From Verrucomicrobiota bacterium (GTDB lineage: Bacteria > Verrucomicrobiota > Verrucomicrobiia > Opitutales > Coraliomargaritaceae), in NCBI GenBank assembly GCA_039815375.1, contig JBCBZJ010000006.1, positions 67,873 to 131,872 of the forward strand: 64,000 nt of DNA. The letters run 5' to 3'. A program made the translations under genes and the position numbers. Positions 1-64,000 of the stretch are shown here, piece by piece (within the stretch, counting starts at the first letter, position 1; every line of letters starts with the position of its first letter). The notes below the pieces were generated by a model. The model worked only from the letters and a program-made list of their open reading frames with translations. It made no database searches and was not told the DNA's origin.

Positions 1-2
1 TT

Positions 3-842
3 AAGTTTGAGTATGACGGTTTCGACCGCAGAGTGCGTGTCGTGAAGGAAACTTACAGCGGCGCCACGTGGACGACCGACTCGGATAAGGTGTTTGTCTG
101 GGACAACACACAGATTGCCCAGCGCCGTGCTTCCAACGGCTCGACCGTCGAACGCAGCTACTTTGCGAGTGGTTTTGATGAAGCAGGAAGCGATTACTTC
201 TACACTCGCGACCATTTAGGCAGCATCCGCGAAGTCGTTGCCAGCGATGGGACCACCATTGAAGCTTCTTACGACTACTCGCCTTGGGGTGAGGTCACAA
301 AGACCGGTGGCACTGGCGTAGAGAGCGACTTCCTCTACACAGGACACTTTTACCACGACGAAAGTGACCTACACCTGACGCTCTATCGGGCTTACAATCC
401 TGAGCTGGGCATGTGGCTCTCGCGTGACCCCATCGCGGAGAACGGTGGAATTAACCTGTATGCTTATGTTAATAATAATCCAGCAAACTGGATTGATTTA
501 CTTGGCTTATCTAGCTCACGTTGCGGATGGGAGAAGCCTGGACAAGGTAAAAGAAATAATGATGTCTTAAGTGATACTGCTAAAGATGCAGTAGTCGATT
601 CAACAATTGGAAAAGTTGCTCCAGTAATTGGTCCGGTTCTTAATTACTGGGATAAGCAATCTCAAATTCAGGGTAGAAATCGTGAACCAGGACAACGGGG
701 GGGCGAAATTAATATTAATCTTGAAGATCTGGTGCGTGACATCGTCACAGATACAGCATTACCGATTCCCGGAGCTTCTGGCTTCTTAGAAAGCCAAGAT
801 GCTGGTAACTGCGCTAAGAGAAGAGGAAACCCAAGGAATTAA
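3..842 (+). CDS. Rhs/YD-repeat protein, 3' part (Rhs core plus variable C-terminal putative toxin domain); 5'-truncated by window
   Basis: Frame is open from base 3 (KFEYDGFDRR, a YD repeat). Core motifs TRDHLGSIR, YDYSPWG, YRAYNPELGMWLSRDP and NLYAYVNNNPANWIDLLGL (DPxG-type cleavage boundary at ~495-509). Sequence becomes AT-richer after ~450. Confidence 0.92.
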   Translation, partial: KFEYDGFDRRVRVVKETYSGATWTTDSDKVFVWDNTQIAQRRASNGSTVERSYFASGFDEAGSDYFYTRDHLGSIREVVASDGTTIEASYDYSPWGEVTKTGGTGVESDFLYTGHFYHDESDLHLTLYRAYNPELGMWLSRDPIAENGGINLYAYVNNNPANWIDLLGLSSSRCGWEKPGQGKRNNDVLSDTAKDAVVDSTIGKVAPVIGPVLNYWDKQSQIQGRNREPGQRGGEININLEDLVRDIVTDTALPIPGASGFLESQDAGNCAKRRGNPRN

Positions 843-847
843 AAACT

Positions 848-1081
848 ATGTCTAATCCTAAAATTATATGTCCGAAATGTGGTGCTGAGATGGTTGCCGG
901 AGAAGTCACAATCAAGTCAAACATACGCCTTTTTTTCATTATTGGTCTATCTCAAATGTTTTTGATGTTCCGCGCTAAGAGCGAAAAAAAGGAGAAGAAT
1001 ATTTTGTGGCCCAGGACTACAAAAACAGCCCATTTATGTAAAGACTGCTCAACAGTTCTTATTGAGGATGTTGATGCTTAG
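848..1081 (+). CDS. Small Zn-ribbon protein (CPKC...CKDC), putative Rhs immunity protein
   Basis: Starts 5 bp after the Rhs stop; two CxxC pairs flank a hydrophobic stretch. Immunity role inferred from position only. Confidence 0.6.
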   Translation: MSNPKIICPKCGAEMVAGEVTIKSNIRLFFIIGLSQMFLMFRAKSEKKEKNILWPRTTKTAHLCKDCSTVLIEDVDA

Positions 1082-1174
1082 GAGCTTTTCCCAATCCGAT
1101 TGATGGCGTGTTAGTTTCAGGCTGCGTTCTCTTTCAGAGATTTCGGGGCTAATTCTTCAATTTTCACGAATAAT

Positions 1175-1936
1175 ATGAAATCTACTAAACTATTCGCAAT
1201 AATTTCGATTTATTCAGCACTCAATCTCTCCTTCAACTTGTCAACCTATGCTAGTAGCATAATGTTCTCAGGTGTAATTGACTTCGTAAAAGACGATTCA
1301 AACATTTGGAATAGTGGAATTTTTGTAGGGGCGCCGATCTCCGGAACTATAACATACAATTCTCTAGCAAGTCCTAGAACCTTTTTAAACACGTCCAGAT
1401 TGTATCGAGACGATGTCAATATAAGTGCTACATTTATTGTTGGGTCATCTACTTGGCGTCTTTCTAATCCGAATCTATTCGAGGTAATTGAAGTCAAGAA
1501 TACGATTCCTGAAGATAGCTTTCAGCTAGACTCTGTTGGAACCAATCCAGATTTATTCCCTTCTTTCCTCGGTCAGTATAATTTTCAGTTTGGATTTGGA
1601 GAGACTGATAGATTCAAAGACATCTGGAGTAATCCAGAGTTACCTCGTGAGGATGGGGACGTTGATTTTTTGAATACAGAATTTATATCGGGGAATCTAC
1701 AAAATGAAGGAGGGCTACAATTCGCTGCTTTTACTTTTCAGATTCCTAGTAACAGCATTCTGCTGTCGTCAGTTCCAGAGACTAAAAGCATAGCACTTGT
1801 TTTAGGAAATATAGCGTTAGTATTCACTCTCTTTTCAAGGAAAAGAAGACACAGGCCAACCACTAGCGAACGTTCAGACCGTATACTATTTGTTCATGCT
1901 ATGTCATTGACTAGCTTTGCAATCCTAAATAAATAA
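1175..1936 (+). CDS. Secreted protein with degenerate PEP-CTERM-like sorting signal
   Basis: N-terminal signal peptide; C-terminal VPETKS, hydrophobic helix and RKRRHR, followed by an unusual ~25-aa tail. Confidence 0.7.
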   Translation: MKSTKLFAIISIYSALNLSFNLSTYASSIMFSGVIDFVKDDSNIWNSGIFVGAPISGTITYNSLASPRTFLNTSRLYRDDVNISATFIVGSSTWRLSNPNLFEVIEVKNTIPEDSFQLDSVGTNPDLFPSFLGQYNFQFGFGETDRFKDIWSNPELPREDGDVDFLNTEFISGNLQNEGGLQFAAFTFQIPSNSILLSSVPETKSIALVLGNIALVFTLFSRKRRHRPTTSERSDRILFVHAMSLTSFAILNK

Positions 1937-2014
1937 AACATATATTACTTTGTAGGTGATAAAATTTTCGGACGCCTTCAATTGAGTTGCGATTTTTGGA
2001 TAAGAGAAAATGAA

Positions 2015-2893
2015 ATGAGAAATCCTACAAAGTTGGTAATATCGCACACTTGTGCATTCTTTCTCGCGTATTCTGGTTTGAATGCCGTAACAACGACTGA
2101 TCCTGTTGGTTTTAGTTCAATCGTAGGCGATTCTGGAGGATATATTGTTTCAACTCCATTCGTGAAGAATGCTGTTTTCAGCGGGTCTGTTTCTGTTGAT
2201 GGCACGACAGTCCTCTCTTTCGATAATACAGTTCCTGACTTGAGCGGTGCGCACTATGTCCAAGTGACTTCTGGTGCGCTTTCAGGAACCATTATGGATA
2301 TTGTTTCAAGCGATTCGAGCACAGTCACTTTGGAGACTGTGCTGCCAATCGCTAGCGGTGATATAGTTTTGGTTCGCCCTCATTTCCTTATCGAAGATTT
2401 AGGCACGGAATTTACTAGCGGATCATCAGTTACACTTTACAATTCCGATGGAACACAAGCTGTCTCGACCTATCTGAATAATTTTCTTGGTATGGGCTGG
2501 GACGGTGAGCACACCTCCCCGATTTATCCTGGAGAGGGCTTCGTCCTCATTTCTACAGGGCCTTTTGAAATTATTTACTCCGGTGCAGTTTCAGTTGATC
2601 CAGTTCTCTATTATGGTTCAGGGGGCCTTGTGAATATTATTGGAGCGCTGAGTCCAAACGATGTTGATGCTACCGTTTTATTTGATGACCTCCCAGGATC
2701 TTCGACGATCTCAGTCTATTCGAATGGCAGTGGACTCTTAAACCCAACGGTGTATACAAAAGCACCTGATTTCCTTGGTGGAGCATGGAATCCGGATATT
2801 TCATTGATTGATTTTGGAGGCGATGCTGCGGTCGTGGTGATACCGTCTCAAGATACTCCAATCCCTATTCCGCCCACTATCGTGCTTGAGTAG
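2015..2893 (+). CDS. Secreted beta-rich protein resembling the Verrucomicrobia TIGR02597 paralogous family
   Basis: Signal peptide then TTDPVGF; later HYVQVTSG, LVRPHF and IYPGEGFV motifs. Start moved to ATG 2015. Confidence 0.6.
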   Translation: MRNPTKLVISHTCAFFLAYSGLNAVTTTDPVGFSSIVGDSGGYIVSTPFVKNAVFSGSVSVDGTTVLSFDNTVPDLSGAHYVQVTSGALSGTIMDIVSSDSSTVTLETVLPIASGDIVLVRPHFLIEDLGTEFTSGSSVTLYNSDGTQAVSTYLNNFLGMGWDGEHTSPIYPGEGFVLISTGPFEIIYSGAVSVDPVLYYGSGGLVNIIGALSPNDVDATVLFDDLPGSSTISVYSNGSGLLNPTVYTKAPDFLGGAWNPDISLIDFGGDAAVVVIPSQDTPIPIPPTIVLE

Positions 2894-3388
2894 ATGCAAA
2901 AATGCTGCCTCTGGTCCTGTGCTGAAGAATCAGTTCAGAGCGCTTTCCATTGCTCAACGGCCCAACCTGGGACGTTCGGGTGGGTCTGGCGCGATTCCTC
3001 CATGAAGGCTCGTGCGCTGTTAAAATCTACTAGGGATGGTCCCTACAGTAGACCAAATACCATCTTAGTGTAATGTGATAGGCTTCTTTTGTGCTGTCTT
3101 CCCGCTGATCCTGATAAGGCAATATCCTAGTGAGGAAAACTAAATGAAGCCATAAATCGCCAAAAATAAAATAGTCAAAAGATCAAATTAACGACAGCAA
3201 TTTTACAAACGTTCGTATTAGTAAGGGCCAAAAACTTACGGACTGGATATTCATTTCATTGAGCGTTTAGCTAGCGCTGATAAACTGATCAATCTTGACG
3301 AACTAGGGGCAGGAGAGCTATCAAGCCCCTGTGAATGGCATCTGAATCATCTCAGTTCGTAAGTTTTGGGTTGTGACTGGTACTACTG

Positions 3389-4281
<893 letters not shown>

Positions 4282-4286
4282 GCATC

Positions 4287-4309
4287 GCCGAGATTACCTC
4301 GGCTTTTTT
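4287..4309 (+). terminator. Rho-independent terminator
   Basis: GCCGAG-ATTAC-CTCGGC followed by TTTTTT. Confidence 0.8.
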
Positions 4310-4589
4310 GTGTCTAAGCAGCGTTGTTTTAAGGGACGAAAAAGGGACAAAACTTGGCTCTTTTAGGGTATCTTATGGCATTTTGGTTTGAATGTTCGAA
4401 ATCGATTAATTTTGTAAGAATTTTATAACCAGTATGATGGGTGAAAATATAATTTCTTCTTGTGCGGTGGGAAGTTCTGATGGGGAAATGGTATGACACT
4501 TTTTTAGAAAATAAAGGGCCCGACTGCCAAATCAAGACTTGGCCCATATCCAGTAGCTTCTTTAATTCACCGCTTCAGCAATTTCTTAC

Positions 4590-6140
4590 ATGCAAAAAAC
4601 AGCTCTCCTCTCTGTCAGTGATAAATCCGGGCTCGTGCCATTCGCCAAAGCCCTGGTCGAGAAATACGACTACCGGCTCCTTTCCACCGGTGGCACCGCT
4701 AAGCTTCTCGAAAGTGAGGGGATTCCGGTGACGGAAGTGAGCGACTACACGGGTTTTCCTGAGATGATGGAAGGCCGGGTGAAGACCCTGCATCCGAAGA
4801 TTCACGGTGGCTTGCTGGCTCGCCGCGACAAGGAAGGGCACATGTCGGCCGCATCCGAGCATGGCATCGACATGATCGATTTGGTTGTCGTTAACCTGTA
4901 TCCCTTCGAGGCAACGGTTGCGAAGCCGGATGTGTCTTTCGAGCTGGCGATCGAGAACATCGATATTGGTGGGCCCTCGATGCTGCGCAGCGCAGCGAAG
5001 AACCATGCGTCGGTCTCAGTCGTCGTCGATGCCGCCGACTATGATCGCGTGCTGGCTGCGATGGAAGACGAAACGGAACTGGCCAAGCTACGTCGCGAGC
5101 TGGCATTGAAGGTATTTCAGCGCACTTCTGCATACGACGGAGCGATTTCAAAATACCTCGAATCACAAGTCAGCGAAGAGCCTGATTTGAGTGCAATTTC
5201 CGGTATTCCATCGGAGCTCAGTATCGATCTTCCGCAGGCCAAGGTTCTGCGTTATGGTGAAAATCCGCATCAGCAGGCCGCACTCTATGGGAGTTTTTTC
5301 GACTGCTTTGAACAACTTCAGGGTAAGGAGCTAAGCTTTAACAATATCATCGATATTACAGCCGCGACTTACCTTATCGGAGAATTCCAGAAGCCGACAA
5401 TCGCAATTCTTAAACATACAAATCCATGTGGAGTGGCCTCTGCCGAGGATCTTGTGACTGCCTGGAAACAGGCTTTTGCAACCGATCAACAGGCACCTTT
5501 CGGTGGCATTATTGTTGCCAATCAGACGATCGATATGGACCTGGCCGAGATCATTGGAAAGATCTTTTGTGAAGTGATTATCGCTCCGGATTTTACGCCT
5601 GCTGCGAAGGAGCTTTTCGGCAAGAAAAAGAATCTGCGTCTGATGACTGCGAAGGACAGCTTGCCGGCTGATTCGCTCCGTGAGGTTCGTTCTGTGGTGG
5701 GTGGTATCCTGATGCAGGATCGCGACACCATGCCGGATCGTTCCAGTAGTTGGAAGATCGTTTCCAAGCGCCAACCGACGGATGAGGAGATGCGCGCGAT
5801 GGTTTTTGGTTGGAATGTAGTGAAACACGTCAAATCCAACGCTATAGTCTATGCCGGTTGTGAGCGCACGCTTGGGGTGGGGGCAGGTCAGATGTCTCGA
5901 GTCGATAGCTCCAAGATTGCGGTTTGGAAGGCAGGCGAGGCCGGACTTTCCCTGAATGGTTCAGTGGTTTGCTCGGATGCTTTTTTCCCGTTCCCGGATG
6001 GTCTCATTGCCGCAGCAGAAGCGGGTGCGGTTGCAGCCATCCAGCCCGGTGGATCGGTTCGTGACGAGGAAGTCATCGCCGCCGCCGACGAGCGAAGTAT
6101 GGCAATGATCTTTACCGGTAAGCGGCATTTCAAGCACTAG
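4590..6140 (+). CDS. purH: Bifunctional AICAR transformylase/IMP cyclohydrolase
   Basis: [57 protein letters not shown]. Confidence 0.98.
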
Positions 6141-6143
6141 GCT

Positions 6144-7292
6144 CTAAGCCTTTTCTGCCGGATCTTCGATGCCCAGCTGGCGGACACGATTGCTCCAACG
6201 CTTGCGTGCGTAGACTCGCATATCTTCAACGCTGTCAGTCTCATCAACAATCTCGAGGCCCATTAAAGTTTCGACGAGATCTTCCAGAGTGACGAGTCCC
6301 TGGGTGCCGCCGAATTCATCGATTACGATTACAATGTGCTTACGCTCTTCAAGAAGCAGTTCGAGAAGTGCATCGAGTTTCAGTGAGCCGACCACCTTCG
6401 GAATAGGTCGCTTCAAGCTTTCGACAGTAACATCTTCTTTCTGTGAGAAATTCTCCAAGAGAATTTCGTATCTAAGGACGAAACCCACGACCTCATCGAG
6501 TGAGTTGGTATAAATCGGTATTCTGCTGAATTCATTCACCTTCGTGAAGATGAGGGCCTCTTTCAGACTCGTGTCTGCCGGAATTGCCGCAATTACAGTG
6601 CGAGGCGTCATGATGTCGCGGACGGTTAGAGATCCAAACTGGAACAGATTGCGAATCACGCGAAGTTCGCCGTCCTTGAGTTGGCCGGATTTTTCTCCAA
6701 GCTGAGCCATCGAGATAAATTCGTCGCGGCTAAAATAGGGTGACTTATTGTCTTTTGCGATAACTCGAGTGATCCTTTCGGAGACCCATACGACCGGGTA
6801 GAGACTGAAGATCAGTCCGTAGACGAACCAGCTTGTGGGTCCCACGAGGCGCGTCCAATAAACCGCCCCGATCGTCTTTGGAATGATTTCGGAGAAGAAT
6901 AGAATCATCAGAGTCATCACCGCTGAAAAGACGCCGAACCATGCGCTACCAAAGACGACCGTTGCCTTGGCACCCGAGCCGATCGCGCCGACGGTGTGTG
7001 CTATGGTATTGAGCGTGAGAATTGCGGCGAGGGAGCGGTCGATGTTCTCAATTTTGATGGAGCGTAGCCGCTTTGCTCTTTTGGGCCGTTTTTCCGCTTC
7101 GTTTTCAATGTAGCTTGGTGTGATACTGAGCAGCACGGCTTCTGCGATTGAGCAGAGAAAGGAGAAAAACAGCGCTAAAAGGATATATGCAGTCAGAGCA
7201 AAAACGTCTGCTTGGGTTGGGGGTCCGGATGGTGCGGCAGTTGCACCGCCTCCCATGGCAGCGATGAGCAGAGTCATTTCGAATAGAAGCAT
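6144..7292 (-). CDS. CNNM/DUF21 plus CBS-domain membrane protein (hemolysin/CorC family)
   Basis: SFLCSIAEA, ILTLNT, SEIIPKTIG, IMTPR, FSRIP, DEFGG...VTLEDLVE. Exact start uncertain. Confidence 0.9.
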   Translation of the reverse strand: MLLFEMTLLIAAMGGGATAAPSGPPTQADVFALTAYILLALFFSFLCSIAEAVLLSITPSYIENEAEKRPKRAKRLRSIKIENIDRSLAAILTLNTIAHTVGAIGSGAKATVVFGSAWFGVFSAVMTLMILFFSEIIPKTIGAVYWTRLVGPTSWFVYGLIFSLYPVVWVSERITRVIAKDNKSPYFSRDEFISMAQLGEKSGQLKDGELRVIRNLFQFGSLTVRDIMTPRTVIAAIPADTSLKEALIFTKVNEFSRIPIYTNSLDEVVGFVLRYEILLENFSQKEDVTVESLKRPIPKVVGSLKLDALLELLLEERKHIVIVIDEFGGTQGLVTLEDLVETLMGLEIVDETDSVEDMRVYARKRWSNRVRQLGIEDPAEKA

Positions 7293-7359
7293 CTCGCTCT
7301 AAGCATTAGAACATTTTCCGCTATTGCCAGTCTAAGAAAGCTCTTTAACTTTTCTCTCA

Positions 7360-8154
7360 ATGCTTACTTTCCTGAACCGCAACGTATGTTTCACCTTTTT
7401 GGTCGCTGTGCTTGTCTTTTCTGGATGCACGACTGTTCCGCAGACAGGGCGCTCTGCCTTACATTTGGTTTCACCGGAGCAGCTTGCTAGCAACGCGGCT
7501 GTTCAGTTCGGAGAGATAAAGCAAAAGACCCCAATCTCCCGTAATCCGACCTATAATGCAATGCTCCAGCGAGTGGGTGATCGCATCGCCTATGTAGCAG
7601 GTCCGGACATGCCGAATGCGCAATGGGAATTTGTCGTCTTCGATGATGACAGCCAGATCAACGCTTTTGCTATGCCGGGTGGTAAAGTTGCGATCTACTC
7701 CGGTCTCTTCAAAGTAGTTCAGTCCGATGCGGATCTTGCTGTTGTGGTAGGTCATGAGGTTGCCCACATCGTAGCGGGTCACAGCGCCGAACGTGTTTCC
7801 CAGCAGATGCTTGCCTCGGGTGGGGCTTTAGCGCTTCAGATCGGAACAAGTAATGCAGATCTCAGCAGCGAGCAGCAACAGCTTCTAATGGCTGCCTATG
7901 GAGCGGGAGCAAGTCTTGGCGTTATCTTGCCCTACAGTCGTCTACATGAGACAGAAGCGGATGAAATCGGTTTAATTTATGCAGCTAAAGCGGGTTACGA
8001 CCCGCGTGCGGCGATTGGTTTTTGGCAGCGGATGGAAGCGCAAGGAGGATCTTCTCCACCTGAATTTCTTTCCACGCACCCGTCCGACGGAACGCGGATG
8101 AGACGCCTAAACGCTCTGATGCCGCGAGCGATAGAAATTTATCAGAATCGTTAA
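7360..8154 (+). CDS. M48 family metallopeptidase lipoprotein
   Basis: Lipobox VFSGC; NAFAMPGG, HEVAH, ETEAD, FLSTHP. Confidence 0.93.
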   Translation: MLTFLNRNVCFTFLVAVLVFSGCTTVPQTGRSALHLVSPEQLASNAAVQFGEIKQKTPISRNPTYNAMLQRVGDRIAYVAGPDMPNAQWEFVVFDDDSQINAFAMPGGKVAIYSGLFKVVQSDADLAVVVGHEVAHIVAGHSAERVSQQMLASGGALALQIGTSNADLSSEQQQLLMAAYGAGASLGVILPYSRLHETEADEIGLIYAAKAGYDPRAAIGFWQRMEAQGGSSPPEFLSTHPSDGTRMRRLNALMPRAIEIYQNR

Positions 8155-8201
8155 ATCAGATTACCGGTTGTCAGTGAGAGGCTTTTCACTTTGCTGACGG
8201 C

Positions 8202-9575
8202 ATGTTCGATCCGCTTCAGACCTTATTAGAGTATACCCGTCAGCCATCCGTATCTACGGACCCCAAATATGCGGAAGGCATGCAAGGGGCGCGCGACTAT
8301 GCCACCGGGCTACTCGAGAAACTTGGTTTTTCAGTAGAATTGGTTGAGACTGAGCTTCACCCGATTCTTTATGCCGAGCGTATTCTGAATCCTGATTGGC
8401 CGCATGTGGTGCTCTACGCTCATTACGATGTCCAGCCGGCGGACCCTTTTGAATTATGGACTTCAAAGCCTTTTGAATCTGAAGTTCGCGATGGTCGGGT
8501 CTATGGTCGCGGCGCAGCAGACAATAAGGGCCCGACTGTAGTCCACATGACAGCGCTTTCCAGAGTGCTCGCAGAGCATCCGGATCTACCGTTGAATTTC
8601 ACCTACGTGATCGAAGGAGAGGAGGAAATCGGAAGCCCGAGTATGCCAAAATTCTTTGATCGTTATGCAGAGCGTTTATCCAAAGCTGACTTTCTTCTCG
8701 TATCTGATTCCGGTAGTCCGAACACAGAACAAATCGTCATCACGACTGCACTGCGTGGTCTGGTCGATTTGGAAATCAGACTCAAGGGTGCTAAAGTCGA
8801 CTTACACTCCGGCATACATGGCGGTGCGGTCTATAACCCTCTTCAGGCGCTTACCGAGATATGTGCGTCCCTTCACAATTCTGATGGAAGCGTGAACGTG
8901 CCTGGCTTCTATGACGATGTGCTTCCTGTTCATGACTGGGAGCGGGAAGAGCTAAAGCGCTATCCTGAAACAGAGGAGAGCTATCGCGAGTTGATTGGGG
9001 TGCCGGGGTTCTTTCCTGCAAATGGCCTCAATCCTCTGGAAGCGGTGCGCTTCGGTCCGACTCTTGAGTTCAACGGGATTGGTGGTGGTTACCAGGGAGA
9101 AGGCAGCAAAACTGTCATCCCGAGCGAAGCTTTTGCCAAAATTACCTGTCGCTTGGTAGCGAACCAGAATCCGGAACAGATCCAGGAGGCGGTCATCGCT
9201 GCGATTGAGGAACGTTGTCCAGATGCTCTCGAACTTATGGTCCGTAGAGGTGGTAGTGGCGAGCCTTACATGGTTGTGCCTCCGGGGCGTATGAACACAC
9301 CGGCAGATCAACCGGCCTCGATTGCACGTGCATTTAAGTCTGCAGATGCCTCGATTGAAGCGGCTTTTGGAAAGTCACCGATCTACCTGCGGGAGGGTGG
9401 CAGTATACCTGTCATTGCCGACTTCAAAAATCGTGCTGGATTAGATTCCTTAATGATCGGGCTCTTTACTCCCGTTGATAATCTCCATGCGCCGGACGAG
9501 AGCTTCGATCTGGGTATCATGAATAAAGCCATCGATGCCTTTGAGCAGATCATCAAAGATATCGCCGGAGTCTGA
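8202..9575 (+). CDS. M20/M25/M40 family dipeptidase
   Basis: YAHYDVQP, GRGAADNKG, EGEEEIGS, DLHSG, HAPDE. Confidence 0.93.
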   Translation: MFDPLQTLLEYTRQPSVSTDPKYAEGMQGARDYATGLLEKLGFSVELVETELHPILYAERILNPDWPHVVLYAHYDVQPADPFELWTSKPFESEVRDGRVYGRGAADNKGPTVVHMTALSRVLAEHPDLPLNFTYVIEGEEEIGSPSMPKFFDRYAERLSKADFLLVSDSGSPNTEQIVITTALRGLVDLEIRLKGAKVDLHSGIHGGAVYNPLQALTEICASLHNSDGSVNVPGFYDDVLPVHDWEREELKRYPETEESYRELIGVPGFFPANGLNPLEAVRFGPTLEFNGIGGGYQGEGSKTVIPSEAFAKITCRLVANQNPEQIQEAVIAAIEERCPDALELMVRRGGSGEPYMVVPPGRMNTPADQPASIARAFKSADASIEAAFGKSPIYLREGGSIPVIADFKNRAGLDSLMIGLFTPVDNLHAPDESFDLGIMNKAIDAFEQIIKDIAGV

Positions 9576-9623
9576 TCGATCGCTGTCTTGCGATCCCGTT
9601 GAATAATGGTAACACAATCACCG

Positions 9624-9761
9624 ATGAAAACATCAATTAAACTCATCCTTGCTTCCGCTTTATCCCTATCGCTTATTGTGCTCACAGGCTGCAATACGGT
9701 GAAGGGCTTTGGCGAAGATCTGGAACGTGCCGGGCAGTCGTTACAAAACACTGGTAACTAA
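9624..9761 (+). CDS. Entericidin EcnA/B family lipoprotein (45 aa; absent from ORF track)
   Basis: MKTSIKLILASALSLSLIVLTG-CNTVKGFGEDLERAGQSL: lipobox plus CNT..G.G.D signature. Confidence 0.88.
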   Translation: MKTSIKLILASALSLSLIVLTGCNTVKGFGEDLERAGQSLQNTGN

Positions 9762-9785
9762 TTTATCTCTTGGCCTGTTCAAGCG

Positions 9786-9806
9786 AGTGGCCTGTGAGCC
9801 ACTTTT
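9786..9806 (+). terminator. Probable terminator after entericidin gene
   Basis: AGTGGC-CTGTGA-GCCACT-TTT. Confidence 0.45.
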
Positions 9807-9924
9807 GGGCAGCGTCTTCGGATCGGATGTGATCTGAGCGCGGATCTCAGGCTGTTCAGTTCATTCGCCCTTTTGGAGCTTTGACTTTCTGAAAGATGTG
9901 TGGGTTTTCAGCATTTCTGACTAG

Positions 9925-11073
9925 ATGAGTTCTCCAACAAAAGCACCTGCGTTCGGTCTTTACTGTCACGTTCCTTTTTGTGCGTCGACTTGTGATTTCT
10001 GTGCGTTTTATCAGGAGAAACCGCGACGGGGTGACTTGGATCGCTACCTTACTGCGATGGATCAGGAATTTGCTCTGCTGCCTGAGGATCGGCCCGTTGA
10101 TACGGTTTTCTGGGGCGGTGGCACCCCGGGACTGCTAGCCGCAAAGGACTTGGAGCGTCTTGGGAAAAGCATGCTCGAGCACCTGAAGCAGCCGCCGAAG
10201 GAATGGACGATCGAAATGGCACCTTCGACAGTCAAAGTGGATAAGTTGGAGGTGCTTAAGGAAATGGGCGTGACTCGTATTTCCATGGGTGTTCAGAGCT
10301 TCGATGCAGCACTTCTGGAGTCACTGGGGCGTCTCCACAATCCCAGGCAAATCCATACAGCTTGGGAACGGATTCAAAATGCAGGCTTTCCTCAAACCAA
10401 TCTCGACCTGATTTTTGCAATACCCAACCAGTCTCTTGAGCAGTGGGAGGCTGACATTCGTGAGGCGGCGCACCTTGGCCCGGACCATATTTCTACCTAT
10501 TGCCTTACTTTTGAAGAAGACACTGCGCTCTACGTCAAACTCGCTCAAGGTAAGATTCGCATCGACGAGGATAGAGAAGTTAGTTTCTACGAGCGCGGTT
10601 GGGAGCTCCTCCATGAGCTCGGCTATCATCAGTATGAGATTTCCAATTTCTCGAAGCTTGGAAAAGAGTGTATCCACAACCTCAATACCTGGCGCATGTA
10701 TGAGTGGATTGGTTGCGGGCCATCTGCAGCAAGCCAGGCAGGAGGAGAGCGGTATCAACGTCCTGCCAATCTGGACCTTTGGATTGAGGGTATGTCCGGT
10801 GTTCCGGCCAAGGAGGAATTGGTCTCCCTGAACGACCGGATGCTTCTCGCCGACAGTATCGTGTTCGGTCTGAGGATGAATGAAGGGATTCACTTTAAAG
10901 AGTTGCTCCAGCGTTTTCCCGAAGCAGGTGATCCAAGTCCTGTAAGAGAATTGCTGTATCGTCTTCTTCGGGAGGGATTGCTCTACGAGGCGGGATCGAG
11001 TTATCGACTCACAGCGAAGGGACGATTGCTTGCAGATGCCATCGGGAGTGAGATTTTGGAAACGATTGATTAA
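9925..11073 (+). CDS. hemW: Radical SAM heme chaperone HemW (HemN-like)
   Basis: HVPFCASTCDFC (CxxxCxxC), GGGTP, RISMGVQSF, YEISNF, HNLNTW. Confidence 0.88.
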   Translation: MSSPTKAPAFGLYCHVPFCASTCDFCAFYQEKPRRGDLDRYLTAMDQEFALLPEDRPVDTVFWGGGTPGLLAAKDLERLGKSMLEHLKQPPKEWTIEMAPSTVKVDKLEVLKEMGVTRISMGVQSFDAALLESLGRLHNPRQIHTAWERIQNAGFPQTNLDLIFAIPNQSLEQWEADIREAAHLGPDHISTYCLTFEEDTALYVKLAQGKIRIDEDREVSFYERGWELLHELGYHQYEISNFSKLGKECIHNLNTWRMYEWIGCGPSAASQAGGERYQRPANLDLWIEGMSGVPAKEELVSLNDRMLLADSIVFGLRMNEGIHFKELLQRFPEAGDPSPVRELLYRLLREGLLYEAGSSYRLTAKGRLLADAIGSEILETID

Positions 11074-11167
11074 TGGATTCGGGTCTTGCGCTTGTTGAGA
11101 GTAGGGCCACCGTTGGCGGCTTTTTTAAAGTCCGGGCCTACCATCGGATCACCTACTGCCACTAACC

Positions 11168-12709
11168 ATGTTTGATCTCATCTTCCGTAAAAACGGCAAT
11201 CGTGCCCATATTAAGGACGACTTGCTGTCCGGCCTGACTGTGGCACTTGCGCTCGTGCCTGAAGCAGTTGCCTTCGCCTTTGTAGCGGGTGTGGATCCTC
11301 TGGTGGGGCTCTATGCCGCTTTTATTGTCGGCTTGGTTACATCGATCGCCGGCGGTCGTCCGGGAATGATTTCCGGCGCAACGGGTGCGCTTGCGGTGGT
11401 TATCGTCGCCCTCGTTGCCACGCATGGCATCGAATATCTCTTTGCAACCGTGGTGCTTGCCGGGATATTGCAGATTCTGGCCGGGGTGCTTCGTCTTGGT
11501 AAATTCATCCGTCTTGTTCCACATCCTGTGATGTTCGGTTTTGTCAACGGTCTGGCCGTGGTGATTTTTCAATCGCAGTTGGGTCAATTCAAGGTGACCA
11601 ATGACGCAGGTGAGCTGGTTTGGATGCAGGGTAGCCAGCTCTACATTATGTTGGGTCTTGTCGTGTTGACTATGGCGATCATCCATTTTCTGCCAAAGCT
11701 CACAAAAGCCGTGCCTTCTGCACTTGTGGCGATCGTTGTAACGTCTCTTCTCGTTATTGGATTCGGTATCAATACACTTTCTGTTGGTGATATCGCCTCG
11801 GTAGGTGGCGGTTTGCCTGCTTTCAGTATCCCGGGAGTGCCGTTCAATTTCGACACACTTGGTGTGATTTTCCCATTCGCTTTAACTATGGCCGCGGTTG
11901 GATTGATTGAGTCACTGATGACGCTCTCTTTGATCGACGACTTGACTGAGACACGTGGGCGTGGAAATCGCGAATGTGTCGGGCAGGGCCTGGCAAACGT
12001 ATTGACAGGATTCTTTGGTGGTATGGGGGGCTGCGCTATGATTGGCCAGTCCATGATTAATATTCGCTCCGGTGGTCGTGGCCGGCTTTCCGGCATTTCC
12101 GCAGCGCTGTTTCTTCTTCTATTTATTCTCTTTATACCGGGTCTCATCGAAATGATCCCGATCGCGGCACTAGTCGGTGTCATGTTCATGGTTGTTATTG
12201 GCACCTTTGAATGGACCAGTTTTCGTATTCTGACCAAGATTCCGAAAATTGATGCCTTCGTGCTGATACTGGTTTCTTTGATTACGATCCTCCTGCACAA
12301 TTTGGCTCTTGCTGTCATAGCTGGTGTTGTTGTTTCAGCTTTGGCATACGCTTGGGAAAGCGCGACCCACTTGCGGGCTGAAGTCAGCAAAGACGAGGAG
12401 GGTGTAAAGCACTATGATCTCTTCGGTCCGCTTTTCTTTGGTTCCGTCAAATCCTTTCAGGACAACTTCACCCCGGCTAACGATCCGGCTGAGGTCGTTA
12501 TAGATTTCAGGAACTCCCGTGTCTGGGACCATTCCGGAATTGAAGCGATCAATACTCTAACTGAACGCTATCGGAAGTCGGGCACGGTGCTGCACATTCG
12601 TCACCTCAGCGCAGAGTGCCGCCAACTTTTGGACAAGGCGGGTAATATGATTGAAGTTAACATAGCAGAAGACCCGGTCTATCACGTGGCTGAAGACAAG
12701 CTCGGTTGA
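11168..12709 (+). CDS. SulP family anion transporter with STAS domain
   Basis: [45 protein letters not shown]. Confidence 0.95.
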
Positions 12710-13030
12710 CTCTTTAGTCCTTTTCTTTGCAGGCAACAGTCGCTTCGTTCAATTCCTTGAGACTTTTCATTAGGGCATCCATTGCTTCTTTGCGATTTCG
12801 TTTGCCCGATTCAGGTAAGGTGCGTGCTTTGACTTTCCAAAGCCACCATTGGAGTGGAGGCTTTGCTGAGATATTTTGGCAAGGTTATTTGCCGAACGAG
12901 TAGTCACGTTTTTCTCAGAGGGGTTTGGATAAACAGATTGCCGGAGCAGAATTGGCTCATGGATTAAGGCATCGGAAGTTAAGAGCGATTCTTTACCAGC
13001 AGCACGATACAAGATGTTTATGCGAAGCAC

Positions 13031-14482
13031 TCAATCGTAGCGACGACGCAAGTTCGTCGGCAAAATCCCAAGTTCCTCACGATACTTAGCGACAGTTCTC
13101 CGGGCAATTTTTATATCTTTTTCCTTTAACTGGTTAACGATATTCTGGTCAGAGAGCGGTTTGGCCGGATTTTCGTCTGAAATGATCTGCGCTATAATAT
13201 CCTTAATCGTCTTATTGGAGACCGATTCACCATTTGCTGCAGTAAAACCCGGTGTGAAGAAATACTTGAAAGGAAACACTCCATGAGGCGTGCGAACGTA
13301 CTTGTTGGCAATCGCCCGGGAAACGGTGGTTTCGTGCACCCCGACTGTCTGAGCGATCGTATTCATTGTCAGAGGGCGCAGTTTTGAAACGCCTTCGTCG
13401 AAGAACTCCTGTTGGACGGCTAGGATCTCGCGCGTAATGCGTTCAATGGTTTGCTGGCGCTGCTCGATCGAGTTGATGAGGAATTTACCTGAGCGCATCC
13501 GTTCGATCATAAAGTCCTTTTCTGTTTTAGAAAGAGTGCCCTTCGCGAGCATGTCTTTATATACTGAGCTTATGCGAAGGCGAGGGATGTAGTCGCTGTT
13601 GAGTATGATCTGCCAAGTATCGTAGTCATCCTTGTAAACGGTGACATCGGGTTCAATGACTGTGTTCGAGTCGGCACTGAATCGGCGCCCGGGAGCAGGT
13701 TCTAGCGTTCCGATTTCCTCGATAGCATCTTGTATGTCTTCGGTTGAAGCACCGGTTTTTCGCTTGAGGTCGGGCACACGTCGACGAACAAGGAGCTGGA
13801 AGTGGTTGTGTAGAATTCGGGAAGCGAGCGAGTTTCCTCGGCCACGAAGTTCAAGTTGTGTTGCGAGGCAGTCCTGTAAGTCTTTGGTCCCGATCCCCGA
13901 CGGATCAAACGTCTTAAGAAGTTCTGCGGCCTTCTGCACTGTGCCGTAGGGGAGCCGAGCCGTTAACGCAATATTGGAAACAGTCTCGGTAAGATAGCCC
14001 GAATCATCCAAACTGCCGATAAGGTAGAGTAGGGCTTCCCGCTCCAAGTCGGTGGTATCAGCGAGCTCGGCTTGCCCGATAAGGTGCTGTTGAAGGGAGA
14101 CGCTCTCGGTCAGAGAGTTCATAAAGTGCTCTCGACGTTCTTCGTCTTCCGAAGTGTAGGACTGTCCGGTGTTTTCCTGAGCAAACTGTTCACGCATGTC
14201 CTCGCTCATACGCTCCAGCACAGAGTAATCCTCTGCGTTGAAATCGAGCTCCTCCTTGGCTTCGCGTTCGTTCTCGTTGGTTTGCTCGCTGTTTTCTTCA
14301 ACCGATACAGAGCTCTCAATGGATAATTCTTCAAGGAGCGGATTGGCCTCCAGCTCTTCTAGGATAGACGTTCGCAATTCTACGGCGGGAGCTTGAAGAA
14401 TTTTTAGCGAATTCCGGAGTTGCGGCGCGAGGACGAGGCTCTGCGTCTGCTTCTGGACCTGTTGGAATCCTTGCGTGGCCAT
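13031..14482 (-). CDS. rpoN: RNA polymerase sigma-54 factor
   Basis: Gln/Leu-rich region [18 protein letters not shown], RpoN box [10 protein letters not shown]. Start moved to ATG 14482. Confidence 0.97.
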
Positions 14483-14502
14483 GGCATAAGGGCGCGAACC
14501 GC

Positions 14503-15495
14503 CTAGGCGCGCGCCTCTTGTTTGATTCCGGGAGTGCTGCCTCGAGTCCACCGCTCAGCAGCTTCAGGACCTTCATCGCCAAAAAGGTCTTTTACATATG
14601 CAGCAAGTTTTTCATTGGTCGGGCCGTAACCCTCGCTGTAGAGATACATTTCCAATGCAGTCAGCATCTCTTGTGCGCTTTGGTAACGTTTGTCCCGATC
14701 TCGAGTGAGGCCAAGCCGGAGAATGTCATCAAGACGGGAGTCGATATCAGTCCGTATCTCTACGAAATTAGGTATGTCGAGTTCGAGTATATTCCTACGA
14801 GTGTTTTCCTCTGTATCGGCTTCAAAAATATTTTCACCAAGCAACATCTCGGACAATACAATGCCGCACGAAAAAAGGTCGGCCCGATCATCGGTGATTT
14901 CACGACGTGCTTGTTCCGGTGAGAGATAGGCATCCTTTCCTGCAATAACCTCACCTTCATCGTTATACATAAGGTCGATGGCTTTCGCGATACCGAAGTC
15001 GGTGAGCTTAACATCTCCTTCTCTGGCAATCATGATATTGCGTGGGTTGACATCCCGGTGGACGATACCGAGATTTCGACCGGTTGCGTCGCACCGCTGA
15101 TGGGCATGATTCAGTCCGCGGCAGATTCTAGAAATAATAAAACCCGCAATGTCTGTCGGAATGAGTTGTTGGGTGCGGGTATGATGCAGGATGAAGTCTT
15201 CCAGAGTAATGCCGTCGACGTATTCCATGGTCATGAAGTACTGTCCGCTTATTTCGCCGAGATGATACGTCTGCACAATGTTCGTGTGGATCAGATCGGC
15301 AACCAGGCGTGCTTCACCGATGAAGTTGTTTCTGAACTCTTCGATCTTTGAATATTCCTCTCGAATGAGCTTAATCGCGACTCGTTTTTCGAAGTGACCT
15401 GCACCTTTTTGCTGAGCTTCATAAACGACTCCCATTCCGCCCTCGGCAATGGTCCGGACGATTGCTAAATGTAAATCATCGAAGATGTGTTTCAT
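14503..15495 (-). CDS. Hanks-type Ser/Thr protein kinase (catalytic domain only)
   Basis: [37 protein letters not shown]; no TM or sensor domain. Confidence 0.93.
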
Positions 15496-15637
15496 CTTTT
15501 GCACAATTTGATTAAAGCTTTCAGATCAAATTTCGCAAGAGGATTTGTAAAACTAGCATGGAAATTGCTGTCGCCTTAGAATGGCATGCTTAAAGCAGCT
15601 GGTTGACACGCTGCAAATAAGGAATTTGCTTTGGTGA

Positions 15638-15955
15638 ATGATCAGTTTAACCGACAGTGCCGTAGGTCAGATTCAAGCTCTTCATGCGGAGAAAGCCAGC
15701 GATGGGCAATTGCTCCGTATTTTTGTGGAGGCGGGAGGATGCTCAGGATTCGAGTATGGTATGTCTTTTGATCACAAGAAAGACGAAGACGAAGTTCTGC
15801 AGAATAATGGTGTCGAATTTCTTGTAGATGCGACTAGTTTTGAGTATCTTGATGGGAGTGAAGTCGATTTCGACGACGGCCTCAGTGGCAAGGGCTTCGA
15901 AGTGCGGAATCCAAATGCCAGTAGCACCTGCGGTTGCGGCCGTTCTTTCAACTAG
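15638..15955 (+). CDS. erpA: Fe-S cluster A-type carrier (ErpA/IscA/HesB)
   Basis: GGCSGFEY and NPNASSTCGCGRSF. Confidence 0.9.
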   Translation: MISLTDSAVGQIQALHAEKASDGQLLRIFVEAGGCSGFEYGMSFDHKKDEDEVLQNNGVEFLVDATSFEYLDGSEVDFDDGLSGKGFEVRNPNASSTCGCGRSFN

Positions 15956-16008
15956 CACTCTTTTTTATCTGGAATATTAAATCTAACGAGATTCTCACTG
16001 CTTTTTCT

Positions 16009-16431
16009 ATGCGCCCTCTTATTGTTTTTTCGCTGATTGCGTTGTTGGTTGTCCAGCAAGGCATGAACGGCCTTCCCGGATCGTGTGCAGCGAATGCGAT
16101 GACATGCCTGCCACCGATTGAATCGTCGGAGGGGAGCTGTTCCGGTTGTCCATGTCACAGTGCAGGAGAGGCCGAAGAAGATAGGCTTCCGATGGCGGAG
16201 GCAGATACGAAAAATTTACCATGTTCAGGTTGCCAAATCGACACGCACGAAGATGCCGAAGTCTATTCCTCGGTGGTTTCGTGGCACTTGCCGATGGCAT
16301 TTCTGGGGCATCGATCGGTCGAAATTTTACCTGCGGCAGATAGGTTCATCTCATCCGCAAATACGAAAAATGAGACCCCGTTCCCGTCTAGGCAGGATCG
16401 AAGTAGGCAGTTTAGCGTCTGGTTATTGTGA
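16009..16431 (+). CDS. Cys-rich exported small protein, possible metal-sensing leader
   Basis: Hydrophobic N-terminus, CSGCPCH and CSGC motifs, C-terminal PFPS...SVWLL. Confidence 0.55.
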   Translation: MRPLIVFSLIALLVVQQGMNGLPGSCAANAMTCLPPIESSEGSCSGCPCHSAGEAEEDRLPMAEADTKNLPCSGCQIDTHEDAEVYSSVVSWHLPMAFLGHRSVEILPAADRFISSANTKNETPFPSRQDRSRQFSVWLL

Positions 16432-16544
16432 CTGGGTTGCGGGTGACTCCGCAAAGTCCAGAGCACGGCTGTTTTTAGCCGGCCATGCTGAGTATCTGGA
16501 CGCCTTCACAGAAAAAAGCCGGCTATAAATGCTATCTGCTAGAC

Positions 16545-16964
16545 ATGAATTTTAAACGAATTTTATTTATTATAACTGCAAGTGCGACCGCTGCGTTGCT
16601 CAATGCTCAAAATATCCAAAATCAATCCAACAATGAGTCTCGCTTAGTTGCTGCAAGCGAGATTTTGAAGCCCGGTGCGAATGAAATCGCCATTTTCACC
16701 AGAGGTGCGATTTGTGGCTCTTGTGGTGTTGGTATCCGTATCCAACTTTCCAAGTTGGATGGTGTGGATAAGAAAAAATACAAGAAGGGCATTCTGCTTG
16801 ATGCTGAGAACCAACTAACAGTTCTCGCTTTTGAGGAGGGTGTTGAGCCAGATCTCAACAAGATCTTCCAAGCCATCTATGATGCGGGCTATGATCCGAT
16901 GAACTACTATCAACATACCGGTCAAACCGTTGAGTTGATTGACTACACATTCACGGAGAAGTAA
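16545..16964 (+). CDS. Periplasmic heavy-metal-associated (HMA-like) domain protein
   Basis: Signal peptide; GAICGSC...LSKLDGV...AIYDAGY HMA pattern. Confidence 0.75.
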   Translation: MNFKRILFIITASATAALLNAQNIQNQSNNESRLVAASEILKPGANEIAIFTRGAICGSCGVGIRIQLSKLDGVDKKKYKKGILLDAENQLTVLAFEEGVEPDLNKIFQAIYDAGYDPMNYYQHTGQTVELIDYTFTEK

Positions 16965-16967
16965 GTC

Positions 16968-17789
16968 ATGTTCAGGAATTTTCCTTCTCTTGCCGTGGGC
17001 CTGGTGCTCACGGCAAATTCTGCTGTTTTTGCAGACCAACCAATTATGAATATGATGCCGCGTTGGGACGGTGGTTATGGCTTCCAAATACGGACGGACC
17101 ATATTCATCGAAGTGACTTGAAGCTGGGCAGCGATGTGGTCGGTTCAGGTTTCACTGAAGATATTACTCAACTTCATTTTGAGGCAGTTTATACGTGGGA
17201 TCGTTCGATTCGAATTACAGCGAAACTGCCTTATGTGGTCGATGCGCGGCGCGAAGTGCTTGGGCCAGGTAACTCTAAAGTCGTTCAACGGGACGAAGGT
17301 ATTGGCGATCTCACACTTGCCTTGCCATTGAAGAAATACTTCAACCTCGATGGGCGAAGCGGGAACTGGTCCGCCACACCTCAATTGCGGATCCCCCTTG
17401 GCGAGGAGGATGACGAATTTGAAGTCTGGGACGGAGTTTGGGGTGCAGGGCTTTCGCTGAGCTATGAGACAGAAACGGTCGATTGGTTTTTGTCGATGGG
17501 TGCCAGCTATTGGATCTTTGAAGATACCGAGCCGGTAGAATGGAGCGTCTCGATTGATTTAGGCAGAAACCACATGGACCGCATGCAGTTTCTGGTTGAA
17601 ACCGATATGAATTGGGATGAAGAGGGGAAGTTCTTCTTCTCGACCGGGCCCGCGTATTACTACCGTTTCAATGACAATACCCATTTCCGTGCCGAGTGGA
17701 AACACGACCTGGTCTCTGAGGTTAGCGATAAAAACCCGGACCATGGCAATGGCGACCGCTTTGGCCTGGGGGTCGGCTTTGTTTTCTAA
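16968..17789 (+). CDS. Outer-membrane beta-barrel (MetA-pathway/'transporter'-like family)
   Basis: Signal peptide, GIGDLTL motif, amphipathic strands, terminal GVGFVF; Met-rich N-terminus (IMNMMP). Confidence 0.7.
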   Translation: MFRNFPSLAVGLVLTANSAVFADQPIMNMMPRWDGGYGFQIRTDHIHRSDLKLGSDVVGSGFTEDITQLHFEAVYTWDRSIRITAKLPYVVDARREVLGPGNSKVVQRDEGIGDLTLALPLKKYFNLDGRSGNWSATPQLRIPLGEEDDEFEVWDGVWGAGLSLSYETETVDWFLSMGASYWIFEDTEPVEWSVSIDLGRNHMDRMQFLVETDMNWDEEGKFFFSTGPAYYYRFNDNTHFRAEWKHDLVSEVSDKNPDHGNGDRFGLGVGFVF

Positions 17790-19078
17790 ACTCGTTCCAA
17801 TAAGAACGCGCCTGCACCGTCGTGGCCGGTTTCCCAAGGGCGACTGGTCACGGCACCTACTTTCTTGAACTCTACTCCCGCTTCAGATGATAGGAATTGC
17901 TCAACAACCTTCTCATTTTCCTGAGTTTCGATGCTGCAAGTGCTATAGACGAGGCGGGCTCCGGCCTTTACGAATTTCGATGCCTTCGTCAGGAGTTCGA
18001 GCTGCAATGCCGCACATTGTTTGATGTCCCTCTCGTTTAAGCGCCATTTGACATCAGTTCGCCGCTGAATGACTCCGGTGTTCGAGCAGGGGGCGTCGAG
18101 CATCACACAATCATAGCTGCCCGGAAGATTGTTTTCTGTGAAGATGCTTTCTTCGAGCTCACGCACATCGTGTTCGAGCAGGCCGGGTTTTAGGCCCTTT
18201 TGTTCTAAGTTCTTCAGGTTTTCACGCAGGTGGTTGATGCGGTTGCCGGGTAGATCCACTGCAACGATCCGTCCTTTCCGCTTCATCAGATGGGCAAGAT
18301 CATATGCTTTGCCTCCGGGTGCTGCACAGAGGTCGAGCACATTGTCGCCCGGGTTCGGGGCGAGTATCTCTGGTGCGAGCCGCGTCGATGGATCCTTAAT
18401 GTAAGCTGTCCCTTGGTTCAGTAGTGGCTCGATTTCGGCCTTCCAATCGGCGGTTGGCAGGATCCTGTAGAAGTTCTTCCATTCCGTAGCCTGAAGTGAT
18501 GTCGGGATGATGTCTGGTTCCTGATAGAGTTTGATGTATTTTTCAGGGATTCGTTGGTTCCAGTTAAGCAGGGCGGCCGTATTCTCGTGCCCGAATTCCA
18601 TTGTCCATCGTTTAACCAGCCAATTTGGATGGCTGTGGTAATCGGCAGGGTTGGATTCTACTGAAATCGCAGAGAGTGCATTTGGAAGCTTGCGAAGAAC
18701 GGCGTTGAGAAAGCCCTGTTCAAATCGATTCACCAGCCGCTTACTTCGTTCGACGGCATGGTGGACTATTTTGGGGTGTCGTTCCGGCGGTTCAGACAGG
18801 AACTCATAACTGGCGACTAGAAGTATGGCTTCGACCAAGGGCCGCGCAGGCTTACGAAGCATTGGGCTGAAGGCAGCTCTGGCGCGGTGGCCATGCCGCA
18901 GGGCCCCTAGAAAGAGGGATTGGCAGCCCGCGCGACGCTCACCTATAAAATCTTCCGGTAATTGGCCGAGGACTTGGTCCGCCTTTGCCCCAGCTGAAAG
19001 ATAGGTCTCCATCAGTATGGCAGCAGCATCCCAGCCCGTGATCTGCTTTTTCGATAAGCTAAACTTAATACTTCTCAT
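17786..19078 (-). CDS. rsmB: RsmB/NOP-family 16S rRNA m5C methyltransferase with NusB-like domain
   Basis: DLCAAPGGK, DAPCSNTG, YSTCS, ENE; N-terminal FLNAVLR. Confidence 0.88.
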   Translation of the reverse strand: MRSIKFSLSKKQITGWDAAAILMETYLSAGAKADQVLGQLPEDFIGERRAGCQSLFLGALRHGHRARAAFSPMLRKPARPLVEAILLVASYEFLSEPPERHPKIVHHAVERSKRLVNRFEQGFLNAVLRKLPNALSAISVESNPADYHSHPNWLVKRWTMEFGHENTAALLNWNQRIPEKYIKLYQEPDIIPTSLQATEWKNFYRILPTADWKAEIEPLLNQGTAYIKDPSTRLAPEILAPNPGDNVLDLCAAPGGKAYDLAHLMKRKGRIVAVDLPGNRINHLRENLKNLEQKGLKPGLLEHDVRELEESIFTENNLPGSYDCVMLDAPCSNTGVIQRRTDVKWRLNERDIKQCAALQLELLTKASKFVKAGARLVYSTCSIETQENEKVVEQFLSSEAGVEFKKVGAVTSRPWETGHDGAGAFLLERV

Positions 19079-19132
19079 CGTCTCTGAAACTGTCCATATT
19101 GGATTGTTTACGAAACAAACAAGCAATCAATT

Positions 19133-20992
19133 ATGAACTCAGCGGCTATAGACGCACTCATTGAAAAGAACCCCAAGCTCATTCCGCATCGCGCGAAGCT
19201 CGAAGTGATGGTGCCCGGAAACTACTGCCTGCACCGTGCATGGGGCTTTGGCAAAATTATCGACTACAAGGAAGCAGAAGATCGCCTGATCATCGACTTT
19301 GAAGAGGGCAAGGAAGGCCATGCCATGGCACCTGCATTCTGTGTGGATAAGCTCGATATCCTCAAGCCGGAGGACATCCTGGTTCGCTCCCGCACGGAGC
19401 CAGACATCATCAACGAAATGATCAAGAAGCAGCCAGCCGATTTGATCTGCGAAATCATCAGTGCGACTGACGATAAAGCGATGACTACTTCTGAGCTTGA
19501 GCGTGTGCTCGCTCGAGTGATCGGGCCAATCAAATACAAGAAATGGTGGACTGCGACGAAGAAGCTTCTGGTCAAAGACCCTCGTATCGGTGTTCCAATT
19601 AAGAAGACCGACCCTTACATTTATCGTGACGAGCCGGTTAAGCCCGAAGACGAAATCCTTGAACAATTTCACGGAACGAAGAATTCGAAGCAAAAGATCG
19701 AGCTTGGAGAAAAACTTTACGCGCTCTCCGAGAACATTTCTGTCATCCGTGAAGAGCTTCCGGAGATTCTGGCCGAGCTCACCGACGCGATCGCCAATGC
19801 AAAGAGCCTCAGTCAAGCCGATCGTCTTCACGGTGTTTGGGTGCGTAACAATCTCGCACGCGACCTCCATGAGGATGTCGAAGCACTCGAGCCGTCCTCT
19901 GCTTCGATTCTCGATGCGACCAATGACTATTCCGAGCTCGCAGATGATCTTCCTGCGCAATACTACAAGCGCTATCTCGATCTTATCAGCCGCACTTATC
20001 CGGACAAGTGGAGGCAGATGGTTGAAGATTTGCTTCGCAACTCAAGCGGCAAGTTTACCAGCGAGTGCATTAATTTCATGCTCGAAAATGAGATGCAGGA
20101 GCGCATCAGCTACTGCCTTGAGCGCTGGCTCAATGAGCAAACGATCAAGGGCCCGCTTCTTTTCTGGGTGGTAAAGAATCGTGCTTCGAAGAAGTATGCC
20201 TCCATCATTACTCCTTTGATTACACCGCGTCTGCTCTCAGCAATGTTCTACGCGATCGACTATGAAGCACTTCAAAATGCAAGCGCTCGTCGAATTCCAC
20301 TGGCTGACCTACTGAGCGACGATGTTGAATTGATTCCTGACCTATTGGTTGAGGCAAACGTAGAGACTGCACGCGATCTCGCACAAACGCTACTTCTTAA
20401 CCAAGGCTTCGAGGACCTGACGAAAAAGTCACTTCTCGCGCGCTTCATTAAACAATTTCCTACTGTGCAAAGCTTGCTCGATGGCGAAGCGGCCGAAGCT
20501 GCCGAGGCAGAAGGACTCATCGTTTCGCAAGGAAGCTTCGATACGGCCAAAGCCGAATATGAGGAACTCATTTCCAAGAAAATCCCTGAAAATAAGGAAG
20601 CTATTGCGATTGCCCGTGAACACGGCGACCTTAAGGAGAACTCGGAATACAAAATGGCTCGTCAAGACCAGGACATTCTTCTCTCCCGAAAGAACGAGCT
20701 TGAGGTGGACCTTTCCCGTGCCCGCGTGACTGATTTTACCGATGTGACCAAAGAAAACGTTGGTATCGGCAGTGTCGTCGAGCTTAAGGAAGGTTCTTCC
20801 GGTAAAACTCGCTGCTACTCGATACTTGGTGCATGGGATAGTGATCCGGAAAACGATATTCTTTCCTACAAGACGCCGCTCGCTCAAGGATTACTTGGCA
20901 AAGAGAATGGTGCAACCGTTACGACCAGCATTGGTGGCAACGACGAAGAATGGACTATTCTCAGTATCGCTCGCTGGGTGGATAAAAAATAG
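19133..20992 (+). CDS. greA: Transcription elongation factor GreA with long N-terminal extension (PVC type)
   Basis: C-terminal AREHGDLKENSEY and SYKTPLAQGLLG; ~460-aa N-terminal extension. Confidence 0.9.
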   Translation: MNSAAIDALIEKNPKLIPHRAKLEVMVPGNYCLHRAWGFGKIIDYKEAEDRLIIDFEEGKEGHAMAPAFCVDKLDILKPEDILVRSRTEPDIINEMIKKQPADLICEIISATDDKAMTTSELERVLARVIGPIKYKKWWTATKKLLVKDPRIGVPIKKTDPYIYRDEPVKPEDEILEQFHGTKNSKQKIELGEKLYALSENISVIREELPEILAELTDAIANAKSLSQADRLHGVWVRNNLARDLHEDVEALEPSSASILDATNDYSELADDLPAQYYKRYLDLISRTYPDKWRQMVEDLLRNSSGKFTSECINFMLENEMQERISYCLERWLNEQTIKGPLLFWVVKNRASKKYASIITPLITPRLLSAMFYAIDYEALQNASARRIPLADLLSDDVELIPDLLVEANVETARDLAQTLLLNQGFEDLTKKSLLARFIKQFPTVQSLLDGEAAEAAEAEGLIVSQGSFDTAKAEYEELISKKIPENKEAIAIAREHGDLKENSEYKMARQDQDILLSRKNELEVDLSRARVTDFTDVTKENVGIGSVVELKEGSSGKTRCYSILGAWDSDPENDILSYKTPLAQGLLGKENGATVTTSIGGNDEEWTILSIARWVDKK

Positions 20993-21014
20993 TCCCCCTG
21001 CAGGAACCACTTGC

Positions 21015-21045
21015 AAAAGGCGCTCCGGTAAAGGAGCGCCTTTTT
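21015..21045. terminator. Bidirectional intrinsic terminator
   Basis: AAAAGGCGCTCC-GGTAAA-GGAGCGCCTTTTT between convergent genes. Confidence 0.85.
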
Positions 21046-21068
21046 GATGCAACCAGTGAACGAATGAC

Positions 21069-21356
21069 TTAATTCTCGTCGTCGTGAATGCCCAACTTCT
21101 GGCGAACCTCAGGAAACTCGCTAAGTTCGGCTAGGAATTCGTTCACATCAAAATCGGCTACCATGAAATCCTCGAATTCAAAAGTTGGCGTTTTGGTTTG
21201 GCCACTCAAGGCAACCATCGCGTCCATGTCTTTCGGGTTCGCGTTGACGTCTTTGACATCCAGCTCAACTCCATTCGAGTTGAAAAAAGAAAGTGCTTCG
21301 CGACACCAGGGACAGCCTGATTTGATATATAGAATGGGTAGACTTGCTTTGCTCAT
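21069..21356 (-). CDS. Glutaredoxin-like protein
   Basis: CPWC active site; SGQTKTP. Confidence 0.88.
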   Translation of the reverse strand: MSKASLPILYIKSGCPWCREALSFFNSNGVELDVKDVNANPKDMDAMVALSGQTKTPTFEFEDFMVADFDVNEFLAELSEFPEVRQKLGIHDDEN

Positions 21357-21480
21357 AACTTATTTAAAATGGTATCACTGCAAATTTCTGTGACAACCAA
21401 TTTTCGCCTTTGCTTAAACTTTATTCTGCAGGGACTTGCGATCTTTCTGCTTTATCTATATAAGGCTCACTTCCGTATTT

Positions 21481-24324
21481 ATGATAGCACCCGAAGCCCA
21501 TTTGGCCCAGTCAATCGTTGTTAAGGGTGCTCGGGAGCATAACCTGAAAGACATTAGCCTTGAAATACCTCGTAATCGGCTGGTTGTGATTACGGGTATG
21601 AGTGGCTCGGGAAAATCCTCTCTGGCATTCGATACGATCTACGCAGAAGGCTACCGGAAATACATCGATAGTCTTTCGACCAAAGCACGAATGGTGCTTG
21701 AGCAAATTCCTCGTCCGGATGTCGACTTCATTCAAGGTCTGTCACCTGTTATTGCCTTAGAGCAACGAACTGGAACTGGGTCGAATCCTCGTAGCACTGT
21801 TGCCACGGTAACGGAGATTGCTGATTTTGCGCGTGTCCTTTGGGCGGTCTGCGGCACGGCTTACTGCCCGAAAGATGGTGGCCTGATCGAGCGCCGCTCG
21901 ATGGACGATTGCCTGGCACGGATTTTTGCCGAACCCGAGGGAAGTCGACTGATGATCCTTTCTCCCTGGATGACAGCAAAGCCTGCTATCCTTCGAGAAG
22001 AACTCCCACGTCTCCAGCAGCGCGGCTTTCAACGTGTTCGCCTGAATGGAGAGGTTCGTCGCTTGGATGAACGAGACTTAATCGATTCCAAGGCTAAGGA
22101 GATATCGGTTGAGATTGTGGTGGACCGACTCGTCTTGCGTGCAGATCAGCGCAGTCGTTTGGCAGATTCTCTGGATCTGGCATTTAGTGAGGGTGATGAC
22201 TGCGCAACAATTCTGATCGAAGATAGTGAGTCAGGTGAATGGCGTGAATTGCCTTTTAGCATCCGACTTTCCTGTGTGATTTGCGGTACGGTTTACGAGC
22301 CTATTACGCCCCGGCATTTCTCATGGAATCACGCGGAGGGCGCTTGCCCGGAGTGCGGTGGTTTGGGAGAGACTTTGCAGTTTCAACCGGAACTGCTCGT
22401 CCCTGACATGACGAAGTCAGTCAAGAATGGTGCAATCAAACCATGGCGTCTCGGCTCGAAGCAGATGGTCATCAAGCGTAACGCGATTCTAAAACAATTG
22501 TCCGAGCAAATGCCCTTTGACCCGACCTTGCCCTGGGAGGAAATAGAGCCGGATGTGCGCAACCAGATACTTTACGGAACAGAGGATAGGCTTTTCAGTT
22601 TTAAATTAAAGGGCGGTAATACTAAACCCGAGTCGATGACTTTCGACGGTGTGTTAGCCGATCTTGAGGAGATGCGCCGGACCACCAGCAGTGATGGACT
22701 ACGTGCTCGTTTGATGGCATATCAAACCAGTAGCACCTGCGAATCCTGCGGTGGTAAACGATTAAATGCGGCGAGCCTTAATGTCTTGATCGAAGGCAAA
22801 GCAGTCACCGACTTCCTGAAAATGTCACTCGAGGAGGCCGAAACATTTATCGCGGCTCTGAAAAAGAACGATGCTTATGCCACGGTCTCCGATGCAATCC
22901 ATGGACTCGAGTCTCGCCTGCGTTTTCTCAATGAAGTCGGCCTTAGCTATCTCACTTTGAACCGAAGCTATGCCACCTTGAGTGGTGGTGAAGCGCAACG
23001 TGTTCGTTTGGCAACGCAGCTTGGCATGTCATTGGTTGGAGTTGTCTATCTACTTGATGAGCCGAGTATAGGTCTGCATCCGATCGATAATCGACGCCTA
23101 ATTAAGACTCTCGAAAGTTTGCGGGATCGTGGAAATTCCGTTGTTGTGGTGGAGCATGATGCAGAAACGATGCGAGCTGCAGACCATCTGATCGAGCTTG
23201 GGCCGGGCGCAGGTTCAGAAGGCGGTGAGTTAATCTTTGAGGGAATACCTGATGCCTCATTCGATTCGAAAACTAGCCGTTCGGGTCACTTTTTAAGTGG
23301 TGCGCTACAGGTTGATAAGAATGCTGATACACTCTCACCCAAAGGCGATTGGTTGAGAGTGCTGGGAGCAAGGGAGCACAATCTGAAGAATCTTGATGTG
23401 TCTTTTCCGGTCGGTCTGCTTACTGTAGTTTGTGGGATGTCCGGATCCGGGAAGAGCACCTTGGTGAACGATATTTTGGCCCGTGCGGCAGCCTTTCGCC
23501 TTAATCGTGCGAAGAGTATCCCAGGTAAACACAAGAAAATCGAGGGCTTGGAGAATTTCAGCTCGGTCGTCCAAGTCGATCAGGAGCCGATTGGCCGCAG
23601 CCCTCGGTCCAATCCGGCGACTTTTACCAAGCTCTTTGATCAGCTTCGGGATCTCTTTGCCAAGGCATCACTTGCCAAGATACGAGGTTATAAGTCCAGC
23701 CGGTTCAGTTTCAATGTTTCTGGTGGGCGCTGTGAGCGGTGCAAAGGGGATGGTGTGATCAAACTGGACATGCAGTTCATGGCGGATGTCTACACTGTGT
23801 GTCCCAGCTGTCAGGGTAAGCGCTATAACCGGGAGACGCTCGATATTCGTTTCAAAGGTTACAATATTGCAGATGTCCTTGATATGAGTGTGGATGAAGC
23901 ACTTCAGGTATTCAGTAAACAGCCACGTATTGCGGAGAAGCTTTATACGCTAGCCAATGTGGGCCTAGGATACATCAAGCTGGGCCAACCTGCGACAACA
24001 CTTTCCGGTGGCGAGGCCCAGCGCATTAAGCTCTCACTTGAGCTGAGCAAACGCCAGCAAGGTGAGACGCTCTATATTCTGGACGAGCCCACTACAGGGC
24101 TGCACTGGATCGATATCCAGCGTCTAATGGACTTGCTTTTCAAGCTACGCGATGCAGGAAACACCATCTTGATTATCGAGCATGACATCGATGTGATTCG
24201 CATGGCGGACTGGATCGTTGAGCTTGGTCCTGAGGGCGGGACAGGAGGGGGAGAGCTTCTTTACGCAGGTGATGGGCGCGAATTTCAGCTTGGAGACCAA
24301 ACGCCGACCCAGTCAGTCTTCTAG
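21481..24324 (+). CDS. uvrA: Excinuclease ABC subunit A
   Basis: GAREHNLK, two GMSGSGKS Walker A motifs, Zn fingers, two LSGGEAQR signatures. Confidence 0.97.
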
Positions 24325-24343
24325 TGCAGCCTCGCTGCGGCTC

Positions 24344-24604
24344 CTAGCTCCCCGTTTGCTCTGCGAGAATCTTTTTGAGCTTTTCTTTCTGTTCTTCACC
24401 CATTGCAGGGCGTTCGCCGGTTAACTTCTCCTCTTTCTCTCTGAACTCGCGGACCATATCCTGAGATTCCATGAGCTGCGTGTTAAATTTGCCACAAAAC
24501 GGGCACAATTTGACATGCATTTTCAAGAAAAACCGCCTGAGCGGTGGGAGATTCTTATAATCACCCTGAGCTAGGGCGCTGGAAACTTGCTTGCAGGTAA
24601 GCAT
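24344..24604 (-). CDS. Soluble zf-HC2 (ZAS) anti-sigma factor
   Basis: MLTC...HVKLCPFC (HxxxCxxC); directly downstream of an ECF sigma. Confidence 0.85.
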   Translation of the reverse strand: MLTCKQVSSALAQGDYKNLPPLRRFFLKMHVKLCPFCGKFNTQLMESQDMVREFREKEEKLTGERPAMGEEQKEKLKKILAEQTGS

Positions 24605-24615
24605 TTGATATTGAG

Positions 24616-25212
24616 TTACTTATTGTCTATTTGGGTCCAGTTTTGTTCTAAAAGAGTCTTTAATTGAGCTCGAGCCCTGTGGAGGAGGACCCAGAGATAG
24701 TTCGGTGTAATATCCATAACCTTACAAACATCTTCAGTGCTCTGGTCTTCGAGGACTCGAAGCACGAACGCTTGACGAGCCGGATCTTTGACTTGGTCTA
24801 TACATTTTTGGAAAACTATCCAAAACTCGCCATTGTCAAAATGTTTGCGCGGATTAAATTCCCACGGGTCAGGGTTGGTCGTAGCAATTCCGCTATACTT
24901 GAACCAAAAGCTCTCCAGAATGGCTTCGTCCTCGGCCTCAATGTCGACCTTGTTCTCTTTGACTGATTTCCGGATTTGATCGACGATCTTGTTACGCATG
25001 ATCCCGCGCAGCCAGAACTTGATGTCGCGACTGCCATCGAATCGGTCAAGCGCTTTGATCCCGGCAAGAAAGGTATCCTGAACGCAGTCTGAAGCTAGTT
25101 CCGGATCTCGAAGACGCGACATTGCAAATCCGTAGAGGTAGTCGCCATATAGATCGACCCATTTATCTGGGGGGGTGATTGGGACTTTAGGTTCTGTGGG
25201 GTTGTTGGTCAT
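24616..25212 (-). CDS. ECF RNA polymerase sigma factor
   Basis: DCVQDTF, WLRGIMRNKIVD, WVLLHRAR. Confidence 0.92.
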   Translation of the reverse strand: MTNNPTEPKVPITPPDKWVDLYGDYLYGFAMSRLRDPELASDCVQDTFLAGIKALDRFDGSRDIKFWLRGIMRNKIVDQIRKSVKENKVDIEAEDEAILESFWFKYSGIATTNPDPWEFNPRKHFDNGEFWIVFQKCIDQVKDPARQAFVLRVLEDQSTEDVCKVMDITPNYLWVLLHRARAQLKTLLEQNWTQIDNK

Positions 25213-25213
25213 T

Positions 25214-25678
25214 TCATTCTTTTAACAGATACTGAATAGTGCTTCTTTGGGCATCAACAAGTGCGAAGGCTTCATTTTCTGCAGCTCGCATTTTTGAACG
25301 GTCTTCTTCATTTCGGTCGTCGTAGCCTACTAGATGCATCCAACCATGGATAAGATAAAGCATAAGTTCACGGCTGAAAGGCTCACCAAGCTCGGTGGAT
25401 CTAGTTTTCGCATGGTCTACGGAGACAATGATTTCTCCTGCAGATTCCATCGCCTCATCTGCAGGGAATGTAATCACATCAGTAGGTTCAGGATCGTTCA
25501 TGAAGTCTTCGTGGACCCGGGCAATCGTTGCATCATCGACAAACACGATGGAAAGTTCACCACTTCCGATGGGGAATCTATTGGAATGAATAAGTGTCTC
25601 GAAGAGTTCTATTGTTGCGCTTTCAGGTGACTCCAGAGCCTTATATTGGTTGCTGATTTCCAGACTGGGAGGGTTCAT
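25214..25678 (-). CDS. ybeY: rRNA maturation endoribonuclease YbeY
   Basis: PTDVITF, GEIIVS, HGWMHLVGYD. Start moved to ATG 25678. Confidence 0.92.
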   Translation of the reverse strand: MNPPSLEISNQYKALESPESATIELFETLIHSNRFPIGSGELSIVFVDDATIARVHEDFMNDPEPTDVITFPADEAMESAGEIIVSVDHAKTRSTELGEPFSRELMLYLIHGWMHLVGYDDRNEEDRSKMRAAENEAFALVDAQRSTIQYLLKE

Positions 25679-28058
25679 TATCTTCGGACTGTATTTTTGC
25701 ATTTTCTGGCGTATCTGCACCTTGCTCTTCTTTAGGATACTCGACACGAGCATGGAGCATATTCAGCAGTGTATAGATGAAGCTCTTTCGAATTTTGTCC
25801 AGCTCTTGGAAGGTCAGAGGGCACTCGTCGAGTTGACCGTCTTCGATACGGGATTGAAACATCTTATCGATCAACTCTTCGATGTTTGGTTGGGTCACTT
25901 TCTTCAGGCTGCGGCTTGCTGCCTCAATTCCGTCTGCAAAAAAGATGATCGCACTCTCTTTGAAGGCGGGACGCGGTCCATCATAGCGGTAGGTGCTTTC
26001 ATCCACATGGATATCATCCGGTTTCTTCGGGAAAGGTTGATGTGTATCAGCTCTCTTCTCTCGTTGCTGCGCCTGGTAATAGAAAAACTGGATCAGGCTG
26101 GTGCCGTGATGTTGACGAATCACATCCGTGATGACACGTGGAAGCTTATGCTTTCGGGCTAGCTCGACCCCTTCCTTGACATGGGCCTTTATTACGAGAG
26201 CACTCATCGAAGGGTTTTTCTCATCGTGAGGGTTTACCCCGTCACGCTGATTCTCGACGAAATATTCTGGCTTAACTAGTTTTCCAATATCGTGGAAAAA
26301 CGAGCAAACGCGGCACAGCAGCGGGCTCGCTCCGATTTCTGCAGCAGCGTTCTCAGAGAGGTTAGCTACCATCAAGCTGTGGTGATAGGTGCCCGGCGCC
26401 TCCAGCTGCATCTGCCGAAGAAGCGGGTGGTTAAAATCTGTCAACTCCAGCAGAGTAATTTCAGTCGTAATCTTGAAAAGTTGCTCAAAGATCGGGAGTA
26501 AACCAACTGCAAGAATACCAGTCAGAAGGCCAACTACCAGAGCGATGATGGTTTGCTGACCGACAAGACCTGCGGAAAAGCCATTTAGTAGAGCAATGGC
26601 GGCGCCTGCGATAGCAGCCGTGGCTCCGGCGAGCAGGCCAGCACGGACCAGTTGCGAACGTTTGCGGATACTGGTCGCGCTGAAGGAGCCGACCACACCG
26701 GAAATAAAGGCGACGAGTAGGAATTCGATGGAGTTTCCCTGAATAATACCGAAAACGACAGCAATGATCAGTGCCGAAAGCACCGCAGGCGCTGCTCCCA
26801 CCAGAACCGCAACCAAAATTGGAGCCAATGCATAGGGTGCAATAAAAGGGAGCATACTCAATGTTGGGCGGCTGAGAATGATGTCACTGTCGCCGACCTC
26901 AATCACCGCCCGGATGAGTAGAAGGTTCAGCAGGATACTGACCGCGGTAATGGCAATCGCGCGATTACGCTTGTGCAGCTGCTGCATGCCCTTGCTCAGG
27001 TAAATGTAGACTGCGATGAGCATCAGCACGGTCAGAGTTAAACGACCGAGAAAAAGCTCGTTCAGCACCAGCGAACGGCTGCCTTGCTTGAGCTCCGCCG
27101 CCCGGTAGGCATTGAGTCGCTCCATGTCGGCTTCGGAAACGATCTTATCCGGATCGATCAGGGTATCGCCTTCCTCAAACTCCAGAATCTTCAATTCAAT
27201 CTTAGCGATGGCTCGGTCAATCGCCCGCTGAGTGCCTCCCTCGCTGTAGAATAAATTCGGTTGCAGCCCTGCACCGAAGATATCAAAGAGCAAACGAGCA
27301 GTCTCGGAATCGGGCGAGAGTGCATTTAATCGCACACGAAGAGTCACGCGTGCGTCTTCCATCGATCGAGCATTGGGCAGGTTTGCGCGACCTTCTTCAT
27401 CGACAAGCTGGATGACGGTGACCTGTGGGCGATCCGTGTCAGTCTGGCTCGCCGAATAGACCCCGTTCTCATAGATCGAGCGCAGGACACTTAGCGCCCC
27501 CTCGATCAAGTCCGAACGCTCATTGGGCATCGTCTTGGCAGTCAGGCGCGTGATGCTGTCCGGCTCGATGCCGAGTTTGCTTCGCTCGATCACCTCTGAG
27601 GCTGTCGTGGCTAATGCTTCAGTCAGTATTTCTTCACCTTCGGCTTCGAAATCGATCTGTGTTTTCGCGATACTGGTATTGAGGTCGGTCGTGAAGTTGC
27701 GGAACTTTTCAAAAGGTTCGAAACTTCGCTGGAAGACGGGTGGCACTTGGGCACGAATCGCTGCGCTGGCCTTCTCTGCTTCGACTGCACTTTCATAACT
27801 AAAAGGAAACTCAGCGACGATCCGTGTCGGGGCGGTTTGATTTAGAATGACTCTGGGGCCCTTGGGCTCCTCGCCAAGAAAACCGATAGTGACGACTAGG
27901 GCTGAGAAGAGTATAAATAAGCCACGCTCGATCCAGATGCTGGTTTCGAAGAAGTGTGAAGCTGCGGAAGTATCGCTGGTTCGGCTCTTTTCTTTGCGGT
28001 TCGAAGCGTTTCCGTCCTTCGGCTTACCCGATTTTTTGCGTTTAAATAGTGCGGCCAT
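25641..28058 (-). CDS. 7TM-HD (HDIG) membrane phosphohydrolase, PgpH-like
   Basis: Extracytoplasmic domain, multiple TM helices, APGTYHHS, HDIGK, HHGT, ADGIEAASR. Confidence 0.9.
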   Translation of the reverse strand: MAALFKRKKSGKPKDGNASNRKEKSRTSDTSAASHFFETSIWIERGLFILFSALVVTIGFLGEEPKGPRVILNQTAPTRIVAEFPFSYESAVEAEKASAAIRAQVPPVFQRSFEPFEKFRNFTTDLNTSIAKTQIDFEAEGEEILTEALATTASEVIERSKLGIEPDSITRLTAKTMPNERSDLIEGALSVLRSIYENGVYSASQTDTDRPQVTVIQLVDEEGRANLPNARSMEDARVTLRVRLNALSPDSETARLLFDIFGAGLQPNLFYSEGGTQRAIDRAIAKIELKILEFEEGDTLIDPDKIVSEADMERLNAYRAAELKQGSRSLVLNELFLGRLTLTVLMLIAVYIYLSKGMQQLHKRNRAIAITAVSILLNLLLIRAVIEVGDSDIILSRPTLSMLPFIAPYALAPILVAVLVGAAPAVLSALIIAVVFGIIQGNSIEFLLVAFISGVVGSFSATSIRKRSQLVRAGLLAGATAAIAGAAIALLNGFSAGLVGQQTIIALVVGLLTGILAVGLLPIFEQLFKITTEITLLELTDFNHPLLRQMQLEAPGTYHHSLMVANLSENAAAEIGASPLLCRVCSFFHDIGKLVKPEYFVENQRDGVNPHDEKNPSMSALVIKAHVKEGVELARKHKLPRVITDVIRQHHGTSLIQFFYYQAQQREKRADTHQPFPKKPDDIHVDESTYRYDGPRPAFKESAIIFFADGIEAASRSLKKVTQPNIEELIDKMFQSRIEDGQLDECPLTFQELDKIRKSFIYTLLNMLHARVEYPKEEQGADTPENAKIQSEDNEPSQSGNQQPI

Positions 28059-28067
28059 AGCGTAGTG

Positions 28068-29018
28068 TTACTCAGGCGTGTGCTGGGCGTAGGCGTTGAT
28101 GATATCTTGCACGAGAGGGTGGCGGACGACGTCTTGCCCATCGAAATGAAAGAGTTCGATCTGCGTGATGTTCTTCAAAATACGGGTGGCTTCACGGAGG
28201 CCGGATTGCTTGGCGCGTGGTAAATCGATCTGGGTAATGTCTCCGGTCACGACCATACGGCTGCCATCACCGAGGCGGGTGAGGAACATCATCATTTGCT
28301 CATGCGTCGTGTTCTGCGCCTCGTCGAGCACAACAAAGGCGTTTGAGAGGGTGCGGCCACGCATGTAGGCCAATGGTGCAATTTCGACAATACCGCGTTC
28401 GACAAGCTGTTCGGTTTGCTCTTTGCCGACCATTTCATTCATTGCATCGTAAAGGGGTGTTAGGTAGGGCAAAATTTTCTCCTGTAGCTCGCCGGGCAGA
28501 AATCCTAGAGCCTCACCGGCTTCGACAGCTGGACGGGTCAGGATGATGCGCTCGACCTTTCCTTCCAGCAAGTCGTTTAATGCCATAGCCATAGCGAGGT
28601 AGGTCTTTCCGGTGCCGGCTGGGCCAATGCCGAAGGTAATAGGGTGCTTGGAAATGGCTTGAAGATAACGCTTCTGGTTAAGCGTTTTAGGAACTACACT
28701 TTGACGCTTTAGTTTGATGATAAGTGGGCTGGCATAAATCTCCCGCAGCTCGTTGGTGCGGCCCTCGGCAACACATCGTAGTGTGTAGTGAAAATCAGAG
28801 CTCCGGATTCGAATACCTTGTTTTCGGGCTGATTCGAGGAGTTCAAAGAGCCCTTTAGCTTGCACAATTCCGGACTCGGCACCTTCGACTTCTACCCAGT
28901 CTTCACGGCTCGCAATCTGAACTCCGAGAATGTGCTCGGCTTCCTCAAGGTTTCGCGGGTCATTGGCATAGAGCTGGCTCAAATGACGTGCGTTTGGAAA
29001 ATGCAGGGTCTCTAGCAT
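28068..29018 (-). CDS. phoH: PhoH family ATPase
   Basis: GPAGTGKT, RPAVEAGE, YMRGRTL, DEAQN, GDITQ. Start at ATG 29018. Confidence 0.95.
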   Translation of the reverse strand: MLETLHFPNARHLSQLYANDPRNLEEAEHILGVQIASREDWVEVEGAESGIVQAKGLFELLESARKQGIRIRSSDFHYTLRCVAEGRTNELREIYASPLIIKLKRQSVVPKTLNQKRYLQAISKHPITFGIGPAGTGKTYLAMAMALNDLLEGKVERIILTRPAVEAGEALGFLPGELQEKILPYLTPLYDAMNEMVGKEQTEQLVERGIVEIAPLAYMRGRTLSNAFVVLDEAQNTTHEQMMMFLTRLGDGSRMVVTGDITQIDLPRAKQSGLREATRILKNITQIELFHFDGQDVVRHPLVQDIINAYAQHTPE

Positions 29019-29050
29019 ATCGCAGGCAGATTGAGAAAGAGGGCAGAAAA

Positions 29051-29539
29051 TTACACTTCGACGCAAGCGCTTAGGCGCTCCCACATCGCTTCCATAGAAT
29101 CAGGGAGGACGCGAGTGTCGCCGATAACCGGCATGAAATTAGTATCACCGTTCCAGCGTGGTACGACATGACAATGTAGGTGACATGGAATGCCTGCGCC
29201 GCCCGCCTTACCGAAGTTAAAGCCCGTATTGAAACCGTCAGGCCTAAGTGCACGAGTGAGTATCTCCTGAGCTTTAACGATAAGATCCATCAATTCATGG
29301 CGTTCTTCCATGGTGAGCTGTCCCAGTTCGGGGACTTCGCGGAAAGGTAGAACGAGCAGGTGGCCCGCGTTGTAGGGATAGCGATTCATGACAATGTAAT
29401 TCAATCTACCCCGATAGAGAATATATTCAGCCCGGTCATCACCTGTTTCAGTGATCGTGGTGAATGGATTTTTGCAGTTTTCCGGGTTCTTGGGCGCCAG
29501 AATGTACGGCATTCGCCAATACGCATGCAAACGCTCCAT
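29051..29539 (-). CDS. HIT family hydrolase
   Basis: NRYPYNAGH, GAGIPCHLHCHVVPRW. Confidence 0.92.
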   Translation of the reverse strand: MERLHAYWRMPYILAPKNPENCKNPFTTITETGDDRAEYILYRGRLNYIVMNRYPYNAGHLLVLPFREVPELGQLTMEERHELMDLIVKAQEILTRALRPDGFNTGFNFGKAGGAGIPCHLHCHVVPRWNGDTNFMPVIGDTRVLPDSMEAMWERLSACVEV

Positions 29540-29740
29540 TGATGATGTGACCGTATCGCTATCTAATTTGGTGGCATTTTTACCCATAAAACAGCAGATG
29601 AAAGTAGAGTTTCATCTGGCAGCCGTCGATGGTTAATTAGACTCTTGCTGGAGGGTCGTTTCTTGGTTGCTTTTGGTTTGCCTCGCGATAACTGTCCATC
29701 GCTTGCCCTTTCATGTTTTCGATTATTTCTGCGCTATATC

Positions 29741-30775
29741 GTGAGCAAATCAGTCCCAGAACAAAGCTTTAAGAATCTCCAAAGTAGCCAGATCGCGGCT
29801 ATCGGAATGTTGGCAGGTTTCGCCATTTACGTAATATGGGATCAGATACACTGGTGGGTTAATCGCGATGATTACAGCTTCGGTTATCTAGTGCCGCTTT
29901 TCGTCCTTTATGTGATCCATGATCGATGGCCCCTGATTCGCAGTTATCTGTTCCGTGGGGCTAAACCCGACGAGGAGCCTGCGCCCCTTTCAGCCAATAG
30001 AACAACCGTGGCATTGGAATGGCTGGCCATTTTTGGTTTTTTGGGCTGCCTTGTGCTTTTTGCGATTGGTGCCTTGCTTCGTGCCGCGACAGGTCCGCAA
30101 AACCCTGCATCTCTGGCAATTGCGGCGAGCTTTTCCGGACTTATATTGAGTTCGGTATTTATTTTCAGTAAAGAGCGAATTGATGGCACTCCAATGAGTT
30201 TGCAGGCCCGGCTTTCGATAACTCTGCTCTTTTTATTCCCAGCCATGATTTGGCTGATATCAGCGCCGCTTGTCTCCGTCTTGGAGACGAAGATTAGGGT
30301 CTTTCTACTCAACAAGGTAACCGTCGTCGTCTTTGGTGTTTTTGATTTCCTGGGATACGAGCTCGAGCGCGAAGGCAATGTCCTGATTTTGCCCGAAGGT
30401 AGAGTAGGCGTCGAAGAGGCGTGCTCAGGCATTCGCTCACTGACTGCATGTCTCTTCGCGGGGTCCTTTCTCGCCGCGGTTTTTCTTAACCAGTTTTGGA
30501 AAAAGGTAATGCTGGTTTTTGCTGCGATGTGCTTTGCGGTAATCACTAATTTGATCCGCAGTATGTTTCTTACTCTTTGGTCGTATTATAATGGTGAAGG
30601 CGCGATCAATGAGCACTGGGTGCTTCCACTGATAGGCGATATTGGAACGGTCCATGATGTGACAGGTATGGCGATTCTGATTGTGACCTGTATCGGGCTG
30701 ATGCTGCTGTTGCCGATCTTTAATTTCAGTCTGCCTGATTTTGAGGATGACGAGATGGGGGAATCGCAGTCTTAA
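29741..30775 (+). CDS. Exosortase/archaeosortase family protein
   Basis: Multi-TM; catalytic EACSG, NLIR and HD motifs. Probable GTG start. Confidence 0.88.
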   Translation: MSKSVPEQSFKNLQSSQIAAIGMLAGFAIYVIWDQIHWWVNRDDYSFGYLVPLFVLYVIHDRWPLIRSYLFRGAKPDEEPAPLSANRTTVALEWLAIFGFLGCLVLFAIGALLRAATGPQNPASLAIAASFSGLILSSVFIFSKERIDGTPMSLQARLSITLLFLFPAMIWLISAPLVSVLETKIRVFLLNKVTVVVFGVFDFLGYELEREGNVLILPEGRVGVEEACSGIRSLTACLFAGSFLAAVFLNQFWKKVMLVFAAMCFAVITNLIRSMFLTLWSYYNGEGAINEHWVLPLIGDIGTVHDVTGMAILIVTCIGLMLLLPIFNFSLPDFEDDEMGESQS

Positions 30776-30785
30776 ATTTTAACCG

Positions 30786-32273
30786 ATGCATCAAGGGACT
30801 AAGCGGAAGGTTCTAATGGTTGCCCCGGAGGTGGCCCCATTGATTAAAGTTGGCGGGCTAGGTGATGTCGTCGGTGCGCTCTCGAAAGCACTTGCCGAAA
30901 AGAAACATGATGTGCGTATTGTGATGCCGAAATATGCCGGTATGCGGACTGAAGCAGCTAAAATACTGGATGAGCCGCTTGCCGTTCACCTCGGTGGCGA
31001 CCAGGAATATGCCAAAGTTTGGGAAATGAAACTTCCCGGCTCTCAGGTGATTTGTTATCTTCTGGAAAAAGATGAGTTTTTTGATCGGGCTTCAGTTTAT
31101 CTTGGCCCTTCAGGTAAGGAAGAGGACAACGGTCGCCGCTTTACCTTTCTCAGTCGCGCCGCCATCGACCTTTGCTATTATCTCGATTGGATTCCTGATG
31201 TGGTGCACTGCCATGATTGGACGACAGGGTTGACGCCTGTTTATCTCAATACGACCGAGGAGGGGCGTCCTATGGCACATGCAGCCAGCTTGATGACTAT
31301 CCACAATATGAGGCATCAAGGGTGGTATGCGCCGGACTTGATCGATTACGCAGGTTTACCTGGATCCGTCTACAGGCCCGATGGGCTCGAATCGAATGGA
31401 GAGGTCAACATGCTCAAGGGCAGTATTTATCATTCTACAAAGATTACGACAGTTAGCCCAAGCTATGCAGAAGAGATAAAAAAGCCCGACGAAGGTTGCG
31501 ATTTGGATGAGCTCTTGTGCTATCGCGCAGGGGATTTAATCGGCGTGATCAATGGTGTGGATTGCTCTGAGTGGGACCCTGCCAAAGACCCGCATTTGCC
31601 TGCGAATTTCAGCCTGAATGATTTGTCGGGTAAAGCGATCTGTAAAGCAGCTATGCAAAAAGCCTATGGTCTCGAAGTAAATCCTAGCATGCCTGTGTTT
31701 ACTGTTGTCTCAAGGCTGGTCGACCAAAAGGGACTCGATCTTCTAGCTGCGGTTGGTGACCGCCTCATGAACGAGATGCAGATTCAGGTGGCCGTGCTTG
31801 GCACTGGTGATCCTGTCCTGGAGCATGTATTCGGCGAATTGGCTGACCGCCACCCAGGTCGCTTTGCCGCCTATATCGGTTTCAACAATGAGTTGGCGCA
31901 CCTTACCGTTGCAGGTGGAGATTTCCTGCTTATGCCGAGCCGATTCGAGCCCTGCGGATTGAGCCAACTGTATGCCATGATTTATGGTGCGCCGCCGATC
32001 GTTCGTGCGACTGGTGGCCTCATTGATACGGTCGACCAATATATTGAGGACGAGGGCGTTGGCACGGGCTTTCGTTTTGATAACGCTAATGGCGATGCCT
32101 TATTCGATACGATAGGTTGGGCATGTGCTACCTTCTATGACCGACCGCAGGATTATCACATGCTTCAGAGGAACGGTATGAGTCGCAACTATAGTTGGGA
32201 TGAATCCGCGAGCACCTATGAAGACATCTATGGCTGGGCAATTGAGGCGCGTTCAGCTGCTTTTCGATTTTAG
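30786..32273 (+). CDS. glgA: Glycogen synthase
   Basis: KVGGLGDV, HCHDW, SRLVDQKG, PSRFEPCGL, TGGLIDTV. Confidence 0.96.
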   Translation: MHQGTKRKVLMVAPEVAPLIKVGGLGDVVGALSKALAEKKHDVRIVMPKYAGMRTEAAKILDEPLAVHLGGDQEYAKVWEMKLPGSQVICYLLEKDEFFDRASVYLGPSGKEEDNGRRFTFLSRAAIDLCYYLDWIPDVVHCHDWTTGLTPVYLNTTEEGRPMAHAASLMTIHNMRHQGWYAPDLIDYAGLPGSVYRPDGLESNGEVNMLKGSIYHSTKITTVSPSYAEEIKKPDEGCDLDELLCYRAGDLIGVINGVDCSEWDPAKDPHLPANFSLNDLSGKAICKAAMQKAYGLEVNPSMPVFTVVSRLVDQKGLDLLAAVGDRLMNEMQIQVAVLGTGDPVLEHVFGELADRHPGRFAAYIGFNNELAHLTVAGGDFLLMPSRFEPCGLSQLYAMIYGAPPIVRATGGLIDTVDQYIEDEGVGTGFRFDNANGDALFDTIGWACATFYDRPQDYHMLQRNGMSRNYSWDESASTYEDIYGWAIEARSAAFRF

Positions 32274-32305
32274 AAAAAAAAACGCCGCTCTATTGAGCGG
32301 CGTTT
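32274..32305 (-). terminator. Intrinsic terminator (glnII side; probably bidirectional)
   Basis: A-run plus AAACGCCGCTC-TATT-GAGCGGCGTTT. Confidence 0.85.
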
Positions 32306-32333
32306 GATTAGTAAAGAGTTGTAAAACCTCGGT

Positions 32334-33362
<1,029 letters not shown>

Positions 33363-33457
33363 ATTATAATCTGTGCTTTTTCAGGGATGTTTGACTGTTT
33401 GTGACTCGTCAGGAGCGCATTATAAATTGCGGATTCTCCTTCGGAGGTGCAACGTGA

Positions 33458-33473
33458 AGCAAAGTGTATGCCA
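33458..33473 (-). promoter_or_regulatory. Sigma54 (-24/-12) promoter of glnII
   Basis: Minus strand TGGCAT-ACACT-TTGCT with canonical GG-N10-GC spacing, ~95 bp upstream of the ATG. Confidence 0.8.
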
Positions 33474-33580
33474 CTGTATGTAGAGCAAGTTTTTTTGCTG
33501 GAATTTTGAATTTATTGTCAGTTTCGGCTGTGACCTTGCCATGCTAGCGGACTTTGACTCAAATAATCCGCTTACTACTC

Positions 33581-34024
33581 ATGAGAGAGGCAAAAAACAC
33601 CGCAAGAGCTACCGTTCACATCGGATATGATGGGCGAGTCCATAAACATTTCAAAGGGCCTCAGGCTCGTGAGCGTTTTGAGAACGAGGTTCGTGTCCTC
33701 GATTTCCTCGACCAACACGGCTGCCACTTTGTGCCGAAGATCCTTTCTCGAAAAGATGACGAGCTTTACCTCGTGACGAGCAACTGCGGCGGACGCGTTG
33801 ATCATGTCAGTGATGAAAAAAAACGTCAAATCTTTGCCGAGTTAGAGCAGTTTGGCGTGCGCCACGATGATGCAGAAGTGCGTAATATTACTTACAGCCA
33901 ACGACTTGGGCGGTTTTGTGTGATTGATTTCGAGTTCGCGACTATACTTTTGCCCGGATACCCTACGCCTCCCGAGATGAAATCTGTTGCAAACCGCTCG
34001 GAATGGCAGACAGAGAGCAAATAG
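33581..34024 (+). CDS. Minimal protein-kinase-like fold protein
   Basis: VHKHFK (beta3 Lys), FENEVRVL (alphaC Glu), HDDAEVRN (HxDxxxxN), IDFEFA; only 147 aa. Confidence 0.7.
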   Translation: MREAKNTARATVHIGYDGRVHKHFKGPQARERFENEVRVLDFLDQHGCHFVPKILSRKDDELYLVTSNCGGRVDHVSDEKKRQIFAELEQFGVRHDDAEVRNITYSQRLGRFCVIDFEFATILLPGYPTPPEMKSVANRSEWQTESK

Positions 34025-34027
34025 GCT

Positions 34028-34867
34028 ATGAGTAAACGGATTGATGCGAGGAAAAAGGTGGTCCGTTGGTCTGGAATGACTGATGTCGGGCGCTTTAGGA
34101 AAGAGAATCAGGATGCATTTCTCGCGCTTGCTGTCGACCGGGAGAATGTTTACCGCTTGGGCAAACTAGGAGAGGGCACGATGAAGGAATGTGACTATGT
34201 CTTCGCGGTTAGCGATGGCATGGGAGGTGCAAATGCCGGTGATTTCGCGAGTCGTATCACAGTTGACAAAATCACGCGGCTATTTCCCCAGACATTTCGT
34301 GCTGCAGCCGACGGTATGGAGGTGGGTTTTCAGGAGATTCTAACCGAGCTGCTGGACTTGATTCATGCTGAATTAATCGTTCTGGGCAGATCCTATGATG
34401 AACTGAGTGGGATGGGGGCGACACTGAGTCTTTGCTGGGTGCGGCCCAAATCAATCTACTTTGCCCATGTAGGCGATAGTCGGATCTACAGACTGCAGGC
34501 AGAATCCAGCCTTGATCAGATTAGCCATGATCATACGCATGTTGGATGGTTGCAGCGACGTGGTGAATTGACTGAAATGCAGGCTCGAAATCACCCGCAG
34601 CGTAACTGCCTGCAAGAGGTTATGGGCGGTAAGAACCAGAACCTGAACCCTCAGTTCGGTGCTATCACACATGAGCCCGGAGATCGTTACCTCATTTGCT
34701 CGGATGGAGTTGTTGAGGGCCTCTTCAATAGTGGTCTGGAGCGCCTCCTGCGGCATCCGAAGGACAGTAAAGTAGATCATCTCACTCCTGCCGAACGAAT
34801 TGTGCGGGAGGCTGTTGCAACCGACGGTCGCGACAATACGACTGCAGTGGTTTTCGAATTGGTGTAG
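34028..34867 (+). CDS. PP2C-family Ser/Thr phosphatase
   Basis: TDVGRFRKENQD, VSDGMGG, AHVGDSR, CSDGV, GRDNTT. Confidence 0.93.
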   Translation: MSKRIDARKKVVRWSGMTDVGRFRKENQDAFLALAVDRENVYRLGKLGEGTMKECDYVFAVSDGMGGANAGDFASRITVDKITRLFPQTFRAAADGMEVGFQEILTELLDLIHAELIVLGRSYDELSGMGATLSLCWVRPKSIYFAHVGDSRIYRLQAESSLDQISHDHTHVGWLQRRGELTEMQARNHPQRNCLQEVMGGKNQNLNPQFGAITHEPGDRYLICSDGVVEGLFNSGLERLLRHPKDSKVDHLTPAERIVREAVATDGRDNTTAVVFELV

Positions 34868-34902
34868 GTTTATTGAATCGGATTGACGTTTGGGAGATAG
34901 TG

Positions 34903-34920
34903 ATTTTGATTAATCAAAAT
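34903..34920. promoter_or_regulatory. Perfect 18-bp palindrome, putative metal-repressor operator
   Basis: ATTTTGATT/AATCAAAAT abutting the ATG at 34921, downstream of TTGACG (34883-34888). Confidence 0.7.
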
Positions 34921-35904
34921 ATGAATTTCTATAAGTCTTTATCGATTCTGTTTTCAACGGTCTTGGTCGCTTTGTTTTTGACCGCATGCGGGACCAAAGA
35001 GACCGAAACTGAGGAAGTGTCCAGTCCTGAGGCTCCTCATAAAATCGTCTGCACGGTTGGAATGATTACAGATATTGTCCGAAATGTAGCAGGCGATCTC
35101 GCCGAATTGGAGGGCATTATCGGCGAGGGTGTGGACCCTCATCTCTACAAGCCGACGCGAGCTGACGTGGTCAAACTCAGCAATGCCGACCTTATTTTCT
35201 ACAATGGCTTATTACTGGAGGGGAAGATGTCTGACGTGCTGGTCCGCGTCGCAACCCAAGGCAAACCCGTTCATGCTGTAACCGAAACGATACTAGAAGA
35301 CCCGGATTATCTAATGGCTGACGAGAGCGAGCCGGAATATACTGATCCGCATGTCTGGATGGATGTGAAAGGCTGGCTCACTGGCGTGAACGTTGTGGCA
35401 AATGTTCTGGCCTCTTACGATCCGGCTCATGCAGACGAATACTTTAGTAATGCCAGAGCCTATATCGAGAAGCTTGAGAAGCTGCATGCTTACGCGCTGA
35501 AAGCCACAGCTACGATCCCGGAGAGTCAGCGGGTCCTTGTGACTGCACATGATGCCTTTCAATACTTAGGTCGAGCCTATGACATTGAGGTTCGTGGTAT
35601 TCAAGGGATCAGCACAGAGTCGGAGGCGGGTGTCCGTGATCTTGAGGAGCTGGTGGACTTCATCGTTGATTTGAGTATTCCAGCAGTCTTTGTCGAAAGT
35701 TCGGTTGCAGACAAGAACGTGCGTGCCCTGGTCGAGGGTGCCAAAGCACGTGGTCATGATGTTGTGATTGGGGGTGAGCTTTTTTCAGATGCAATGGGCG
35801 AGCCGGGCAGCTACGAAGGCACCTATATTGGCATGATTGATCATAATGTAACGACGATCACGAATGCCCTCGGTGGCAAAGCGAATGGCTTCAATAGCGA
35901 ATAG
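34921..35904 (+). CDS. Mn/Zn/Fe ABC transporter substrate-binding lipoprotein (TroA-like)
   Basis: Lipobox LTAC; DPHLY, DPHVW, TAHDAF, LFSDAMG. Confidence 0.93.
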   Translation: MNFYKSLSILFSTVLVALFLTACGTKETETEEVSSPEAPHKIVCTVGMITDIVRNVAGDLAELEGIIGEGVDPHLYKPTRADVVKLSNADLIFYNGLLLEGKMSDVLVRVATQGKPVHAVTETILEDPDYLMADESEPEYTDPHVWMDVKGWLTGVNVVANVLASYDPAHADEYFSNARAYIEKLEKLHAYALKATATIPESQRVLVTAHDAFQYLGRAYDIEVRGIQGISTESEAGVRDLEELVDFIVDLSIPAVFVESSVADKNVRALVEGAKARGHDVVIGGELFSDAMGEPGSYEGTYIGMIDHNVTTITNALGGKANGFNSE

Positions 35905-35995
35905 CCAGATGAATCAGAATTGTATTCTTAGATTTGCTTAGAGCAGATTGAATCGGATGGTTAAGATTGGGAAAAGAGTAAGAGAAGAAATTAGC

Positions 35996-36802
35996 ATGAG
36001 TGCGGTATCCAATGAGCAAATACAATACGAGTCATTAGAGCCTTCCGGTGCGCTACCGCTCTTTGTGCGTGACTTAACTGTAGCCTATCACCGTAAGCCT
36101 GTTGTCTGGGATATCGATCTGTCGATACCCGAAGGGAAGTTAGTCGGGCTGATTGGGCCGAATGGAGCAGGGAAGAGCACTTTGCTCAAAGCTTGTATGG
36201 ATTTGATTCCGAAAACTTCGGGTGAGGTATCTATCTTTGGTGTTCCTTACGCCAAGCAGCTCCGTCGTGTCGGCTATGTGCCACAACGCGAGAGCGTGGA
36301 TTGGGACTTTCCAGTTAGCGTGCTTGATGTCGTTGCGATGGGCACTTACGGAGAGCTCGGCTGGTTTCGCCGTGTGAACCGGCGCTCAAAGGCCTTAGCC
36401 ATGCAAGCCCTGGAGAGGGTTGGGCTTGAAGAATACGCTGACCGTCAGATTAGTCAGCTTTCCGGAGGGCAGCAGCAACGCACATTTCTTGCCAGAGCAT
36501 TGGTGCAGGACGCTGATATCTATTTTATGGACGAGCCGTTTGCAGCGGTCGATGCCGCGACAGAACAGGCTATCGTTCAACTCCTCAAAGACCTACAGTC
36601 GCGCGGCAAGACCTGTCTGGTGGTTCACCATGACCTGGCAACGGTTCCTCAGTATTTTGATTGGTTGGTCTTGTTGAATATGCGCATTGTTGCCAGTGGC
36701 CCGACCAAGGAGGTCTTCAATAAGGAGAACTTACGTAAAACATACGGTGGTAAATTGACTCTGCTTAGTGAGGCAGCTGAAGAGTTAATGCGTTCACTCT
36801 AA
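35996..36802 (+). CDS. Metal ABC transporter ATPase (TroB-like)
   Basis: GPNGAGKS, YVPQR, LSGGQQQR, MDEPF, VHHDL. Confidence 0.95.
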   Translation: MSAVSNEQIQYESLEPSGALPLFVRDLTVAYHRKPVVWDIDLSIPEGKLVGLIGPNGAGKSTLLKACMDLIPKTSGEVSIFGVPYAKQLRRVGYVPQRESVDWDFPVSVLDVVAMGTYGELGWFRRVNRRSKALAMQALERVGLEEYADRQISQLSGGQQQRTFLARALVQDADIYFMDEPFAAVDAATEQAIVQLLKDLQSRGKTCLVVHHDLATVPQYFDWLVLLNMRIVASGPTKEVFNKENLRKTYGGKLTLLSEAAEELMRSL

Positions 36803-36808
36803 TCGCCA

Positions 36809-37303
36809 ATGTTTAATTTGGTTCGAGCTGATTTAAGCAAAGATACCCATAGCGTTGCATTGGTAGAATTGCTGGATCTCTATGCGCGGGATTTAATGGG
36901 CGGGGGTGTGGCGCTTTCGGATTATACGAGACAGAACCTTCCTGCAGAGCTTCACGGCCGCTCGGGTTGTCATGTGGTGCTCGCCTTTTCGGGAGAGATA
37001 CCTGCTGGTATTGCGATCAACTTTGAGGCTTTCTCGACTTTCGCCTGCAGGCCGATCCTCAATATTCATGATTTCATGATCGCTCCAATGTTTCGGGGGC
37101 AGGGCTTGGCAAAGCAGCTCCTTGAAGAGATTGAAATTATCGCTAGGGAGCTTGGTTGCTGTAAGCTTACACTTGAGGTTCTAGAGGGGAACGAGCGTGC
37201 AAAGAAAATTTACAAGCGGTTCGGATTTGACGGTTATGAGCTCGACCCAGCAGCAGGAAGAGCGCTCTTTTTTGATAAGAAGCTGTCTCTGGAAAACAGA
37301 TAA
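36809..37303 (+). CDS. GNAT family N-acetyltransferase
   Basis: LNIHD, FRGQGLA, LEVLEGN...YKRFGF. Confidence 0.9.
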   Translation: MFNLVRADLSKDTHSVALVELLDLYARDLMGGGVALSDYTRQNLPAELHGRSGCHVVLAFSGEIPAGIAINFEAFSTFACRPILNIHDFMIAPMFRGQGLAKQLLEEIEIIARELGCCKLTLEVLEGNERAKKIYKRFGFDGYELDPAAGRALFFDKKLSLENR

Positions 37304-38655
37304 TGATGGAAGCGTCTGATGTTATCAACGTTCTGTTGCTCCGCGATTACAATACGCGGCTTGTTGTAATCTGCACGCTTCTCTTGGGCTGTGTTTGCGG
37401 GTTAATGGGCGGTTTTCTTTTGCTGCGTAAACGTTCTCTGATGGGGGATACTCTTTCGCATGCCACACTACCCGGAGTAGGCCTGGCGTTTATCATAGCA
37501 GTTTTACTTGGCGGTGATGGTAAGTCGCTGCCGATACTTCTGATCGGTGCAACCACCACAGGGGTGATCGGTTGTTGGGCGGTGCTCTTCATTCGAAACA
37601 ATTCCCGGATCAAGGATGATGCTGCCATGGGAATTGTGCTGAGTGTTTTCTTCGGAGCCGGCGTCGCGGTGCTTGGCTTTGTCCAGTCCATGCCGGAGGG
37701 CAGTGCTGCAGGCTTGGAATCTTTCATTTACGGGAAGACGGCTTCGATGATTCTGGCCGACTTTCAAGTTCTCATCGGAGTTACTGTTGGAGTGCTCTTA
37801 CTTTCGGTTCTTCTCTTCAAGGAGTTCAGGCTCCTTTGTTTCGACGAGACTTTCGCGGCTGCTCAAGGCTGGCCGGTAAAGTGGTTGGATGTCCTGTTGC
37901 TCGCGTTGGTCACCTTGGTTACAGTGGCTGGCCTTCAAGCTGTGGGTTTGATCCTAATCATTGCCTTCCTTATCACTCCGGCAGCCGCTGCGCGTTTTTG
38001 GTCGGAGCGGCTTGATCGTATCTTGTTTCTTTCTGCTTTGATTGGAGGGTTCAGCGGATGGTTTGGTGCGAGTGTGAGCGCGTTCTTTCCCCGAATGCCG
38101 GCAGGGGCCGTTATCGTGCTTGTCGCTGCAGCTTGTTTCCTTCTGAGCATGTTGTTGGGGAGTGAGCGGGGAGTGCTGGTTCGTGTCTTACGTCAGGCAA
38201 GTTTGAAGCGGAATGTCGGCAGGCAACATCTCCTTCGAGCGCTTTACGAAATCCTCGAGGCTGATGCCGCAGATAGTGAAACTGTTTCCATTCATCCTGT
38301 TCCGTTTCGCCAAGTCCGCGGCCGTAGAACATGGAGTGACCAGCAATTACGCCGTTATATCCGAAAGGCTTATCAAGACGGCCTCATCAATGCTCTGGAC
38401 GACGACAACATCATTTTGACGGAAGCTGGTTTAGGGGAAGCTGCAAAGGTTACACGCAATCACCGACTGTGGGAGATCTATTTGATTGAGTATGCTGATG
38501 TGGCGACGAGTCGAGTGGATCGTGATGCCGACACTGTAGAGCATGTTCTTGGCGAGAAGCTGGTTGTGACTTTGGAAACTAAACTTTTGCAGTTGCGGGA
38601 AGCTGGGAGCCATGCCGTCCCGGCTAGTCCGCATCCAATCCGGACGGGAGACTAG
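37303..38655 (+). CDS. Metal ABC permease fused to C-terminal DtxR/MntR-like domain
   Basis: GDTLSHATLPG permease motif; C-terminal LTEAG...RNHRLWEIYL...DADTVEH. Confidence 0.88.
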   Translation: MMEASDVINVLLLRDYNTRLVVICTLLLGCVCGLMGGFLLLRKRSLMGDTLSHATLPGVGLAFIIAVLLGGDGKSLPILLIGATTTGVIGCWAVLFIRNNSRIKDDAAMGIVLSVFFGAGVAVLGFVQSMPEGSAAGLESFIYGKTASMILADFQVLIGVTVGVLLLSVLLFKEFRLLCFDETFAAAQGWPVKWLDVLLLALVTLVTVAGLQAVGLILIIAFLITPAAAARFWSERLDRILFLSALIGGFSGWFGASVSAFFPRMPAGAVIVLVAAACFLLSMLLGSERGVLVRVLRQASLKRNVGRQHLLRALYEILEADAADSETVSIHPVPFRQVRGRRTWSDQQLRRYIRKAYQDGLINALDDDNIILTEAGLGEAAKVTRNHRLWEIYLIEYADVATSRVDRDADTVEHVLGEKLVVTLETKLLQLREAGSHAVPASPHPIRTGD

Positions 38656-38660
38656 TAGGT

Positions 38661-39590
38661 ATGGAATGGTATGTTATAGATACGTGGATTGTGGTGATCG
38701 GTGTGCTTGCGAGCGTGTCCTGTGCGCTACTGGGCAATTTCCTCGTGCTGCGAAAGATGAGTATGATGGGTGATGCGATCAGTCATGCGGTGCTGCCAGG
38801 GCTTGCGATTGCCTTTTTGTTTACGGGTGCCCGCACAAGCTTCAGCATGTTTGTTGGTGCTGCCATCGTCGGGCTATTAACTGCAGTGTTCACGCACTGG
38901 ATCAGTCGCTTTGGAAACGTCGATCAAGGTGCATCCATGGGAATCGTTTTTACAACGCTTTTCGCTTTCGGGCTCTTGCTCATTGTTCAAGCGGCAGATC
39001 ATGTCGATTTGGATCCCGGTTGTGTGCTTTACGGTGCGATTGAATTAACACCACTTGATGTGGTTTGGCGGCCTGAAGTCTTTAGCCTCTCTTTAGGAGT
39101 GCCCCGTGCTGCGCTTGTTCTCGGAGGAGTTCTTCTGCTCAACACATCATTCGTTCTGCTCTTTTTCAAGGAGCTCCGAATATCATCATTTGATCCAGAG
39201 CTTGCTACAACGACAGGAATCAACGCAAACCTGATGCACTATCTGCTAATGATTTTTGTAGCGATTACGACCGTGGCTGCATTTGAAGTCGTGGGCAGTA
39301 TCATTGTGATCGCAATGCTCATTGTTCCAGCTGCAGCTGCCCATCTCCTGACGGATCGTCTTGGTGTGATGGTTGTGATCAGTGCAATTTTAGGGGCGCT
39401 TGCGGCGATCTTCGGCCATTTGAGTGCTCTTTTAGTGCCCGGCTGGTTTGGCTATGAAAGCACTTCGACCTCGGGGATGACAGCTGTTGTTGCCGGACTT
39501 ATTTTCACAGCAGTGCTTTTCTGTGCTCCACGGCATGGTGTTCTGATTCGGCTGAAGAGGGCTTATGGAAAGACGCCTCGCATATCATAG
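38661..39590 (+). CDS. Metal ABC permease (TroD-like)
   Basis: GDAISHAVLPG, FKELRISSFDP. Confidence 0.93.
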   Translation: MEWYVIDTWIVVIGVLASVSCALLGNFLVLRKMSMMGDAISHAVLPGLAIAFLFTGARTSFSMFVGAAIVGLLTAVFTHWISRFGNVDQGASMGIVFTTLFAFGLLLIVQAADHVDLDPGCVLYGAIELTPLDVVWRPEVFSLSLGVPRAALVLGGVLLLNTSFVLLFFKELRISSFDPELATTTGINANLMHYLLMIFVAITTVAAFEVVGSIIVIAMLIVPAAAAHLLTDRLGVMVVISAILGALAAIFGHLSALLVPGWFGYESTSTSGMTAVVAGLIFTAVLFCAPRHGVLIRLKRAYGKTPRIS

Positions 39591-40888
39591 ACTTTTGCGA
39601 TGTGCTCAAGTGCAGAGGCGTAGGATGCAATTCGCATGTTGCAGTCAAGACGTTCAGCAGTATCCAAAACGCGCTCTGCTGCTCGAGTCATGATCTTGCG
39701 TAGGCGTTCATCCACGAGTTCTTCCTCCCATGTTTCGGACTGGCGATTCTGTTTCCATTCGAAGTAGCTTACCGTCACGCCGCCTGCGTTACATAGAATC
39801 GCTGGTAGCACTTCGACGCCTTGATCGAGGAGGTAGCGCTCAGCTTTTGGTGTAGTGGGAGCATTAGCCGCTTCGACCAGAACTTTGCATTGCATTTTTT
39901 CGGCGTGCTCCAAATCGACCATCTGCTCCAGGGCAGCCGGAATAAACAGATCCACGGGAGTTGAGTAGAACTGGTCTTCATCGATCATCTCACTATTTTC
40001 ATAGCCGGAAACCCCTCCGTTCTTTTCGACGTAGTTTGCGAGTTCTTCGGCGTCGATGCCGGATTCGTTGTAAATCGCTCCGGTGTGGTCCATGACTGCT
40101 TTCAGTCTCGAGCCTTTTGCTTTCAGGAGACGTGCAGTCCAGGAACCGACATTACCGAAACCGATGAGGCTATAGCTTTGTTTCGAGATATCGAGCCCCA
40201 TGCCAGGCAGCAGGGCTTCAAGGACATAGACCAGACCTTGGCCGGTCGCTTTTTCGCGGCCTTCCGAGCCACCGAATTCAAGAGGTTTACCGGTGACAAC
40301 ACCGCGTGCGGTCACTTTGGTCGAAGACTCGGCAAAATTGATGTAGGTATCGGCCATCCATGCCATGGTCTGGGAATTGGTGCCTACATCGGGTGCGGGA
40401 ATATCATAGTCAGGTCCGATGTTGTTGCCCAGTGCAGCCGTCAGGCGGCGGGTGACACGTTCTAGTTCGGAAGGGCTGACGGCTCTCGGGTTAATCTTTA
40501 AAGCGCCCTTGGCTCCACCGTAGGGCAGCCTGGCAAGCGCACACTTCATCGTCATGAGCAACGATAGTGTCTTTACTTCGTCAAGCTTGACCTCGTGGTG
40601 ATAGCGGATGCCGCCTTTGTATGGGCCGAGCACATTATTGTGTTGCACGCGGTAGCCCTTAACGAGTTGCCATGTGCCATCGTCCATCTCGACAGGGCAG
40701 TGGACCATGATCTCGTTTTTTGGCTGCGTCATGATCAGCTTAAGCTTGTGCGGCAGGTTCAGAATATTGGCCGCTTCCAAAACAGAACCAATAGTTTGGA
40801 AATACAAGTTGTCGTCATCGTAATACTCCTCCAATTCTTGGAAGATCTCACGTGCGGATTGGCAGGCGGGGGTATCGCAGGATTCCAT
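39563..40888 (-). CDS. gdhA: Glu/Leu/Phe/Val dehydrogenase (glutamate dehydrogenase)
   Basis: GPYKGGIRY, GGAKG, DIPAPDVGT, VTGKP, GFGNVG, NAGGVTVSYFEW. Confidence 0.9.
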   Translation of the reverse strand: MESCDTPACQSAREIFQELEEYYDDDNLYFQTIGSVLEAANILNLPHKLKLIMTQPKNEIMVHCPVEMDDGTWQLVKGYRVQHNNVLGPYKGGIRYHHEVKLDEVKTLSLLMTMKCALARLPYGGAKGALKINPRAVSPSELERVTRRLTAALGNNIGPDYDIPAPDVGTNSQTMAWMADTYINFAESSTKVTARGVVTGKPLEFGGSEGREKATGQGLVYVLEALLPGMGLDISKQSYSLIGFGNVGSWTARLLKAKGSRLKAVMDHTGAIYNESGIDAEELANYVEKNGGVSGYENSEMIDEDQFYSTPVDLFIPAALEQMVDLEHAEKMQCKVLVEAANAPTTPKAERYLLDQGVEVLPAILCNAGGVTVSYFEWKQNRQSETWEEELVDERLRKIMTRAAERVLDTAERLDCNMRIASYASALEHIAKVYDMRGVFP

Positions 40889-41013
40889 AAGAAAAAATTG
40901 TCACAACGAGGATATTTCGCAAGCTATTCCGGGGCATCAATCTACCCTAAATAGAATCCGTTGTGACTTTAAGTTCAGTCAAGATTGCAGCCTTGAAGAC
41001 GGTCTTTAGAGAG

Positions 41014-42519
41014 CTAGATCAATTGAAGCGATTCCATTGCTTCGTGATTCAGCATGGACTGTTTTTCGGCACTTTCGCTTGGCCGTAAATCTTCGTCATA
41101 GCTCGGAATTATTGCTTTCATTCTAGCATGGGAATCCGCGCCTTTGAGCTTTTCGTCAAAGCACTTCCGAATGACTTCGACAATAATGTTGGTCGAAACA
41201 GAGGCTCCGGGAGAAGCGCCGAGGAGTGCAGAGAGACTTCTGTCGGCATCGGTCACGACTTCTGTGCCGAAATGAACAATACCGGCATCGCCGTCTTCCT
41301 TTTTGATTGCCTGCACACGGATGCCTGCATCGATCAGTTTCCAGTCTTCTTCCTTTGCGTCGGGGAAGAAATTTTGAAGCTCACTCATACGCGTGGTCAT
41401 GCTTTGCGTGCCTTGTTGAATCAAGTAACGAACCAGTGGAATATTATGTATACCAACCTTTATCAGAGAGCCGATATTGTCCGACCGAATCGATCCGGGC
41501 AGGTCGAGCATACTTCCTTTCTCATGTAGGAATTTTGTCGTCCATGCGGCATAGGGTCCAAAGAGAAGGGCCTTTTTGCCATCGATGATTCGGGTGTCAA
41601 GGTGAGGGACTGCCATGGTTGGGGCAGCGCCCGGTGACATGCCATAGACCTTGGCGTTGTGCTGCTCGACAAGCTCTGCTTTATCGGAGACCAACCACTG
41701 GCCACCGATTGGAAAACCACCGAAACCTTTGGCCTCTGCGATTCCGGATTTCTGCAGAAGCGGAAGGCTGCCACCACCCGCGCCGATGAAGACGAACTTA
41801 GCGGTGTTCTTAAACCTTGCGCCGGTATCGAGGTTCTTAACCTCCGCGTCCCAGCCTCCATCTGCATTGCGAGTCAGATCAGTGACGCGGTGAAGAGTTG
41901 CGAATCCACAACCTTCCTGCTTGCCAAGCCATTGAATGAGCAGACTCGCTAGTGAACCAAAATTGACATCGCTGCCGTGAGCCATGCGTGTCATTGCGAC
42001 AGGCTCGTCCGGGTCTCGGCCTTCGAGGATAAGCGGTGCCCACTGGCGGATTTGATCGCGATCCTCAGTGTATTCCATGTCACTGAAGAAATGATGGGCG
42101 GACATCTGGCGATGCCGTGAGCGAAGAAAGTCAACCTGCTCCTGACCATAAACGAAGCTGAGGTGAGGCACTGGATTAATGAAATCCTTTGGATTTTCGA
42201 TCATTCCCCTGCGGATCGCGTAGCCCCAAAACTGGAGGGATTGCTCGAACTGATTGAAAATCTCAATTGCTTTACTAACGTCCACTTCACCGTCTTTTCC
42301 GTAGTTCGGCGTGTAGCTGAGTTCGCAAAGGCCTGCGTGTCCGGTGCCTGCATTGTGCCAACCGTTAGAGGCCTCGTCCGCAAGCCCTTCGGTGCATTCG
42401 TAGAGCTGGATCTTCAATGAAGGATCCATCTCTTTTAATACGGCACCGAGCGTAGCTGACATGATACCGCTACCGATCAGAATGATGTCAGGATTATCAA
42501 TGTGGTCTTCGCTTTTCAT
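41014..42519 (-). CDS. mqo: Malate:quinone oxidoreductase
   Basis: IGSGIMSATL, WHNAGTGHAGLCELSY, FIGAGG, MAVPHLDTR, AGIRVQ, LLGASPGAS. Start at ATG 42519. Confidence 0.95.
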   Translation of the reverse strand: MKSEDHIDNPDIILIGSGIMSATLGAVLKEMDPSLKIQLYECTEGLADEASNGWHNAGTGHAGLCELSYTPNYGKDGEVDVSKAIEIFNQFEQSLQFWGYAIRRGMIENPKDFINPVPHLSFVYGQEQVDFLRSRHRQMSAHHFFSDMEYTEDRDQIRQWAPLILEGRDPDEPVAMTRMAHGSDVNFGSLASLLIQWLGKQEGCGFATLHRVTDLTRNADGGWDAEVKNLDTGARFKNTAKFVFIGAGGGSLPLLQKSGIAEAKGFGGFPIGGQWLVSDKAELVEQHNAKVYGMSPGAAPTMAVPHLDTRIIDGKKALLFGPYAAWTTKFLHEKGSMLDLPGSIRSDNIGSLIKVGIHNIPLVRYLIQQGTQSMTTRMSELQNFFPDAKEEDWKLIDAGIRVQAIKKEDGDAGIVHFGTEVVTDADRSLSALLGASPGASVSTNIIVEVIRKCFDEKLKGADSHARMKAIIPSYDEDLRPSESAEKQSMLNHEAMESLQLI

Positions 42520-42538
42520 TTTAGTCTTGTGGATTTTG

Positions 42539-44020
42539 TTAGCGGCTAGCCATTCGGGTAAACTTCTCTTTGGCCTCGTTCCAGATTTCTTTATCTGCGG
42601 GTTCGTAAGATTCAACCAACGATGAGTTGAGGACCACTTCACGCCCCTCGGCAATGTCTTTAATGGAGCCATCGCTCAGCATCTGCACAAGGATATTGCC
42701 TAGTCCGGTCGCTTCGACAGGACATGCTGCGACTCTTGTGCCGATAGCGTTGGCGGCGAATTGGTTGAGTAACTTGTCCTGACAACCTCCACCCACGATA
42801 TGAAGTGTGGTCGGTGGTGTCTGCGTGTATTTCATGAGCAATTCCCATACTTGAGCATAGCGCAGCGCAAGGCTCTCGTAGACACAGCGGATGATTTGCC
42901 CCTTGGTTTCGGGTAAGGGCTGTTCGGTGTCCCTGCAGTATTGTTGAATCTTCTCGGGCATACGTCCTGCGTCTGCGAAGAGTTTGCTATCAGGATTGAT
43001 TAGGGACCTGAACGGCTCTGCATCGGCTGCTAATGATGCCATTTTAGCGTAGGGCACGTCCTCACCCTCGGCTTTCCAGTATCGTCTGGATTCCTGAATG
43101 AGCCAGAGGCCACAGATGTTCTTTAGGAACCGGATCTTTCCATCTACACCGACTTCATTGGTGAATGCATCGGCGAAGGATTCGTCATTTATGACCGGTT
43201 CAGGTAGCTCTAGCCCCATCAGTGACCATGTGCCGCTACTTAGATATGCCGGTGTGTCTGCTTTACTTGGGACTGCGGCAACTGCACTTGCAGTATCATG
43301 CCCGGCGACAGTGACAACTTTGACACCGCTGAGTCCGGTCTGCTCAGAAACGTAGGGGGTGAGTTCACCTAGAATGTCTCCAGGGTCGCTTATCTCTTTG
43401 AAGAGACGTGTCGGGATGCCGAGTTTTTCAATGAGTTCGTAGTCCCAGTTCTTGGTTTTCGGGTTATAGAGCTGCGACGTGCTGGCGATGCTGCGCTCCT
43501 GAGTTTTGTTGCCCGTAAGCCAGTAGCCCAAAAGATCCGGAGTGAAGAGTAAGTCTTCAGCAGACTCGATCGCAGGGTTTTTCAACTCAACTTCAGACAG
43601 GATCTGATAGAGGGAGTTGAAGAACATAAACTGGATGCCCGTCGCTTTGTAAATGGAGTCATTGCCGACGAGTTCATCGGCTCGACTCATCATCGCATCG
43701 GTGCGATTGTCACGATATTGGTAGGGAAGGCCGAGCAGGCGGCCATGTTTGTCGATCAGTCCGTAGTCGACGCCCCAGCTGTCGATGCCCAAGCTCACGA
43801 CGGCGCTGCCGAAGCGTTCGGCTGCCAGCGTCAATCCTTCGAGAATGTTCTGGTGAAGGTTGGTTGTGTTCCAATGCCACCCGGATGGAAGTTGAACCGG
43901 TGTGTTATCGAAGCGGTTCAGTTCGTGAAGTTCAATGCGAGTTCCGTCGAATTCACCGGCGAGGACACGTCCACTGCCTGCTCCGAGATCAACTGCAAGA
44001 TAGACTTTGTTAAGGCTCAT
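42539..44020 (-). CDS. rhaB: Rhamnulokinase/fuculokinase (FGGY kinase)
   Basis: DLGAGSGR, GIDSWGVD, HDTASA, SSGTWSL, TNE, KNICGLW, EATGLGN. Confidence 0.88.
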   Translation of the reverse strand: MSLNKVYLAVDLGAGSGRVLAGEFDGTRIELHELNRFDNTPVQLPSGWHWNTTNLHQNILEGLTLAAERFGSAVVSLGIDSWGVDYGLIDKHGRLLGLPYQYRDNRTDAMMSRADELVGNDSIYKATGIQFMFFNSLYQILSEVELKNPAIESAEDLLFTPDLLGYWLTGNKTQERSIASTSQLYNPKTKNWDYELIEKLGIPTRLFKEISDPGDILGELTPYVSEQTGLSGVKVVTVAGHDTASAVAAVPSKADTPAYLSSGTWSLMGLELPEPVINDESFADAFTNEVGVDGKIRFLKNICGLWLIQESRRYWKAEGEDVPYAKMASLAADAEPFRSLINPDSKLFADAGRMPEKIQQYCRDTEQPLPETKGQIIRCVYESLALRYAQVWELLMKYTQTPPTTLHIVGGGCQDKLLNQFAANAIGTRVAACPVEATGLGNILVQMLSDGSIKDIAEGREVVLNSSLVESYEPADKEIWNEAKEKFTRMASR

Positions 44021-44035
44021 TAGGGTAGTGGACTT

Positions 44036-44797
44036 CTATTCAGCGATGATGACCGAGCAGTCGGCGGCAACGAGTTCACGGATTACAGTAGGATCAGCTG
44101 CATTGTCGGTAATGATTTTTGAGAGCTGGTTAACGCCTGCGAAGAAATACTCCGAGCGCTGATTTAATTTGGTCGAATCAACCAACAGGATGACTTCGTC
44201 GGCAAATTGCACCAGCCGCTCTTTGAAGGTAGCTTGCTGCTCGAAGCCTTCACTGGCGCCACGCACAGCGTCGAAACCGATACTGGAGATGAAGGCGGTG
44301 TTGATGTTGTGACGACGAAGCGTATCGATACTATCCCCACCAACAAAAGTTTGGGTCTTTGGGTGATAGCGACCGCCGGTGCAAATGAGTTCCAATTGCT
44401 CCCGTCCGATAAGTTGGTCGATCACCGCATAGGCATTGGTCACTACACGGTAGGGCAGGTCGGGGAGAGTGAAGATGAGCTCTAAAACGGTGGTGCTGCT
44501 ATCGAAGGCATAGGTGCAGCCAGGTTGGATAAGCTCAACCGCCGCTTGTGCAATGGCACGTTTTTTCTCCACGTTAATCGAGCGGCGTTCAGTGAAGGAT
44601 TGTAGCTTCGGCCGTCCGTTCAGATTGCTGGCACCGCCGTGAATGCGTGCGAGCTGGCCATTCTCCGCGAGGTTTTGCAGGTCACGACGAATCGTTTCGT
44701 CGGTAACTTGGAATTCCTCTGCCAAGTCGATGGTTCGGACAGTTCCACGTTCTTCCAGCAGGGTGAGTATTTGCTGCTGACGTTCTAGGGCTAACAT
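44036..44797 (-). CDS. DeoR/GlpR family transcriptional regulator
   Basis: VTDETIRRDL HTH, RIHGGA, DSSTT, VVTN. Confidence 0.95.
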   Translation of the reverse strand: MLALERQQQILTLLEERGTVRTIDLAEEFQVTDETIRRDLQNLAENGQLARIHGGASNLNGRPKLQSFTERRSINVEKKRAIAQAAVELIQPGCTYAFDSSTTVLELIFTLPDLPYRVVTNAYAVIDQLIGREQLELICTGGRYHPKTQTFVGGDSIDTLRRHNINTAFISSIGFDAVRGASEGFEQQATFKERLVQFADEVILLVDSTKLNQRSEYFFAGVNQLSKIITDNAADPTVIRELVAADCSVIIAE

Positions 44798-44808
44798 ACG
44801 CCTAAAAG

Positions 44809-44882
44809 TTGGATTTATTTGGGTTTATGCAAGATTTATGTTGACTTTGGGCTTAAAAAATTGGGTTTTGCCACAAATCCAA
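44809..44882. promoter_or_regulatory. Divergent promoter region with repeated TTGG(A/G)(T/C)TT boxes (putative DeoR operators)
   Basis: Copies at 44809, 44819, 44847 and 44861, an inverted copy AAATCCAA at 44875, and TTGACT at 44841. Confidence 0.6.
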
Positions 44883-44891
44883 AGATTTCTA

Positions 44892-45575
44892 ATGGCTGCT
44901 GCGACCAACCCCTCTCTCAACCGAGCCCAAATTGCCCAACTTGTGCGCGAGAGCCTGCGTCGGCATTCCCGGAAAAGTGATGTTTCCGAGCCCTTTCAAG
45001 GTCCCAATCCACTGGTTGTTAACATCAGCGCGCGTCATTGCCATTTGTCTCAGCAATCCGTTGAGGTTTTGTTCGGAAAAGGCCATCAGCTCACACCCAA
45101 GAAGTGGCTGTATCAGGAAGGTCAATACGCCGCTGAGGAGTCCGTTACACTAATTGGTCCGCGTAGTCGCGTAATTTCAAATCTTCGCATTCTTGGGCCA
45201 TGCCGTGATTTTGACCAGATTGAGCTCGCTTCGACAGACGCCATCTCACTGGGCTTCAAGATCCCGGTTAAGAACTCAGGCGATATTAAGGGCACACCTG
45301 GTTGCATGCTGATGGGGCCAGCTGGTTTTCTCAAGATGAACGAGGGTGTGATCCGCGCTGCACCGCATGTTCACATGGCACCTGAGGACGCAAAATTTTA
45401 CGGTGTGGAGAATAAGTCCTTTATGAAACTACGCGTCGGCGGCGATGTTGGTGTGACTTTTGACCGCATTTTCGTTCGCGTCGATCCTTCCTTCAAACTC
45501 GAGGTTCATATCGATACGGACGAAGGTAATGCCTGCGGTTTCAGCTCGGATACACCGTGTGAACTCCTCAAGTGA
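44892..45575 (+). CDS. pduL: PduL-type phosphate acyltransferase with N-terminal encapsulation peptide
   Basis: ISARHCH, LGPCR, HVHM, HIDTDEGNA; N-terminal RAQIAQLVRESL helix. Start at ATG 44892. Confidence 0.92.
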   Translation: MAAATNPSLNRAQIAQLVRESLRRHSRKSDVSEPFQGPNPLVVNISARHCHLSQQSVEVLFGKGHQLTPKKWLYQEGQYAAEESVTLIGPRSRVISNLRILGPCRDFDQIELASTDAISLGFKIPVKNSGDIKGTPGCMLMGPAGFLKMNEGVIRAAPHVHMAPEDAKFYGVENKSFMKLRVGGDVGVTFDRIFVRVDPSFKLEVHIDTDEGNACGFSSDTPCELLK

Positions 45576-45656
45576 GGGTGCTTTGCTCTGAATTTTAATA
45601 CCACATTCTAGTTTCTTTTTAGATCAACACATTGATAACACGAACCCAAACACACT

Positions 45657-45926
45657 ATGAGTGAATCCATCGGATTAGTAGAAACCAAAGGCCTCACTGG
45701 CTCGATTGAAGCAAGTGATGCTATGGCAAAGGCAGCATCTGTCAGCCTTGTTAAACAAATCTCTATTGGCGGCGGTTTTTTGACCGTTCTTGTCAAGGGA
45801 GATGTCGGTAGCGTCAAAGCTGCTGTAGAAGCTGGTGCCGAAGCTGCAAATAGCGTCGGTGAACTGGTCGCGTCGCACGTCATCGCACGTCCGCACGACG
45901 ACCTTCTCAAGTATTTTGAAGCATAA
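45657..45926 (+). CDS. BMC-H shell protein
   Basis: [32 protein letters not shown]. Confidence 0.96.
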
Positions 45927-45949
45927 CCCGAAGAAGGGAGAACAATACC

Positions 45950-46228
45950 ATGGCCAAAGAAGCAATTGGAATGATCGAATGTAAGGGGCTTGTCAGCCTT
46001 ATGGAAGCTAGTGATGCAGCACTTAAGTCTGCTGACGTCAAAATGACCGGTTGGGAAAAGATCGGAAGCGGTCTTGTTACCGGTTTCTTTACCGGTAACG
46101 TTGCTGCAGTTAAAGCTGCGGTCGAAGCAGGTGCAGACGCGGCAGGTCAAATCGGCGAAGTTGTCGCTGTGCAAGTGATTCCACGTCCTCACGACGACCT
46201 TGTTAAGCTCGGCAGCTGGATTGGATAA
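45950..46228 (+). CDS. BMC-H shell protein
   Basis: AIGMIECKG, DAALKSA, GNVAAVKAAV, VIPRPH. Confidence 0.96.
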   Translation: MAKEAIGMIECKGLVSLMEASDAALKSADVKMTGWEKIGSGLVTGFFTGNVAAVKAAVEAGADAAGQIGEVVAVQVIPRPHDDLVKLGSWIG

Positions 46229-46253
46229 TTACTGAAACATCCTCGTTGATGGC

Positions 46254-47438
46254 ATGAAGATCCTCGTCGCCAATCTAGGCTCCACTTCCTTTAAGTATCG
46301 TCTCTATGATATGAGAGATGCAGTGGCCAACATGTTGGCTAAGGGTGGATTTGAGCGTGTGACTGAATACACACCGTGTATTGAGGAAATGCTCAAGACC
46401 TTGATCGACGATGGTCATCTCGTATCCGGCGAAGATTTGGATGCAGTCGGTTTCAAAACCGTTCTTGGTAAAGATCTAAGTGGATGTGTCGAAGCAGATG
46501 ATAGAGTTCTGGTAGCTCTCGATGGTTTCAAGGAAGTTGCTCCTGCACACAATCCAGCCTACGCGGAAGGCATCCGTTGCTTCCAGAGAAAGCTGCCGGA
46601 CGTCACTCGCGTGGCACTTTTTGAGACTGCTTTCTTCCAGTGGGTCCCTTCGGCATGGACAACCTATGCCATTCCAAAAGAGTGGCGTGAACTCGGCATC
46701 CGCCGCTACGGTTTCCATGGTGCCAGTCATAAGTTCATCGCTGAACGTTCGGCTGAGCTTTACGGAAATGATGTCGTTGCGGATCGTGCGCGTGGCCTCT
46801 ACGTAGACGGCCCGGTTGACTACTCCGGTGCTCCGCTTCGTGTGATCTCCTGCCATCTTGGTGGCAGTAGTTCCGTAGTTGGTATCAACAGCGGCGTAGC
46901 AATTGGCTCCAGTATGGGCTTCAGCCCACAGAGTGGGCTACCACAGAACAATCGCGTTGGTGATCTCGACTCCATGGCGATTCCATACGTCAACAAGATG
47001 TTAGGACTCCCTGTCGAGGAGGCGGAACGTCAGCTCAACAAGGAAAGTGGATTATTGGGTCTTTCCGGTTTGAGCAACGATGCCCGTGATATCCGTGATG
47101 CGACAATCGAAGGTAATGGAGACGCGCAATTAGCGACTGATGTGTTGATCGACAGTATTCGCCATTGGGCCGGCTCCTTTTTCTTCAGGATGGGGGGCGC
47201 AGAAGTCATTTCATTTACCGCTGGTATCGGCGAGAATGATACGAAGCTTCGTGCAAAGGTCTGCGAAGGCCTTGAAGACCTCGGTGTTATCATTGACCCG
47301 GTTGCTAACGAAGCGACCGTCCGTGGCGCTGAAGGGTTTATTAGTGCGCCCGAATCCAAAATCAAAGTATGCGTCATACCAGCGAATGAAGAGCTCGTGA
47401 TCGCCCGTGAAGTATATCGTTTCAAAGAAGCAGGCTAA
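46254..47438 (+). CDS. ackA: Acetate/propionate-family kinase (BMC-associated)
   Basis: NLGSTSFK, APAHN, RYGFHGASH, CHLGG, FTAGIGEN, ANEELVIA. Confidence 0.9.
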   Translation: MKILVANLGSTSFKYRLYDMRDAVANMLAKGGFERVTEYTPCIEEMLKTLIDDGHLVSGEDLDAVGFKTVLGKDLSGCVEADDRVLVALDGFKEVAPAHNPAYAEGIRCFQRKLPDVTRVALFETAFFQWVPSAWTTYAIPKEWRELGIRRYGFHGASHKFIAERSAELYGNDVVADRARGLYVDGPVDYSGAPLRVISCHLGGSSSVVGINSGVAIGSSMGFSPQSGLPQNNRVGDLDSMAIPYVNKMLGLPVEEAERQLNKESGLLGLSGLSNDARDIRDATIEGNGDAQLATDVLIDSIRHWAGSFFFRMGGAEVISFTAGIGENDTKLRAKVCEGLEDLGVIIDPVANEATVRGAEGFISAPESKIKVCVIPANEELVIAREVYRFKEAG

Positions 47439-47481
47439 TTTAACTCACCTAAAAGACTAAAAATTTAACCACAAAAAAATC

Positions 47482-47784
47482 ATGGCAAAACAAGCAATAG
47501 GAATCCTAGAAACAAAGGGCCTGATCGCCCTCGTCCAAGGCACGGACGCAATGCTCAAATCAGCTAATGTTGAACTCACCGGCCCGATGAAGGGTATCGG
47601 TAGCGCACTCGTTAATGCTGTTGTCACCGGCGATGTTGCCGCAGTTAACGCAGCTATCGAAGCGGGTGCTGAAATGGCTGGCCGCTACGGCGAAGTCGTT
47701 AGCGCTCACGTCATTGCACGCCCACATGATGATACCGATATGGTGATTCCCGGTGCAAAGTCTAAGCGCGCAACCGCTAAATAA
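47482..47784 (+). CDS. BMC-H shell protein
   Basis: AIGILETKG, DAMLKSA, GDVAAV, HVIARPH. Confidence 0.96.
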   Translation: MAKQAIGILETKGLIALVQGTDAMLKSANVELTGPMKGIGSALVNAVVTGDVAAVNAAIEAGAEMAGRYGEVVSAHVIARPHDDTDMVIPGAKSKRATAK

Positions 47785-47792
47785 TTCTCTCA

Positions 47793-48107
47793 ATGTATCT
47801 TGGTAAAGTCATCGGTTCCGTCGTATCGACGAAGAAGGACGACAGTATGCGTGGGCGTAAGCTCCTCATGGTGCGCCCGATGTTGATCGATCCGGAAGAC
47901 GCTGCGAAGTTTAAGCCCGGCGGTAATACGATCATTGCAATCGATACGCTGGGCGCAGGCGAAGGCGAGTTGGTGATGTTTGCCCAGGGTAGCTCCGCCC
48001 GCCAGGCCGATGGTCTCAAGACTATGCCGGTGGACGCTGCGATTGTCGGTATCGTCGACACTGTCAGCGTGCAAGGGGCCAAAACCTACGAAGCGAGTAA
48101 GAGCTAA
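47793..48107 (+). CDS. BMC-P (EutN/CcmL) vertex protein
   Basis: GKVIGSVVSTKK, AIDTLGAGEGE, GSSAR, DAAIVGIVD. Confidence 0.95.
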   Translation: MYLGKVIGSVVSTKKDDSMRGRKLLMVRPMLIDPEDAAKFKPGGNTIIAIDTLGAGEGELVMFAQGSSARQADGLKTMPVDAAIVGIVDTVSVQGAKTYEASKS

Positions 48108-48127
48108 GAGCGAGAAAGGAATTATTC

Positions 48128-49579
48128 ATGAGTCAATTGAGTGAAGACGCGATCCGCGATGTTGTAACTGAAGTTCTTTCAAAGCTTCAGACGCCGACAC
48201 CTGTCTCCGTCGCAACACCTGCAATCAAGGTAAGCGCTGCTAAGCACGGTGTCTTTGACGATGCCAAAAGTGCCGCCAAGGCTGCGCGCGGTGGCTTCAA
48301 GCAACTGAAAAAGGCCGGTTGGGCCGGACGTGTCAAGGTCATCGATATCGTGAAGCAAATGTGCTCCGACAACGCTGACCGATGGGGTAAGATTGAATTC
48401 GATGAAACGCAGATCGGGCGCCTCGACCACAAGATCGCCAAGCTACACGGTATCAGGAACGTGCTCGGCACCGAGTTCCTTACGCCATATGGAATGAGCG
48501 GCGACGCCGGTATTACGATGGAAGAGTTTGCGCCTTGGGGAGTGATCGGAAGCATTACTCCGGTGACGCATTCCGTGCCGACTATTGCCGGTAACATCGT
48601 TAACATGGTTGCTGCGGGCAACTCCATTGTCTTCAACCCGCACCCTGGTGGTGCCGCTTGTGCTGCCTTTGCGATTAATGAATTCAACGAAGCAATCAAG
48701 GCAGAGACCGGTATAGAAAACCTAATCTGCACGATTGAGAAGCCATCACTTGATTCCTTCAATGAGCTTTGTGCTTCCGAAGACGTGAATCTCCTGTGCA
48801 TCACCGGCGGTCCAGCTGTGGTTGATGCCGCGATGAAGACCGGCAAGCGGGCAATTTGCGCCGGTCCCGGTAACCCACCTGTTGTAGTTGACGATTGCCA
48901 TGCGCTCGACTTCGACAAAGTGGCAAAAGACATCATCCTCGGCGGCGGTTTCGATAACAACCTTCTCTGCATCGGTGAAAAACAAATTATTGCTGTAGCT
49001 GACAGCTACAAGAAGACACTCGATGCGCTCAAGCGTAACGGAGCTGTGGTCCTGAACAAGATGCAGACCGAGAGGATCAAGAAAGAGGTCTTCGATTTTA
49101 AAGACGGTGACGGTGGCTGCTCGCACGCGGTTCTGAACCGCGAGTATGTTGGTGCAGATCCGGTCAAGCTTGCGAAGATTGCCGGTCTCAAAATCGATCC
49201 AAAGGTTGAGATGCTTATTGCTGAGACGGCAGAAGACGATGTCTTTGTCGATGAAGAGCAAATGATGCCGCTTCTGCCGATTGTTCGCGCCGGTTGCTTT
49301 AATGACGCCATTCGTATTGCGAAGGATTCCGAGCACGGCTACAAGCACTCTGCTATGGTCCACACCATGAACGTCGCCAATATGACAAAGATGGGGCAGG
49401 CCATGGATACCACTCTTTACGTGAAGAACGGACCCTGTGTGGCCGGGCTTGGCATGGGTGGTGAAGGCTATATCAGCTTCTCCATCGCAACCACAACCGG
49501 TGAAGGCATCACGACGCCGAGGACATTTACCCGTTTCCGCCGATGTGCCCTCGTTGAGCAACTTAACATTATCGGCTAA
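48128..49579 (+). CDS. CoA-acylating aldehyde dehydrogenase (EutE/PduP type) with N-terminal encapsulation peptide
   Basis: SEDAIRDVVTEVLSKL helix; PWGVIGSITP, TGGPAVV, AGPGNPP, DNNLLCIGEK, GEGIT. Confidence 0.93.
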   Translation: MSQLSEDAIRDVVTEVLSKLQTPTPVSVATPAIKVSAAKHGVFDDAKSAAKAARGGFKQLKKAGWAGRVKVIDIVKQMCSDNADRWGKIEFDETQIGRLDHKIAKLHGIRNVLGTEFLTPYGMSGDAGITMEEFAPWGVIGSITPVTHSVPTIAGNIVNMVAAGNSIVFNPHPGGAACAAFAINEFNEAIKAETGIENLICTIEKPSLDSFNELCASEDVNLLCITGGPAVVDAAMKTGKRAICAGPGNPPVVVDDCHALDFDKVAKDIILGGGFDNNLLCIGEKQIIAVADSYKKTLDALKRNGAVVLNKMQTERIKKEVFDFKDGDGGCSHAVLNREYVGADPVKLAKIAGLKIDPKVEMLIAETAEDDVFVDEEQMMPLLPIVRAGCFNDAIRIAKDSEHGYKHSAMVHTMNVANMTKMGQAMDTTLYVKNGPCVAGLGMGGEGYISFSIATTTGEGITTPRTFTRFRRCALVEQLNIIG

Positions 49580-49833
49580 TGTTACATGCACGCATAGATG
49601 GCCATGCAACGGCCACGATCGCACACCCCAGCCTAAAGGGGCAGAAGATCGTTCTGTGCACACCGATTGATGAGAATGGCAACGATACTGGTTCGCCTTT
49701 CGCTGCAGTCGATCCAATCGGAGCCGGGCAGCACTCCAGAGTTTTTATTACCACGGATGGCTCCTGGACGCAGGATACGGTTCACGACGATAGCTCTCCC
49801 ATCCGTAACCAAGTGATCGGCATCATCGACTAA
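49579..49833 (+). CDS. BMC-P (EutN/CcmL) vertex protein
   Basis: HPSLKGQK, AVDPIGAG, VIGIID. Confidence 0.88.
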   Translation: MLHARIDGHATATIAHPSLKGQKIVLCTPIDENGNDTGSPFAAVDPIGAGQHSRVFITTDGSWTQDTVHDDSSPIRNQVIGIID

Positions 49834-50129
49834 TGAAACCCGGACGAGTCATCGGCACTGTAACCTTGAGCCAGGGAGCGCCACAGTTTCGTGGTGCGCG
49901 TTGGATTGTGGTGAGCCCAATGGGTAAAGAAGAGTTGTCGGGAAACAACACCGGCCTAAGCAAGGCTTCGACACCGGTCGTTTACGACAAAATGGGTGCC
50001 GGTGTTGGTGACGAAATTCTTTACGTCGAAGGCGCTGAAGCAACACAACCTTTTGAAGATCCCATTCCTCTTGACGCGATCAGCGTCGCGATACTCGACA
50101 ACTATCAATACGCGATCCCTGATGCGTAA
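49833..50129 (+). CDS. BMC-P (EutN/CcmL) vertex protein
   Basis: GRVIGTVTL, VYDKMGAGVGD, EGAEA, PLDA...AILD. Confidence 0.88.
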   Translation: MKPGRVIGTVTLSQGAPQFRGARWIVVSPMGKEELSGNNTGLSKASTPVVYDKMGAGVGDEILYVEGAEATQPFEDPIPLDAISVAILDNYQYAIPDA

Positions 50130-50140
50130 ATTTTAAGATT

Positions 50141-51229
50141 ATGAGCAAACTCTATACCGCAAAAGATCTCGAAAAGATGATCGAGCAGGGCCAGTGCCTT
50201 AGCACTGTCCCGGAAGATGCAAAGCTCACTCCGATGGCCCGCGATGTCCTTCGCAAGCATAAGGGTAAGGCGAAAACTGCTCCTGCCAGTTACGCATCTG
50301 CGGCCTCCGGTAGCCAACCGAAGATTCACGATCCGATTCTTCCGGACGCCGAATACAATTGGAAGCCAGGTGGCGACCCAAAGACTGCGGCCGAGCTCGA
50401 GAAGTTCTTTTATTCAGCAGAAATCCAAGCTCTCAAAGAGCGCATCTGCCATATCGGCAAACGAATTTGGAACAAAGGTTACGTCGATGGTAACGGCGGC
50501 AACATCACCGTTCGTGTCGGTGACAATCTCGTGCTCTGCACACCGACTCTGATTTCGAAGGGTTTTATGACTCCGGACGATATCTGCATGGTGGACCTCG
50601 ATGGAAACCAGGTTGCGGGCACACGACCGCGTACTTCCGAAGTGAATACACACCTTGGGATCATGAAGAATGAACCGAAAGCGAAGTCCTGCGTGCACGC
50701 TCATCCTGTCTACGCCACGGCCTTCGCAGTTGCCGGTGTGACACCTCCATCCTGCTTGATTCCAGAACCGGAAGTTTTCCTCGGTGAGATCGGTTTCGCC
50801 AGCTATCAAACTCCCGGCACTCCGGAAAATGCGCGTGAAGTCGGCCAGCTTGCCAAGAAGCACCAATCTATTCTGATGCAAAACCATGGCGTCATCTGTT
50901 GGGGGAAGGATGTTGAAGACGCCTACTGGAAGATGGAAAATACCGATGCCTTCTGCCAGACCGTCACAGTGACCATGCAAATTGGAGGTCCCAAGCAATA
51001 CGGCCCGGACAAGCTCAAGGAGCTCATTGAAATTCGCCAAAAGCTCGGCATGCCCGATCATCGTCTCGACGAACTCAAGGAATGCGAACTCTGCGATGCT
51101 GCTGAAGCGACCGTAAACACCGCTCCACAGCCGGCGGCTTGTGGGTGTGAGCTCAATTCTGCAAATAGCGACGATGCTGATGAGGCGCTCGTCCAGAAGA
51201 TTACTGATATGATCATGGAGAAGCTTTAA
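50141..51229 (+). CDS. Class II aldolase (fuculose/rhamnulose-1-phosphate aldolase) with extra N-terminal domain and C-terminal encapsulation peptide
   Basis: GNITVR, TPT, TSEVNTH, HAHP, QNHG; C-terminal EALVQKITDMIMEKL. Confidence 0.92.
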   Translation: MSKLYTAKDLEKMIEQGQCLSTVPEDAKLTPMARDVLRKHKGKAKTAPASYASAASGSQPKIHDPILPDAEYNWKPGGDPKTAAELEKFFYSAEIQALKERICHIGKRIWNKGYVDGNGGNITVRVGDNLVLCTPTLISKGFMTPDDICMVDLDGNQVAGTRPRTSEVNTHLGIMKNEPKAKSCVHAHPVYATAFAVAGVTPPSCLIPEPEVFLGEIGFASYQTPGTPENAREVGQLAKKHQSILMQNHGVICWGKDVEDAYWKMENTDAFCQTVTVTMQIGGPKQYGPDKLKELIEIRQKLGMPDHRLDELKECELCDAAEATVNTAPQPAACGCELNSANSDDADEALVQKITDMIMEKL

Positions 51230-51244
51230 ACTTTCGACCTATCA

Positions 51245-52243
51245 ATGAAATCCAAGACTCCTATCCGTGTCGCTGTCACCGGTGCAGCCGGTAATATCGG
51301 TTATGCGCTTCTCTTCCGCATCGCGTCCGGCCAGATGTTTGGCCCGGATCAGCCCGTTGCGCTCAACTTGATCGAAATCGAACCCGGTATGGCTGCGCTC
51401 AGAGGTGTCGCCATGGAGCTCGATGACTGCGCCTTTCCACTCCTTACCGAGATTGTTCAAACATCCGACTTGAGTGTTGGCTTCAAGGATGTCGATTGGG
51501 CACTTCTTGTCGGGTCCGTGCCTCGCAAGAAGGGTATGGAGCGTGCTGATCTTCTGGGTATCAACGGCAAGGTTTTTGTTGGCCAGGGTAAGGCAATCAA
51601 CGACAACGCCAAGAAAAGTGTGCGTGTCGTCGTTGTCGGTAATCCCTGCAACACAAATTGCCTCATCGCGATGAAGAGTGCTCCGGATATCCCGAACAGG
51701 CAGTTCTTTGCCATGACCCGTCTGGATGAGAACCGTGCCAAGACGCAGCTCGCCCAGAAAGCAGGTGTGCCGGTTCACGAAGTTTCCGGGCTTTGTGTGT
51801 GGGGCAACCATAGCCCTTCCATGTTCCCGGATTTCTATAACACCAGGATTGCCCGTCAAAAAGCCAACGATGTAATTGTCGATGAAGATTGGCTGAAGAG
51901 CACTTTCGTTCCGGATGTCGGCACACGCGGTGCCGCGATTATTGCAGCTCGCGGCGCTTCCTCGGCAGCTTCTGCAGCTAATGCTATTGTCGATACGGTT
52001 CGCGATTTGATGACACCGACCCGGAGTGACTACCATAGCGTTTGCGTGATTTCGAACGGTGAATACGACACACCGGCGGGCATTATAACTTCGCTTCCGG
52101 TCAAGGTCGACGCAGTAGGCAACTGGCGTGTTGTCGAAGACATCAAGTTGACCGACTACGCAAAGGAAAAGATTAAGGCCTCGAACGACGAGCTCCTCGA
52201 GGAACGCAAGGTTGCTTTCGGCCAACTCGGCCTAAGCTTCTAG
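51245..52243 (+). CDS. mdh: NAD-dependent malate dehydrogenase (cytosolic MDH1-like type)
   Basis: [43 protein letters not shown]. Confidence 0.93.
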
Positions 52244-52352
52244 TTATAAGAATGAGGAATCTTGCTCAGCATAACGGCGTCGCCTACTAGCCAATAACGC
52301 TCTATCTAGTTTCACCAAAGGCTGCTGATGTTCAATGAGGTGGTCTCCCAAA

Positions 52353-52425
52353 GTAGGGACGCCTGTCCTCAGGCGTCCGTAACATCCGACAGGCATAGCG
52401 TTCTCCACAGGACAGCCGTCCCCAC
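52353..52425. repeat. GTAG-family REP element with inverted degenerate partner
   Basis: GTAG-GGACGCCTG-TCCT-CAGGCGTCC (52353-52378); the reverse complement of 52408-52425 is GTGGGGACGGCTGTCCTG. Confidence 0.65.
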
Positions 52426-52778
52426 CTTCGTATTTTCGGTGCTGAGCGGTTTCGGTGTTCTGTCTGCATCTGTCGTTTCACCTGAAGAGCTGGAGTTGGC
52501 CAAGCCCCGTTTGGAAGCGAGCCTGAGTGGGAACAACCTGACGATTGGATGAGAATCTCGAAATGATCCCTGCTATGATACAAGAGCCAAATATACGGGA
52601 ATACGAATAGAAGGCATCTTGGTGGAAGACCTACTATCAGCTTATCGGAAAATGAATGGCTAGCCGGTCTGAATCCGCGGAGTGTCTACTTTAGTCGCCG
52701 AGTGAGTGCCGGGAGCAGTTCTGTTTGTTGGGATAGCCTAATAAACGCGAATCGTGCGACTAAACTTTCCATTCGCGA

Positions 52779-53456
52779 CTATGACGAAAACTCGAGGTAA
52801 GGTTGAATACTTACTGTTGCGTTAGAGCCGGTCAGGAGGAATAGCTGTTGACCGGAATGCCATCCCGCTGTCTCCAGTCCTTCGATGCGCTGTATCTCTG
52901 AAATATTTGCGAGTAAGGTCTCGGTTTCGTGGGTTTGATTGCCGATGAAGAGATGAACGATGCGGTCGTCGTCGAGGTGAAAGCAGACGAGTGTGATGGG
53001 TTCCTCTCGCCAGGTCAGTTGCTTGCAACCAATGGGCTGAAGGTCTGCGAGCGCTTTGGGGAGTTCTGAATAGTTAGGCGCTTGTTTTTCCTCAAGCCAT
53101 TCGGAAATGTTGTCGAGAGAGCTGTCATATAGGTCCAGCAGGAAACCCGCATCGACAATGTAATCGGCTGCGGCTTCCCGTAAATTGCTTGAATATTGCA
53201 GCTCGTTGTTATGCCCCATCTTAAGCAGCAAAAAGGAAAAAACGAAACCAATGATGACGATGGCGGCGATCGCGACCCGAACGGAGGGAAATGACAGTAG
53301 CTTTCGCTCTGGCGCAGGACCTTGTTCAAGAATGGAAGCTTTCAGCAATTCCGGCGGCTTCACGGAAGACAGCGCTTCTCTGATTTGCCCATCAAGGTGA
53401 TTCGGTTTGAGCTCTTCAGGGCTTTCTTTTTCTGGATCGTATGAGTGTGTGTTCAT
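52779..53456 (-). CDS. Single-TM anti-sigma factor-like protein
   Basis: Downstream of an ECF sigma; PPELLKASIL, one TM helix, periplasmic GC...LVCF motif. Confidence 0.75.
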   Translation of the reverse strand: MNTHSYDPEKESPEELKPNHLDGQIREALSSVKPPELLKASILEQGPAPERKLLSFPSVRVAIAAIVIIGFVFSFLLLKMGHNNELQYSSNLREAAADYIVDAGFLLDLYDSSLDNISEWLEEKQAPNYSELPKALADLQPIGCKQLTWREEPITLVCFHLDDDRIVHLFIGNQTHETETLLANISEIQRIEGLETAGWHSGQQLFLLTGSNATVSIQPYLEFSS

Positions 53457-53460
53457 GAAA

Positions 53461-53970
53461 TTAGGAGTGGCTTACGGTTTCAGCCGAGGTGTTTTTCGTT
53501 AGGCGCTCATAGAGGGTTTTCTTTGCGCGGTGCAGTCGGGACATCACGGTGCCGACGGGGATCATTAAGATTTCAGAGATCTCGCGATAGGAATAATCCT
53601 CCAGATAAAAGAGGGTGAGTGGAACTTGAAGACTTTCATCGAGATTCATGAGTTCTTTGATGACCACTTCATGATCAAGGTGGTTGGGATCGGGCATCTC
53701 GTCTTCGATCGTTTCTGAGATGACTTCAAAGTTCACATTCGCTTGGAATTTGCCTCGCCGTCTGCGATCAACGAATTCCCGATAGAGTGTGGAAAATAGC
53801 CAGCTTTTGATTTTGGATTTGTCGGCGATCTTATTCCAGTTTTTTGCCAATTTTAGGTAGGCCTGCTGCGTGAAGTCGGCGGCATCGGCTTCGTTTTTTG
53901 CGAGGCTGAGTGCGAAGTAGTATAGATTTTGGTAATTCGCGTTCACGTGCTGTTCAAAGTCGGATTCCAT
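53461..53970 (-). CDS. ECF RNA polymerase sigma factor
   Basis: DFTQQAY, SWLFSTLYREF, YREISEIL...GTVMSRLHRAK. Start moved to ATG 53970. Confidence 0.9.
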   Translation of the reverse strand: MESDFEQHVNANYQNLYYFALSLAKNEADAADFTQQAYLKLAKNWNKIADKSKIKSWLFSTLYREFVDRRRRGKFQANVNFEVISETIEDEMPDPNHLDHEVVIKELMNLDESLQVPLTLFYLEDYSYREISEILMIPVGTVMSRLHRAKKTLYERLTKNTSAETVSHS

Positions 53971-54049
53971 TCTAGCAGAGTGTGTTAGTTGGTCAGGTGA
54001 GGATTCTTGGATTGGATATGGACCTGGCCCTTTGGAATCGTCCGAAGTG

Positions 54050-54120
54050 TGATGCATGAGAACGGAGCTTATTCACAAAAATCTGAATTTTTTATGAATA
54101 AGATGAATTTTGGTTCGTCA
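54050..54120. promoter_or_regulatory. Back-to-back ECF-type promoters TGAATAAG-N13-C(G/A)TCA
   Basis: Plus strand 54095-54120 and minus strand 54075-54050 share an identical 8-mer, the same spacer length and a near-identical -10 box. Confidence 0.72.
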
Positions 54121-54168
54121 TAGGTGCGGCTTTGTAAGCCGAAACTCACCACTAAATTATAAACAAGA

Positions 54169-54954
54169 ATGACAGCTAAAATCACTGGTCTTGCCCTGCT
54201 TTCAATTGGGCTTTTCTCTCAAGCCAACGCCGCTTTTGATGTGCGTATCTCAGTCGTCAATGATGCTGCGGTAGACGGCCTCTATTTTACACCTCTATGG
54301 ACTGGTTTCCATAGTGGGAATTTTGATCTCTTTGACCCTGGCAGCACAGCATCTGCTGGCCTTGAAGAGCTGGCAGAAGAAGGAATGGCCGTAACTCTAA
54401 ACACAGAATTCGGCACGGGGAGTGGGCGCCTCTCGAATAGCCTGGCCTCGGACAGTGGCATCGGTCCAGGTCTTTTTGATCCTGGCCGTTCAGCCAGTTT
54501 TGATATTACGCTCGACGAGAGCGCCAATCGTTACCTCAGCTTTGCATCGATGTTGTTGCCTTCCAATGACGCCTTTTTCGGAAATGGAAACCCGACAGCT
54601 TATGAGTTGTTTGATGCGATGGGCAATTTTAACGGTCCGTTCTCGATTACTATACTCGGCCAAAATATTTGGGATGCTGGCAGTGAAGTAAATGACACGC
54701 TCGGAGCACCGTTTTCTATGATCCCAGGAGACAGTACCGATGAGAACGTGGGGGTATCTCTGCACCCAGGGCTCGATGATTTCGTCGGCACTGCACTCGG
54801 CAACAACGACATTCTTGGTACCGCCTTTACTAATCTAACTCCCATCGCAACGATTAACATAAGTGCAGTGCCCGAGCCTAGCTCCTTCGCCGCCATTGCA
54901 GGTGTTCTGGCACTGGGATGGACTGCATTTGGACGCCGACGTTTCTTGTCCTAG
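54169..54954 (+). CDS. Spondin_N-domain protein with PEP-CTERM sorting signal
   Basis: FTPLW...H, LEELAEEG, SMLLPSNDAF, WDAGSEVND; VPEPSS, TM helix, RRR. Confidence 0.9.
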   Translation: MTAKITGLALLSIGLFSQANAAFDVRISVVNDAAVDGLYFTPLWTGFHSGNFDLFDPGSTASAGLEELAEEGMAVTLNTEFGTGSGRLSNSLASDSGIGPGLFDPGRSASFDITLDESANRYLSFASMLLPSNDAFFGNGNPTAYELFDAMGNFNGPFSITILGQNIWDAGSEVNDTLGAPFSMIPGDSTDENVGVSLHPGLDDFVGTALGNNDILGTAFTNLTPIATINISAVPEPSSFAAIAGVLALGWTAFGRRRFLS

Positions 54955-54987
54955 TTACCTCCGATCCGACAGGAAATTCAACGCATT

Positions 54988-55017
54988 ATGGCGCTCTCGG
55001 AAGGGAGCGCCATTTTT
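54988..55017 (+). terminator. Intrinsic terminator
   Basis: ATGGCGCTC-loop-GAGCGCCAT-TTTT. Confidence 0.8.
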
Positions 55018-55043
55018 GGGAGGATCAATTTGAGCTACTTAGG

Positions 55044-55235
55044 ATGGACATAGACATCCATCAGCCAGGACAATTGCCGACTCCGGGTATTGGCGGTTCA
55101 GGTGATACACTGCCCCCGAAAATCCCCGAAGCCGAGCAGCTATACCCAAGTCGTTGCCCGATTCTGGTTAATGATGACAACGATGATTTGGATTGGGTAA
55201 AAACGTCGCCGCATCCAAAGTTATCTTATGTCTAG
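55044..55235 (+). CDS. Possible small Pro/Asp-rich hypothetical protein (63 aa)
   Basis: ATG downstream of the terminator; no recognisable motif. Confidence 0.3.
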   Translation: MDIDIHQPGQLPTPGIGGSGDTLPPKIPEAEQLYPSRCPILVNDDNDDLDWVKTSPHPKLSYV

Positions 55236-55399
55236 TTTTTCGTCCTTCGGACCGGAGGCAATAGATAGAAGGGGGTCTTGTTCCAGTCGCGGCAATCTAG
55301 TCGGAAGTGAAGGGGATTTAAAAGGGACAGGGTCCTCTCGAATCGCCTTAATCTGGTTCAGCTTCAAGCTCATAGCTTGAACTTTAGGCTTTTCTGGCC

Positions 55400-56251
55400 A
55401 TGCATTATAACATGTCTCGTTTACTCCTCCTCCTTTTCTTATGCGTGAACGCGCTTTCTGCGCGTATTGCTATCGAAGGTAAGGTCCAATCGGTAGACCG
55501 GGAAGAGAGGAAGCTATCTGTTGAAGTTTTAACTGAAGGGGTATCTGATTTTCCCTCAGGAACCGTTGTGAACTTCCGCGTCGCCTCAGGTGATTTGGAG
55601 ATTGGGTATCTCGGCAGAAAAATTCGTGCAAACGCTTCGAACTACGGAAACGCCTGGCATTTGGAGCAGGTTTTCCCGATTGATGGCCTCGGGGCCAAAG
55701 CGATGGCCGATATCAACCGGCGTTTGCATGATGCCACTGCTACGATGAGCCGACGGAAATATTTGAAGCAGGGCGATTACATCCCAAATTTTGCCATGAT
55801 CGATGAAGACGGAGAAATCCTCCAGATTCGCCAGATGCAGGACAAGGCATTTGTGCTGAATTTCATTTTTACGCGATGCGCGGTGCCGAATATGTGTCCT
55901 GCTTCAAGCACCCGTATGGAACTACTACAGGAGAAGGCTAGAGCAGAGGGTATTGAGAACCTTAACTTTGTGACCATTAGTTTTGACCCTGCTTTTGATT
56001 CACCCGGCATCCTGCGAACTTATGCTCAAGGTTATGGCATGGAGCTTGAGAACTTTCACCTGCTGACGGGCACGCAAGAACTGGTCGACGATCTGCTTCG
56101 CCAATTCGGCATTCTGACGATTGAGGAAGATGGCACGATCAACCACACGATGGCGACTTTTCTAATCGATGCCAAAGGCCGCATCGCCTATCGCAAAGAA
56201 GGTTCTTCATGGACGGTCAACGAATTTATGAAAGCAGCAGGTAAACTCTAG
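55400..56251 (+). CDS. SCO1/SenC family copper-binding protein with extra N-terminal domain
   Basis: FIFTRCAVPNMCP (CxxxxxC variant), ISFDPAFD, INHT; signal peptide. Confidence 0.88.
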   Translation: MHYNMSRLLLLLFLCVNALSARIAIEGKVQSVDREERKLSVEVLTEGVSDFPSGTVVNFRVASGDLEIGYLGRKIRANASNYGNAWHLEQVFPIDGLGAKAMADINRRLHDATATMSRRKYLKQGDYIPNFAMIDEDGEILQIRQMQDKAFVLNFIFTRCAVPNMCPASSTRMELLQEKARAEGIENLNFVTISFDPAFDSPGILRTYAQGYGMELENFHLLTGTQELVDDLLRQFGILTIEEDGTINHTMATFLIDAKGRIAYRKEGSSWTVNEFMKAAGKL

Positions 56252-56258
56252 TCGAACG

Positions 56259-57176
56259 ATGGCAGAAAAAAATAAGGCAAGAATCATCCCTGTGCTTCTG
56301 ATCACGGGTTGTTTTGTGGCAGCATTTTTCGTGTTGCGAGCCTTGCCGGACGCCGAATGCGGCTTTCTTCACTATGTTGAGATTGTGAATGAGGATGGCG
56401 AGATTGAACTCTGTGCAACCAACCATGCCGGATTTATCGATTTAAGCCGTCTTAAATATCCGATCAATATCGAGCTGGCTCCCGAAGCTGAGTTGCAACC
56501 AGGCACGTTGCATAATATTGAGCTCGATCTCGAAACCGAAGGGGGAATGCCTATTGCGGCCCATGAGCTTGCTATTACCCATACGAAGAAGATGCACGTG
56601 ATGCTGGTGGATCCATCACTTGAGGATTACCATCACGTCCATCCGGCGTCAGAAGGATTTGATGGTCATTTTCATTTCTCATTTAAGCCTGAGCGGAGCG
56701 GGACCTACCGCGTATTTACTGAAATTGTGCCCAACAGAAGCCGTCGCCAGGCAATTGCTACCGCTATGATTTCTGTGGAAGGAGAGCCAGATCAGCTGAA
56801 GTTTACGAGTAATCGTGCTTATACAAATAGTGGCGTGCAGTTTCGCCTGCTTTCGGTTCCGGACAAAATCCAAACCGGCCGCGATTACTTGCTTCGACTG
56901 AACGTGACCGCTGCTAACGGTGATCCAATCAAGCTCGAAGAAATCATGGGCGCCAAAGGTCACATGGTTGCTTTTGATTTTGCGGGAAAGGGTTTTGCCC
57001 ATATGCATCCTATGGACAGTATCGTTGAGGCGGTTGCAGGCTTTCGAACACAAGATGAAGAAGAAGACCTGGAGTTTCTTTTCAATGTGCCCAACCCGGG
57101 AGATTATAGGCTCTTTGCTCAGATCCAGGTTGAAGGGCAGGCTGTGTTCGGTCGTTTCGATTTGAGGGTGGAGTAA
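56259..57176 (+). CDS. Exported His-motif heavy-metal-binding protein
   Basis: HTKKMHV...YHHVHP and MGAKGH...FAHMHP repeats; PGDYRLFAQ. Confidence 0.7.
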   Translation: MAEKNKARIIPVLLITGCFVAAFFVLRALPDAECGFLHYVEIVNEDGEIELCATNHAGFIDLSRLKYPINIELAPEAELQPGTLHNIELDLETEGGMPIAAHELAITHTKKMHVMLVDPSLEDYHHVHPASEGFDGHFHFSFKPERSGTYRVFTEIVPNRSRRQAIATAMISVEGEPDQLKFTSNRAYTNSGVQFRLLSVPDKIQTGRDYLLRLNVTAANGDPIKLEEIMGAKGHMVAFDFAGKGFAHMHPMDSIVEAVAGFRTQDEEEDLEFLFNVPNPGDYRLFAQIQVEGQAVFGRFDLRVE

Positions 57177-57179
57177 GGT

Positions 57180-57704
57180 ATGGATGATTTTGAGACATTT
57201 AAGGCAACGCGCGTGAAGATGGACCCATCTTCGCATAAAATGTCCGAGAAACAGTGGCAACAAGCCTACACAGCATACCGAAGCTCTCGCAAACGCGTTG
57301 CCGGTAGCACGTCATCTACCTCCAGTAAAAGCAAACGCCGTCGCCGTACAACGAGTAGCAGCCCGGCACCCCGTGTATCACACAAGCCCTCCTCAATAGC
57401 TCCATCTAATCAGCTTCGTAATGAAGTACGTCTACGCTCCGCATACACAGACCTGCGACTCCTTGTTGATGTGCTTTCTTGGGTTGTTCTAGGCGTGGTT
57501 GTTTTGGCTGCAGCAGTGAAGCTCGTCTACTACACGAACATCTCTGTGGCACTCGTTGCCTTGTTGGATGCGGTAGTTTGGGTGGTTGCGGTTTTTGGTC
57601 TTCGCCTGCTGGTGCATGTGATTATCGATATTCCTGATATTGCCCTATACAAAGCTCTTAAAGAACCGGTAGAAGAGGAAGACAGTCAAGCCACTGGCGA
57701 GTGA
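57180..57704 (+). CDS. Hypothetical membrane protein (Ser/Arg-rich N-terminus, 2 TM)
   Basis: Continuous ORF 3 bp after the upstream gene; two hydrophobic helices. Confidence 0.7.
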   Translation: MDDFETFKATRVKMDPSSHKMSEKQWQQAYTAYRSSRKRVAGSTSSTSSKSKRRRRTTSSSPAPRVSHKPSSIAPSNQLRNEVRLRSAYTDLRLLVDVLSWVVLGVVVLAAAVKLVYYTNISVALVALLDAVVWVVAVFGLRLLVHVIIDIPDIALYKALKEPVEEEDSQATGE

Positions 57705-58196
57705 CCGCGCTTTACATAGCGCTCATCAAGGTCTCATGATTCGGTATTCTAGTGCATGTCGCCGAATGTAATGCGCTTACATTTAGTTTCTCGCGTATAA
57801 ACAAGGGTTACACAATTGGTTTTAAGCCTGTGGGGGACTGAACAGCCACGGTTGAGAACGAGAATGAGTCTTGTCTCATGCTTAACCGTATCGCGATCGC
57901 AACGAAGTAATATCCGGTAGTCGAGTTTCCTGAGATTGAGATAAGTTCTGAAACAACAAGGCGTGCCATTATCCGCACAATTGAGGGGGGCAGCTCTACT
58001 ATAGTTGAGCCTCAGTTTGTGTATGTCATTCACGCAGAAAGTGAGCTACTGCGCGTTTATGCAGATGTTTCCTACAGTCAAGTGCGAGAAGGCTCGATGG
58101 TCTTTGAGCCTAATAAAGACAATTTTCGTAGTAAGCGGTATCTTTGAAAATGGATCAACAAACTGTATAAAAATTATCTAACCACGAAACCGTCGT

Positions 58197-59057
58197 TCAA
58201 GACGCATCCTCAGTAAAACCCAGAAGTTCGATCTTCAGCCTCTTGGCCTTTTCGAGTAAAGCAGATTTATCCAGCATAATTACTCGGCCCGATTCAAGTG
58301 CTGCCGTTTCTATACCTGCCTCGTGCATTACATCCAGAGTGCGCGTTCCGAAAACCGGTACATCAAAGCGGTAGTCCTGTTTGCGTTTTACAGTTTTCAC
58401 AAAGATCAGCCCGTCGGTTTTGAAATTGCCGGCCCGCCGGAGCATGGGGTCCGTTCCCTCATAAGCTTCGACTGCGAGAACGGTGCCATTTCGAACAACA
58501 CAGCCCTGACCGATATCGAGTTCACTGATACCTTTCGCAATTTGTATGCCGTGCTCTATATTGTCCGGTTTTGATTTTAACTTACCAATCGTCATTAGGC
58601 CCTCGTGAGCCAAATGATCATCAAGAAATGCACGGGCATCGAGCATCTCTACGCCAATTTCTTCGATCTCTCCGGCGATCGCACCGAAGATAGTTTCTGC
58701 GTTTTTAATTTTCAGACCATTGAGAATCTTCAGGGCTTTCAGATCGGGATGCAGGCCGCGGAAAAGTCGTTTTGGTGTAATCTGCCCAGCCATCAATGCG
58801 TAGCCGCAGCCAAACTCCCGAAGCGCTTTCAGCATTTTCCCCAGCTGCCCGACTTTGATCTGAACATGGTCCTTTTTGTCAAAGCTTTCGATAAGTTCGT
58901 CTTCAGTTTCATCTTTGAAAGAGATGAGATGAAGTGGCAGTCCAGATGCCTCAATACCCTTTGCTGTGAGAATAGGATAGCTCCCTTTGCCGGCAATCAA
59001 GCCGATTGGTTTGGATGAAAAATCGTCTGGTAGAAATGCGGAAGGTTTGGATTCCAT
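58197..59057 (-). CDS. lpxI: UDP-2,3-diacylglucosamine pyrophosphatase LpxI
   Basis: GLIAGKGSYP, DIGQGCVV, AVEAYEGTD, QDYRFDVP. Confidence 0.9.
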   Translation of the reverse strand: MESKPSAFLPDDFSSKPIGLIAGKGSYPILTAKGIEASGLPLHLISFKDETEDELIESFDKKDHVQIKVGQLGKMLKALREFGCGYALMAGQITPKRLFRGLHPDLKALKILNGLKIKNAETIFGAIAGEIEEIGVEMLDARAFLDDHLAHEGLMTIGKLKSKPDNIEHGIQIAKGISELDIGQGCVVRNGTVLAVEAYEGTDPMLRRAGNFKTDGLIFVKTVKRKQDYRFDVPVFGTRTLDVMHEAGIETAALESGRVIMLDKSALLEKAKRLKIELLGFTEDAS

Positions 59058-59872
59058 TAGTCCAGAAATTGATAGGGGCGTGATGAAGGTTGCTCAAAGT
59101 ATTCCGGCCTTGCAATGAATATGGGGTAGGGCATCTCACCGGATTTGCCTCCGGATTTGAAGACGACTCGTTCACTTGCGTGAACCGCAGCGTCAATCAT
59201 GAGTGAGCTCCGCTCGTCCATCGCGGTTTCAATATCTCCTATCTCAGCGACTTCATCAAGCATGGCACTTTGATCACTGATACGGATGAACTCGGAAGCG
59301 GTAATGAATCTTCGTTCCTTGCTGTCCGCGTTGCTGAACGCGATATTTCCTGTCTTAACTGCAATGTGCGTTCCGGTCTCGTAATAACCTAAATGAAAAG
59401 ATGAGGGATAGAGCCGGATTTCACCGTTCGGAATGCGCACGGTGATAATGGAGAGCGTTGAGATCTTATCGGCCGCTATGGCAATCGAACCACGTTTGAG
59501 AACGAGTGTGATTCTGGACTCGGATGGCTCGTAATCCGGACTCTCTTTTTTGGGTGGAAAAGGGCGTTGTAAAAAGCTCTCGATTTCCAGTTCGGTATTC
59601 TGGTCAATACCTATGCCCATGCTATTAGAGAGTGAAAAAAACAAATATTCGTCTAAATCCGTGACAATATTTAGCGAACTCAGCTCGGTGATCTCATGAA
59701 GTTGTGCGGTCCGGGTAATACCATCTTGAGGAGTGAGGCTCACCTCACCCCCACGACTAGTTACAACTGCGATACCATTCTTTAAGTTGAGAGTTTGCGC
59801 TTGGCACGTTGCAAGAACTAGCAGCCAAAGGCTCAGCTGTTTACAAGCTATTGAAGTCAGGAGACGGTGCAT
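59057..59872 (-). CDS. Exported FecR-like beta-rich hypothetical protein
   Basis: Signal peptide, GEV...LKRGSI...VKTGNI pattern. Start at ATG 59872. Confidence 0.55.
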   Translation of the reverse strand: MHRLLTSIACKQLSLWLLVLATCQAQTLNLKNGIAVVTSRGGEVSLTPQDGITRTAQLHEITELSSLNIVTDLDEYLFFSLSNSMGIGIDQNTELEIESFLQRPFPPKKESPDYEPSESRITLVLKRGSIAIAADKISTLSIITVRIPNGEIRLYPSSFHLGYYETGTHIAVKTGNIAFSNADSKERRFITASEFIRISDQSAMLDEVAEIGDIETAMDERSSLMIDAAVHASERVVFKSGGKSGEMPYPIFIARPEYFEQPSSRPYQFLD

Positions 59873-59873
59873 T

Positions 59874-62435
59874 CTATACCGCGACAATGTTGACGATCTT
59901 TCCGGGCACGTAAATTTCCTTCTTGATCGTCTTGCCGTCAATGAAGCTTTGCACGCGCTCGCTGGCTTTGGCTGCTGCAATGGCATCTTCTTTAGAGTGG
60001 CCGGTAGGCAGTTCAGCGTCACCGCGGTACTTGCCGTTAACCTGGAAAATGATCTTCACCGTTTGGGAGACAAGTTTGCTCTCGTCATATTCTGGCCAAC
60101 CTGCGTCGACAATGCTACCACTGTGGCCGAGTGTTTCCCAGAGCTCTTCACAGATATGTGGGGCAAGTGGAGCTAGAAGCATAAGCAAGGCTTCAACTGT
60201 TGATTTAGCAACGGTATCTCCGGTGCTAAGCTGCTTCTGGCAGATCATCATTTGCGAGATTGCGGTATTGAAGGCGAGGTTGTCGTAGTCTTCCGTAACT
60301 TTCTTTATGGTGGCGTGCAGCTCACGCAGGTTGTCAGGGTTTTCTTCACCATCGGTGAAACGATTCGAGTCAGAAGCCAGAGCCCAAACTCGGCGCAGGA
60401 AACGAGAAATCCCTTCAATGCCCTTTGTGTTCCAGGGCTTCATTGCCTCAAGTGGCCCTAGGAACATAATGTAGCTGCGAAGCACATCGCTGCCATAGTC
60501 CGCGATAATGCTTTCCGGATTGGCAACGTTGCCACGGCTTTTCGACATTTTTTCACCGTCCTCACCAAGAATGATTCCCTGGTGGAAGAGCTTTTTGAAA
60601 GGTTCTGGATCGCTGACGACGCCGAGGTCAAACAGGACCTGATGCCAGAAGCGGGCGTAGAGGAGGTGAAGCACTGCGTGCTCGGCACCACCAATGTAGA
60701 GATTGGGTGTGCCCCAGTATTTTTCCTTTTCAGGATCGATCAGCGCCTCTGTGTTTTTCGGATCGACGTAGCGCAGGTAATACCAGCAGGAACCGGCCCA
60801 TTGTGGCATTGTATTGGTTTCGCGGATACCTTTCAGCCAGCCACTGTTTGCTTTGGTAGAGGTTGCCCCGGTCTGTGGGTCGACGTAAATATGCAGCCAT
60901 TCGCTAGCCTTGGAGAGCGGGCTTTGTCCATCCGGCGACGGTTTGTAGCTTTCCACCTCGGGAAGCTCAAGTGGCAGCTCGGCTTCGGGCAGCACAAGTG
61001 CAAATTTTGTTACACCGTCGATTTCACAGGAAACAGGTCGCTCGACCGACTTCAGAGACTCGTTTGCTTTGGTGTAGTCTTCCTCGCTGACCCATACGAC
61101 AGGGAAGGGTTCGCCCCAGTAGCGCTGACGGGAGAAAAGCCAGTCACGCAGCTTGAAGTTTACAGTCGCTTGACCACGGTTTTCCGCCGAGAGCTGTTCG
61201 ATGACGGCTTTCTTGGCAGACTCCGAGTCCTTGCCACTCTGTTCGCCCGAATTGATCAGCTTACCGGGGCCGGTGTAGGCTGAGATGAGGGCACCGGATT
61301 CGTCTTTATTGGCAGAGCCGTCGTCTTCGATCACTTGGATGATTTCCATGCCGAACTCTCTGGCGAATTCGAAGTCACGCTCATCGTGAGCCGGGACTGC
61401 CATGATTGCGCCAGTGCCATAAGTCATGAGCACGTAATCGGCGACCCAGATGGGGATCTCCTTGCCATTGACCGGATTGATCGCAGTCGTGCCGGTCCAT
61501 TCGCCTGTCTTTTCTTTTGAGAGCTCGGCGCGCTCTAAGTCGGACTTGCTCTTGGCCGTTTTGAGATAGGCGTCAACGGCTTCTTTACGGTCAGGAGTCG
61601 TGATCTGATCAACAAGCGGGTGCTCTGGAGCAATCACCATGTAAGTCGCCCCGTAAAGTGTATCGGGTCGGGTTGTGAAGACAGTGAGTTGTGCGTCGTG
61701 GCCTGAGACGTCAAAAACAATTTCGCCACCTTCGGATCGGCCGATCCAATTTTCCTGAAGGCGCTTTGTAGAGTCGGGCCAGTCAAGGTCTTTGAGGCCA
61801 GCGATCAGGCGTTCCGCATATTCGGTGATACGAAGCACCCACTGGCGGATTGGGCGTCGCTCGACAGGGAAATTTCCGCGCTCGGAGCGTGGGCCTTCGG
61901 AGGTGCTAAGCACTTCTTCATTGGCGAGGACAGTGCCGAGCTCAGGGCAAAACCAGACCGGCTTTTCATCGACGTAGGCGAGACCCTTCTTGAAGAGCTG
62001 CATGAAGATCCACTGCGTCCACTTGAAGTAGCCGGGATCCGTCGTGTTGACTTCGCGATTCCAATCGTAAGCGAAGCCGAGTTGGGTCAACTGCGTTTTA
62101 TAAGTCTCGACGTTCTTGGCTGTCGTGATCGAGGGGTGGGTGCCTGTCTTAATCGCGTATTGCTCAGTCGGCAGACCAAAGGCATCCCAACCCATTGGGT
62201 GCAGCACGTTGTAGCCCTGAGCCTTCTTGAAACGCTTGAGCGCATCGCTGGCGGTGTAGTTTTCGACATGACCGAGGTGGAGCCCTGCACCGGATGGGTA
62301 GGGGAACATGTCGAGCACGTAGAAGGCGGGCTTGTCCTCAAAGTCCCTGGATTCGTAGGTCTTGTTTGCGGTCCAGTAGGTCTGCCACTTTGGCTCGATA
62401 CTGGAAAAGTCGTAGTCTTTACTTGGAGTCGCCAT
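59874..62435 (-). CDS. leuS: Leucine--tRNA ligase
   Basis: [38 protein letters not shown]. Confidence 0.98.
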
Positions 62436-62538
62436 TTTCAAAAACGGCGGATTAAGAGCCTTCCCGCAATTCCCGTCAACGCCGTAGGCGGAACGGATAC
62501 GCTTGATTTGTCTGTATCTACCGTCAGATTGATAGATT

Positions 62539-63087
62539 GTGACTCAGTTCTCCCGTCGTATTCTTTTCTTAACGCTCTGCTTTTTACTTTGCGAGGCTTC
62601 CTCTTCGGCTAACTCGTTGTCACTCGGGATCTTCGGAAAGCAAGCTGACAGAGTGCAACAGAAGCGCGTCGAAAAGAAAGTCTGGTCCAAACCCGGCCCA
62701 TCCAATTTTCAGGGCAAGAGCTTTCCGATTCAGGAATGGAATAAGTATTACTCCTCTATTGGGACCAAACGTGCCCCGATCGCGATCAACGAGAAAAAGG
62801 AGAAACAAGTTTACAAGACTGACCTGATAAAAAGAAAAGAATTTGCTACCGAAATGTCCCGCTGGAACAAAGATCTGGCTGATCTCCACAAAAAGGCGGG
62901 TATAAGCATGGATGACCGGGCAAAAATTGCGGCTGATCATAAGCTTTACCAGATGATGCTTCAGGATAGTCAGGTTTATTCTGAGCTGCGTAAAGAGGTC
63001 TCCCTGAGAGATCTGAATCGCTTTCAGTTCCGGCGTAATCGTTCTGATGGAGAGCTGCCTATTAAAAAGGCTGGTTCCGACGAATAG
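62539..63087 (+). CDS. Hypothetical exported basic protein
   Basis: Signal-peptide-like N-terminus; Lys-rich; [13 protein letters not shown]. Confidence 0.65.
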
Positions 63088-63196
63088 TCGCCAATCGAAG
63101 TAAAAGTGCCCGGAAATTGCTACTTACGCTTGAGTTCCGCAAAGTGCTAAGAAAGATACACGAAATCTTTTACGCGAATTAAAATACAAGATAGAA

Positions 63197-64000
63197 ATGC
63201 CCGAGATTCTTGTCATATGTCCGGCGATTATATTCTTAGCCGGTATGCTGGCTCCCATAGCCAGGGGATTCCTGGGCGATCGCGCAGGTTATTTCTTGGC
63301 CTTTGCACCTTTTTTGGCCTCCGGGCTGATTCTTTCGCAGGCAGGTTTGGTCAATAATGGCGAAGGCCTTAGCTACACCGTAAATTGGTTCGGTGTGTTA
63401 GGTGCTTCTTTTGATATGAGGTTGGACGGCTTGTCTTTCCTCATGGCGATCCTAATTACAGGAATTGGCGGATTCATCATTCTATACGCCCAGGGCTATA
63501 TGCATGGGCACCCGCAGCTTGGACGGTTTTTCCTCTATCTGCTCTCTTTTATGGGGGCAATGTTGGGACTCGTTCTTTCGGATAACCTGATCCTTCTATT
63601 CGTTTTTTGGGAGCTTACCAGCATCACTTCCTATCTGCTTATCGGATTCAAGCACGAGTATCGGGAATCCCGTTGGAAAGCACTTCAAGCACTTCTGGTC
63701 ACTGGATTAGGAGCGATGGGCATGATGGCCGGATTTGTCTTGTTGGCTCATGTGAGCGGCACCTGGAAAATCAGTGAGATCAACAACCTGAGTGATTTGG
63801 TGCAATCCAGCCCACTTTATACCGGTATTGTCATCCTTATTCTAATCGGGGCTTTTACCAAGAGTGCGCAGGTGCCATTCCATTTCTGGTTGCCGAATGC
63901 CATGGCTGGCCCCACGCCGGTAAGCGCCTTTCTTCATTCTGCTACCATGGTTAAGGCAGGGGTCTTTCTGATGGCTCGGCTTAATCCTTCGCTTAGTGGG
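63197..64000 (+). CDS. mrpA: Mrp/Mnh Na+/H+ antiporter subunit A (3'-truncated by window; absent from ORF track)
   Basis: Translated by hand: RLDGLS, FVFWELTSITSYLLIGF, FTKSAQVPFHFWLPNAMAGPTPVSAFLHSATMVKAG. Confidence 0.92.
   Translation, partial: MPEILVICPAIIFLAGMLAPIARGFLGDRAGYFLAFAPFLASGLILSQAGLVNNGEGLSYTVNWFGVLGASFDMRLDGLSFLMAILITGIGGFIILYAQGYMHGHPQLGRFFLYLLSFMGAMLGLVLSDNLILLFVFWELTSITSYLLIGFKHEYRESRWKALQALLVTGLGAMGMMAGFVLLAHVSGTWKISEINNLSDLVQSSPLYTGIVILILIGAFTKSAQVPFHFWLPNAMAGPTPVSAFLHSATMVKAGVFLMARLNPSLSG

Follow-up and report, generated by a model that had tools for sequence, protein, structure and literature searches.

Predicted lactate oxidation by an Mqo paralog and NAD+ recycling by a malate dehydrogenase paralog at a verrucomicrobial fucose/rhamnose microcompartment locus

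A bacterial microcompartment (BMC) locus was analyzed in a 64,000-nucleotide window, the whole stretch of DNA under study. This locus is of a known kind, encoding the fucose/rhamnose-degrading protein organelle of marine Verrucomicrobia. Sequence comparison suggests that its Mqo paralog substitutes for LutABC by oxidizing L-lactate, the end product, to pyruvate, while its malate dehydrogenase (MDH) paralog regenerates NAD+ by reduction of oxaloacetate (OAA). We put the probability of this reading at about 0.57.

The locus is a complete PVM-type microcompartment divergon, with a deoR-rhaB-mqo arm opposite a pduL...aldolase-mdh arm. The left arm, on the minus strand, was present as originally predicted, with gaps of 15 and 19 bp. 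It contains mqo (41014..42519; PF06039; TIGR01320 above cut-off), a Mqo-family flavoprotein gene of clade B and predicted L-lactate:quinone oxidoreductase, whose start is correctly placed at 42519 and whose product has 501 aa (P0001). It is followed by rhaB (42539..44020; FGGY_N/C domains), an FGGY kinase of the rhamnulokinase/fuculokinase type that scored 488 bits with TIGR02627, under the cut-off of 528, and by the DeoR-family regulator gene deoR (44036..44797; HTH_DeoR and DeoRC). The two arms are separated by an AT-rich region of 94 bp (44798..44891), presumed to hold promoters and operators. A consensus promoter scan of this region found no promoter-like site, and the promoter/terminator scan gave no more sites than shuffled sequences. 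The right arm, on the plus strand, begins with the PduL phosphotransacylase gene (PF06130; 44892..45575, from a presumed start, the longest ORF starting at 44838), which encodes an N-terminal amphipathic encapsulation-peptide-like helix with a helical moment of 0.75. Then come BMC-H shell proteins 1 (45657..45926) and 2 (45950..46228), both PF00936; ackA (46254..47438; PF00871), an acetate/propionate-family kinase predicted to convert lactyl-phosphate to lactate and ATP; BMC-H shell protein 3 (47482..47784; PF00936); BMC-P vertex protein 1 (47793..48107; PF03319); a CoA-acylating aldehyde dehydrogenase with an N-terminal amphipathic helix (48128..49579; NF011927 above cut-off); BMC-P vertex proteins 2 (49579..49833) and 3 (49833..50129), both PF03319; and a class II aldolase, the PVM signature enzyme (50141..51229; PF00596). 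The gene set of this arm had been predicted correctly but not its order, since ackA precedes the third BMC-H gene and the aldehyde dehydrogenase gene lies between BMC-P 1 and 2. Because the same divergon was found again in relatives, the arrangement in the window is not due to chance.

The locus thus combines the PVM signature, a class II aldolase (PF00596) with shell genes of PF00936 (three) and PF03319 (three), with an acylating aldehyde dehydrogenase, PduL, an acetate kinase, a DeoR regulator and a lactate/malate-family gene (PF00056/PF02866), and it lacks an Fe-dependent alcohol dehydrogenase (Fe-ADH). The absence of any alcohol dehydrogenase gene from the locus had been noted before, and no distal Fe-ADH was found in the window genome either (99.9% complete). 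Two ADH_N-superfamily proteins are encoded elsewhere in this genome; judged by eye from their motifs, these may be quinone or enoyl reductases. Sixteen loci with a distant aldehyde dehydrogenase (L177-L192) represent another BMC type and were excluded from all counts below.

In the proposed pathway, RhaB would phosphorylate the deoxyketose, and the aldolase would yield DHAP and lactaldehyde (family knowledge, Axen 2014). Aldehyde dehydrogenase, PduL and AckA would then convert lactaldehyde via lactyl-CoA and lactyl-phosphate to L-lactate and ATP, as known for these families, with production of NADH. MdhB would return NAD+ by reducing OAA to malate, in a presumed direction and location. Either canonical MQO, encoded on contig C21, or housekeeping MDH would reoxidize the malate; both genes are present, and the flux through them is presumed. 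Finally, gene swapping and sequence suggest that the locus Mqo would pass the electrons of lactate to quinone. With these steps, loss of carbon as propanediol would not be required.

The gene mdhB (51245..52243, plus strand), which starts 15 bp past the aldolase gene as had been pointed out, encodes a cytosolic-type NAD-malate dehydrogenase paralog, the likely NAD+ recycler. It scored above the MDH cut-offs of NF003916 (487.6 versus 271) and TIGR01759 (454 versus 346), and its best PDB matches are MDHs. Residues R94, R100, D161, R164 and H189, aligned to PDB MDHs, were invariant in 20/20 MdhB copies; we take them to be Arg102, Arg109, Asp168, Arg171 and His195 in LDH numbering. The original prediction of an MDH rather than an LDH is therefore supported, but the Arg of MTRLD proved not to be malate-specific, since most housekeeping copies read MTMLD; the arginines that matter are R94, R100 and R164. 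Given the malate-type active site, NAD+ is most likely recycled through the reduction of OAA, in line with the earlier proposal that the MDH reoxidizes the NADH of the aldehyde dehydrogenase.

The position after the aldolase gene was compared among 48 readable PVM loci. This slot was filled in 42 of them, by mdhB in 23 and by an LDH-like gene in 19, and held no gene in six. The mdhB clade of the window differs from that of the usual slot gene: the two enzymes are about 22-24% identical and belong to unrelated MDH clades, as placed by a quick tree in which the root among MDHs is unreliable. Malate-type Arg102 was nevertheless found in all 47 slot copies checked (20/20 mdhB, 27/27 LDH-like), and the known substrates of this family are 2-oxo acids, not aldehydes. 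Both points argue against the published model, predicted in PMC4207490 and in the supplement of PMC8857213, in which the lactate/malate-family gene replaces the alcohol dehydrogenase, its product either reducing lactaldehyde to 1,2-propanediol or serving as an LDH. A zinc-dependent dehydrogenase encoded after mdhB in five relatives might reduce lactaldehyde there, but it is absent from the window locus. Moreover, the Planctopirus limnophila protein D5SXK9, an enzyme of the LDH clade, is listed as an MDH (Brochier-Armanet and Madern 2021, as cited in PMC10583557). D5SXK9 clusters with single sequences from, among others, Opitutus, Gimesia and Rhodopirellula, and the R173/D188/T190 signature that it carries was also found in one PVM-locus copy (L197). 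These tree neighbors and this signature indicate that D5SXK9 is probably the usual PVM-slot dehydrogenase, with a presumed placement in a pvm locus; it belongs to a different MDH clade, unrelated to the window mdhB. To judge from the citing paper, malate dehydrogenase activity has apparently been measured for a Planctopirus member of the usual slot clade. Taken together, the published model is very unlikely. Because two unrelated dehydrogenases fill most slots, Arg102 is conserved in them and the Planctopirus enzyme appears to be an MDH, PVM loci in general likely recycle NAD+ via OAA and malate, the latter being reoxidized by housekeeping enzymes.

The location of MdhB bears on another role for this enzyme. 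As noted earlier, MdhB has no obvious encapsulation peptide: its terminal extension is at most about 5 residues, its end is not encapsulation-peptide-like, and its helical moment of 0.32-0.36, by a crude measure, is similar to that of housekeeping MDH, while the extensions of the aldolase, aldehyde dehydrogenase and PduL reached 0.43-0.75. The Mqo paralog could be the lactate oxidase while mdhB encodes a co-regulated cytosolic MDH that boosts the TCA cycle or anaplerosis during growth on deoxyhexoses, with no NAD+ recycling in the lumen and NAD(H) balanced by other means. This would also fit the PVM loci with an empty slot (6/48), the eight genomes in which mdhB is the sole MDH (seven streamlined ones and G022) and the finding of mdhB in shell-less RhaEW loci. 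On the other hand, NAD+ must be regenerated in the RhaEW pathway too, which makes the shell-less cases compatible with recycling as well. The last position of the shell operon was moreover occupied by two malate-type enzymes that are unrelated to each other, usually alongside a housekeeping MDH. We therefore regard a mere TCA-capacity role as unlikely and prefer MdhB as the NAD+ recycler.

Given that mqo and mdh flank the divergon, the original prediction had made the locus Mqo the malate-oxidizing partner of the locus MDH. A check for separate housekeeping copies found a second mqo/mdh pair on contig C21, whose mdh is 66% identical to mdhB; the locus genes are second copies, and the idea that they are the sole TCA copies was rejected for the window genome. 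Malic enzyme as a malate route was not found in this genome and was present in 6/61 genomes. A dedicated malate/oxaloacetate cycle carrying BMC NADH to quinone, including a version in which clade B is bifunctional for malate and lactate, would be consistent with two dedicated paralogs in one divergon, with a clade-B score above the MQO equivalog cut-off and with the established view that thermodynamics favors MQO for malate oxidation. Furthermore, seven streamlined genomes (G012, G023, G029, G035, G121, G173 and G271) yielded no MDH or Mqo other than mdhB and clade B; one of the two must therefore serve the TCA cycle there, and to this extent the original reading holds. Clade B also retains the counterpart of R393, the distal-carboxylate Arg of L2HGDH, but Lqo has it too, so this residue is not diagnostic. 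The survey did not support the pairing itself. Four genomes that are 94-99% complete (G007, G008, G018 and G022) have the BMC and mdhB without any Mqo, and clade B adjoins mdhB in only 8/80 loci, and in 0/10 of family f23. Moreover, clade B is near-perfectly complementary to lactate dehydrogenases, not to MDH. A dedicated cycle of this kind is accordingly doubtful, even somewhat more so than the TCA-capacity role.

The sequence of the locus Mqo was then compared with canonical Mqo and with Staphylococcus aureus Lqo (Mqo2), a lactate-only Mqo paralog acting as L-lactate:quinone oxidoreductase (PMC3417369). The locus Mqo groups in its own clade, clade B, apart from canonical Mqo. This clade comprises hundreds of records from Verrucomicrobia and Planctomycetota, always called 'malate dehydrogenase (quinone)' where named. 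The protein passed the TIGR01320 MQO cut-off (597.7 versus 549.95), while with the Lqo profile NF040844 it scored 515 bits, far under the cut-off of 915 (control L225, 990). Clade B differs from MQO at 17/171 conserved sites, and the MQO-invariant substrate-region motifs ELNYT, PPMSVPH and AGQRVQ read ELSYT, PTMAVPH and AGIRVQ. Ten of these 17 sites are also changed in staphylococcal Lqo (expected 2.4, controls 0-4), mostly to different residues. Clade B and Lqo are 41-43% identical. Clade B as an Lqo ortholog was rejected, both by the profile score and by an AU test against a single clade (p 0.0086, from a quick tree built on 19 rows). Arg401 was likewise discarded as an indicator of malate use, as Lqo retains it too. 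The predicted clade-B structure had 9dm1 as top fold match (TM 0.74; model mean pLDDT 64.7), in agreement with an Mqo fold, and its active site is not readable at a substrate-region pLDDT under 50.

The genomic distribution of clade B was compared with that of lactate dehydrogenases. In nine relatives, lutABC occupies the same position of the locus, and clade-B Mqo also accompanies the lactate-producing RhaEW without a microcompartment. A lactate-yielding deoxyhexose pathway was found in 40/61 genomes (PVM locus in 29, RhaEW in 11). A single representative among clade-B Mqo (15), LutB (21) and LldD (1) was present in 37 of these 40, and two occurred together in none; neither clade B nor LutB was found in the 21 genomes lacking both PVM locus and RhaEW. 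Across 251 genomes of the phylum, clade B was present in 25, LutB in 30 and both in one; clade B together with lut genes was seen in the exceptions G268, L079 and L090. Canonical Mqo occurred together with LutB in 5/9 genomes. Neither LutB nor LldD was found in the window genome. On the aldehyde dehydrogenase tree, from which G009 and G033 were omitted as incomplete genomes, there were nine state changes; of the independent pairs, five were with the swap, none against and one tied (p 0.0625, an underpowered test). No deoxyhexose gene lies inside 8 kb in 29/80 clade-B loci. A stand-alone LDH with Gln102 is encoded on contig C47 of the window genome; it could oxidize lactate, which counts against Mqo as the lactate oxidase. 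Clade-B Mqo replaces lutABC both in place and genome-wide, and it probably arose independently as an L-lactate:quinone oxidoreductase.

Extended to the whole PVM class, this would mean that a peroxisome-like trans-shell malate/oxaloacetate shuttle balances NADH and that a second, independent Lqo within the Mqo family repeatedly replaces LutABC, a tentative generalization to which we give somewhat less than even odds. Should the shuttle be class-wide, two unrelated MDHs have been recruited to one slot, and the propanediol branch drawn for PVM organelles is wrong. Since 2014, the account of how NAD+ is regenerated without an alcohol dehydrogenase has been a prediction, and papers on marine fucoidan degraders still draw that branch. 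With an MDH in the slot, no carbon would be lost as propanediol, and a metabolite shuttle would take the place of internal dismutation. If clade B is a lactate dehydrogenase, metabolic models are to be corrected, and the Mqo family holds a second natural malate-to-lactate switch. With both the shuttle and the lactate oxidase, algal fucose and rhamnose would be fully oxidized.

The proposed NAD+ recycling resembles the MDH and MQO cycle of Corynebacterium and the peroxisomal and mitochondrial malate/oxaloacetate shuttles, in which MDH running reductively clears NADH and malate is reoxidized elsewhere. In contrast to these systems, the proposed barrier is a protein shell, and the oxidizing partner is probably a housekeeping MDH or MQO. 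The original account of the PVM microcompartment of Planctomycetes and Verrucomicrobia is said to be that of Erbilgin in 2014. The window locus shares with this microcompartment (Axen 2014, PMC4207490; Orellana 2021, PMC8857213) the enzyme set, three BMC-H and three BMC-P proteins, a lactate/malate-family gene and the absence of Fe-ADH, and its gene order is that of other Verrucomicrobia PVM loci. It differs in having an unrelated cytosolic-type MDH paralog in place of the LDH-like gene, and a clade-B Mqo in the left arm where relatives carry lutABC. RhaEW yields L-lactate, and lldD or lldEFG belong to its regulons (Rodionova 2013, PMC3870299); lactate oxidation is appended there to the rhamnose/fucose pathway, as proposed for clade B. 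Clade B takes the genomic place of LutABC/LldEFG, but it is a single Mqo-family FAD protein, whereas LutABC is a three-subunit Fe-S enzyme and LldD an FMN enzyme. Like S. aureus Lqo, clade B is an Mqo-family paralog alongside canonical Mqo, and the same 10 MQO-invariant sites are altered in both, among them the Ser preceding VPH and the Gln preceding RVQ. Unlike Lqo, it forms a separate clade with other replacement residues, and its lactate activity is predicted.

The locus (41014..52243) was read in the window sequence and is the divergon originally described: its minus-strand arm is deoR-rhaB-mqo, and its plus-strand arm comprises pduL, three BMC-H genes, ackA, three BMC-P genes, an acylating aldehyde dehydrogenase, a class II aldolase and mdh. 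Its named homologs belong to Coraliomargaritaceae/Puniceicoccaceae-type Opitutales. The locus is a Planctomycetes/Verrucomicrobia fucose/rhamnose microcompartment (PVM), an already known type; the defining papers (Axen 2014, PMC4207490; Sutter 2021; Orellana 2021, PMC8857213) predict propanediol as its product and a lactate/malate-family gene standing in for alcohol dehydrogenase. Downstream of mqo by 125 bp, on the same strand, lies a glutamate dehydrogenase gene (39563-40888) that was not seen there in relative loci. The window also holds a Mn/Zn ABC transporter operon (34873-39590), into which a GNAT gene is inserted and in which a permease carries a fused DtxR-type metal-binding domain. 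At 33554-34867 a PP2C phosphatase gene comes immediately after a small phosphotransferase-like gene. In six loci (L008, L013, L014, L024, L025, L026) the left arm is extended by a ketohexokinase-family gene (PF25270) and DUF4432. Because rhaB is absent from the arm in genomes G006 and G022, the PF25270 kinase may replace rhaB there. A different BMC locus type was seen in distant Verrucomicrobiota families (L177-L192), with one BMC-H, three BMC-P, an aldehyde dehydrogenase and, by eye, genes like a sugar-phosphate isomerase fusion, a phosphopentomutase and nucleoside phosphorylases.

The rest of the genome, which is 99.9% complete, was searched for further copies. Contig C21 carries a divergent pair made up of another mdh, 66% identical, and another mqo, 51% identical, which indicates that mdh and mqo of the locus are dedicated paralogs, here mdhB and mqoB. 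This housekeeping mdh and canonical mqo lie head to head (G000:C21:26743-29535; L003, L004) and are non-adjacent in the relatives fetched. The locus was reported to have no alcohol dehydrogenase gene, and no Fe-ADH was found in the whole genome. Neither LutB/C nor LldD was found in it, which leaves a pathway ending in lactate without a recognised respiratory L-lactate dehydrogenase in this genome. A stand-alone LDH with Gln102 is located on contig C47, adjoined by phage-tail-module-like genes, including a tape-measure-like protein (G000:C47:25203-33812; L007). The genome carries one GH29 copy; no close FucI, RhaA or RhaI was found in it, and the sole fucose-isomerase candidate is a distant fucose-isomerase-like protein (G000:C15:2139-3764; L231).

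Of the 52 PVM loci whose slot after the aldolase was compared, 4 were cut; mdhB fills the slot in 23, the usual LDH-like gene in 19 and neither of them in 6. The malate-type Arg102 was present in 20/20 aligned MdhB. It was also present in the LDH-like gene (5/5, 14/14 and, for Planctomycetota copies, 8/8, after one near-duplicate was left out of nine found among 151 genomes), where true LDH has Gln. In Robin 2023 (PMC10583557), P. limnophila D5SXK9 belongs to the LDH clade and is listed with MDH activity, which is credited there to Brochier-Armanet and Madern 2021; its neighbours in the supplementary tree are single sequences of Opitutus, Gimesia, Fuerstia, Isosphaera, Rhodopirellula and Pirellula. 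Since the D5SXK9 signature R173/D188/T190 is also found in L197, a copy adjoining a PVM aldolase, these neighbours and this signature suggest that D5SXK9 is probably a PVM-slot enzyme. That the same slot is filled by either of two unrelated malate-type enzymes argues for oxaloacetate as the predicted NADH acceptor in PVM loci. A search among openly accessible papers found none proposing malate/oxaloacetate recycling for these loci. On the other hand, MdhB has no encapsulation-like end, as noted before, mdhB also occurs in shell-less loci, and in five relatives (L015, L017, L022, L023, L025) mdhB is followed by a 408-aa zinc-dependent dehydrogenase resembling threonine/inosose dehydrogenase; all three count against our reading.

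The original prediction had malate passing from MDH to Mqo, but mdhB does not need this partner, being present without any Mqo in G007, G008, G018 and G022 (94-99% complete). Malic enzyme is rare, and none was found in the own genome, so malate is likely oxidised by the housekeeping MDH or, in genomes that have it, by canonical MQO. In seven streamlined genomes the only MDH and Mqo found are mdhB and the clade containing mqoB (clade B). This counts against our reading and would agree with MdhB being partly cytosolic or clade B being bifunctional.

Two groups of Mqo sequences were distinguished, clade B and the canonical clade. The slot after rhaB/deoR was read in 28 relative loci and is occupied either by clade-B mqo or by three genes encoding 257, 464 and 202 aa; these three are LutABC, present in 9 loci (LutB scored 442, below the cut-off of 445). 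PVM aldehyde dehydrogenase was found in 29/61 genomes and RhaEW in 11 others; these 40 pathway genomes comprise 15 with clade B, 21 with LutB, 1 with LldD, 0 with two of these and 3 with none (72%, 83% and 95% complete, the first with lutA at a contig end). The 21 pathway-less genomes had clade B in 0, LutB in 0 and LldD in 1. Canonical Mqo occurred in 9/61 genomes, 5 with LutB and 3 pathway-less. Among 251 phylum genomes, a set overlapping the 61, clade B was found in 25, LutB in 30 and both in 1; within the order they co-occur in 1/50 versus 10 expected, kin not being independent. On the aldehyde-dehydrogenase tree (49 rows) the clade B/LutB state changes 9 times, and six independent pairs gave 5 with the swap, 0 against and 1 tie (p 0.0625). 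Clade B together with lut genes in G268, L079 and L090 counts against our reading.

Shell-less relatives retain deoR-rhaB-mqoB opposite rhaEW (L038, L039, L040, L041, L042, L044), frequently together with a further class II aldolase and in some cases with mdhB. PVM aldehyde dehydrogenase and RhaEW were together in 0 of the 61 genomes; some loci of family f23 have both. In this family clade B adjoins rhaB or rhaA in 9/10 loci, and mdh is absent. Among the best 80 of 547 named clade-B loci (overlap with our genome and locus sets not removed), a deoxyhexose gene lay within 8 kb in 51, BMC in 20, RhaEW in 24, mdhB in 8, lut genes in 2 and none of these in 29. In ten Verrucomicrobiales loci (L092, L094, L095, L098, L101, L103, L114, L115, L126, L134), which lack a nearby deoxyhexose gene, a ROK-family kinase gene comes after clade-B mqo. 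Chromosomal-type mqo/lqo in records deposited as phage contigs (L224, L225, L230) are probably host DNA. L-lactate is the RhaEW product and lactate dehydrogenases belong to RhaEW regulons, according to Rodionova 2013 (PMC3870299).

A precedent for a lactate-only Mqo paralog is S. aureus Lqo, as described in Fuller 2011 (PMC3417369); our search among openly accessible papers found none proposing a lactate-oxidising Mqo beyond staphylococci. The 23 canonical MQOs share 171 conserved sites, at which 39 clade-B and three Lqo sequences were compared. Clade B was changed at 17 and Lqo at 24, with 10 changed in both versus 2.4 expected; six true-MQO subclades used as controls gave overlaps of 0-4 (largest, 4 versus 1.9 expected). 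Among the shared changed sites is Gln400, next to Arg401. Arg401 itself, the counterpart of the distal-carboxylate-binding R393 of L-2-hydroxyglutarate dehydrogenase in the alignment, is retained in Lqo too. Another shared site is Ser303, before the VPH motif; by motif spacing Ser303 would correspond to L299 in that enzyme. Clade B as an Lqo ortholog was rejected, so its putative lactate function would be convergent with that of Lqo.
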